From assembly GCF_900199515.1 (NCBI RefSeq), contig NZ_LT963434.1, positions 513,272-545,271 of the forward strand: a stretch of 32,000 nucleotides of DNA. Reading direction: 5' to 3'. Made by a program: the position numbers and the translations under genes. This DNA comes from Massilicoli timonensis. GTDB taxonomy: Bacteria; Bacillota_I; Bacilli_A; Erysipelotrichales; Erysipelotrichaceae. The notes beneath the pieces are model-generated. The model did no database searches. It was not told the DNA's origin and was given only the letters and a program-made list of their open reading frames with translations. How positions within the stretch are numbered: the stretch's first letter is position 1; the number at the start of each line of letters is the position of its first letter. Shown here one piece after another: positions 1 through 32,000 of the stretch.

Positions 1-419
1 TCCAGCACTTGCAAAGTCTGCTTGTTTTCACCCAGATAGCCGATCAGTGTCTTTTCTTTCACTTCGATCGTAATACCGCCATTCGCATTTTTATTTATCT
101 TTGCAGATGCAATCAAATCTTCTTTTTCCAAAAGATGTCGGATCCAAAAAGAAGGATGCAACAAGAACCGAGAATCATAATCCAGCCCGGCAATTTCCAA
201 GATCTGCTCATCGCTGTAATAGCGATTGCCGACGACCCGCAAAGACTTTACCTTAGAATAATCACTGAGAAAGTAAAATATCCCCACGGCAAGTATCACC
301 AGTACTGCCAGATTGCGAATTCTGCGAAATTTACGGCGCCGCTTTCTTTTTTTCTGTTTTAACTGCTCGAACTGTTCTTCTACTTCGTCGTGCAGCAGTT
401 CCTGTATTCCCGCTTTCAT
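1..419 (-). CDS. divIB: Cell division protein DivIB/FtsQ, N-terminal part (runs off the left edge of the window)
   Basis: This ORF is not in the supplied track. My own translation from ATG 419-417 gives MKAGIQELLHDEVEEQFEQLKQKKRKRRRKFRRIRNLAVLVILAVGIFYFLSDYSKVKSLRVVGNRYYSDEQILEIAGLDYDSRF.... That is a basic cytoplasmic tail, one TM helix and a POTRA-like 'V..I.V.GN.Y....I' motif. The start overlaps the murB stop (ATGA). The position after murB matches dcw synteny. Confidence 0.6.
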   Translation of the reverse strand, partial: MKAGIQELLHDEVEEQFEQLKQKKRKRRRKFRRIRNLAVLVILAVGIFYFLSDYSKVKSLRVVGNRYYSDEQILEIAGLDYDSRFLLHPSFWIRHLLEKEDLIASAKINKNANGGITIEVKEKTLIGYLGENKQTLQVL

Positions 420-1318
420 AAATTAAACCGTTCCACTTCCAAAATCAATTCCAGCCCATAGGCTTTTTTTACTTCTCGCTGCACCAGTTCGATCAAAGCG
501 ATGACATCTTCTGCCCGCGCATGATCGACATTGATAATGAAATTCGCATGCTTTTCTGAAATGCACGCACCGCCGATCTGCTTGCCTCTTAATCCCAGTT
601 CTTCGATGAGCTTCCATGCGAATTGATCTTGCGGATTACGGAAAATACTGCCGGCACATGGATAATTTAAGGGCTGAGAAGCGATGCGCCGCTGCCGTCT
701 TGCATCCATCAAGGCTCTGATTTCATCCTGATCGCCCTTTGTAAGCTGCAAGCGCGCACCTAAAATGATCCAATCGGGTTGTTTTTGAAAGATCGAGTGA
801 CGATAGGAAAAGCCAAGCTCCTCTGCCGGCTTCCATTCACACGCTCCATCTTCGCCGCACATGACATATACTTCCCTGACGTTTGCCGCCATATCGCTTT
901 TATACGCACCGGCATTCATAAAGATCGCACCGCCGAGCGTTCCCGGAATGCCCGAAGCAAATTCCAAGCCGCTGAAACCGTGCTTCATCGCTTCCTGTGC
1001 CAATAGGATAATGCTGGTTCCCGCCTGTACGACGCAAGTCCCGTCCTCCTCAAACGAAAACTCGTTGAAATAGCGATCCAAAGCAATGATGATGCCATCA
1101 TAGTCCTGATCGCCTGCCAAGATGTTGCTGCCCTTGCCAAACAGCTTATAAGGCACCCGCTCCTCTTTGGCTAATGCAATGATCCGCGATAAGCATAATT
1201 CATTTTTCGGATAGACATAGTATTTTGCTTTCCCGCCGATCCGAAAAGTCGTATGTTTGCAAAGCGGCTCGCCGCATTCCACATCTCCATACTGCATCAA
1301 TCTATTTTTCAATTCCAT
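416..1318 (-). CDS. murB: UDP-N-acetylenolpyruvoylglucosamine reductase MurB
   Basis: The sequence matches the MurB family (HTTFRIGGKAKYYVYP, GKGSNIL, GAGAYKSD-like, RNP). The track ORF extends to 1396, but the N-terminal 26 aa look spurious. ATG at 1318 (MELKNRL) is preceded by AAGGTG with 6 nt spacing. An alternative ATG at 1324 overlaps the murG stop. Confidence 0.9.
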   Translation of the reverse strand: MELKNRLMQYGDVECGEPLCKHTTFRIGGKAKYYVYPKNELCLSRIIALAKEERVPYKLFGKGSNILAGDQDYDGIIIALDRYFNEFSFEEDGTCVVQAGTSIILLAQEAMKHGFSGLEFASGIPGTLGGAIFMNAGAYKSDMAANVREVYVMCGEDGACEWKPAEELGFSYRHSIFQKQPDWIILGARLQLTKGDQDEIRALMDARRQRRIASQPLNYPCAGSIFRNPQDQFAWKLIEELGLRGKQIGGACISEKHANFIINVDHARAEDVIALIELVQREVKKAYGLELILEVERFNL

Positions 1319-1323
1319 TTCCA

Positions 1324-2394
1324 TCACCTTTTCAGTTGTTCTATCCATCTCAGCATATCGTCCGCCGCATTGGGCTTGCCCATCTTTTTGGCGCACGCCG
1401 CCACATCCGCAAGCCTGAGCGGATCATCTAACAGCTCATGCATTTTGGCATTGAGCGTATCCGCACACAGATCTTTTTCTTCGATCATCAAAGCGGCGCC
1501 CTGCTCACAAAGCTGCATCGCATTGAAATACTGATGATTGTGTGCGACATAAGGGCTGGGAATCAAAATGCTCGCAATTCCTTTGGCGCTTAATTCCGCA
1601 ATGGTCGTCGCACCTGCACGGCACACCAAAAGATCGATATGATCCAGGATCGAAAGCGTCCTGACATAGTCTACTACATGAATATCCGGATTGTCAAAGC
1701 AATCCTTCATTTCCTCATAATTGTTCCTGCCGCTTACATAAAGCACCTGTATGCCTTCCGGTATGGCGACCAGCGCATCTTTCATCACCTCGTTCACACT
1801 GGTAGAACCAAGCGAACCCATTACGATAAGCACCGTGCGTTTGGCAGGCGAAAGCCCAAGTGAAAGAAAATAGGCTTCATCAAAAGGCGTCTGTGCTGCC
1901 AAGGTCGCACGGGGATTACCTAAAAGACGCACGTTGCCGTGAAAGACCTCATTGCATTTTTCGTAGCAGGTTACGATTGCATCCACTTTCCCCATGACCA
2001 AACGATTCGCCGCACCGACGATGGAATTCTGCTCATGGATCATCGTCGAAATGCCCAGCGAACTGGCAGCGAGCATGACCGGGGCGCTGACATAGCCGCC
2101 AAAACCGATCACGACATCCGGCTGAAACTGTTTTATGATCTTTTTCGCCTGTCCTTTGGCAATCAGCATCTGCATAAACGCTTTCCCTTTGTGCCACAAA
2201 GAACCGCTGAAACCGCTCGTATGCAAAGCAGAAAAAGCGTAGCCGTGCGCCGGGATCTCTTTTGCTTCCATGCGGTCATCATTGCCGATGAATAAGATTT
2301 CCGCATCTTTCCAGCGCTGCATTGCGCAATCAGCCAAAGCGAGTGCCGGATAAATATGTCCGCCGGTCCCGCCGGTTACGATCAGTAGTTTCAT
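1324..2394 (-). CDS. murG: Undecaprenyldiphospho-muramoylpentapeptide beta-N-acetylglucosaminyltransferase MurG
   Basis: MKLLIVTGGTGGHIYPALALAD is the canonical MurG N-terminus, and this start gives a 356-aa protein. The start was trimmed from the track ORF (2655) to ATG 2394, which has an AGAGGTGA SD. The upstream 87 aa overlap ftsW and are not MurG-like. Confidence 0.9.
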   Translation of the reverse strand: MKLLIVTGGTGGHIYPALALADCAMQRWKDAEILFIGNDDRMEAKEIPAHGYAFSALHTSGFSGSLWHKGKAFMQMLIAKGQAKKIIKQFQPDVVIGFGGYVSAPVMLAASSLGISTMIHEQNSIVGAANRLVMGKVDAIVTCYEKCNEVFHGNVRLLGNPRATLAAQTPFDEAYFLSLGLSPAKRTVLIVMGSLGSTSVNEVMKDALVAIPEGIQVLYVSGRNNYEEMKDCFDNPDIHVVDYVRTLSILDHIDLLVCRAGATTIAELSAKGIASILIPSPYVAHNHQYFNAMQLCEQGAALMIEEKDLCADTLNAKMHELLDDPLRLADVAACAKKMGKPNAADDMLRWIEQLKR

Positions 2395-2462
2395 AGGGTC
2401 ACCTCTTGTTTTTTTATTATAGCACATGCGCCTGCATTGGCATAGACTCTTTTGCAGTGTGT

Positions 2463-3554
2463 TTATGCGCTTTTTTCCATTTTCGCAATACGCATCAAAA
2501 GACCCATGCTGCTCATCATGACAACAAGTGAACTGCCGCCATAAGAAATAAAGGGCAAGGTAATGCCGGTTACCGGGAACAAGCCGACCACTACGCCTAA
2601 ATTGATCATGACCTGAATGGCAAACAAAGAAACAAGCCCAACCGCTACATAGCAATAAAATGGTTCAGGTGCCGATAAGGCAATCTTTGCACCTTGATAG
2701 ATGACACAAGCAAATAATAAGATGAGGATCACGCAGCCGATAAAGCCAAGCTCTTCGGCGATGATCGCAAAAATAAAGTCGGTCTGCGGTTCCGGCAAGT
2801 AAAAATGTTTCTGCATGCTCTGATCAAAGCCGCTGCCTAAGATCCCGCCCGGGGCGATGGCAAATAAGGATTGAATGATCTGAAAGCCGGCTCCGAGCGG
2901 ATCTTCCCAAGGATTGAGAAAGGAAGTGATGCGCGCCAGACGATAGGGTGCCGATAAGATCAAGCCACCCATTGCGATAATTCCGATCATGCCCACTCGT
3001 ACAAAATAGGAAATCGGCGCATCGGCGCTTAATATGATAACTACGATGGCACACACCATTACGATCCCGCTGCCAAAGTCCGGCTGCAATAAGATAAGCG
3101 CAAATCCTACCATCGTCGCGATTGCCGGAACCAGAAGATCTTTGCGGAAGGATTTGATTTTATGCTTCTTTGATAAATACTGTGATACAAGCAAAATGAC
3201 GGCGATCTTAAAAAACTCTGACGGCTGGATCAGAAAGGATCCAAAGCCAAACCAGCTTCTGGATCCATTGCGTAATACGCCTATTCCCGGAATTAACACC
3301 AAAATCAGCGAAAGCAACGCCAGAAAGTAAAGTTTATGAATATGCGGCCTGATCTTTTCAAGCGGTAAGCGTGAACAGATCTGCATGCCGACAAGGCCAA
3401 CTCCGGCAAAGATCAGCTGACGGAGCATAAAATAATTTTCATCTCCGAATTTGGCTTCCGCCCATACTCTAGAAGCGGAACGGATCATGATGATGCCGAA
3501 AATCACTAAGGTGAAGATCAACAAGGTCAGCGTACGGCAGCGTTTATGAAACAT
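2463..3554 (-). CDS. ftsW: SEDS-family peptidoglycan glycosyltransferase FtsW/SpoVE
   Basis: This is a 363-aa polytopic membrane protein with FtsW/RodA/SpoVE hallmarks (GSRSWFGFGSFLIQPSEF, QPDFGS, PFISYGGSS). It lies directly upstream of murG, as in Bacillus-type dcw clusters. Confidence 0.85.
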   Translation of the reverse strand: MFHKRCRTLTLLIFTLVIFGIIMIRSASRVWAEAKFGDENYFMLRQLIFAGVGLVGMQICSRLPLEKIRPHIHKLYFLALLSLILVLIPGIGVLRNGSRSWFGFGSFLIQPSEFFKIAVILLVSQYLSKKHKIKSFRKDLLVPAIATMVGFALILLQPDFGSGIVMVCAIVVIILSADAPISYFVRVGMIGIIAMGGLILSAPYRLARITSFLNPWEDPLGAGFQIIQSLFAIAPGGILGSGFDQSMQKHFYLPEPQTDFIFAIIAEELGFIGCVILILLFACVIYQGAKIALSAPEPFYCYVAVGLVSLFAIQVMINLGVVVGLFPVTGITLPFISYGGSSLVVMMSSMGLLMRIAKMEKSA

Positions 3555-3654
3555 GGTGTTCCTCCCTCTTACTTTTTAAGTGTATGATGTGTATTAAACA
3601 TATAACACCCATTACTTCTAAATAAAAAATCGGTTTAAAGAAAAGAGAAACCAC

Positions 3655-3663
3655 ATTATAACA
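3655..3663 (-). promoter_or_regulatory. Candidate extended -10 (TGtTATAAT) promoter for ftsW
   Basis: The minus strand reads TGTTATAAT about 94 nt upstream of the ftsW ATG. No convincing -35 hexamer is present. Confidence 0.3.
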
Positions 3664-3751
3664 CTTATAATAGTAATCTATATAACAAACCAACTAAGTA
3701 TAATAAACAATTATGTTCATGTTTATCAGGCATATAAGGCTATAATCTTCA

Positions 3752-3782
3752 AATAGATTCTCTCAACTTGTCTGAATCTATT
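3752..3782 (-). terminator. Weak hairpin at the 3' end of the polysaccharide operon
   Basis: AATAGATTC-13 nt-GAATCTATT forms a 9-bp AT-rich stem 29 nt after the SDR stop codon. The U-tract on the minus-strand RNA is poor (UGAAGAUUAUA). Confidence 0.3.
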
Positions 3783-3810
3783 AATTTTATTACTGACCTT
3801 ACACAAGATT

Positions 3811-4872
3811 CTAAAGCGATTTCAGTTTTTGAAGTATCAAAATAGTATGTTGAATTGAAATATCTATATTGAAAAGTGGCTCCCATCCAATTCCTGTAAT
3901 TTTGGTCACGTCTAAAAGGGCTTTAGTAGCTAAGGAATATCCTTTTCTTTCTAATTCATTTGGCAATTCAAAAACAACTTTGGTGCCAACAAATGAAGAT
4001 ATTTTAGTAGCCAACTCTTTTAGCGTAATATCTAAATTTGGATTACAAATATTATATGCCTCCCCCTTTTCTCCATCAAAGAGTATTTTCAATATACCAT
4101 ATACAGCATCAGCAACATAACAATAAGAAAAAAGCTGTTCACCTTTACTCTTTAATATAATGTCTTTATTTTCAATTGCTCTTAAAATAAATTGTGATAA
4201 AGCCTTTGTGTCGTTCATCAGCATCGTGGGCCCAAAAACACGTGATAAGCGAGGAACAACTATATCTAATCCATATTTTTCTGAATATGCTTGACAGAGT
4301 GATTCACCAACTCGTTTACTTTCTGGATAACCTGCTCTCAAAGTGTTACAGTCAATATATCCGCAGTATTTCTCGCCAAATTTATCAACATCTCCTTTAT
4401 TCTCACCATATATTTCGACAGTTGACAGAAATATAAAACGTTTACAATTTTTATCCTTGGCTATTTCCAATAATCGTTGCGTTGCAATAACATTAGAAGT
4501 AATCGTGCCGATTGGATCGGCAGAATATGCCATAGGGTGTGTATTACTAGCAGCATGTAAAATATAATCAAATCTATTTTCATCCAAAACAAAGGAGGTA
4601 TTGATATCTAATTCTATAAAACTGAACAAATTATTATTAAAATAATTAAACCTTTTCTTCGCTTTATCGATACTTCTCCCAATAGCAAACACGTGGCAAT
4701 TCAAATTATCTTCAAAGTTTTTTTTCATTATAACATCTATTAGAAAACTTCCTATCATTCCAGTAGCGCCTGTAATAAGAAAACTAGAGTTCTTTAATTT
4801 TTTCCAATCTAAATTCATTTTTGATATGCTTTTTAGATCTTCTTGATAAATTTTATTTTCTACTAAGTACAT
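3811..4872 (-). CDS. NAD(P)-dependent SDR (epimerase/dehydratase family); probable reductase partner of the adjacent cytidylyltransferase (CDP-alditol synthesis)
   Basis: It has the Rossmann motif ITGATGMIGSF and a catalytic YPESK (YxxxK). It sits immediately downstream of a TarI/IspD-like gene, mirroring the domain order of bifunctional Bcs1/Acs1-type CDP-ribitol synthases. Confidence 0.7.
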   Translation of the reverse strand: MYLVENKIYQEDLKSISKMNLDWKKLKNSSFLITGATGMIGSFLIDVIMKKNFEDNLNCHVFAIGRSIDKAKKRFNYFNNNLFSFIELDINTSFVLDENRFDYILHAASNTHPMAYSADPIGTITSNVIATQRLLEIAKDKNCKRFIFLSTVEIYGENKGDVDKFGEKYCGYIDCNTLRAGYPESKRVGESLCQAYSEKYGLDIVVPRLSRVFGPTMLMNDTKALSQFILRAIENKDIILKSKGEQLFSYCYVADAVYGILKILFDGEKGEAYNICNPNLDITLKELATKISSFVGTKVVFELPNELERKGYSLATKALLDVTKITGIGWEPLFNIDISIQHTILILQKLKSL

Positions 4873-4873
4873 T

Positions 4874-5587
4874 TTATTTTATCCAACTTTCTTTTTTCGT
4901 GTTAAGTAATGACTTAAATATTTCAATATCCTCTGTTGTTGTTATTTTCAAGTTTTTTTCTGATCCTCTTGAAAAATAAGAATTTCTACCAAGTGCTTCC
5001 ATGAGTGAACACGAAGCAGCCATGTTTTTAATGCCTAATTTTTGTGCTTCTTGATAGGCATTGAGAATATCTCCCAAATAATATGTATGTGGAGTTTGAG
5101 TACGCCACAGGGACTCTCTAGGTATAGATTTATTCGAAGATATCCCTTTTTCAGAAACAAACACAACTTCAGTACAAGGAATGGCAGCAACTGCTGATCC
5201 AAATTGTGATAATTTCACTAAACTATCAGTAATAATTTCTTGTGCAATCATCGGTCTATTTCCATCATGAATCATAACTACATCATTTGCTAAATGATTT
5301 TTTGTAATAGCTTGTAACCCATTGTATATTGACTCTTGCCCAGTGTCACCACCAATGACAATATATTTTAGTTTTGTGATATTAAATTGTTTGGCATAAG
5401 CTTGTAATATTTGTTCCCATCCTTTCAAAATAACAACACATATCTCATCAATATTTGGATGATTTTGAAAAGCTTCTAAAGTATAAATAATAATTGGTTT
5501 ATTGTTTACATGAATAAACTGTTTCGGGATGTCCTGTAAAGTTCGTGTCCCTTTTCCAGCAGCAGTTAATAAGGCAATGTTACTCAT
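4874..5587 (-). CDS. IspD/TarI-family nucleotidyltransferase (probable alditol-phosphate, e.g. ribitol-5-P, cytidylyltransferase)
   Basis: The N-terminus LLTAAGKGTRTLQDIPKQF is the IspD/TarI signature, and the protein is 237 aa. An AAGGAG SD is present. The start overlaps the end of the upstream gene by 8 nt. Confidence 0.8.
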   Translation of the reverse strand: MSNIALLTAAGKGTRTLQDIPKQFIHVNNKPIIIYTLEAFQNHPNIDEICVVILKGWEQILQAYAKQFNITKLKYIVIGGDTGQESIYNGLQAITKNHLANDVVMIHDGNRPMIAQEIITDSLVKLSQFGSAVAAIPCTEVVFVSEKGISSNKSIPRESLWRTQTPHTYYLGDILNAYQEAQKLGIKNMAASCSLMEALGRNSYFSRGSEKNLKITTTEDIEIFKSLLNTKKESWIK

Positions 5588-6623
5588 ATGAAGTCTCCTT
5601 TATTGTATATTTATTTATTTTTTGAACTATTTTATCTGTAACATATCTAAATACTATTGCTAATAAAATCGTAATAGTAAAAGATGCTATTATATATATA
5701 TATATATTATTAAATAGTTTATTTAATAGAATCATTGGTATCCTTTGCAATATATATATTTCAAACAGATGATCCCCCATCCACTTTAAGATTTTATTAT
5801 GTAATGATATTTTTCTACTTAATAATACAACTAGTATTGAAAAGGATATCATCAATAAAATATCTACTAAAGCGTTAATAAGATTTAATCTAAAGAAAAG
5901 CGTAGCAATAAAGCAAATGATTAATAGAATCGCATACGTTTTATTATTATTTAGTATTCGATTAATTTTAGCTTCATTGAACGCAAAAAACATACCTACG
6001 TTATAACAAAGGGCTGTATCGTACCAATATAATTCTTTATTAAAGACATAACGCATGATAATAATATATGCCACTGTTAGCACGATTTGGAAAATACACG
6101 CATAGAAATTACTACCTTTGAATATACAAAAGGCAATATAGGTACATAGGTAAAGGGCTAAAATGGTAAATACATACCAATTACTGTTTCCCATTGAGTC
6201 GAAACCTATAAGTGATAAACAAAACGTTTGGAATGAAAATGATTCATGAAGCATCAACTTTATTAAAGCATAAATAAAAACAGCTATATCAAACCTTACC
6301 AAAGTTAAAAAGACTCTTTTATATGGTATAGCATCGACATATTCTTTCCCCTTTTTTATTATAGAATATGCTATTCCATATCCTGAATAAAAAAGAAATA
6401 ATGTTACCATTGTCTGTCCAAAAGATGTTATTAACTTATCCCATAATAAATCAAATTGATCAGTGTATGTAACGTAGGAGTTAAAATGACTAAAAAAAAC
6501 AAGTAAAATAAATATCCCTTTGATAGATGATGTTTTTTCTTTGCTTAGATAATCTTCTTGTGCCCCTATTTTAATACCTAGCAGACATATAAGCAAATAA
6601 ATAAATGCTACCACGATCATCAT
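5580..6623 (-). CDS. Membrane acyltransferase family 3 (polysaccharide O-acetyltransferase type)
   Basis: The protein is about 10-TM and very hydrophobic, with the N-terminal motif IKGIFILLVFFSHF (conserved His in TM1). A GGAGGT SD is present. Confidence 0.7.
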   Translation of the reverse strand: MMIVVAFIYLLICLLGIKIGAQEDYLSKEKTSSIKGIFILLVFFSHFNSYVTYTDQFDLLWDKLITSFGQTMVTLFLFYSGYGIAYSIIKKGKEYVDAIPYKRVFLTLVRFDIAVFIYALIKLMLHESFSFQTFCLSLIGFDSMGNSNWYVFTILALYLCTYIAFCIFKGSNFYACIFQIVLTVAYIIIMRYVFNKELYWYDTALCYNVGMFFAFNEAKINRILNNNKTYAILLIICFIATLFFRLNLINALVDILLMISFSILVVLLSRKISLHNKILKWMGDHLFEIYILQRIPMILLNKLFNNIYIYIIASFTITILLAIVFRYVTDKIVQKINKYTIKETSYE

Positions 6624-6624
6624 G

Positions 6625-7761
6625 TTATACCTCCAACCATTTATTCTTACTTATTATAAAATCAACAACCCGTTCAGAATTTTTATTATCTGACATATAA
6701 TTAATCAATTTCTTAATTCTATTTCGTTCCTCTTTTAATATATCTTCGCCATTAGAAACATTTTCTATAAATTTCATCAGATCTTGAACTGTGTATATTT
6801 TTTGTGCACCTGCCCAATAATAATCAATATTGATAGAAAATCCCGGGTTATCACGATACTCTTCTATATCTTCCCACACGGCACCAATCGGTTTATCACA
6901 TAACGTATAATCATAATATACAGATGAATAATCAGTTAATAATGCATCACAATTACCAAGAAATTCGTAAGAATTTATGTTATGAACTGTAAAGAAAGAT
7001 TCATCAATAAAAACAATATTCTTTAGATTTAGCTTTTTAAACATTTTTATATCTTGAGAAAAATGTGGTTTAATTACGATTAAAATATCATTCTTGCGAG
7101 CAAAATCGTTAATTGTAATAGCATTTCGTTCATCATCTATGATTGGAATCACAGTTGATGATCCGGTTTTTAGACCATTTTTATGCTGCCTAAAAGTAGG
7201 ATACCAAACAATAATTTTATTGAACTTTATATTAAACAAACTATGCAAATCTCGTTTGATGAAGAACGAATCATTACGTGGATATCCTAGTGCTACAGCT
7301 TTTGAATTAGCCATATTGTGCTGATATGCTGTTACTTCTGAAAATTCATTAGAGGCAACGAGAAAATTGTCAATATCTGATGAAATCGTATAGACCCCTT
7401 TTATTTTTTTAATCGGTGATCCATGTGTTAAAAAAAAGGAAAATTGCTTCTTGTTTAATTTTTTAAAACATTCATTACAGGTAATAATGCACTTCACTTT
7501 TAATCTATAATAAATAAAATGAATTTTATGAATAAAAGTTTTTCTATCAATGTATACAACATTTTTAATAACGGGAAAGCTTTTTGATTTATCACTTACT
7601 AGCCAAATCATCTTACATTTTTTATTGATTCCTCTTTTAATCATTTCATCAAAAACATCTTTGCTATTATCTGAAAAATCTGGGATGCTTTCAAATAAAA
7701 TCGCATTTTTTAACGGAATAAAGGAAAAGAAAAATATGATTATTTCTTTTATTATTTTCAC
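6625..7761 (-). CDS. CDP-glycerol/CDP-ribitol:glycosyl alditol-phosphotransferase (TagB/TagF/TarL family)
   Basis: It carries the Glyphos_transf motifs VWYPTFRQH and LLTDYSSVYYDYTLCDKPI. The GTG start overlaps the wzx stop (GTGA) and has an AGGAGG SD. Confidence 0.8.
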   Translation of the reverse strand: MKIIKEIIIFFFSFIPLKNAILFESIPDFSDNSKDVFDEMIKRGINKKCKMIWLVSDKSKSFPVIKNVVYIDRKTFIHKIHFIYYRLKVKCIITCNECFKKLNKKQFSFFLTHGSPIKKIKGVYTISSDIDNFLVASNEFSEVTAYQHNMANSKAVALGYPRNDSFFIKRDLHSLFNIKFNKIIVWYPTFRQHKNGLKTGSSTVIPIIDDERNAITINDFARKNDILIVIKPHFSQDIKMFKKLNLKNIVFIDESFFTVHNINSYEFLGNCDALLTDYSSVYYDYTLCDKPIGAVWEDIEEYRDNPGFSINIDYYWAGAQKIYTVQDLMKFIENVSNGEDILKEERNRIKKLINYMSDNKNSERVVDFIISKNKWLEV

Positions 7762-9221
7762 TTGTTAGTTCCTCCTAAAATGTTTGCCTTAAAGAAATTT
7801 GCTAAAAATCTGAAGTTTTTATTCTTAGTAATAATGCTTAATGCAATATATGAAATAATTCCAACAAGCACCTGAATAGATATAGTCAAAAAAGGAGTTA
7901 TTTGAATAAATCTTAAACTGTATACAATTAATCCCATAACTCCAGAAATTATGAAATTAGGCAATAAATCCATAATTTGATATCGGTATCTATAACCAAT
8001 AAGCTTCCTGTTTGGATAGGTATTTGATAATGTAGCGAAGAAAGTACATAGAACACTTGAAAATGCCAATTGTGTAGGAGTCGTTGAAAATATAATAAAT
8101 AATACGATTATAACAAAGTAGATAGCTTTTTTAATAATTTCTAATAATAGTAAAATATCACTTCTTCCAATAGCACGGATAACTTGTAAGTTTCCTGTTT
8201 GTATGATGTTAAACATGTAACTTATACAAAAAATCTGAACAAATGGTATGGCTTCAGCCCATTTATCTGTAAGCAACAATAATATAAAATTATCAGAAAC
8301 TGCAAAAAATCCTGTCATCAATGGAAAAACTAAATAAGAAGAAAGCTGCATGAATTTTCTCGTTAATTCCAATATATAGTCTGGATCATCTTGATATTTA
8401 GATAATATTGGGAATACGACAGCAGAAACAGTATCACTTATAGATGCGTTAACAATTACCGGAAAGCTTTTCCCTTTTGTATAGAAAGCCAAATCAGATC
8501 GAGAGTATTTTATGCCTATTATCAAGGGATTGATTTGTTCATATAATTCACTAATTATTGAAGATATAAAGATCTTCCAACCATAGTTAAATAAAGATTT
8601 TAGTCTTTTTATTGAAAAAGACATCTTAGGAAAAAACTTGGTAGATAGTGTTAAAAATATTGTATCAAATAAACTTAATACTAATTGCTGGGTCACTAAA
8701 GCCCATACTCCATAACCTCTTAAAGCCATTGTAACTCCAATAATTGCAGAAATGATAGTACCGATAAGCGTAGATATAAAAAACTTCCTGAATTCTAGAT
8801 TACTAGAAATATACGCTGTTACGATGGATTTATATGCATTTATAAAAAGGGAAATTCCCATTATCCGAATAATAGGAATTAGAAGCTCATTGTCATAGAT
8901 ATTTGCTATTGTTGGGGCACTAATGAATAATGTTGTATATATGACTATAGAAATAAGCATTGTAACAAAAAAAACTGATGAATAATCAATAATATCAGCA
9001 TCTTTTTTTTGAATGAGAGCTGTATTTAAACCACCAGATATTAAAATATTAGAAAAAGAAAAGAAAATAGTTACTAGACTAACAACGCTAAAATCTTCCG
9101 GAAGTAAAATTCTTGCTAAAATAATAGAAACTGCAAGAGAAACTAATTGAGCTATTATCCTTTCACTAAATTTCCATAGAACTCCGCTGATTGCTTTTCT
9201 TTTCATAAAATTGTTATCCAT
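7758..9221 (-). CDS. wzx: Wzx-type oligosaccharide flippase (MOP/polysaccharide biosynthesis protein family)
   Basis: The protein is polytopic (12-14 TM) with the typical Wzx N-terminus KRKAISGVLWKFSERIIAQLVSLAVSIILARILLPEDF. The start is set at ATG 9221 (MDNNF), which has an AGAGGTG SD 5 nt upstream. Confidence 0.8.
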   Translation of the reverse strand: MDNNFMKRKAISGVLWKFSERIIAQLVSLAVSIILARILLPEDFSVVSLVTIFFSFSNILISGGLNTALIQKKDADIIDYSSVFFVTMLISIVIYTTLFISAPTIANIYDNELLIPIIRIMGISLFINAYKSIVTAYISSNLEFRKFFISTLIGTIISAIIGVTMALRGYGVWALVTQQLVLSLFDTIFLTLSTKFFPKMSFSIKRLKSLFNYGWKIFISSIISELYEQINPLIIGIKYSRSDLAFYTKGKSFPVIVNASISDTVSAVVFPILSKYQDDPDYILELTRKFMQLSSYLVFPLMTGFFAVSDNFILLLLTDKWAEAIPFVQIFCISYMFNIIQTGNLQVIRAIGRSDILLLLEIIKKAIYFVIIVLFIIFSTTPTQLAFSSVLCTFFATLSNTYPNRKLIGYRYRYQIMDLLPNFIISGVMGLIVYSLRFIQITPFLTISIQVLVGIISYIALSIITKNKNFRFLANFFKANILGGTNK

Positions 9222-9275
9222 AAAAACACCTCTCATGTTGCATATATTTTTTCATTTTTATCATAAGTTCTCTAA

Positions 9276-10307
9276 TTAAATGCTTTTAATCCATACTCTA
9301 ATTTTCACAAATATTTCTACTATTGAAATAGGAAAAAATAAATAGACTATTCGAAAAACCTTTAAAGGAAACGTAACTCCTTTTGAATCTTTTAACTTCA
9401 TGCGAAAAGTAGAATTGTTTTTTAAATATTTGATAATTTTATTATAATTTCTATAATCACTGATTTTTGATGCAAAACTATATTCATCTACTAGAGCACT
9501 ATATATATTGCATAATAATATATCATTTATTTTTTTAGATGAATCTCTTGGAAGTTGATATTTATTAACTAATTCTTCAAATTTATCATCTAACTCTAAG
9601 TATCTATCAAATTTATCGAGATAATACTTTGATGATACAGTATTCCTACAGTTAATGATTCTATGATATATGTATAGGCTATCACTGATAGCAGTTATTG
9701 TAGGATAAAAACTCATTACCTTAATAACATAATTGACATCTTCAATTAAATTAACTTCATCTAAATATAGATTATTTTTATGCAAAAACTCTCTTTTGAA
9801 CACTTTATTACATAAAGAATTAAATAAAGATTTATCAATAATTTCATTGAAAATTTCACCTAGATAGACATTATATTTATTCTTATCAAAAAACTGTTCA
9901 TTTTTATAAATTTCAATATTATCATCCAAGCCTATCATAGTCATACCAAAGCAAAGTATGTCTGTATTGTACAATAAATAAGAGTGAATAACTTCTAATG
10001 CATTTTCCTTAATCATATCATCTGAATCTATAAACCATATAAAGTCATTAGTACCAATATCAATACCTCGATTTCTCGCAAGTGCAGGTCCTTTGTTCTG
10101 TTGATGAATCAGTGCAATATTAGTATATCTGTCAGCATAATATTTGCAAATATTATATGAATCATCAGTACTCCCATCATCAATTAATATAATTGAATCG
10201 TTATAAACATTTTGAATGCATAATTCTTTTAGAAGATTACTTATATTATTCTCACAATTATAAATTGGAATGATAATGTCTAATCTCATTTTACTATTGG
10301 CACTCAT
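9276..10307 (-). CDS. Family 2 glycosyltransferase
   Basis: It has the GT-A signature DIIIPIYNCENNI...IILIDDGSTDDS...DSDD. An AAGGAGGG SD lies 7 nt upstream of the ATG. Confidence 0.8.
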   Translation of the reverse strand: MSANSKMRLDIIIPIYNCENNISNLLKELCIQNVYNDSIILIDDGSTDDSYNICKYYADRYTNIALIHQQNKGPALARNRGIDIGTNDFIWFIDSDDMIKENALEVIHSYLLYNTDILCFGMTMIGLDDNIEIYKNEQFFDKNKYNVYLGEIFNEIIDKSLFNSLCNKVFKREFLHKNNLYLDEVNLIEDVNYVIKVMSFYPTITAISDSLYIYHRIINCRNTVSSKYYLDKFDRYLELDDKFEELVNKYQLPRDSSKKINDILLCNIYSALVDEYSFASKISDYRNYNKIIKYLKNNSTFRMKLKDSKGVTFPLKVFRIVYLFFPISIVEIFVKIRVWIKSI

Positions 10308-10428
10308 AATGTCACCCTCCTTTCAAAACAAAGAGAAAGTAGTTTTTGTTAAAATAATTTATAATAATGCATGAAAATTTCGCTTACAGTCAATTCGTTT
10401 TAATATCAATTTCTACCTATTTTAGTTT

Positions 10429-11544
10429 TTAATAAAAGCGCCAGTAATGATAAGCATTTACAAGTCTATACGCAAACATACCTAGACAAATAATCACTAA
10501 AACTATCGTGATTAAATTCTTTTTCATTTTAGATAAATGACCAATTTCCTTAAATAAGACTAAACTCATTATATATAAAATCGTTTGGTATCTTGATACG
10601 ATCAATGGGAAAGGCAATAGTCCTAAACATAATAAAATTAAAGACTTTGTCAGATTCATATAGTAAGATCCGTATTTTTTTTCAATTTCATCTCTAAACT
10701 TATAAAATAAGTACACAATTATAATAAACAATATCCAAGAACATATCATAGACCTAATATCTATAAATTGGAGATAAAAACTAGGATCTGCGTATATCTT
10801 TAATCTTTCTAATGCATCAGATAAAAACAATATACCTGTTGGAAAAAAATTACCTATAAGTAATCCAATATAAGATAAACATATCATTCCAAATGACAAC
10901 GTCTTGCACAGTTTATTCTTATCTGAAAAGATAGTCAGAATTTCTGCCATTGCGACTACTAATAATAAAGTCAAAGCTGCTGTATGTATCAGAACTGGAA
11001 TAATATAAAGAAGTTTATAACCTATTTTTTTAGGTGCATCAAATAAAAATATCAATAGAAACGATGCAATTGCTAAAGGAAAGCGGACACCACTTATTGT
11101 TTGATTAAGATAGATAAAACTTGCAAACATAATAAAATATAATGAAATATAGCGACTTTCTTTTACATCTTTGCATACTTTATTAGTGTATATAAAAATA
11201 CTGATATAAAAAATTGATGTTGAAATAAATGTTAACAAATTACTGTTATTCGTTAGAGAAACAAGATAAAAAAGAGTTGTTGTAATAATATTTATTTTAT
11301 ATGGAAATTGCGCGATATAATTAAGACCTTCTGTTTTAAAAGAATCAATCATCATAAAATATCTACTCAAATCATCTCCTTCATAAGGATCGGTGCATAA
11401 TGCAATGATTCCGACAGCAATAATAATGATAATTAAACTGTATATGCTTCGCTTTTTTACTGTTAAATTCAGAAATATATTAATATAATTAGCGATTAAG
11501 AAAAACAGACATAAAAAAACTGATAAATATCCTAGAATTTTCAC
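10429..11544 (-). CDS. wzy: Repeat-unit polymerase Wzy (EpsG-like membrane protein)
   Basis: This is a 371-aa protein with about 10-11 TM helices and no soluble domain. It sits among glycosyltransferases next to wzx, which suits an EpsG/O-antigen polymerase-like role. The start is GTG with an AAGGGGGA SD. Confidence 0.6.
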   Translation of the reverse strand: MKILGYLSVFLCLFFLIANYINIFLNLTVKKRSIYSLIIIIIAVGIIALCTDPYEGDDLSRYFMMIDSFKTEGLNYIAQFPYKINIITTTLFYLVSLTNNSNLLTFISTSIFYISIFIYTNKVCKDVKESRYISLYFIMFASFIYLNQTISGVRFPLAIASFLLIFLFDAPKKIGYKLLYIIPVLIHTAALTLLLVVAMAEILTIFSDKNKLCKTLSFGMICLSYIGLLIGNFFPTGILFLSDALERLKIYADPSFYLQFIDIRSMICSWILFIIIVYLFYKFRDEIEKKYGSYYMNLTKSLILLCLGLLPFPLIVSRYQTILYIMSLVLFKEIGHLSKMKKNLITIVLVIICLGMFAYRLVNAYHYWRFY

Positions 11545-11545
11545 A

Positions 11546-12643
11546 CTATTCCCCCTTCCTGCTGATTATTTGATCATAAAATCGAATTAAGTTCTCTGCT
11601 GTTTCATAAATATCAAATTGATCAAGAGTTTTGTTATATGGCCGTTTATCTTTTTTATAATTAATAATCAAATTGACCCAATCTTCTATATTAGTTTTAT
11701 TAATTCCACACTGTATAATATTATTATTTATAATTGATTCCTTTGATATTTTATTTGAAATTATTGAGAATAACGAAGAACATTGTGCTTCTATCAAAGA
11801 GACTGGAAAACCTTCAAAATATGATGGAAGTAAAAAAATATCAAAGAAACTATAGTACTTATATGAATCTTCGACCCTTCCAACTAAAACTATATTTTCT
11901 GACAACCCCAATTTTTCAATATATTTTTTAATTGTTTTTTTACTGTCACCATCACCCACAATAAATAATTTATAATTTCTGGTGTTATCTTTTTCTAAAA
12001 CTTCTTTCAAAATTTCCAAAGAAAAGTTTAAGTTTTTTTCAGGTGATAATCGGCACACCATTCCTATGACTATATCTTCATCACCAATACTATATTTTGT
12101 TCTAAGGTCATATCTATACACATTATTATATTTGAATTTATTTACATCAATACCATTGGGTATCCACTTGCCCTTCACGCCTTTTCCAAACGACCATTTT
12201 TTTGCAGCTATACCGCAATAGGCAAAATTTGTTGCCATTAATTTATTAAGATAATGAATAAATGCCCTTTTGAAATTAGTATTTTCATAATCCCCCATAC
12301 ATGTATGTGCATGGGCTATTCGTACCTTAATCCTACACATTTTAGCAATCATTAGCGGTAAGAAGCACATGTCACTTTGATGAGCGTGAACAGCATCAAA
12401 ATAGTTATTATTGTATATTTTTCTCAAATCTTCGAGATACTTAAAGATATTTTCTTTTTTTGGAGTAATGTGATATATATTACAGCCCAATTGAGATAGT
12501 TTTCTTTCAATAACTCCTATTTCATTCCCATGAACAATAAAATCCCATTTTATTCCTCTTCCATTAATTAATGAATAATAATTATATAGCATTGATTCTA
12601 TTCCACCAATATCTAATTTTGGAACAATATGAAGAATCCTCAT
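11546..12643 (-). CDS. Family 4 (GT-B) glycosyltransferase
   Basis: The C-terminal EX7E region is PSYFEGFPVSLIEAQCSS, and the N-terminus ILHIVPKLDIGGIE is typical of GT4. Confidence 0.8.
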   Translation of the reverse strand: MRILHIVPKLDIGGIESMLYNYYSLINGRGIKWDFIVHGNEIGVIERKLSQLGCNIYHITPKKENIFKYLEDLRKIYNNNYFDAVHAHQSDMCFLPLMIAKMCRIKVRIAHAHTCMGDYENTNFKRAFIHYLNKLMATNFAYCGIAAKKWSFGKGVKGKWIPNGIDVNKFKYNNVYRYDLRTKYSIGDEDIVIGMVCRLSPEKNLNFSLEILKEVLEKDNTRNYKLFIVGDGDSKKTIKKYIEKLGLSENIVLVGRVEDSYKYYSFFDIFLLPSYFEGFPVSLIEAQCSSLFSIISNKISKESIINNNIIQCGINKTNIEDWVNLIINYKKDKRPYNKTLDQFDIYETAENLIRFYDQIISRKGE

Positions 12644-12699
12644 ACTATCAACTTACCTCCCATTGCATAGCAAAACACTATAAACTGTTATAAATATAT

Positions 12700-13497
12700 T
12701 TACTTCCTTCTATTCTTTGACACAAAGATCCTTTTAAGATATTTTATATCCTCATAACAATCCAATATCTTCCTTTGAAAAAAAGAAATATATCCTTTTT
12801 CACTTGCTATTTCATGCATCATTTTTATTCCTTTATGCATTTTTTTCAAATTTCCTGATAGACCACTATGTCCATATGTCGGCTTCCCATCGCCACAAAA
12901 AACCAATGGTTCAATTGTATAATATAATCCAAAACAAGAAGCTACTTCTAAAAAAAAGATCCCTTCTTCAGCATGAGTCATTGATTCATTAAAATATAAA
13001 TCATTTTTGAAAAGACTTTTTCTAAAAATAATAGATGGGGTACATGGCCAATTCTTAATGCAATAACGGAATGGTGAAATTCTATATATAGAGTCAGTAA
13101 TCTTAGTGCCATATTTTATTATTTCACCTATTCTATTTGATCCTAAAACTTTGATATCAGTATATTTTTCTAAAATTTCATTTTGTATTTCCAATTTATT
13201 AGGCAACCAAACATCATCTGCATCTAACAATGCAATATATTCATTTCTAGTATTTTTTATACCTACATTTCTGGCCGATGAAGCACCACCATTTGTTTTA
13301 TTTAGTATTTTTATTTTTGAATTCTTTTCCAATATAAGTGAATTAACTATTTCTAGCGATTTATCAGTGGAACCATCATTAACAACAATTATTTCATCAA
13401 TTAAATCATATTTTGTTTGATTAATTACAGATTGTATTGTTTTTTCTATCGTACCTTCATTATTGTACATCGGAATAACTACACTGTATTTAATCAT
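12700..13497 (-). CDS. Family 2 glycosyltransferase
   Basis: It has the GT-A motifs YSVVIPMYNNEGTIEKTIQSVINQT, IIVVNDGSTDKS and LDADD. The start is set at ATG 13497, which overlaps the upstream stop (ATGA). Confidence 0.8.
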   Translation of the reverse strand: MIKYSVVIPMYNNEGTIEKTIQSVINQTKYDLIDEIIVVNDGSTDKSLEIVNSLILEKNSKIKILNKTNGGASSARNVGIKNTRNEYIALLDADDVWLPNKLEIQNEILEKYTDIKVLGSNRIGEIIKYGTKITDSIYRISPFRYCIKNWPCTPSIIFRKSLFKNDLYFNESMTHAEEGIFFLEVASCFGLYYTIEPLVFCGDGKPTYGHSGLSGNLKKMHKGIKMMHEIASEKGYISFFQRKILDCYEDIKYLKRIFVSKNRRK

Positions 13498-14090
13498 ATT
13501 TCCTCCCATTTCTCTTTATTCTCATTGAATCGTTTAATTATAGTAGCTGGAGAGCCAACTACCATACTATTCTCTTCTATACTTTTTGTTACAACACTGC
13601 TAGCACCTATCACAGAACCATTTCCTATTTTTACACCTTTCAAAATCACAACATTCTCTCCAATCCAAACATTATTTCCTATCTCAATAGGCGAAGAATA
13701 TATCTTTCTACAATCAGGAGGAGTATTAGGTAATACTTGTTCTCTATCATTATAACTTCCATGATCTAGATCGGAAATAAATACATGTGAAGCAATTAGT
13801 ACATTATCACCAATCTTTACAGAACTGGCGCTGGCAATATGCACATAATCGCCTATTTTCACGTTCTTACCAAAACTAATAACACCAAATGTATCACCAA
13901 CTTTAATGCTTTCTAAACGGCAACAATATCCACTTGTAAAACCATGATTAAAGTTTATATATTTCCCATTTCGTATGTAGCATGGATAACGGATCAATCT
14001 TGCTTGACGATGGAATATTTTTGTTGCTATCAAACTTACTGTATTTTTAATGATTTCATAAATACCATACTGCATTTTATCAATCCTCAT
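13494..14090 (-). CDS. Left-handed beta-helix (hexapeptide repeat) acetyltransferase
   Basis: It contains repeated [LIV]G-x4 hexapeptides (IGDNVLIASHVFI, IGNNVWIGENVVILKGVKIGNGSVIGASSVV). It resembles Maa/LacA-type sugar O-acetyltransferases. Confidence 0.75.
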   Translation of the reverse strand: MRIDKMQYGIYEIIKNTVSLIATKIFHRQARLIRYPCYIRNGKYINFNHGFTSGYCCRLESIKVGDTFGVISFGKNVKIGDYVHIASASSVKIGDNVLIASHVFISDLDHGSYNDREQVLPNTPPDCRKIYSSPIEIGNNVWIGENVVILKGVKIGNGSVIGASSVVTKSIEENSMVVGSPATIIKRFNENKEKWEEI

Positions 14091-15018
14091 TTTCTAAATG
14101 ATATCCCTTTAATAAATATAGCGCCTTAAATAAGAAGCTCTGTATTCTTGTTTGGCGATAAAGCTTTGTTGTACATACAAATTTTATCCTACTAAATAGA
14201 CCATCACAACTTCTAATAAAACATTCTAATTCTGTTAAATATTCTCTGTCTAAAGATGCCTTATATATGTTATAAAACTCATTAATCTGCATTGCATATT
14301 TTTTATTATCATTGTTTCTGATTCGCTTTACTCTCTCTTTGAACCAGCCAATTTTCCCTTCTCCAAAACCAACTTCATTGTTTTGGTGTTGTCGATAATA
14401 AACAAAAGAATCATTATTAAAAATGATCTTCCCTTTTACCATGGCCACATTCGTGATCCATGAATCATATACATAGATTTTCGCATAATTGATCGGTTTC
14501 TTTAATTCGTCCAATAGCACCTGATTCATCACTTGTTCATGTCCGGGTAAAAAATTCTGAATGATCGTGTTATAGAATGTAATTTCACGCTTCTTTTTTT
14601 GTGTTGTTCCGAATGGAATCAGATCATCATGCACCAAATAAGAAGTTGACGCATATAATAATGGAATTTTGCTATCTTCTTGCTCTAAGTATTTTACTGC
14701 TATATCTAATTTATTGTCTAACCATACATCATCCTGATCACTTAGTGAGTAGTAATCATAGCCGTTTGCCTCTTGTATCAACCAAAAGAAGCTTTTGTTA
14801 TAACCTATGTTTTCCCCCTCTACTACTTTGATTCTATCAGGATACTTCGTTTCATATTCCTGTAAGATATTCAGTGTATCATCATTTGACCCATCATCAC
14901 GAATCAACAAGTCCACCTGATGTTCTGTTTTTTGATACAGGATACTTTCAATTTGTGCACTAATATATTTCTCACCGTTATAGGCGGATAATAAAACAAG
15001 AATTCTTTTACTTTTCAT
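14080..15018 (-). CDS. Family 2 glycosyltransferase
   Basis: The sequence ILVLLSAYNGEKYISAQIESILYQ...DLLIRDDGSNDDT...SDQDD carries the GT-A DxD and nucleotide-binding signatures. Confidence 0.8.
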   Translation of the reverse strand: MKSKRILVLLSAYNGEKYISAQIESILYQKTEHQVDLLIRDDGSNDDTLNILQEYETKYPDRIKVVEGENIGYNKSFFWLIQEANGYDYYSLSDQDDVWLDNKLDIAVKYLEQEDSKIPLLYASTSYLVHDDLIPFGTTQKKKREITFYNTIIQNFLPGHEQVMNQVLLDELKKPINYAKIYVYDSWITNVAMVKGKIIFNNDSFVYYRQHQNNEVGFGEGKIGWFKERVKRIRNNDNKKYAMQINEFYNIYKASLDREYLTELECFIRSCDGLFSRIKFVCTTKLYRQTRIQSFLFKALYLLKGYHLENED

Positions 15019-15057
15019 ATATCAAATCTCCAAAATACTTTGTGATCAAGATCCGTT

Positions 15058-15672
15058 TCATTCCATCTCCCCCTTGTGCATCTCTCCTGTTCCTCCCTCT
15101 ACCACTCCATCTGATCGCAATACCGATGTGATCGTTTTGATCAAGCACTTCACGTCAAATAAAAAAGAGCTGCATTCCACATACTCTCCATCTAACTTCG
15201 CCTTTACTTCGATCTCCAATTCATCTCGTCCGTTGATCTGCGCCCATCCGCTTAATCCCGGCTTGATCTCATTGGCATGATAACGATCCCTTTCTTCTAT
15301 CAGATCATATTGATTCCATAGTGCCGGTCTCGGTCCGATGATCGCCATATCCCCCTTTAAGATATTCAAGATCTGCGGTAGTTCATCTAAGCTCGTCTTT
15401 CTTAAAAACCTTCCTGCCTTTGTGATATACTGATCCGGATTTGCCAATAGATGGGTAGGCATATCCTTTGGTGTATCCACATACATCGTACGAAACTTCA
15501 AGATATAGAAATAAGTTTTATCTTTTCCGACTCTTTTTTGCTTGAACAGGATCGGTCCCTTACTATCCAACTTGATCCAGACGCATAGGATCAGAAAGAG
15601 CGGACTCAATAATACCAATGCGATCAAAGACAACAAAAAGTCGATCCCTCTTTTTATATAATTTCGATACAT
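15058..15672 (-). CDS. Initiating undecaprenyl-phosphate sugar-phosphotransferase (small monotopic PglC/WbaP-C-terminal type 'bacterial sugar transferase')
   Basis: IKRGIDFLLSLIALVLLSPLFLILCVWIKLDSKGPILFKQKRVGKDKTYFYILKFRTM and DELPQILNILKGDMAIIGPRP are diagnostic of this family. Confidence 0.9.
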   Translation of the reverse strand: MYRNYIKRGIDFLLSLIALVLLSPLFLILCVWIKLDSKGPILFKQKRVGKDKTYFYILKFRTMYVDTPKDMPTHLLANPDQYITKAGRFLRKTSLDELPQILNILKGDMAIIGPRPALWNQYDLIEERDRYHANEIKPGLSGWAQINGRDELEIEVKAKLDGEYVECSSFLFDVKCLIKTITSVLRSDGVVEGGTGEMHKGEME

Positions 15673-15684
15673 TCCTTTTCCTCC

Positions 15685-16257
15685 CTAAATAATCGTACCC
15701 GCAGGAATATGCTGATTAGAAGGTATCCTTGTGCCTGCTTGTATTACACAATGACTCTCAATTCTGCATTTTTCTTGAATTAACGCTGCTGGACGAACTA
15801 TTACATTTGCATAAAGCAATCCATACGCTTCCACCTTTGCATCATGATGGATAACCGTATGAGCAGAAATAATATTACCTTCTCCAATCCATGCATTTGC
15901 TTCAATCTGTGCAAATGGAAATACAATCGTTCCTTTCCCAACCGCTGCATAAGGAGATACATCGGCTTTCGGACTAATCAATGTCACGATGCGATAACCG
16001 ATCATTTCTGCTTGCATACACCATTTTTTTCTCATTTCATTGTTTCCTATCGCAATGAAAATATCTTCATATTCAAGATAATACGAACACATCTCATCAA
16101 TTTTCCCGATTACTTTGCTGCCATTGATACAATCATGAACCATCTGATCATCTAAAAATGCTATTTCATCATAACAACTTAAACTCTTCGCAATATCTAA
16201 ACAGCATCTGCCATGTCCTCCGGCGCCTACAATTAACAGTTTTTTAATAAAAATCAC
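15685..16257 (-). CDS. NeuD/PglD-family sugar N/O-acetyltransferase
   Basis: An N-terminal Rossmann-like KKLLIVGAGGHGR is followed by C-terminal hexapeptide repeats (IGEGNIISAHTVIHHDAKV). The start codon is ambiguous: GTG 16257 lies inside the SD, while ATT 16248 has ideal spacing. Confidence 0.75.
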   Translation of the reverse strand: MIFIKKLLIVGAGGHGRCCLDIAKSLSCYDEIAFLDDQMVHDCINGSKVIGKIDEMCSYYLEYEDIFIAIGNNEMRKKWCMQAEMIGYRIVTLISPKADVSPYAAVGKGTIVFPFAQIEANAWIGEGNIISAHTVIHHDAKVEAYGLLYANVIVRPAALIQEKCRIESHCVIQAGTRIPSNQHIPAGTII

Positions 16258-16261
16258 CTCT

Positions 16262-16315
16262 AAAACAAAAAAAGAATATAGTTCCCCCTACCCATACGAT
16301 AACGAAACTATATCC
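16262..16315 (-). terminator. Candidate intrinsic terminator between the NusG-like genes and the biosynthetic genes
   Basis: The minus-strand RNA forms GGAUAUAGUU-22 nt loop-AACUAUAUUC, a 10-bp stem with one G.U pair. It is followed directly by UUUUUUUGUUUU. The stem is AT-rich and the loop is large, so the structure is weak. Confidence 0.35.
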
Positions 16316-16357
16316 AAATATTCAACACAGGCGGTAAACCAGCTCTCTGTCTCCTAT

Positions 16358-16849
16358 TCATCCTGTAATCACCAGACCGGCCTGTATCTCACGATTCATG
16401 AACGCAATATCCAAATAAGCCAATCGGTTATGTTTGTCGACCTTTTTTATATTTTTTTCAAATCGCTTCAGCGGCCCCTCATAGACCTTGGCCCTGTTTT
16501 CCTTCAATACCGCTTTTGACATTCTTAATACATGGCTGTCATCTAACAACTGCTCTAATAGCCGCACTTCTTCCTCACGCAAGGCACTTACTTCTTCATA
16601 CTTCAACTGTGCGATTATATCATCTCTCACTTCAATCATATGGCTCAGCAACAAATCAAATGAACGCTGGTCAATCGACGCTTTCACAAACACATAATTT
16701 GCAAATAAAGGCTTATAAGCATATCCATCTATATCTCTGCGATAATATTCCAACTGCGGTACAAAAGCATCGATTCCGTCATGTTGATTCAACTGCTTTA
16801 CCAGTTTGTCCATCTTCCATTTGAGACAGTATAAAATATACCAGTTCAT
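16358..16849 (-). CDS. NusG-family paralog (LoaP/UpxY/RfaH-like operon-specific transcription antiterminator), copy 2
   Basis: The NGN-like N-terminus is NWYILYC...DAFVPQLEYYRR...KPLFANYVFVKA. The KOW-like C-terminus is VYEGPLKRFEKNIKKVDKHNRLAYLDIAFMNREIQAGL. The ATG overlaps the stop of copy 1 (ATGA). Confidence 0.7.
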   Translation of the reverse strand: MNWYILYCLKWKMDKLVKQLNQHDGIDAFVPQLEYYRRDIDGYAYKPLFANYVFVKASIDQRSFDLLLSHMIEVRDDIIAQLKYEEVSALREEEVRLLEQLLDDSHVLRMSKAVLKENRAKVYEGPLKRFEKNIKKVDKHNRLAYLDIAFMNREIQAGLVITG

Positions 16850-17349
16850 ACCTTATTGACCACTTCCAGCGGTGCTTTCATCCTTGTCCCCAGCAACTGA
16901 CAGTCCAAATATGCAATGCGCTTATGGCGATCGATTTTTTTGATCTGCTGCTCCATCCCTTTTAGCGGGCCGCTTTCCACATTTAATTTTGAATTGATGA
17001 TATTACCGACGGAATGCCTGATCACACCATTTCCATCAAACATTCTTTCAAAAAATCGCTGTTCCTCCTCATCCATAGAAATCAATGCCTCTCCTTCCAG
17101 TAATTTTGCAAAGCGACTGATTTGGTGAAACAGATCCTGATAAGTCTGATGAAAATGCTCTTTACTCATATCCGCTTTTATAAACAAGTAATCCGGAAAC
17201 AGTAATATATTGCGATACTCCTTGGTATTCGCACCCGAAAACCATTTTTCCATCATTGGCAGAAATGCGTGAATCCCTTGTTGTTCATTAAAAAAGCGCA
17301 AAAGATCGTGACAATTTCCACTTTTTATATGAATAATGCACCAATACAA
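16846..17349 (-). CDS. NusG-family paralog (LoaP/UpxY/RfaH-like operon-specific transcription antiterminator), copy 1
   Basis: The NGN-like N-terminus is YWCIIHIKSG...HAFLPMMEKW...LLFPDYLFIKA. The KOW-like C-terminus is VESGPLKGMEQQIKKIDRHKRIAYLDCQLLGTRMKAPLEV. It has a TTG start at 17349 with an AAGGGGTG SD (17357-17364) 7 nt upstream. It is the first gene of the operon. Confidence 0.7.
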   Translation of the reverse strand: MYWCIIHIKSGNCHDLLRFFNEQQGIHAFLPMMEKWFSGANTKEYRNILLFPDYLFIKADMSKEHFHQTYQDLFHQISRFAKLLEGEALISMDEEEQRFFERMFDGNGVIRHSVGNIINSKLNVESGPLKGMEQQIKKIDRHKRIAYLDCQLLGTRMKAPLEVVNKV

Positions 17350-17367
17350 AAAAATTCACCCCTTGCG

Positions 17368-17394
17368 TTTCGTAGAACATGTTATTCTACGAAA
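17368..17394. repeat. Left recombinase core site (IRL): TTTCGTAGAA-CATGTTA-TTCTACGAAA
   Basis: It has 10-bp perfectly palindromic arms around a 7-bp asymmetric spacer. The whole 27-mer is the exact reverse complement of 18479-18505. The recombinase stop codon (TAG, 17389-17387) lies in the inner arm. Confidence 0.9.
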
Positions 17395-18325
17395 GAAAGG
17401 GGTGTTTGATCTTATTGATCTGTTCTTTCTTAAAGGCCAGTGAAGAATGTACATATCTTCCAAGGGTAATGGATACACTGGAATGGCCCAACATTTCACT
17501 CAAAGATTTCACATCAATACCGACTTCAATACATCTAGTAGCATAGGTATGGCGAAGCGCATGAAAATTGATCTGAAACTCTTTCTGTCTGCACAGCCTT
17601 TGAAATTGATACTGTATCGTCCTTGGATCGATCGGCAGATTTGAATCAGACAAGATATAATGCTTTTTCGTCAACTCATTATGATGATTACCATAATTTC
17701 TGATCAAATGCATCTTGATAAATTCAGGAACCGGGACCAGTCTTTTGGAAGATGGGGTTTTGGGTGTGCTTACCATCAAAACGGTCTTTCGGTTCGACTG
17801 TTCCTCATTTTCAATTCGCTGTGCTGTTTTTGAAATATAGATCACGCCCTGCTCCAAATCGATATCCTGCCACTGCAAGGCACATATTTCTCCAATCCGA
17901 AGTCCTGCGTATAAGCCAAATAGGATTGCCAGTGACAAAGCATCTTGTTTATAAAAGCAGTATTGTCTTAACTGGCTTTCCTGTTGATCCGAAAGAATTT
18001 GGAAATGCGTATGCTGACGAGGCATTTTTACATATTGAAAATCAATATGTGCAATGTCATACTTATTTTCAGCGAATGACAGAACAGAACGCAGTACATA
18101 GCGGATCGTCTGAATCGTACTGAGCGCATATTTATGTGATTGATAGATATCCATAAAAAAATGAACAATGGCATCTTCACTCATCTTCTGAGATAAAAAG
18201 AACGGCTGTAACTGCAATCGTATAATGCGCTTATACTTCACATAAGTAGACTGCTTGATCGTCATACGTTTTCGGCATAGCCATTCATCTGCAATGACCG
18301 TCATGCTGATTTTACTGTTTTTCAT
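17387..18325 (-). CDS. Tyrosine site-specific recombinase (phage integrase/XerC-D family)
   Basis: The catalytic signature is visible: GLRIGEICAL (Arg I), HALRHTYATR (His-x-x-Arg) and LGHSSVSITLGRYVH (His/Tyr). An N-terminal SAM-like core-binding domain is present. AGGAGG SD is present. Confidence 0.9.
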   Translation of the reverse strand: MKNSKISMTVIADEWLCRKRMTIKQSTYVKYKRIIRLQLQPFFLSQKMSEDAIVHFFMDIYQSHKYALSTIQTIRYVLRSVLSFAENKYDIAHIDFQYVKMPRQHTHFQILSDQQESQLRQYCFYKQDALSLAILFGLYAGLRIGEICALQWQDIDLEQGVIYISKTAQRIENEEQSNRKTVLMVSTPKTPSSKRLVPVPEFIKMHLIRNYGNHHNELTKKHYILSDSNLPIDPRTIQYQFQRLCRQKEFQINFHALRHTYATRCIEVGIDVKSLSEMLGHSSVSITLGRYVHSSLAFKKEQINKIKHPFLS

Positions 18326-18465
18326 AGTAGACCTCCTAATAATTTCTTACAATGTACACCGTTTGTAAAGAAAAGCATAGGAAATTCACTTTCGATTCAC
18401 TCGCATGCAAATCCTGAAAAATGGCTGAAAAATGTGTTTTATTTATAGTATTTTTATACTATTTT

Positions 18466-18474
18466 GTGCTATAA
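18466..18474 (+). promoter_or_regulatory. Extended -10 promoter element TGcTATAAT facing out of the invertible segment through IRR
   Basis: This is a perfect TATAAT (18469-18474) with an upstream TG (18466-18467), preceded by an A/T-rich tract. The -35 (AGTATT) is poor. The predicted TSS is about 18481, inside the IRR arm. Confidence 0.5.
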
Positions 18475-18478
18475 TAAC

Positions 18479-18505
18479 TTTCGTAGAATAACATGTTCTA
18501 CGAAA
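18479..18505. repeat. Right recombinase core site (IRR): TTTCGTAGAA-TAACATG-TTCTACGAAA
   Basis: The arms are the same as in IRL and the 7-bp spacer is the reverse complement of the IRL spacer. The two sites are therefore in inverted orientation. Confidence 0.9.
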
Positions 18506-18516
18506 GAAAGAATATA

Positions 18517-18575
18517 AAAATGCTGAGAAACGTATGAACTTTCATTCATTCGCTTCCAGCATTTTATTTTATATT
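18517..18575. terminator. Long bidirectional terminator-like hairpin immediately outside IRR
   Basis: AAAATGCTG (18517-18525) pairs with CAGCATTTT (18557-18565). The inner segments GAAACG/CGCTTC and ATGAA/TTCAT also pair. The plus strand is followed by AUUUUAUUUUAUAUU and the minus strand by UUUUUAUAUUCUUUCUUUC. Confidence 0.55.
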
Positions 18576-18740
18576 GGTTTGTTAGAGAAACACCTTATGA
18601 TCAGTCCCGGCATATTTATAAAAGATTGCGAAAACGACTTCAAATCAAGACTTTCCAAGCACGAAAATCACTTAGACGATCCATAGGATTCAAATCCCTA
18701 ATAACGTAGTTCTATTGCGTAACACCATATCACTGTACAC

Positions 18741-18769
18741 AGAAAAAAACAGGACGTGTGCAGTCCTTC
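18741..18769 (-). terminator. Candidate terminator of the hydrolase gene
   Basis: The minus-strand RNA forms AGGAC-UGCACAC-GUCCU followed by GUUUUUUUC, about 30 nt after the stop codon. The stem is short (5 bp). Confidence 0.4.
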
Positions 18770-18799
18770 ATGACTGTCTGCGCCCTGATTGTTTGTGTA

Positions 18800-19429
18800 T
18801 TACAGATCGCCGTTCCAAAAATCATAAATTAAGTTAGAAAGCTCCTTAGGGTTATCAACATTAACCTCGTGTGAAGAATTAGAAACAGTGTTGAATGAAC
18901 TTCCTTTTATTGTCTTATGCAATCTCTTTGCACTCTCCATATTCTGATTATCCTTCACACCACACAAAATCAAGCTCCTGCAATGTATTTTCTCCAAATT
19001 TTCCGCTATATCTAAATGAGCCATTGACTTGACCAGTGTGATAAATTTCTTTTTAGGACACCCTATTTTTTCAAACGCAGCTTTCGGCATAAAATGAAAT
19101 ACAACACTTTGCAGATGGAAAAGAAATTTTGGTATTTTATATGGAGTGCCGATCAAAATAATCGTATTTACCTTGTCGGGAAATTTTTTTGCATAATCAA
19201 TTGCTAATATACCGCCCAATGATAATCCACACAAGTTTAATTTTCCCTCAAAAGCATTGCAATAATCAGAAAACTTATTAAACAAAGTAATATAGTCCGG
19301 TTCTGCATGATCAAGCATAGAATACAGGTTAGGCGCAGTTGTTTCAATGCCTTTCCTCTTCAATTCATAATCAACGGCCTTCCAACTACTTTTATTCTGC
19401 CCTAATCCATGTATTAAAATATGTTTCAT
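18800..19429 (-). CDS. Alpha/beta-fold hydrolase
   Basis: It has an HGLGQNKSSW oxyanion-region motif, a nucleophile elbow GLSLGG (GxSxG) and a C-terminal SSHEV His region. The protein is 209 aa. Confidence 0.8.
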   Translation of the reverse strand: MKHILIHGLGQNKSSWKAVDYELKRKGIETTAPNLYSMLDHAEPDYITLFNKFSDYCNAFEGKLNLCGLSLGGILAIDYAKKFPDKVNTIILIGTPYKIPKFLFHLQSVVFHFMPKAAFEKIGCPKKKFITLVKSMAHLDIAENLEKIHCRSLILCGVKDNQNMESAKRLHKTIKGSSFNTVSNSSHEVNVDNPKELSNLIYDFWNGDL

Positions 19430-19738
19430 GCTTCCACCAACTTTCTATATGCAAATCATTTTAACAATACTGTTTTCCTATATTGCGGGTTTGACGGTCA
19501 TGACGGAAAAGTCCATTCATTTTATGATGGACGGAAGCGGCTGGCTTTGCCATTACTGACGAGTTTCTCCTATCATGCAGCTTCTTTCATATTTTTTCAA
19601 CATCTCATACTTGATGAGGCAAAAATAGTTTTTCTCTCCATGGCAAAGATGCGTCACTAGAACAAGCAATTTTCTATCTGTATCAAAGCCAATGTCATAC
19701 ACGCCGACACGCGCTTTCTATATATTACGCCTGATTTT

Positions 19739-20101
19739 TTATTCATCATCCCGATGAATTTCAATATGCACACTGCTGCCGCCATCTCGATGAAATAACA
19801 GATAAATACCCAAGACAATAAAAAATACCGGCACGCCAAAACGCATGACATCCCGTGAATGCAGAATATGCAGTTCACCTAATAAAAGCGAAGCTCCAAA
19901 CAGCAGCCAAGTGGTATTCCAGATTCCGATACCTCTTTCATACATGCTGTTGAGCGCCGGAATGATGATGAAAAGCGTCCACCATCCACGAAAGAATATC
20001 GAAAAATGCCAAATGCCGAATATATTCCCGGCATAGCCAAAACCAATCAGCAAAAAGAGAATCCCTAAGCATAATCTGCCGAAACTCATATTATCTTTCA
20101 T
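19739..20101 (-). CDS. Small integral membrane protein (about 4 TM; LiaF/LiaI-like TM-domain appearance)
   Basis: The protein is 120 aa with four hydrophobic segments. Its start overlaps the srtB stop by 11 nt, which suggests co-translation. No catalytic motif was recognised. Confidence 0.5.
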   Translation of the reverse strand: MKDNMSFGRLCLGILFLLIGFGYAGNIFGIWHFSIFFRGWWTLFIIIPALNSMYERGIGIWNTTWLLFGASLLLGELHILHSRDVMRFGVPVFFIVLGIYLLFHRDGGSSVHIEIHRDDE

Positions 20102-20882
20102 CTACACCACTCCATTCTTCTAATATCGCATGCAATAAGTAACGTCTTTCATTGGCAACCCCATCTTCATAGGAGCAAGTAGATAAAGTAATCAAGCGAT
20201 CCTGTGCCGATGCTTCCACACCATAGTCAAATAAGGAAAGCCCTTTTACCATTTCCAGATAAGCGCCCTGTGTCGCACTGTTCGTATTGCCTAATAAATA
20301 AGAATCTGAATCATAGGAAGTGGAATACATCGAATAGATCGGACAGCGATACTGTTTATCCGGTGTAAACAAATAAACATAACGATGGGCATCGGCAAAC
20401 GCCTGATCACGAAACATCTCCAGATTGGTAAACATCGTTCCATGCTTGGTAGAATGCCCATAGATAAACGAATTCATGTCACTGAAATCAGCCGATGCAT
20501 TGGCATCCAGAAAGATCGCGCCGGCATAGTTGCTTTCCTTCGCAACCGTATGCGACAAATAATAATCGTTGTCCGTACCCTGCACCACCGCATAGGAGAT
20601 ATCCGTATCCGGTATCATGATCCATGCGATCACATCCGGATTGATCTCGCGAAGCTTCTCAAAATCAACGCTGCGCAACTCTTCCTGTCCGTTTTTTTTC
20701 ACCGTCTTGATCGAACCTTTCAGTTCTTCGGTTTCTTGCTTTTCTTTATAATTGGCATAATAAATGCTGCCTAATTGAAAGGCGCTGTATGCGAATACAC
20801 ATGCGGCGATCAGCATCAGGATGCGATACACCCATTTTGATACCCGTTTTCTACTGTTTTTATTTTCACTCTTTTGTTTCAT
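20091..20882 (-). CDS. srtB: Class B sortase
   Basis: An N-terminal membrane anchor is present. SrtB-type motifs include DVIAWIMIPDTDISYAVVQGTDNDYYLSH and FIYGHSTKHGTMF, with a catalytic TLSTCS cysteine and a downstream Arg. Confidence 0.85.
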   Translation of the reverse strand: MKQKSENKNSRKRVSKWVYRILMLIAACVFAYSAFQLGSIYYANYKEKQETEELKGSIKTVKKNGQEELRSVDFEKLREINPDVIAWIMIPDTDISYAVVQGTDNDYYLSHTVAKESNYAGAIFLDANASADFSDMNSFIYGHSTKHGTMFTNLEMFRDQAFADAHRYVYLFTPDKQYRCPIYSMYSTSYDSDSYLLGNTNSATQGAYLEMVKGLSLFDYGVEASAQDRLITLSTCSYEDGVANERRYLLHAILEEWSGVDER

Positions 20883-20903
20883 AAAATCACTCTTTTCTGT
20901 GCT

Positions 20904-20932
20904 ATTGTATCATGTTTTATTCACTCAGACAA
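20904..20932 (-). promoter_or_regulatory. Candidate sigma-A promoter for srtB (TTGTCT-17-TACAAT with TG extension)
   Basis: The minus strand reads TTGTCTgagtgaataaaacaTGaTACAAT about 20 nt upstream of the srtB SD. Confidence 0.35.
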
Positions 20933-20933
20933 A

Positions 20934-21464
20934 TCAAACTCTCTTCTCGATCACATAAAGATAGGGAGAAGCAGGACTGCCAGAAGTGATCTTCAAGTAA
21001 GGATAAGATAAACCTGCGACATAGGTGTCCAGCCATGCGCTCTCTTTCCTGCCTTCTTCATGTCCGATATAAACGCACAGCACCAGCACACCTTTTCGCT
21101 TCAATAAGCGCAAAGCCTGCGGCACCGCTTCTTTCGTCGTCAGAAGTGTGGTCGTCAGTTGTTCGCTTCCATGAGGCAGATAGCCAAAGTTGAAAATGGC
21201 GGCATCCAGCTCTTCTTTGATATAGGAAGACATCCGCACATGACTTCCCTCACAGTAAATGATATTGTCAAGCTGTGCTTCCTTTGCTTTCTTTTTGGTG
21301 ATGACAAATGCTTCCTTTTGAATATCAAAGGCATAGACGCGGCGGGCGTGCTTTGCCAAAAAAAGTGTATCATAGCCATTTCCCATCGTAAAATCAGCAC
21401 AAACGGCGTGTTCATGCAGATATGGCAGCATCAGATCATGCGCCAGTACAGTCATTTTCTTCAT
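20934..21464 (-). CDS. Class I SAM-dependent methyltransferase of the YtqB/MnmM ('putative rRNA methylase') family
   Basis: It carries the family motifs DFTMGNGYDTLFLA, VYAFDIQKEA, IFNFGYLPHG and VYIGHEEG. The protein is 176 aa. Confidence 0.7.
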   Translation of the reverse strand: MKKMTVLAHDLMLPYLHEHAVCADFTMGNGYDTLFLAKHARRVYAFDIQKEAFVITKKKAKEAQLDNIIYCEGSHVRMSSYIKEELDAAIFNFGYLPHGSEQLTTTLLTTKEAVPQALRLLKRKGVLVLCVYIGHEEGRKESAWLDTYVAGLSYPYLKITSGSPASPYLYVIEKRV

Positions 21465-21524
21465 AGCGGTTTCCTCTTATCGTTTTCTTTTGATCGCATT
21501 CATTATATAATAAGTAAAGGAGTG

Positions 21525-22874
21525 ATGAAAGTGCAAATTCCCCCATCAGCAAAAACAATCATGGAGCGTTTGACAAAGGCCGGCTATCGCTGCTATTTAG
21601 TCGGCGGATGTGTACGGGATCAATTACTGAAGCGCCCTGTTCATGATTATGATATGACAACCGATGCCTTGCCGGATGTGCTGCTTGACCTGTTTCAAGA
21701 ATATCCGCTGGTTACAAGCGGATCAAAGCATGGAACGATCGGCATCGTGATAGCGAAAGAAGTGATCGAAGTAACGACGCACCGCAAAGAAAGCGCCTAT
21801 TTAGATCATCGCCATCCTCATGTTTTGACCTTTACCGACTCGCTGCAGGAAGACCTTTCCCGCCGTGATTTTACGATCAATGCCATGGCATATGATCAAG
21901 CAGGCATTCTTTATGATCCCTATCATGGCCTAGAGGATCTGAAAAAGAAGCAGATCGTCTGCGTCGGGGATCCCGATCAGCGTTTTCAGGAAGATGCCCT
22001 GCGCATCATGCGCGCCATTCGCTTTTCGATGCAGTTAGGATTTGTCATTGAAGAAAAGACGGCGGCGGCTTTGAAAAAAAATGTGCCGCTGTTAAAACAT
22101 GTTGCCAAGGAAAGACTGCGTGATGAATTTCATCTCATGTTAGAAAGCAACAGTGAAAACCTGTTGGGGCAGTTAGAAGCATATGGTGTTTTAACTGTAT
22201 TATTTCCGCTTTTAGCGTCGATGAAAGGATTTCAACAGGATAATCCATGGCATCCTTACGATTTACTTACCCATACCGATATCGCTTTGTCACACAGCAA
22301 AAACGCACCTTTGATCGTCAAGCTCGCCCTATATTTTCATGACTGCGGGAAGTTGTTTACCCGTACTTATGATGACCGCCTGATCGCACATTATCATGGT
22401 CATGCCGCAAAAAGTGCGGAATTAGCCGATGCCATCTTAAAAGAATATCGCTATCCGACCAAGATGCGCAAGGATATTTTATTGCTGATCACCTATCATG
22501 ATTACTATATGCAGCCAAAAGACGTCTTTCTGCGCCGTTTTCTAAGCAAACTGGATAATCGCTATCCCCTGGCCTTTGCGATCCTGCAAGTGCAGTATGC
22601 CGATGACTGTGCAAAAAATCCCGCCTTGGCAAAGGATAAGCTGGACATCATCCGCTTTTGTAGAAAACGGCTGGAAGAAATGCAGAAAGAGCCTGCCATC
22701 CATCTGCATGATCTGGCGATCAACGGACACGACATCGCCGCCTTAGGCTACCAGGGGAAAGCGATCGGTGAAATCAAAAAAGAATTGCTTGATCATGTGA
22801 TTGCCCATCCGGATGCCAATCAGCGCGATACTTTGATCGCTTACTTAAAAGAAAAGGAGGAACGCCATGAATGA
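21525..22874 (+). CDS. cca: CCA-adding tRNA nucleotidyltransferase with HD domain
   Basis: The sequence has YLVGGCVRDQLLKRPVHDYDMTT, RRDFTINAMA, ALRIMRAIRF and an HD motif FHDCGK. The track ORF start (21159) is an artefactual upstream extension antisense to the methyltransferase gene. The real start is ATG 21525 or GTG 21531, after an AAAGGAG SD. Confidence 0.85.
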   Translation: MKVQIPPSAKTIMERLTKAGYRCYLVGGCVRDQLLKRPVHDYDMTTDALPDVLLDLFQEYPLVTSGSKHGTIGIVIAKEVIEVTTHRKESAYLDHRHPHVLTFTDSLQEDLSRRDFTINAMAYDQAGILYDPYHGLEDLKKKQIVCVGDPDQRFQEDALRIMRAIRFSMQLGFVIEEKTAAALKKNVPLLKHVAKERLRDEFHLMLESNSENLLGQLEAYGVLTVLFPLLASMKGFQQDNPWHPYDLLTHTDIALSHSKNAPLIVKLALYFHDCGKLFTRTYDDRLIAHYHGHAAKSAELADAILKEYRYPTKMRKDILLLITYHDYYMQPKDVFLRRFLSKLDNRYPLAFAILQVQYADDCAKNPALAKDKLDIIRFCRKRLEEMQKEPAIHLHDLAINGHDIAALGYQGKAIGEIKKELLDHVIAHPDANQRDTLIAYLKEKEERHE

Positions 22875-24498
22875 ACTGTTAATATTATGTGCCTGCATCA
22901 TGATCCTCTGCATCGTTTTTTCTAAATTATCGGTGCGCATCGGCATGCCGGCGCTGGTCGTCTTTTTACTGCTGGGCATGGCATTTGGAAGCGACGGCTT
23001 CTTTCAGATTCATTTTGATGATTATGCACTGGCGGAGAATGTCAGTTATCTCGCTTTGATCTTTATCATGTTTTACGGCGGTTTTTGTTTGAATCTGAAA
23101 GCGGCGCGTCCTTTTATCGCCCAAGCCTCATTATTGGCGACCGCAGGTATCGTCATCAGCGCACTGGCATTAGCAGCGATCTGTCATGCTTTACTGCCGT
23201 TTTCATGGTTAGAATCATTTTTGATCGCTTCGGTGCTTGCTTCTACCGATGCCGCCAGCGTATTCAGTATTCTGCGTATGAAAAAACTGAACCTCAAAGC
23301 AGGATTGGCGCCGATCTTGGAGATGGAAAGCGGCAGCAATGATCCTTTTGCCTATCTGTTGACCATGATCGCTTTATCATTGTTAAGCGGCAGTGAGACC
23401 TCGATTTTCTTCTTGTCGCTCCAGCAGATCCTGCTCGGCATCGGCAGCGGTATTCTCATTGCCGGCTGTACGCTTTTGGTATTTCGTTTTCTCAAGATCA
23501 AAGAAAGCGGCTTAAACAGCATTTTATTGGCTGCTTTTGTCATCCTCGCTTATGCGTTTGCTTCATTGATCAAAGGAAACGGCTTTTTGAGCGTCTACCT
23601 CTGCGGGGTGATCCTTGGCAACTGCAAGCTCCCGCAGAAAGCTGAACAGATCCATTTCTTTGATTCGATTTCTTCGATGATACAGATCGTTTTATTCTTC
23701 ATGCTGGGACTGCTTTCTTTTCCTTCACAGTTACCGGACGCGATCTTCAGCGCCTTGATCATCTTTTTGGCGCTTACCTTCTTCGCACGTCCGATCGCCG
23801 TCTTTCTCTGTCTGATTCCTTTTTCATTAAGCATCAAAGAAAAACTGTTTTTATCCTGGTGCGGCTTGCGTGGGGCTGCTTCGATCGTTTTCGCGATCGT
23901 CGCGGTGCTCTCTCCTGCCTATACCGATTTTGACATTTTTCATATCGTGATGATCGTTTCTTTGTTGTCGATCACCTTACAGGGCATGCTGCTGCCAAAG
24001 GCCGCCAAATGGCTCAATGTCATTGATGAAAGCAACGATACTTCCCGCACGTTCAACGACTATCTGGAAGAAACCGCCATGCAGCTCATTCATGTACAGA
24101 TCAGCCGTCATCATCCTTGGATCGATAAAACGCTGCAGGAGATCGAAATGCCGCCGGAAATGATCGCAGTCTTATTAAAACGCGGTAATGAAGCCTTTGT
24201 TCCGGATGGTGCAACAAAACTGCTCTATCATGATCATTTGGTTTTAGTAACCACCAATCGAGAAAACGGAATACAGCTGGAGATGGAAGAAATCCCATTA
24301 TCCAAACATAAACAGTGGATCGGTTCTCCTTTGGCAGACATGGATACCGCAAAATTCTTGATCATTCTCATCAGACGAAACGATGACTATTTTGTGCCGG
24401 ACGGCACGACGATCTTACAAAGCGGCGATGTGCTCATTGCCTGTGAACGTGATGTCATTTTGAAACCGGAAAAAGAACCGCCTATGCTTGCCCATTGA
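22867..24498 (+). CDS. K+/H+ (monovalent cation:proton) antiporter, CPA1/NhaP2-CvrA type with C-terminal TrkA-C (RCK_C) domains
   Basis: A membrane domain of about 12 TM helices is present, with ASTDAASVF and ESGSNDP motifs. Two C-terminal RCK_C-like segments follow. The ATG overlaps the cca stop and has an AAAGGAGG SD. Confidence 0.85.
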   Translation: MNELLILCACIMILCIVFSKLSVRIGMPALVVFLLLGMAFGSDGFFQIHFDDYALAENVSYLALIFIMFYGGFCLNLKAARPFIAQASLLATAGIVISALALAAICHALLPFSWLESFLIASVLASTDAASVFSILRMKKLNLKAGLAPILEMESGSNDPFAYLLTMIALSLLSGSETSIFFLSLQQILLGIGSGILIAGCTLLVFRFLKIKESGLNSILLAAFVILAYAFASLIKGNGFLSVYLCGVILGNCKLPQKAEQIHFFDSISSMIQIVLFFMLGLLSFPSQLPDAIFSALIIFLALTFFARPIAVFLCLIPFSLSIKEKLFLSWCGLRGAASIVFAIVAVLSPAYTDFDIFHIVMIVSLLSITLQGMLLPKAAKWLNVIDESNDTSRTFNDYLEETAMQLIHVQISRHHPWIDKTLQEIEMPPEMIAVLLKRGNEAFVPDGATKLLYHDHLVLVTTNRENGIQLEMEEIPLSKHKQWIGSPLADMDTAKFLIILIRRNDDYFVPDGTTILQSGDVLIACERDVILKPEKEPPMLAH

Positions 24499-24514
24499 TT
24501 CATCTCTTTACGTT

Positions 24515-24547
24515 AAAAAAGGGAAACCTCTCGGTTTGCCCTTTTTT
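24515..24547. terminator. Bidirectional rho-independent terminator between convergent antiporter and greA genes
   Basis: The sequence is AAAAAA-GGGAAACC-tctc-GGTTTGCCC-TTTTTT. Confidence 0.7.
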
Positions 24548-24578
24548 CATCATAACGGTTGTTTTCACACACGATCGC

Positions 24579-25058
24579 TTATTTTAATTCGAGGATCTTG
24601 ACATCATAAGGTTCATCGACATGCTCCACATGCACGACCTGTCCCGCCTTATGATCCATCAATGCCATTGCCAGCGGTGAAATGTTAGAAAGTCTGCCGG
24701 TAAAAGGATCTGATTCGATCGATCCTACGATCGTATATTCTTCCTCTTCGTTGCTTTCCAGATCTAAGATACGCACCGTACTTCCCAGCTTTACCACCTT
24801 ATTGTTGCCTTTTGGCGATTCATCGATCAGTTCGACATTGGCAAGCATGACTTCCAGTTCCCGGATACGCGCTTCCACCCGTGCCTGACGATCCCGCGCC
24901 GCATCATAATCGGCATTTTCCGACAAGTCGCCCTGTGCACGCGCTTCCTGCAGCTCCTGTATAACTTCCTGACGAACGACATGGATCAGATTTTCCTGTT
25001 CTTTTAAGAGCTCATCTAAACCTTCTTTTGTTACTAAAATTTTCTTACCTTGAGTCAC
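24579..25058 (-). CDS. greA: Transcription elongation factor GreA
   Basis: It has the coiled-coil motif GDLSENADYDAARDRQ plus a C-terminal FKBP-like domain. The start is set at GTG 25058, 8 nt after a GGAG SD. The track ORF starts at GTG 25067. Confidence 0.9.
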   Translation of the reverse strand: MTQGKKILVTKEGLDELLKEQENLIHVVRQEVIQELQEARAQGDLSENADYDAARDRQARVEARIRELEVMLANVELIDESPKGNNKVVKLGSTVRILDLESNEEEEYTIVGSIESDPFTGRLSNISPLAMALMDHKAGQVVHVEHVDEPYDVKILELK

Positions 25059-25086
25059 GTTGTTCACTCCTATTCGTACGCGTGGT

Positions 25087-25116
25087 ATTATACCACACTT
25101 TATGCTCTTTTATCAA
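25087..25116 (-). promoter_or_regulatory. Candidate sigma-A promoter for greA (TTGATA-18-TGgTATAAT)
   Basis: The minus strand reads TTGATAaaagagcataaagtgTGgTATAAT. It overlaps the 3' end of udk. Confidence 0.45.
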
Positions 25117-25732
25117 TGATGCTGCTGATTTTTGTGATCAGCAGATCGATCGCCACGACATTGTGTCCGCCCTCCGGTATGATCAGATCCGCATAGCGCT
25201 TGCTTGGCTCAACAAAGAGATTGTGCATATCCCGCACGGTCGTCGTATACTGCTCTACGACAGATTCCAAGGTTCGGCCGCGCTTTTTCACATCTCTTAC
25301 CAAACGGCGGATAAAACGCAGATCCGCATCGGTATCCACAAAAATCTTAATATCGCATAAATTGCGCAGTTCTTCATCTTCCAGCACAAATAATCCTTCT
25401 AACACGACGACATCGCATGGCTGCACATTTTCCACGAGCTCACTGCGCGTATGGTGAACAAAATCATAAGTCGGCTTTAAGATGGCATGCCGCTGCAACA
25501 ATTCCTGAATATGCAGTACCAACAGATCATTATCAAAAGCGAAAGGGTGATCATAATTCGTCTTTACCCGTTCTTCCATCGTTTTTTCGCTTTGATCTTT
25601 ATAATAATCATCCTGTCTGATGATCACGACTGATTTCGTATATTCAAAAGCTTCTTTCAACTGTTTGGAGATCGACGATTTGCCAGAAGCGCTGCCCCCC
25701 GCGATTCCAATCAGGATCGGTTTGTTTTTCAT
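25100..25732 (-). CDS. udk: Uridine kinase
   Basis: It has the P-loop IGIAGGSASGKSS and family motifs (DDYY, YDHPFAFD, EGLF). The protein is 210 aa. Confidence 0.9.
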   Translation of the reverse strand: MKNKPILIGIAGGSASGKSSISKQLKEAFEYTKSVVIIRQDDYYKDQSEKTMEERVKTNYDHPFAFDNDLLVLHIQELLQRHAILKPTYDFVHHTRSELVENVQPCDVVVLEGLFVLEDEELRNLCDIKIFVDTDADLRFIRRLVRDVKKRGRTLESVVEQYTTTVRDMHNLFVEPSKRYADLIIPEGGHNVVAIDLLITKISSIIDKRA

Positions 25733-25747
25733 CCCTTACACCTGCTT

Positions 25748-26839
25748 TCACTGATTCAGATACTTCGCTACCAAAGCGCTGTGTTCTTCAAACGTCTTGG
25801 CATAATACACGGTGCCATCTCCATATATATCGGCGATAAAATACAGATAATCGCTTTCCTGCGGATGCAAAGCCGCATCAATGGCAACCTTGCCCGGATT
25901 CAAGATCGGTCCGATCGGCAAGCCGTTATGTTGATAAGTATTATAAGGACTGTCGATATCCGCATTCGTTTCACAATCCGATGCATGCGCAAAATCATTA
26001 TAAAGCGCATAGCACACCGTTACCGATGACTGTAACGGCATATCGATGCCTAAACGGTTATAGAACACACCCGATACCAAATACATGTCCTCAGCCTTGC
26101 TTGCTTCAAACTGGATCATCGAAGCCAGTATTACGATTTCATGCGTTGACAGACTGCTTTTTTCAAAGTCTTTCCGATATTCCTGATAGATCTTGTCAAA
26201 TTCATCCAACAGACGCACCGTAATTTCTTCCGCACTGCTCTCTTTTAAGAAACTGTATGTTTCCGGATACAAATAGCCTTCCAGTTTGACCCGATAAGCA
26301 TCGTTTAAGATCGATTCATCTAAAAAGTCATACTGCTCGATCATCTTTTTCAAAAACGTCTCATCATTCCAAAGCGCCAGCAGTTCCTCTTTTGACACAC
26401 TGGTCTCTTCACTGATCTTGGCGGCGATTTCCTTTGCCCAGATTCCTTCCGGCAGCGTGATCGTCGCCTGCTTTGCCAAAGCCGCATTCGCATCGTTCAA
26501 ATAAGCCAATACTTCCGCTGTATCCCAACTTGTATCCAATACGAATGTCCCTGCCTTGATATGCCCGGCATCATGAAATTTCACATACCACTTCGCAAAA
26601 GCCGCACTTTTGATGATGCCTTCTTCCTCTAAACGCGTCAGCACGCTGTCCATCGTTTCCGCTTCTTTGATCTCAAACTGTACTTCTTTGGACTTTGATG
26701 AAACCGGACGCAGCGCATTTTGATAAAGCAGCACGATTGTAATGCAAGCGATCAATAAAACGATCACTGCGCCTGCTAAAACCAAATAGATGCGCTTCAT
26801 CGACATGATTTGTTCTTTAAGCTTCTTCATGTTCTTCAC
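25748..26839 (-). CDS. mltG: Endolytic murein transglycosylase MltG (YceG-like)
   Basis: An N-terminal TM anchor is followed by a YceG domain (EGYLYPETY, ILASMIQFEA, VFYNRL, SPYNTY). The start is GTG at 26839 with an AGGAG SD. Confidence 0.85.
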   Translation of the reverse strand: MKNMKKLKEQIMSMKRIYLVLAGAVIVLLIACITIVLLYQNALRPVSSKSKEVQFEIKEAETMDSVLTRLEEEGIIKSAAFAKWYVKFHDAGHIKAGTFVLDTSWDTAEVLAYLNDANAALAKQATITLPEGIWAKEIAAKISEETSVSKEELLALWNDETFLKKMIEQYDFLDESILNDAYRVKLEGYLYPETYSFLKESSAEEITVRLLDEFDKIYQEYRKDFEKSSLSTHEIVILASMIQFEASKAEDMYLVSGVFYNRLGIDMPLQSSVTVCYALYNDFAHASDCETNADIDSPYNTYQHNGLPIGPILNPGKVAIDAALHPQESDYLYFIADIYGDGTVYYAKTFEEHSALVAKYLNQ

Positions 26840-27068
26840 TGAACGCTCCTATCACTTCTTCGATCATATCCCATTCCTCCTGTGTTTCCACCGGCATCAA
26901 ATGTCCGTCATCATCATAAGCAGAGGCGAATACTTCCTCTTCCTGCTGCGGATCACAGAATACGACATATTTACGCTTCTGTTCATCATCTTCAAACGTG
27001 AATAAGATCTCCATTTCCATTTCATTGCCATCTTCGTCTGTCACAAATAAAGTATTACTTTCCAGCAT
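26817..27068 (-). CDS. DUF1292-family small acidic protein
   Basis: It is 83 aa and highly acidic, with DEDGNEMEMEILFTF...KYVVF...DDDGHLMPVETQEEWDMIEEV typical of DUF1292. Its position after ruvX is conserved. Confidence 0.7.
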   Translation of the reverse strand: MLESNTLFVTDEDGNEMEMEILFTFEDDEQKRKYVVFCDPQQEEEVFASAYDDDGHLMPVETQEEWDMIEEVIGAFSEEHEEA

Positions 27069-27099
27069 TCGTATATCCTCCTATCAGTTCGATGTTTGC

Positions 27100-27127
27100 T
27101 TAAAAAGAAAGGGCGTATCGCCCTTTT
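27100..27127 (-). terminator. Rho-independent terminator after ruvX
   Basis: The minus-strand RNA forms AAGGGCG-AUA-CGCCCUU followed by UCUUUUU. The structure starts at the stop codon. Confidence 0.55.
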
Positions 27128-27539
27128 ACCCTTTTCTGTCTAAATAACTCTGTAAAATCTGCACAGCGGCCATTTGGTCGATTACTTTTTTCCGTTTTTT
27201 TCGCGATACATCTGCCGCAATCAGGATCCGACTTGCCGCAACCGTCGTCAAACGTTCATCCCAAAGAACGACCTCCACCCCATATGCCTCTAATCTTTCC
27301 TTGAATGCGATGCAGATCTCACCGCGAATTCCGATATCGCCGTTCATATGCTTAGGCAAGCCCAGCACGACCGTTTTCACCTGAAATTCCTCGATCTGTT
27401 CTTTGACCAGTTCAGCGGCCTTCGCATAATCATCTGCGGGAAAGCGCAAGGTCAATACCCCACGCGCTACCATGCCCATCATATCGCTGACAGCTACACC
27501 GCAGGTTACACTCCCTAAATCCAAGCCCAGTACGCGCAT
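27126..27539 (-). CDS. ruvX: Putative pre-16S rRNA nuclease / Holliday-junction-resolvase-like RuvX (YqgF)
   Basis: The sequence MRVLGLDLGSVTCGVAVSD...GLPKHMNG...DERLTT matches the YqgF family. The protein is 137 aa. Confidence 0.85.
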   Translation of the reverse strand: MRVLGLDLGSVTCGVAVSDMMGMVARGVLTLRFPADDYAKAAELVKEQIEEFQVKTVVLGLPKHMNGDIGIRGEICIAFKERLEAYGVEVVLWDERLTTVAASRILIAADVSRKKRKKVIDQMAAVQILQSYLDRKG

Positions 27540-27793
27540 TACTCTTCTTCCAAATAGGAACGCACTAGTTCCTCGATGATCTCATAGCGCTCCACGCTTT
27601 GGATAATGGAACGGGCGTTGTTATGACTGGATATGTAAGCCGGATCATTGGAGATCAGATAGCCGGCCAGCTGATTGACCGAATTATAACCTCTTTCATC
27701 CAAAGCCTCTTTTACCAAACGCAATACATGCTTGATGTTGTCACGTCTGATCTCGTCAGATTTGAATGACATCGTTTCAGTAATATCCTTCAT
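27539..27793 (-). CDS. ireB: IreB-family regulatory phosphoprotein (UPF0297)
   Basis: It is 84 aa with ...VYEALEERGYNPINQ-like VKEALDERGYNSVNQLAGYLISNDPAYISSHNNAR. The alaS-ireB-ruvX synteny is conserved. Confidence 0.8.
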   Translation of the reverse strand: MKDITETMSFKSDEIRRDNIKHVLRLVKEALDERGYNSVNQLAGYLISNDPAYISSHNNARSIIQSVERYEIIEELVRSYLEEE

Positions 27794-27845
27794 GGTATTA
27801 CCCCCTTTTCCTATATGGTATATTGTACCCTAATTCGATTAAAAA

Positions 27846-30467
27846 TTAAAGTGGCAAACCGAGTTTATTTTGAATTACCTGTAATGCCTGTGCCAAAGCG
27901 CCTGCATTTTTACCGCCGGCCTGTGCCAGATCAGGACGACCGCCGCCGTTTCCATCACAGATTACCGCCGCTTCTTTGACCAAATTGCCACAATGCACGC
28001 CGCTTGCTAATGCACCTTGATCCGCCGCAGCCGCAAAGATGACCTTATCGCCGTTTGCCTGTGCTAAAAAGACGATGCTGTTTGCTTTCTGATCCTTTAA
28101 GGAAGCTGCCAGATCTTTTAAGTTATCTATGCCGCGCACTTCTTTTACCAATACGTGCAGACCATTTACTTCAACCATTTCAGCAGCCAGCGCCTTTGCC
28201 CCTGCCGCATTGATCGAAGCGTGCAAAGCAGCGTTATCTTTCTTGAGCTGACTGATTTCTTCAGCCATTTGTGCGACCTTGTCTTCCAGCTTGTTGATGC
28301 TGTTTAACTTCAACTGCGCGCTCATCCGCTTCATCGCATGTTCCATCGCATGATATTCCTCATACGCATGATAGCCGGTCTTTGCCGTAATACGACGGAT
28401 ACCGGAACCGATGCTCTCCTCAGATACGATCTTGCAGATACCGATATCCGCGGTATTGCTCACATGGCAGCCGCCGCAAAACTCTTTTGATACATCGCCC
28501 ATCGTTACGATACGTACGATATCACCGTATTTTTCGTCAAACAGCGCCGTCGCTCCCGTCTTTTTCGCCTCTTCGATCGGCAGATAGGAAACACTGACCG
28601 CATGATGCTCTAAAATAAAGCGATTGACCAGCTTTTCGATTTCTTCCAGCTGTTCTTCTTTGACTTTTTCAAAGTGGGTGAAGTCAAAACGCAGATATTC
28701 ATCGCATACATAAGAACCTGCCTGCTGGATGTGCGTACCGACCACAGCTTTTAAGGCACTTTGCAACAAATGTGTGCAGGAATGATTGGCTGTTGTCAAT
28801 TTCCGCTTGGTTTCATCAATGGCGACATGGATCGCATCACCGACCCGCAAGGTTCCTTTTTCGACCTGAATATGATGCAGATGCTGCTTATGCGGCGCTT
28901 TCTTCACATCGTTTATCACCGCATGGAAATGATCATTTTCCATCACTCCGCTGTCCGCGATCTGACCGCCGCTTTCCGCATAACAAACCGTATGATCTAA
29001 GATCACATCGCCTTCGTCTGTCAATGCATCGACCTTTGCCCCGTTTTGGAAAAGGGCGATCACCTTTGCCTCGCAGGCAAACTGTTCATATCCCTCATAC
29101 GTGCTTTCATCGGTAAAATCCATCAGATCCTTAGACTGAGAAGCCATGGACTGTACCTCTTCACGCGCATTTTTCGCCATTTCCCGCTGTTTTGCCATCT
29201 CTTTGTCGAAACCTTCCTTATCCACTGTAAAGCCGTTTTCCTCAGCGATCTCCAGCGTCAATTCCATCGGGAAGCCATAGGTATCATATAGCTTGAATGC
29301 CGTCGCACCGTCAATACGATGATCTTTCGCCTGCCCCATCACTTCGCTCAGCAGTTTTTCACCATCAGCCAGCGTCGCATGGAAACGCTCTTCTTCCGCT
29401 TTCACTAATTTCTGGATATATTCGATCTTTTCACCGATGTAAGGATAAAAATCCTTCATGATCTCATAAACGACCGGTACCAGCTGATACATGAAAGCGC
29501 CTTTGATCTGTAAACGACGGCCAAAGCGCACTGCCCGCCGCAGTACCCGTCGCAATACATAGCCGCGTCCTTCATTGGAGAATAACGCGCCGTCTGCTAA
29601 TGCAAAGGTTACCGTGCGGATATGATCGGCAATGACCCGATACGTCATCTTATCCTGCGCGTAAGTGATATTGCTGAAGCGTTCCGTCGCATGAATGATC
29701 GGTAAAAACAGATCCGTATCGAAATTGGTTTCCCCGCCCTGCACAAGACAAGTCAAACGCTCTAAGCCCATGCCGGTATCAATGTTCTTCTGCGGCAGTT
29801 CTTTGTAGGCGCTTCTTGGCAGTTCCGGCTTACAGTCATATTGTGAAAATACGACATTCCACACTTCAATATAGCGATCGTTTTCCAGTTCTTCAAAGAA
29901 CAGCTTTTCACCCAGCCCTTGCGGATCGAATGCTTCTCCACGGTCAAAAAAGATCTCTGAATCCGGTCCGCCCGGCCCTTCTCCGATCTCCCAGAAATTA
30001 TCATCTGTCTTTAAGATATGGCTTGGATCGACCCCGCATTCCTTCGTCCATACATCATAAGCAACCTGATCGTCCGTATAAACGGAAATATACAGTTTTT
30101 CCTTAGGGATCGCCATCCACTGTTCATCGGTCAGAAACTCCCATGCGAAATGGATCGCTTCCGGCTTAAAATAATCGCCGATGGAAAAATTACCGAGCAT
30201 TTCAAAAAACGTATGATGCCGTGCCGTCTTGCCGACATTTTCAATATCGTTGGTACGGATCGATTTCTGCGCATTGGTGATGCGGTTACATTTTGGCTTC
30301 TCGCTGCCGTCAAAATATTTTTTTAATGCCGCAACCCCGGAATTGATCCAAAGCAGTGTAGGATCATTGTGCGGTACTAAGCTCGCTCCCGGTTCCACCA
30401 TGTGTCCTTTGGAAGCAAAGTAATCCAAAAACATTTTTCTGATCTGATTTCCTGTTAGCTGTTTCAT
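27846..30467 (-). CDS. alaS: Alanine--tRNA ligase
   Basis: The protein is 873 aa with class II AlaRS motifs (FLDYFASKGH, RHHTFFEMLGNFS). It also has the editing-domain HxxxH/CxxxH motifs (HSCTHLL, CGGCH) and a C-terminal DHHA1 domain. Confidence 0.95.
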   Translation of the reverse strand: MKQLTGNQIRKMFLDYFASKGHMVEPGASLVPHNDPTLLWINSGVAALKKYFDGSEKPKCNRITNAQKSIRTNDIENVGKTARHHTFFEMLGNFSIGDYFKPEAIHFAWEFLTDEQWMAIPKEKLYISVYTDDQVAYDVWTKECGVDPSHILKTDDNFWEIGEGPGGPDSEIFFDRGEAFDPQGLGEKLFFEELENDRYIEVWNVVFSQYDCKPELPRSAYKELPQKNIDTGMGLERLTCLVQGGETNFDTDLFLPIIHATERFSNITYAQDKMTYRVIADHIRTVTFALADGALFSNEGRGYVLRRVLRRAVRFGRRLQIKGAFMYQLVPVVYEIMKDFYPYIGEKIEYIQKLVKAEEERFHATLADGEKLLSEVMGQAKDHRIDGATAFKLYDTYGFPMELTLEIAEENGFTVDKEGFDKEMAKQREMAKNAREEVQSMASQSKDLMDFTDESTYEGYEQFACEAKVIALFQNGAKVDALTDEGDVILDHTVCYAESGGQIADSGVMENDHFHAVINDVKKAPHKQHLHHIQVEKGTLRVGDAIHVAIDETKRKLTTANHSCTHLLQSALKAVVGTHIQQAGSYVCDEYLRFDFTHFEKVKEEQLEEIEKLVNRFILEHHAVSVSYLPIEEAKKTGATALFDEKYGDIVRIVTMGDVSKEFCGGCHVSNTADIGICKIVSEESIGSGIRRITAKTGYHAYEEYHAMEHAMKRMSAQLKLNSINKLEDKVAQMAEEISQLKKDNAALHASINAAGAKALAAEMVEVNGLHVLVKEVRGIDNLKDLAASLKDQKANSIVFLAQANGDKVIFAAAADQGALASGVHCGNLVKEAAVICDGNGGGRPDLAQAGGKNAGALAQALQVIQNKLGLPL

Positions 30468-30477
30468 CTGTTTCCTC

Positions 30478-30712
30478 CTGTTTTACAATAAAAAAGATCC
30501 GCTCCTCTAGGAACGAATCATCGCGGTACCATCCTAGTTCATATCAGTTTATCTGATATGCCCTCACTTGTCTATAACGCCAGACGTTTGCGCAAAGCTC
30601 AAAAAGCAGCTTCCCATCATCGCTCCCAAGAAGTTTTCACCAGCCACTTCCTCTCTGCATGAGCAGTCCGATCACGGTACTTATCCTTTCTCATCGCTTT
30701 GTTTGATAACGT
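30478..30712 (-). promoter_or_regulatory. T-box riboswitch leader of alaS (Ala specifier GCU)
   Basis: On the minus strand I see a GA/K-turn motif (GCGATGAG...AGTA), an AGAGAG box and a distal-loop TGGTGA. The specifier context is GAA-GCT-G (GCT = 30610-30608). The T-box sequence is TAGGATGGTACCGCGATG. The terminator is AUUCGUUCC-UAGA-GGAGCGGAU followed by CUUUUUUAUU. Confidence 0.8.
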
Positions 30713-30716
30713 AGAA

Positions 30717-30745
30717 AGCATATCATCTAAGCCGTGAATTGTCAA
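30717..30745 (-). promoter_or_regulatory. Candidate sigma-A promoter of the alaS T-box leader (TTGACA-17-TATGCT)
   Basis: The minus strand reads TTGACAattcacggcttagatgaTATGCT immediately upstream of the T-box Stem I. Confidence 0.55.
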
Positions 30746-30771
30746 TCAAAAGCAATGAAAAATGCACCTTC
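30745..30771. repeat. 27-bp direct repeat, copy 1 (ATCAAAAGCAATGAAAAATGCACCTTC)
   Basis: It matches 31473-31499 at 26 of 27 positions in the same orientation. It abuts the alaS -35 hexamer. Confidence 0.8.
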
Positions 30772-30829
30772 TTAGCTAATTGATTTTTTCATACTATTTT
30801 GTTCTGCACCACCTACATACTAGGCTTAG

Positions 30830-31390
30830 TTATTCTGCTTTTTTCAATTCCTTCCATTCACTTTCTAAAATCGACATTAAAATATCATCTGCATACTTCT
30901 CTCCATCTAAAACGGCATCTCTTAAAACACCTTCTCGCTGAAACCCTGCTTTTAAGTATACTTTTTCAGCTCTGGCATTAAATGAATATACATCTAATTC
31001 TAAACGATGTAGTTTTAACACTTCAAAAGCAAAATCGCGTGTAATTTCCGTTGCCCATGTACCAATACCTTTTCCCCTTTCCGTTTGACGATAAAGACCA
31101 ATACGAAAATTAGCACACTTCAAATCCCAATCAATTTCATTGATTACGCTTTCTCCTATGATTTCTCCATTAGGTGCTATAATCAAAAAGAAATACCGAT
31201 CATCTTCCTCAAGCGATTTCATGAAAAAGGATATGACTTCTTCCTTTGAAAACGCTTCTTTGCAGCCAGTCAGTCGTGCCACTTCCTTGTCTAAAGGACA
31301 ATAATTCTGTTCGTAATAATCAATCGCATCTTCTGCTTTAGCTAGACGAATTACAAATCCGTCTTTCTTACCGATAACGTCTATATTCAT
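30830..31390 (-). CDS. GNAT-family N-acetyltransferase (RimJ/RimL-like)
   Basis: The sequence GRIGLYRQTERGKGIGTWATEITRDFAFEVLKLHRLELDVYSFNARAEKVYLKAGF is a GNAT acetyl-CoA-binding core. The start was trimmed from the track ORF (31534) to ATG 31390 (MNIDVIGKK), which has a GGAAAGGA SD. Confidence 0.8.
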   Translation of the reverse strand: MNIDVIGKKDGFVIRLAKAEDAIDYYEQNYCPLDKEVARLTGCKEAFSKEEVISFFMKSLEEDDRYFFLIIAPNGEIIGESVINEIDWDLKCANFRIGLYRQTERGKGIGTWATEITRDFAFEVLKLHRLELDVYSFNARAEKVYLKAGFQREGVLRDAVLDGEKYADDILMSILESEWKELKKAE

Positions 31391-31472
31391 ATATTTTTTC
31401 CTTTCCGACTTTTCATTCTTCCTTATTGTAGCAATCAAAAGGAATAAGCACAAGTGTGTTTCTGCAAGGATC

Positions 31473-31499
31473 ATCAAAAGCGATGAAAAATGCACCTTC
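31473..31499. repeat. 27-bp direct repeat, copy 2 (ATCAAAAGCGATGAAAAATGCACCTTC)
   Basis: It matches 30745-30771 at 26 of 27 positions. It lies between the PFOR terminator and the GNAT gene. Confidence 0.8.
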
Positions 31500-31502
31500 C
31501 GC

Positions 31503-31543
31503 ATAAAAAGAAAAGAAGCGCAAGAGTTACCCAAACGCTTCTT
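31503..31543 (-). terminator. Rho-independent terminator after the PFOR gene
   Basis: The minus-strand RNA forms AAGAAGCG-15 nt-CGCUUCUU followed by UUCUUUUUAU, 9 nt after the stop codon. Confidence 0.6.
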
Positions 31544-31551
31544 TATCCTAT

Positions 31552-32000
31552 TTACTGATTCTGTGCTAAATGTACCAGACGTTTATGACGTTTCTGTGCA
31601 TCCTGTTTTGTCTTTTCAAACAATTCGTATGCTTTTTCACCTTTCAGCTTCGGTAACTGTGCGTACCGTGTTTCGCTCATGATGAAGTCATTGAACTTGT
31701 CATAATCCGGTTCTTTAGAATCGATCGTCAAAGGCTGTTCTTTTCTTGGATCGAAACGGTACAGATCTACATATCCGCATTCTACCGCTTTGGCCTGTGT
31801 TCTTTGATGGTTTGCCAAGCCGCCCTTGATACCGTGTTCTGCACAAGGCGAGTAAGCGATGATCAAAGATGGTCCATCATAGCTTTCCGCTTCTTTTAAT
31901 GCCTTTAAGGTCTGCGCCTTGTTGGCACCCATGGAGATCTGTGCGACATAGACATGTCCATAAGCCATTGCGATCTGTCCCAGATCTTTCTTCGCTGTCG
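31552..32000 (-). CDS. nifJ: Pyruvate:ferredoxin (flavodoxin) oxidoreductase, C-terminal fragment (gene continues beyond the right edge)
   Basis: ...KDLGQIAMAYGHVYVAQISMGAN...GPSLIIAYSPCAEHGIKGGL...YRFDP is the conserved TPP-domain C-terminus of about 1170-aa PFOR enzymes. The reading frame stays open to position 32000. Confidence 0.85.
   Translation of the reverse strand, partial: TAKKDLGQIAMAYGHVYVAQISMGANKAQTLKALKEAESYDGPSLIIAYSPCAEHGIKGGLANHQRTQAKAVECGYVDLYRFDPRKEQPLTIDSKEPDYDKFNDFIMSETRYAQLPKLKGEKAYELFEKTKQDAQKRHKRLVHLAQNQ

Follow-up and report, generated by a model that had tools for sequence, protein, structure and literature searches.

Two adjacent genes at the head of a polysaccharide operon of Massilicoli timonensis encode members of the NusG superfamily, each consisting of an NGN and a KOW domain and each nearest to LoaP. 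The two proteins, called A and B here, are interpreted as a LoaP-type antitermination module at the head of a phase-variable operon, in which B would be the core factor acting at two RNA hairpins (P1 and P2) and A would be its accessory partner. The probability of this reading is put at roughly 0.55. The P1/P2 element, which the first-pass annotation of this DNA had overlooked, is the likely target of A and B. The positions of the features in the window, by which the entire analyzed stretch of 32,000 nucleotides is meant, are collected in Table 1.

Table 1. Features of the A/B locus, in window coordinates.
Feature	Position	Strand	Basis or detail
Gene A, LoaP-like NusG paralog, subfamily A	16846..17349	-	ORF, 167 aa, TTG start
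Gene B, LoaP-like NusG paralog, subfamily B	16358..16849	-	ORF, 163 aa, ATG start
ATGA overlap (B start/A stop)	16846..16849	-	TCAT on the plus strand; ATG of B and TGA of A
P1, conserved RNA hairpin, candidate recruitment/binding site	16324..16351	-	Locus comparison, covariation
P2, intrinsic terminator, sequence-conserved	16267..16315	-	Stem GGAUAUAGUUUC/GGAACUAUAUUC, G-rich inner arm GGGUAGGGGG, U7 tail 16267-16273
Wzx/Wzy-type polysaccharide operon	3811..16257	-	Pfam
Proximal recombination site	17368..17395	.	10-bp inverted arms TTTCGTAGAA/TTCTACGAAA, 7-bp asymmetric core
Distal recombination site	18478..18505	.	Perfect 28-nt inverted repeat with 17368..17395
Tyrosine recombinase, 312 aa, inside invertible segment	17387..18325	-	Pfam Phage_integrase, E = 8.6e-27
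Outward extended -10 promoter	18467..18475	+	TGCTATAAT (TGnTATAAT), 2 nt inside distal site

The first-pass annotation had described two adjacent ORFs of 167 and 163 residues with an ATGA overlap, and its coordinates are correct; the strand, which it left unstated, is minus. It had also placed the two ORFs first in the switched operon, and gene A does directly follow the invertible promoter. The orthologues of A carry ATG at the position of its TTG start codon, and a ribosome-binding site, AAGGGGTG, is found 7 nt 5' of the start. The 4-bp overlap is present in 11 of 15 core-clade loci (the window, L001, L002, L005, L012-L017 and L022) and is replaced by gaps of 1-8 nt in L018-L021. Because of this overlap, A and B are proposed to be translated in a coupled fashion. 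The two proteins are 29% identical across 164 residues (BLASTP, E = 1e-26), which is far beyond chance and agrees with an earlier estimate by eye of about 25-30%. The NGN-like N-terminal motifs and the shared C-terminal block quoted earlier are all found in both proteins, WCII of A corresponding to WYIL of B, AFLP to AFVP, LFPDYLFIKA to LFANYVFVKA, and GPLKGMEQQIKKIDRHKRIAYLD to GPLKRFEKNIKKVDKHNRLAYLD. A has a near-neutral pI of 7.8 (family median 6.6), whereas the B family is basic, with a median of 8.7. The charge of the NGN core is +4.7 in B and -0.2 in A; the KOW domain of A is basic.

Profile searches uphold the membership of both proteins in the NusG superfamily. The Pfam NusG NGN family (PF02357, cut-off 22.2 bits) is matched by A with 34.8 bits (E = 2.4e-8) and by B with 39.2 bits (E = 1e-9), and the NGN-like character that had been noticed in the N-termini is thus borne out. 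The best-scoring family is LoaP of NCBIfam (NF033641), which is matched over the full length (profile positions 1-156 of 166) with 99.3 bits by A and 95.6 bits by B, both missing its cut-off of 125 bits. Far weaker are the matches to UpxY (NF033644; A 40.3 bits, B 40.9 bits, cut-off 100) and RfaH (TIGR01955; 23.8 and 29.7 bits, respectively, cut-off 144.5), again under the cut-off in every case. The earlier assignment to the specialized, operon-linked NusG paralogs therefore holds, with LoaP as the closest of them. None of the non-NusG Pfam families scores above threshold for either protein, and at E <= 1 B matches NusG NGN alone and no UpxZ family, so that B is itself a NusG paralog. A Pfam search gives no KOW match in A or B. 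Their C-terminal regions align, however, to the KOW domain of Protein Data Bank entry 8f5g, which phmmer finds at E = 1.7e-9 for A and 4.8e-10 for B, and are also covered by the full-length LoaP and NusG profiles.

The AlphaFold2 models of A (pLDDT 88.9, pTM 0.84) and B (pLDDT 88.5, pTM 0.81) each combine an NGN α/β fold with a β-barrel KOW domain. The two models are bound to look alike to some extent because the alignments used for prediction mixed both paralogs and single-copy relatives. The predicted KOW domain is a five-stranded β-barrel (residues ~111-165, pLDDT >90), so the claim of a KOW-like C-terminus stands even though the Pfam KOW profile is silent. No RfaH-like α-helical hairpin, another feature that had been raised for this domain, is present in the KOW domain of either model; each prediction gives a single, all-β state, which is compatible with fold switching. 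The best Foldseek match, over the full length, is 8f5g for both A (E = 4e-14, TM 0.72) and B (E = 5e-12, TM 0.77-0.81), and the NGN domains of NusG and RfaH are matched as well. The entry was deposited as 'NusG-RNA complex'; a crystal structure of a LoaP-RNA complex is among the works that PMC12691694 cites (its ref. 55), and from the two together we infer that 8f5g is that complex. A and B both keep the LFPxYxF motif of the NGN strand, which in the alignment to RfaH falls on the strand LFPNYLF. A strand of this type contacts RNA polymerase in RfaH.

Apart from L017, each pair locus has the P1 hairpin 3-20 nt past B; single-gene loci lack it. Its apex, GC-N-GGUUUACC-GC, is invariant, with GGUUUACC at 16333-16340 and a UUUA loop. 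Eight of the 11 base pairs of P1 have changed on both sides, a degree of covariation matched by 0 of 500 shuffles and much higher than in slid controls. P2 follows about 8-16 nt after P1; it has a loop of more than 8 nt, was missed by the terminator scan and was located by comparing loci. Together, the hairpins fold with -25.7 kcal/mol (z = -2.4). A covariance model of the element matches positions 16267-16354 with 82 bits (E = 2.5e-14), and its matches are found only directly after B-type genes. An Rfam search (E <= 10) of positions 15500-19000 returned only chance snoRNA-like matches and nothing, EAR included, at P1/P2, which is a candidate for a new RNA family. A pattern scan for P1 followed by P2 in metagenomes gave 102 matches, of which 78 were due to chance in unrelated environments; the 24 real ones add little diversity. 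The consensus of the ops element is matched 10 times in the window, with 11 matches expected, and ops was rejected as a candidate. One ops-like sequence, GGCGGTAAACC, is treated as a coincidence because it is on the template strand of P1.

The distance from the U-run of P2 to the first biosynthetic start codon is about 10-20 nt. This gap leaves no room for a promoter, and expression of the biosynthetic genes should thus need read-through of P2. The lack of space is the sole argument against a separate downstream promoter, and P2 could also merely end the A-B transcript. According to Pfam, the operon encodes a PglD-like acetyltransferase, an initiating sugar transferase, GT2 and GT4 glycosyltransferases, an EpsG-like polymerase, a flippase, a TagF-like glycerophosphotransferase, an acyltransferase, an IspD-like cytidylyltransferase and an epimerase.

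Upstream of A, two lox-like sites, the only ones in the window (0 expected), bound an invertible segment of 1.1 kb. The segment holds the gene of a tyrosine recombinase and an outward-facing promoter. Related loci from Erysipelotrichales to Dorea share this family of sites, and recombinase homologues adjoin the pair in L001, L005, L009, L012-14, L018 and L021. The promoter has a poor -35 region and was missed by the promoter scan; comparing loci located it, TGnTATAAT being at the same place in seven of them. It faces away from A in the window, L001, L005, L013 and L014, and toward A in L012 and L022. The window is thus in the OFF orientation, its promoter pointing away from A and B. Metagenome contigs of the same species occur in both orientations, and in the flipped ones the promoter, now 12 nt 5' of the proximal site, faces into A. 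The proximal site then becomes part of the 5' leader of A. Some expression of A and B in the OFF orientation is plausible because the recombinase gene is co-directional and no canonical terminator is found in between.

The pair is found in at least 16 species-level GTDB genomes, mainly of Erysipelotrichales, and in metagenome contigs. About 60 related loci carry one LoaP-like gene instead, in line with the first-pass view that a tandem pair is unusual. Literature searches for tandem LoaP or NusG paralogs found no description of such an arrangement; the nearest parallel comes from Eggerthella lenta, where LoaP adjoins CPS clusters that invert (bioRxiv 10.64898/2026.04.24.720693). The core-A clade (15/15) and the B clade (18/18) are each monophyletic. 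Both genes are under purifying selection (dN/dS 0.06-0.33 for the two together, 0.09-0.33 for A), and A evolves faster, its mean pairwise identity being 46% compared to 56% for B. All family-invariant residues are retained by both. A origin by recent tandem duplication was rejected: A is 27% identical to B but 30% identical to single-copy relatives, to which B is 29% identical, and the neighbor-joining tree has no exclusive A-B sisterhood. Sequence comparison thus makes A and B two distinct, long-lived subfamilies, and the pair is no local accident. The same set of parts turns up across many related bacteria of the gut and thus probably represents a known antitermination system in a two-protein form.

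Co-occurrence of A and B is strict in Erysipelotrichales; some loci depart from the pair. B is present without A in two metagenome contigs (L141 and L182), both with P1/P2, and A is degraded in L066. In Lachnospiraceae, the upstream partner is of a different lineage, and B and P1 are retained. A single protein is followed by a P2-like terminator in L023.

The proposed mechanism would begin with the segment flipping to ON, upon which the TGCTATAAT promoter would transcribe through the site hairpin into A and B. Past B, the transcript would fold into P1 and then, some 8-16 nt on, into the terminator P2, and expression of the biosynthetic genes would depend entirely on read-through of P2 by the polymerase. 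By analogy with LoaP, A/B proteins would load at P1 and render the polymerase resistant to termination at P2 and beyond. Both domains of LoaP bind the hairpin of its leader, and the protein opposes the termination that NusA stimulates (PMC12691694); a similar antitermination is suggested for P2. It is co-conservation that assigns B, putatively, to P1. B would be the core factor, being co-conserved with P1/P2, having a basic NGN domain and sometimes occurring alone; A, with its faster evolution, neutral NGN domain and basic KOW domain, may be an accessory or modulating partner. If the shared LFPxYxF motif contacts RNA polymerase, A and B should compete for one polymerase site, and this competition is left unexplained by the model.

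LoaP of Bacillus velezensis and Thermoanaerobacter is the best match in both profile and fold, and the systems have further features in common. The loaP gene adjoins its target operon; its hosts are Firmicutes, and it is linked to polysaccharide clusters (PMC12691694). In the target leader of LoaP, a small hairpin precedes an intrinsic terminator; P1 and P2 are their conserved candidate counterparts, with binding to P1 predicted. The compact NGN-KOW architecture with an all-β KOW domain, predicted for A and B, is shared too. Where LoaP is a single protein, the locus here encodes a divergent pair, and each member scores under the curated LoaP cut-off. The P1 apex is GGUUUACC with a UUUA loop instead of the UNCG tetraloop of LoaP, the P1/P2 element is 3' of the regulator genes and within their transcript, and the operon is under an invertible promoter. 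The gene order of the Bacteroides UpxY/UpxZ loci is similar, namely an invertible promoter, a NusG paralog in first place, a second small regulator and then the capsule operon, and these too are phase-variable capsules of a gut commensal (PMC11685472). However, B, in second place, is itself a NusG paralog; UpxZ is no relative of NusG and docks on the surface through which UpxY binds RNA polymerase (PMC11685472). The UpxY profile is matched with only ~40 bits against a cut-off of 100. What is recognized here is probably an RNA hairpin instead of non-template or upstream DNA. The invertible segment contains the recombinase gene, and there is no evident hierarchy of loci because each of the 16 pair genomes has one locus, compared to eight in Bacteroides. 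RfaH is likewise a specialized NusG paralog for long envelope-polysaccharide operons and has the LFPxYxF NGN motif in common with A and B, but its profile is matched with only 24-30 bits against ~144, ops is not above chance, the KOW domains are predicted to be all-β, and A and B are encoded in cis at the operon head. The eps-associated RNA (EAR) of Bacillales, which PMC12691694 cites (its ref. 79), lies near the start of a polysaccharide operon; this conserved RNA permits terminator read-through. It accomplishes processive antitermination through RNA, without a dedicated NusG paralog, whereas A and B are such paralogs and no Rfam family, EAR included, matches positions 15500-19000.

Several other arrangements of the two proteins have to be weighed. 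A heteromeric or sequentially acting pair was one option put forward by the first-pass annotation, and the translational coupling and strict co-occurrence would agree with it. A and B might form an obligate heteromer, or a complex of two proteins and two hairpins, in a 1:1 ratio with neither sufficient alone; B might then be on P1 and A on the G-rich apex of P2, or the two might present a composite RNA-binding surface. This is doubtful, although the ATGA overlap is kept in most loci, A and B strictly co-occur in Erysipelotrichales, exactly two hairpins are conserved in sequence, and the charges are complementary, the NGN domain being basic in B and the KOW domain in A. Moreover, in the three loci where the A partner has been replaced (L009, L034 and L049), the P2 apex is altered too and P1 is unchanged. 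The B-only loci still carry P1/P2, however, the single protein of L023 is followed by a P2-like terminator, and the polymerase clamp helices are not known to accommodate more than one NusG-family NGN at a time. The somewhat broader proposal of obligate two-paralog antitermination, in which B would act at P1 and A at the P2 apex, or A would gate B, is possible but decidedly tentative. If true, it would be the first NusG-family duo on one transcription unit and would represent a delayed, self-reinforcing protein checkpoint layered on the DNA-inversion switch.

One paralog could instead be a negative regulator, either a brake within the locus or an inhibitor in trans of other LoaP-controlled loci. 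As a brake, A could compete with or sequester B, sharpening the ON/OFF transition and damping any leak that read-through from the recombinase gene might cause in OFF. Leaky expression in OFF is plausible, competition is physically plausible with both proteins retaining the NGN strand motif, some genomes have additional single LoaP-like loci (UBA3316, for example, with L034 and L087), and UpxZ is a precedent (PMC11685472). Nevertheless, a negative regulator is unlikely. A UpxZ-like decoy or cross-locus inhibitor had been suggested by the first-pass annotation, enforcing one capsule at a time if the genome had several such loci, but the scan of the best 80 of 234 matches gave one pair locus per assembly in 16 of 16 pair genomes. 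The same count led to the rejection of a multi-locus hierarchy of the UpxY/UpxZ kind. A decoy or degenerate paralog was also rejected, given the dN/dS values and invariant residues of both proteins; the sequence of A has no signs of degeneration, and UpxZ is not a NusG homologue, A and B having no other Pfam family above threshold. Less probable still is a tie of A to the DNA switch or the 5' leader, through ops- or UpxY-like loading at the site hairpin or through inversion, with B handling P1/P2. A is in all cases 20-55 nt away from the proximal site, whose transcript is a 10-bp leader hairpin, the B-only locus L141 has no recognizable site, and the site family is conserved as far as Dorea. 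That correlation is based on one or two loci, however, the 1 kb from the leader to P1 has no obvious terminator to bypass, ops-like matches are at chance level in the window, and we know of no NusG-family protein that influences recombination. Simple redundancy of a tandem duplicate, without division of labor, is the most improbable of all. A and B have a common fold, a common order of domains and a likeness to LoaP, but their identity of only 27-30% is not above that to single-copy relatives, their subfamilies are separately monophyletic, long-lived and under purifying selection, and their charge distributions are systematically different.

Specialized NusG paralogs such as RfaH, UpxY and LoaP are the main known route to the expression of long capsule, toxin and antibiotic operons. 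To our knowledge, a single paralog acts in every specialized NusG system described. The A/B pair therefore poses a mechanistic question, since two proteins apparently built for one polymerase site work on one operon. The experimental material is favorable: two small proteins, two short conserved hairpins, a natural ON/OFF switch and cultivable carriers (for example, Beduini massiliensis, Longibaculum muris and Thomasclavelia saccharogumia). For the gut Erysipelotrichales, the proposed module would mean that a Bacteroides-like logic of polysaccharide phase variation, an invertible promoter followed by a NusG-type checkpoint, has been put together from LoaP-type parts. Such a design would bear on the evasion of phages and of immune responses by a group of gut microbes that has received little study.

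The products of A and B, the upstream and downstream genes of the tandem pair, are NusG paralogs, as the first-pass annotation had claimed. Each passes the Pfam threshold for the NusG NGN domain, and LoaP is the top NCBIfam family for both, with full-length matches of 99 bits (A) and 96 bits (B) that lie under the curated LoaP cut-off of 125 bits. The scores against UpxY (40 bits), RfaH (24-30 bits) and the housekeeping NusG (25 bits) are far lower. The two ORFs and their ATGA overlap, formed by the ATG of B and the TGA of A, are where the annotation had placed them. Every motif it quoted is present, and its estimate by eye of 25-30% identity agrees with BLASTP (29% across 164 residues, E = 1e-26). 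Orthologues of A have ATG in place of the TTG start, and the ribosome-binding site, AAGGGGTG, is 7 nt upstream.

AlphaFold2 modelled both proteins with high confidence (pLDDT 88.9 and pTM 0.84 for A, 88.5 and 0.81 for B). Both models consist of an NGN domain and a five-stranded all-β KOW domain, which bears out the KOW-like C terminus described earlier. The RfaH-like α-hairpin suggested as a check is absent from both models, each a single AlphaFold2 state that is blind to fold switching. The top Foldseek match of both models, over the full length (TM 0.72-0.81), is 8f5g, a 'NusG-RNA complex', which is also the sole strong match among PDB sequences (E = 1.7e-9 for A, 4.8e-10 for B). From its deposited name we take 8f5g to be the LoaP-hairpin co-crystal; the code was found in no paper.

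Features of the regulatory head of the operon in the window
Feature	Position	Strand	Basis or remark
Gene A	16846-17349	minus	167 aa ORF, TTG start
Gene B	16358-16849	minus	163 aa ORF
P1 hairpin	16324-16351	minus	locus comparison, covariation
P2 with U-run	16267-16315	minus	sequence-conserved hairpin, then U residues
Tyrosine recombinase gene	17387-18325		perfect 28-nt inverted repeats on both sides
Invertible 1.1-kb segment	17368-18505		carries the tyrosine recombinase gene
Extended -10 promoter	18467-18475	plus	locus comparison

Each 28-nt repeat is composed of 10-bp inverted arms, TTTCGTAGAA and TTCTACGAAA, with a 7-bp asymmetric core between them, an arrangement recognizable as the anatomy of a tyrosine-recombinase site. 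The window contains two such sites compared to 0 expected. In related loci, including Dorea, sites of the same family bracket an integrase, or a short segment without one, upstream of A. The promoter, TGnTATAAT, is a few nucleotides inside the site at the 5' end of the recombinase gene. It points away from A in the window and in L001, L005, L013 and L014, and toward A in Beduini (L012) and L022. In metagenome contigs of this species (A 98-100% identical), identical flanks enclose the segment in either orientation; the flipped contigs have TGCTATAAT 12 nt upstream of the proximal site, directed into A. The segment is a working invertible element, and A and B do head a switched operon, as proposed in the annotation. 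Compared with the flipped contigs, the promoter direction places the window in the OFF orientation, facing away from A and B. In the set L193-L208, L204 has a single site and lacks the recombinase segment, which may reflect deletion or assembly collapse. In the A transcript, the leader (17350-17395, minus strand) includes the proximal site, which folds into a 10-bp hairpin. The ribosome-binding site of A and a run of T residues follow it directly, so that the site may also affect translation or OFF-state read-through from the recombinase gene.

Two RNA hairpins, P1 and P2, spaced by ~8-16 nt, occupy the 80-150 nt that separate B from the next gene in all pair loci but L017. P1 has an invariant apex, GC-N-GGUUUACC-GC, above a lower stem that varies in sequence and keeps its pairing, both sides being changed in 8 of the 11 pairs; the observed covariation was reached by none of 500 shuffles, and slid controls were much lower. 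P2 is a sequence-conserved hairpin, GAAUAUAGU...GGGGUAGGGG...ACUAUAUUC, followed in most loci by six to eight U residues, and is by these features a predicted intrinsic terminator. The hairpin with the GGUUUACC apex and the terminator with the GGGGUAGGGG arm were noted in the range L001-L022, L034, L049 and L066. The first biosynthetic start codon follows the U-run by ~10-20 nt, and expression of the structural genes therefore seems to require read-through of P2. A covariance model trained on 14 loci finds matches directly 3' of B-type genes (82 bits, E = 2.5e-14 in the window) and a weak one after the single gene of L023; the remaining single LoaP-like genes have no match. No Rfam family matches P1/P2, a candidate new cis-regulatory RNA family.

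According to Pfam, the ~12 kb of minus-strand genes 3' of P2 specify polysaccharide synthesis of the Wzx/Wzy type and include TagF-like, IspD-like and acyltransferase genes. Strains of the species differ in the genes after B, as is usual for capsule loci. L202 and L195 have the switch, A, B and P1/P2 in common with the window and L201, and differ in the biosynthetic genes that follow (e.g. a missing PglD-like gene, other glycosyltransferases). The pattern suggests that capsule types are exchanged while the regulatory head stays constant. Within 16243-16262 (minus strand), the GTG at 16257 listed as the start of the PglD-like gene overlaps that gene's own ribosome-binding site (GAGGTG); since orthologues start with MKKLLIVG, the true start may be a non-canonical ATT at 16248. 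The mechanical ORFs of MurG (1324-2655, 443 aa) and the PolyA_pol/CCA-adding enzyme (21159-22874, 571 aa) have TTG starts and overlap a neighbor. The Pfam domains do not start until residues ~91 and ~145, so the genuine start codons probably lie downstream of these TTGs.

Homologues of B at 54-62% identity share the layout of the window: A overlaps B by 4 bp, and genes for a PglD-like acetyltransferase and an initiating sugar transferase come next. One genome per GTDB species was scanned, and ORFs were sorted by A- and B-specific HMMs. Among the best 80 of 234 matches, the A-B pair occurs in at least 16 assemblies, once per genome; the carriers include Erysipelotrichaceae MAGs, Beduini massiliensis, Coprobacillaceae, Thomasclavelia spp., Longibaculum muris and 'Clostridiales VE202-01'. 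In a few Lachnospiraceae, Oscillospiraceae and Dorea genomes the partner upstream of B is divergent. The paired arrangement is conserved, and it is also unusual, as had been suspected, since ~60 other loci among these 80 matches have a lone LoaP-like gene. In L034 (Lachnospiraceae; region 3352-3989) an oppositely oriented ORF, by eye resembling a small XRE-type regulator, separates the divergent upstream NusG-like gene from B, which is preceded by what looks like its own promoter; the pairing thus seems looser outside Erysipelotrichales.

The B proteins (18/18) and the core A proteins (15/15) are each monophyletic. A recent duplication was rejected because A and B (27% identity) are no closer to each other than A is to the single proteins (30%) or B is to them (29%). 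Both genes are under purifying selection (dN/dS 0.06-0.33) and retain all family-invariant residues. Mean pairwise identity is 56% for B compared to 46% for A, and 90% of locus pairs show the higher value for B. The B proteins are basic (median pI 8.7 versus 6.6) with a strongly positive NGN core (+4.7 versus -0.2), whereas the KOW domain is more basic in A (+4.6 versus +2.9). A-type proteins are rare, with 24 clusters (50% identity) at E <= 1e-30 in 1.84 billion representatives. B occurs without A at L141 and L182, and A is degraded at L066. The lone protein of L023 (Copranaerobaculum intestinale) is matched about as well by the A profile (144 bits) as by the B profile (147 bits). In the region 4001-4607 of L023, its gene by eye combines an A-like KOW (DRHKRIAYL) with a B-like NGN, and is followed by a P2-like terminator and by a distinct small hairpin with a UUAG loop. 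This one-protein arrangement may be related or ancestral to the pair.

Both domains of LoaP bind a leader hairpin, and LoaP counters NusA-enhanced termination at the downstream terminator and later ones (PMC12691694, citing the LoaP-hairpin co-crystal as ref. 55). The layout of the window, with a hairpin and then a predicted terminator, is analogous to that described for LoaP, from which we infer an antitermination sequence. Inversion to ON would direct the promoter into A and B. Transcription would halt at P2 until the two proteins build up, load at P1 and let the polymerase pass P2 and reach the biosynthetic genes. We favor, at a probability of roughly 0.55, a LoaP-type antitermination module with B as the core factor and A as an accessory. 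B is the likely core, being co-conserved with P1/P2, present in B-only loci and basic in its NGN domain; A would be the faster-evolving accessory. Family membership, fold, conservation, RNA structure and inversion are thus observed, whereas antitermination, the pairing of proteins with hairpins and the part played by A are proposals.

An obligate A/B heteromer, or one hairpin per protein, would fit the translational coupling and the complementary charges, but the B-only loci weaken this reading and we consider it unlikely. A negative-regulator role for one paralog is less probable still. Its UpxZ-like cross-locus version, raised in the annotation, requires multiple loci, whereas the pair occurs once per genome in the 16 assemblies from the best 80 of 234 matches. 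That A is tied to the transcribed recombination-site hairpin seems improbable, and simple redundancy, contradicted by the ancient, separately conserved A and B subfamilies, very improbable.

The searchable literature yielded no account of LoaP or NusG paralogs in tandem, nor of the P1/P2 element. The nearest report is of a lone loaP adjoining inverting CPS clusters in Eggerthella lenta (bioRxiv 10.64898/2026.04.24.720693). The locus resembles LoaP systems in its proposed antitermination and Bacteroides in its invertible capsule promoter. To these known kinds it adds a second paralog and an RNA element that is a candidate for a new family.

Follow-up and report, generated by a model that had tools for sequence, protein, structure and literature searches.

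A self-contained invertible segment with lox-like sites that most likely switches a capsule-type polysaccharide operon in Massilicoli timonensis

A 1.1-kb DNA segment in the gut bacterium Massilicoli timonensis (Erysipelotrichaceae) carries its own tyrosine-recombinase gene and an outward-facing promoter between two lox-like sites. The segment is found in both orientations in nature, most likely turns a capsule-type polysaccharide operon on and off, and belongs to a widespread family of such switches in Firmicutes for which we found no description. In the window, the whole 32-kb stretch of DNA that was analysed, the segment lies 18 nt upstream of a 15-gene Wzx/Wzy-type polysaccharide operon led by two LoaP-like NusG paralogues (Table 1). 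Our analysis supports the preliminary description of the locus as an inversion switch whose promoter faces away from the operon in this assembly, predicting an OFF state, although some of its coordinates were off by one. The extended -10 had been placed at 18466-18474, 5 nt from the site, but lies one position further on and 3 nt (AAC) from the 27-mer, and after inversion the TATAAT would map to 17398-17403 rather than to 17399-17404.

The two sites are 27-mers with perfect 10-bp palindromic arms around 7-nt spacers that are reverse complements of each other, and the inverted repeat extends by one further nucleotide to 28 nt with 100% complementarity. The pattern TTTCGTAGAA-N7-TTCTACGAAA occurs exactly twice in the window even with 3 mismatches allowed, with 0 expected in 100 shuffles. 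The only long ORF inside the segment encodes a recombinase that matches Phage_integrase (PF00589; 94.4 bits against a cut-off of 27.1, E-value 8.6e-27) and Phage_int_SAM_3 (PF14659), lacks an N-terminal arm-binding extension and has only a generic source annotation. The catalytic residues R143, H255, R258, H281 and Y291 are invariant in an alignment of 17 family members. The best PDB match is an XerC-like recombinase (1.9e-14), but the protein does not reach equivalog level for Xer proteins, with a best score of 97.8 bits against a cut-off of 220 for XerA and 80 against 335 for XerC. For both NusG paralogues (first gene, Pfam NusG 2.4e-8), LoaP (NF033641) is the best-scoring family, with 99.3 and 95.6 bits, although both scores are below the cut-off of 125; scores for UpxY (NF033644) were 40.3 and 40.9 bits against a cut-off of 100. 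No Rfam family was found in 16300-19500.

Table 1 Coordinates of the switch and its surroundings in the window
Position	Strand	Feature	Details
17368-18505	.	Invertible segment	1138 bp
17368..17394	.	IRL recombination site	TTTCGTAGAA-CATGTTA-TTCTACGAAA; inverted repeat extends to 17395
18479..18505	.	IRR recombination site	TTTCGTAGAA-TAACATG-TTCTACGAAA; inverted repeat starts at 18478
17387..18325	-	Tyrosine recombinase gene	312 aa, WP_102267257.1; TAG stop inside the inner arm of IRL
18326..18478	.	Non-coding region of the segment	153 bp; holds the outward promoter and presumably the recombinase's own promoter
18467..18475	+	P_out, outward promoter	Extended -10 TGcTATAAT, reading outward through IRR; TSS predicted inside the inner arm
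17397..17404	-	Inner half of the split terminator	RNA CACCCCUU, from the last codons of the recombinase; inside the invertible segment
17348..17364	-	Outer half of the split terminator	AAGGGGUG (17357-17364) followed by U7 (17348-17354)
17357-17364		Shine-Dalgarno (SD) of the first operon gene	AAGGGGTG
18517..18575	+	'Parking' terminator outside IRR	Hairpin followed by UUUUAUUUUAUAUU
3811-17349	-	Polysaccharide operon	15 co-directional genes
16846..17349	-	First operon gene, LoaP-like NusG paralogue	167 aa; TTG start at 17349
16358..16849	-	Second operon gene, LoaP-like NusG paralogue	163 aa
3811..16257	-	Thirteen polysaccharide-biosynthesis genes	PglD-like acetyltransferase, initiating sugar transferase, GT2 and GT1 glycosyltransferases, EpsG-type polymerase, Wzx-type flippase, glycerophosphotransferase, acyltransferase, cytidylyltransferase and epimerase; gene content varies between strains
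18534-18686	+	Small ORF following IRR	50 aa
18751..18767	-	Terminator of the upstream alpha/beta-hydrolase gene (18800-19429)	Insulates the switch and operon from upstream transcription

Comparison of public assemblies directly supports inversion rather than excision. Of 19 assemblies of the same species, 16 have the window orientation (L001-4, L006, L008-10 and L072, with seven further loci assigned by gene order) and 3 (L005, L007 and L071) have the segment flipped, with junctions exactly at the 27-mers and 0 mismatches in the 40-nt flanks. Flipped and unflipped loci are interspersed by sequence similarity: the flipped L005 differs from the window inverton by 1 nt and the unflipped L001 by 14, which indicates repeated inversion events, although these differences were seen between assemblies and not within one clonal culture. 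Orthologous switches upstream of the same NusG pair occur in other genera of Erysipelotrichales, also in both orientations, with L014 flipped and L059, L065 and L047 not.

The same arms, combined with locus-specific spacers, occur in 60 loci of diverse Bacillota, of which 43 have a partner site whose spacer is the exact reverse complement. These loci form small promoter invertons, each carrying one strong promoter next to a site, and about 20 self-contained invertons with a homologous recombinase inside. An outward promoter next to the site far from the recombinase's 3′ end is conserved across the family, with a score of at least 11 in 14 of 18 self-contained members, compared with 0 of 18 on the opposite strand and 1.9% of shuffles, and TGnTATAAT is found at the identical position in L014, L059, L065 and L047. 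In M. timonensis the -35 of P_out is poor (TAGTAT), and the promoter relies on the TG-extended -10. No convincing recombinase-sense promoter was found in any family member. A generic promoter and terminator scan was at chance level overall and missed both the extended -10 and the imperfect-stem terminators, so we relied on conservation and folding instead. Full-text literature searches found no paper containing either half-site in a bacterial context, and none describing a tyrosine recombinase inside a promoter inverton upstream of NusG-led capsule genes in Firmicutes.

Folding further revealed an orientation-specific element that had not been noticed in the preliminary description. In the window orientation, the last codons of the recombinase, IRL and the operon's SD form a composite terminator (window 17335-17425, minus strand; dG -31.5, z -6.1) that covers the SD and is followed by U7, whereas in the flipped state only a weak 5′ hairpin forms (-10.3, z -1.2). 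An analogous SD-covering pairing is seen in L047, and an A4/U4 extension with a U-rich tail in L059 and L065. The second terminator, just outside IRR (dG -18, z -4.3), has an equivalent hairpin plus U-tract outside the promoter-side site in L059, L065 and L047; it would stop P_out transcripts in the window orientation and recombinase transcripts in the flipped one.

Taken together, these data favour, with good confidence, a self-contained phase-variation switch in which the internally encoded recombinase binds the palindromic arms and exchanges strands across the spacers; because the spacers are in inverted orientation, the segment inverts. The inversion itself is observed, whereas the mechanism is inferred from site geometry, and the role of this recombinase rather than another from co-location and family-wide co-occurrence. 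In the window orientation, inferred from sequence to be OFF, the promoter points into a nearby terminator, and transcripts of the recombinase gene, which points towards the operon, end at the composite terminator with the ribosome-binding site sequestered; as the recombinase is co-directional with the operon, leaky read-through cannot be excluded. In the flipped orientation, inferred to be ON, the promoter abuts IRL, the inner half of the terminator has moved away, and a leader of about 43 nt with a free SD runs into the two LoaP-like NusG paralogues, which presumably make transcription of the operon processive.

It remains possible, although unlikely, that the window orientation is instead the ON state, with the operon co-transcribed with the recombinase gene from the recombinase's promoter or from one outside IRR, and the outward -10 incidental or serving something else. 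The recombinase and operon are co-directional and only 37 nt apart, the window orientation is the majority, and in most family members the large outward-reading gene also lies on the recombinase-3′ side in the reference assembly. However, the composite hairpin lies exactly between the recombinase stop and the operon start, and the outward promoter is conserved and near-consensus across the family while the recombinase-sense strand has none. Small invertons of the family are also mostly in the promoter-away state, as expected for costly surface structures. A weak promoter-like site outside IRR that reads inward (18538-18511, 9/12) is at chance level, with 8 such sites found against 7.9 expected.

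Slightly less likely still is a two-way toggle, in which P_out in the window orientation would drive the small ORF beyond IRR or interfere in antisense with the hydrolase gene, so that inversion exchanges two expression programmes. At least one family member (L020) sits between two divergent sugar-nucleotide genes, and another (L060) has genes on both sides. In the window, however, the terminator-like hairpin with its U-tract lies 12-70 nt outside IRR and overlaps that ORF, and no outward-reading ORF of at least 60 aa starts within 500 nt on that side in the window or its orthologues.

A primarily mobile, IS-like cassette with a tyrosine transposase and terminal inverted repeats is very unlikely. 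Homologous recombinase-plus-repeat cassettes do sit next to very different genes in different genomes (TnpB-like genes, BspA-type LRR surface protein, EssC-like ATPase, GT2 and HD-domain genes), implying past mobility or recruitment. However, only two sites are present within the window, the cassette lies between the hydrolase and the NusG pair in all 19 loci of the species, and it occupies the orthologous position in other genera whose recombinases are only 52-56% identical. There are no target-site duplications, the inverted partner spacers give inversion rather than excision, and the split terminator with the SD shows that the flanks have co-evolved with the element. The site has no match in 2.9 million viral contigs, and a phage att site was therefore also rejected. 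Finally, assembly artefacts or rare fixed rearrangements by homologous recombination are least likely, even though orientations were compared only between consensus assemblies and without read-level data, because the flipped contigs come from three independent samples and different assemblers (Logan k=31 unitigs and two ENA scaffolds) with a repeat shorter than k-1, occur in three strain backgrounds and in an orthologue from another genus, and have exact junctions at a repeat that is a poor RecA substrate but has exactly the geometry of a tyrosine-recombinase core site.

More tentatively, the locus may be one member of an undescribed, portable 'plug-in' phase-variation cassette of Bacillota, with arms conserved across classes (Erysipelotrichia, Clostridia) and a 7-nt spacer private to each locus, so that many switches in one genome could use the same enzyme chemistry without cross-recombining. 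On this reading, the cassette has been recruited repeatedly in front of capsule operons, surface proteins, a type VII-like secretion ATPase and TnpB-like genes, and in the Erysipelotrichaceae lineage has co-evolved with its target into an orientation-dependent split terminator that hides the ribosome-binding site. A size limit of 750 bp, which may be common in inverton finders, would explain why the 1.1-1.5-kb self-contained form has been missed. Phase-variable capsules are central to how gut Bacteroides evade phages and immunity, whereas comparable switches in gut Firmicutes are barely described. The locus provides a compact, sequence-defined and experimentally tractable example, as well as a search pattern that already retrieves about 60 related switches in cultured and uncultured Bacillota. 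The conserved-arm, private-spacer design suggests a natural set of orthogonal recombination sites for one enzyme family, which would be useful for synthetic memory circuits in Gram-positive hosts. The finding also warns that inverton surveys with short size limits, and assemblies that break or fix one orientation here, under-report such switches.

Promoter invertons are known, and the novelty lies in the combination and the family, not in the principle. Inverton group 139 and invertase group 35 of the hCom2 survey (PMC11892184), with 33 read-verified invertons, 32 of them in Clostridia, inverted repeats of about 14-26 bp, sizes near 250 bp and a link to a nearby tyrosine recombinase, may be the small-inverton branch of the same family; no self-contained members of 1.1-1.5 kb or NusG-led operons are described there. 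Bacteroides capsular-polysaccharide invertons with UpxY/UpxZ (PMC11685472), like this locus, appear to place an invertible promoter, mostly OFF in assemblies, immediately upstream of a polysaccharide operon whose first genes encode a specialized NusG paralogue in a gut commensal. In those systems, the invertons are about 200 bp and the recombinase seems to lie outside the repeats or act in trans, as for the serine invertase Mpi of B. fragilis and the locus-adjacent tyrosine recombinases of B. thetaiotaomicron. Here, in Bacillota, the recombinase is inside, the sites are lox-like with a conserved arm and a variable spacer, the NusG paralogues score as LoaP-like and not UpxY, and a second NusG paralogue stands in place of UpxZ.

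The Salmonella Hin H-segment (PMC9368917), which inverts the fljBA promoter, is similarly about 1 kb and appears to carry the recombinase gene and an outward promoter that reads across one site into the regulated operon. However, Hin is a serine invertase, dependent on an enhancer and Fis and acting at hix sites with a 2-bp core, whereas the enzyme here is a tyrosine recombinase with 10-7-10 sites and no Resolvase domain. Cre/loxP and FLP/FRT share inverted arms around an asymmetric spacer that sets directionality, and the FLP gene itself seems to lie in the segment that inverts in the yeast 2-micron circle, but their geometry is 13-8-13, no promoter-switch function is involved, and the proteins are only distantly related, the best PDB matches being Xer-type and Tn1549-type Int proteins. 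In the Escherichia coli fim switch, tyrosine recombinases also invert a promoter, and orientation appears to affect the fate of the fimE transcript; there the recombinase genes lie outside a 314-bp element with 9-bp repeats, IHF and Lrp appear to be needed, and FimB/FimE-type NCBIfam models match our recombinase only weakly (27.7 and 23.8 bits against cut-offs of 221 and 222). Type I restriction-modification hsdS shufflons with an internal tyrosine invertase, such as the Streptococcus pneumoniae PsrA/CreX cod locus (PMC4948785, PMC7672463), appear, as here, to carry the invertase gene between the inverted repeats, but reshuffle coding sequences through repeats inside genes rather than a promoter. 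The RecV switches of Clostridioides difficile also use a tyrosine recombinase in a Firmicute, although RecV is probably encoded elsewhere and serves many small switches in trans, the inverted-repeat sequences are unrelated and the cwpV promoter is fixed outside the switch. In cwpV, the OFF orientation appears to create an intrinsic terminator from sequences brought together by inversion, the same logic as the split terminator found here.

The window holds a perfect inverted repeat of 28 nt with 1082 nt between its arms. Written as a 27-mer, each copy reads TTTCGTAGAA-N7-TTCTACGAAA, a pattern that occurs exactly twice in the 32 kb even with three mismatches allowed, against 0 in 100 shuffles, and the two spacers, CATGTTA and TAACATG, are reverse complements. 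Between the sites (hereafter IRL and IRR) lie one long open reading frame of 312 aa and 153 nt of non-coding DNA. The encoded protein, WP_102267257.1 of Massilicoli timonensis (Erysipelotrichaceae), is annotated only as ‘tyrosine-type recombinase/integrase’; it matches Pfam Phage_integrase at 8.6e-27, has an N-terminal SAM-like domain, and its TAG stop codon lies in the inner arm of IRL. An extended −10 element, TGcTATAAT, sits 3 nt from the 27-mer; the preliminary description had placed it one base off, at 18466-18474, and had given the distance as 5 nt, two bases off. Eighteen nucleotides outside IRL, a TTG preceded by the Shine-Dalgarno sequence (SD) AAGGGGTG opens the first of 15 co-directional genes, which comprise two NusG paralogues, a PglD-like acetyltransferase, an initiating sugar transferase, GT2 and GT1 glycosyltransferases, an EpsG-type polymerase, a Wzx-type flippase, a glycerophosphotransferase, an acyltransferase, a cytidylyltransferase and an epimerase. 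Coordinates of these and other features are collected in the table.

Coordinates of features in the window and in related loci.
Sequence	Feature	Coordinates	Strand
Window	Inverted repeat, arm at IRL	17368-17395	
Window	Inverted repeat, arm at IRR	18478-18505	
Window	Recombinase open reading frame	17387-18325	minus
Window	Non-coding DNA between the sites	18326-18478	
Window	Extended −10 element TGcTATAAT	18467-18475	
Window	TTG start of the first operon gene	17349	
Window	Two tandem NusG paralogues	16358-17349	
Window	Polysaccharide genes downstream of the NusG pair	3811-16257	
Window	Hairpin half inside the segment, CACCCCUU	17397-17404	
Window	Hairpin half outside the segment (SD), AAGGGGUG	17357-17364	
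Window	Hairpin outside IRR followed by UUUUAUUUUAUAUU	18517-18575	plus
Window	Terminator of the upstream hydrolase gene	18751-18767	
Window	GAAAG following the 27-mers (direct repeat D1)	17395-17399 and 18506-18510	plus
L026	TnpB-like gene (example)	4542-5894	minus
L020	Self-contained inverton of 1813 bp	3696-5508	
L022	Self-contained inverton of 3958 bp	927-4884	
L022	Additional 587-aa open reading frame	1135-2898	minus
L017	1391-bp site pair enclosing a recombinase remnant	1287-2677	
L029	Two perfect sites with unrelated spacers	2267-2716	

The segment is found in both orientations in nature. A search for the exact protein returned ten public contigs that encode the identical recombinase, and we compared the 40 nt on each side of each 27-mer with the window. 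Eight contigs have the window arrangement, whereas two, L005 (Logan SRR21482882) and L007 (ENA ERZ28614877), have the arrangement operon flank, site, reverse complement of the promoter end, reverse complement of the recombinase 3′ end, site, hydrolase flank, with zero mismatches. A scan of JGI/ENA metagenome contigs with the exact 27-mer gave one more flipped locus (L071) and one unflipped locus (L072), and seven further loci that encode a one-cluster variant of the recombinase all show the window gene order, giving a total of 16 loci in the window orientation and 3 flipped. The flipped loci are not one clone: their invertons are 99.9%, 98.8% and 97.8% identical to that of the window, and they are interspersed with unflipped ones. 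Behind the conserved switch and NusG pair, the polysaccharide gene content is that of a serotype-like variable locus, differing between M. timonensis strains when loci L001, L002 and L003 are compared with the window; L001 lacks the PglD-like gene, and L003 has an epimerase and a GT4 after the initiating transferase. Many public gene calls for the first NusG paralogue are 136 aa instead of 167 aa, probably because the TTG start is missed or because contigs break at the inverton; several contigs (for example, that of locus L010) end within a few hundred bases of the switch.

Scanning one genome per GTDB species with the arms, leaving the N7 spacer free, revealed 60 loci from Lachnospiraceae, Erysipelotrichaceae/Coprobacillaceae, other Clostridia and a few Bacilli MAGs. 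Some genomes have several loci, with five contigs in Otoolea muris and six in Clostridiaceae 1XD21-72. In 43 loci a second site lies nearby, with at most three arm mismatches and a spacer that is the exact reverse complement of the first, and the spacers differ from locus to locus. Because at least one perfect site was required, the real family is probably wider. At one locus, L029, two perfect sites 423 bp apart have unrelated spacers (TGAGCCG and TGGCGTA); this is the one locus where neighbouring sites are not partners. Two loci of Clostridiaceae 1XD21-72, L012 and L050, share one flank and the inverton but differ in the other flank, suggesting duplication or recombination between different invertons.

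The family falls into two size classes. Invertons of about 205-450 bp lack a recombinase, and each has one strong promoter (TTGAAA-17-TATAAT or TTGACA-17-TATAAT) 9-58 nt from one site; several lie next to NusG-like genes. About 20 self-contained invertons, mostly 1138-1813 bp and one of 3958 bp, contain a homologue of the window recombinase (31-56% identity). The 3958-bp member, L022 of Schaedlerella arabinosiphila, carries an extra open reading frame inside the invertible segment in addition to the recombinase, and cargo genes can therefore ride in the cassette. A site pair in Merdibacter sp. (L017) encloses only a 118-aa remnant matching the recombinase and is probably a decayed self-contained switch, whereas L030 and L033, on one contig, together appear to form one more self-contained inverton split between two loci. 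Four loci are true orthologues of the window switch, with a recombinase 52-56% identical followed by the same pair of NusG paralogues: L014 (Beduini massiliensis), which is in the flipped state, and L059, L065 and L047, which are in the window state. In 12 of the 60 loci (L022, L023, L026, L035, L043, L048, L053, L058, L060, L061, L066 and L069), a TnpB-like gene lies immediately outside an inverton of either class. The gene encodes 435-460 aa, has a Cas12f1-like TNB domain and matches NCBIfam guided_TnpB at 1e-11, and the copies are 49-77% identical to each other, which suggests phase-variable expression of a TnpB-like protein in Lachnospiraceae; no paper on this was found.

In all four orthologues TGnTATAAT sits 3 nt from the site at the end far from the recombinase 3′ end and reads outward, exactly as in the window. 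We scored the 90 nt next to that site in 18 self-contained invertons. The outward strand scores at least 11 in 14 cases, many of them perfect TTGACA-17-TATAAT, whereas the recombinase-sense strand reaches that score in none and shuffled sequence does so in 1.9% of trials. An outward promoter at that end is thus a defining feature of the family. The recombinase’s own promoter could not be recognized.

In the window orientation the recombinase points at the operon, so read-through had to be considered. Folding the recombinase-sense RNA across IRL gives a long hairpin in which CACCCCUU, from the last codons of the recombinase inside the segment, pairs with AAGGGGUG, the Shine-Dalgarno of the operon outside it, around the palindrome; the free energy is −31.5 kcal/mol with z = −6.1, and U7 follows immediately. 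By this predicted fold it is an intrinsic terminator that also hides the ribosome-binding site, and it exists only in this orientation, because its two halves lie on either side of the crossover. The flipped-state leader, taken from L005, has only a weak 5′ hairpin (−10.3, z = −1.2). In the flipped state, GAAAG, which follows both 27-mers, extends the hairpin at the recombinase 3′ end to 17 bp, with no U-run, but its significance is unclear. Among the orthologues, L047 has the same logic (CCCCUCAUU/AAUGAGAGGAG; z = −6.7), and L059 and L065 extend the palindrome by A4/U4 and follow it with a U-rich tail. On the other side, 12-70 nt outside IRR, a hairpin followed by UUUUAUUUUAUAUU (z = −4.3) would stop transcripts from the outward promoter in the window state; equivalent terminators lie outside the promoter-side site in L059, L065 and L047, and the upstream hydrolase gene has its own terminator. 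Although inferred from sequence and without expression measurements, these features together support an OFF state in this assembly and an ON state after inversion, with a leader of about 43 nt.

The residues R143, H255, R258, H281 and Y291 are invariant across 17 family members. The window enzyme lacks the roughly 60-aa N-terminal extension present in the Lachnospiraceae members, which fits a simple Cre/Xer-like two-domain enzyme acting on a simple core site. The closest solved structures are Xer-type recombinases and the Tn1549 Int, and no NCBIfam equivalog cut-off is reached. The 10-7-10 site, with palindromic arms and an asymmetric spacer, has the lox/FRT geometry, and inverted spacers predict inversion. 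The NusG paralogues score best as LoaP (99 and 96 bits, below the cut-off of 125) and poorly as UpxY. They are only about 27-30% identical to each other, and each has its own orthologue in Beduini and Coprobacillaceae; the second is of unknown role (a UpxZ-like antagonist or a second antiterminator).

Of the alternative explanations, expression of the operon by read-through in the window state is disfavoured by the split terminator and by the conserved outward promoter. A two-way toggle is possible for some relatives, namely L060 and L020; the latter inverton sits between two divergent genes whose 5′ ends are paralogous in sequence, an NDP-sugar epimerase/dehydratase on one side and a nucleotidyltransferase-kinase on the other, and may switch between two alternatives. 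In the window, the terminator outside IRR argues against a toggle. An IS-like element is disfavoured because the position is fixed in 19 loci and orthologous in other genera, there is no target duplication, and the site has no viral hits, although the diversity of neighbouring genes across the family implies past recruitment or mobility. Finally, a mis-assembly is very unlikely, as the 28-nt repeat is shorter than the assemblers’ k-mers and the contigs come from different pipelines.

The reality of the element is well supported, and its mechanism is inferred but coherent. In the literature searched we found no description of the site, the self-contained form, its family-wide design or the split terminator. 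Recombinases ‘near or inside’ invertible regions are acknowledged in general (PMC9881135), and a 2025 survey reports an unpublished Clostridia inverton group linked to a tyrosine invertase, which may be the small-inverton branch (PMC11892184). As inferred here, the element is functionally a promoter inverton in front of a capsule operon led by NusG paralogues, as in Bacteroides. Its layout, with the recombinase and the outward promoter inside the segment, is that of Salmonella Hin, its chemistry and site geometry are those of Cre/loxP, and its orientation-built terminator is reminiscent of Clostridioides difficile cwpV.
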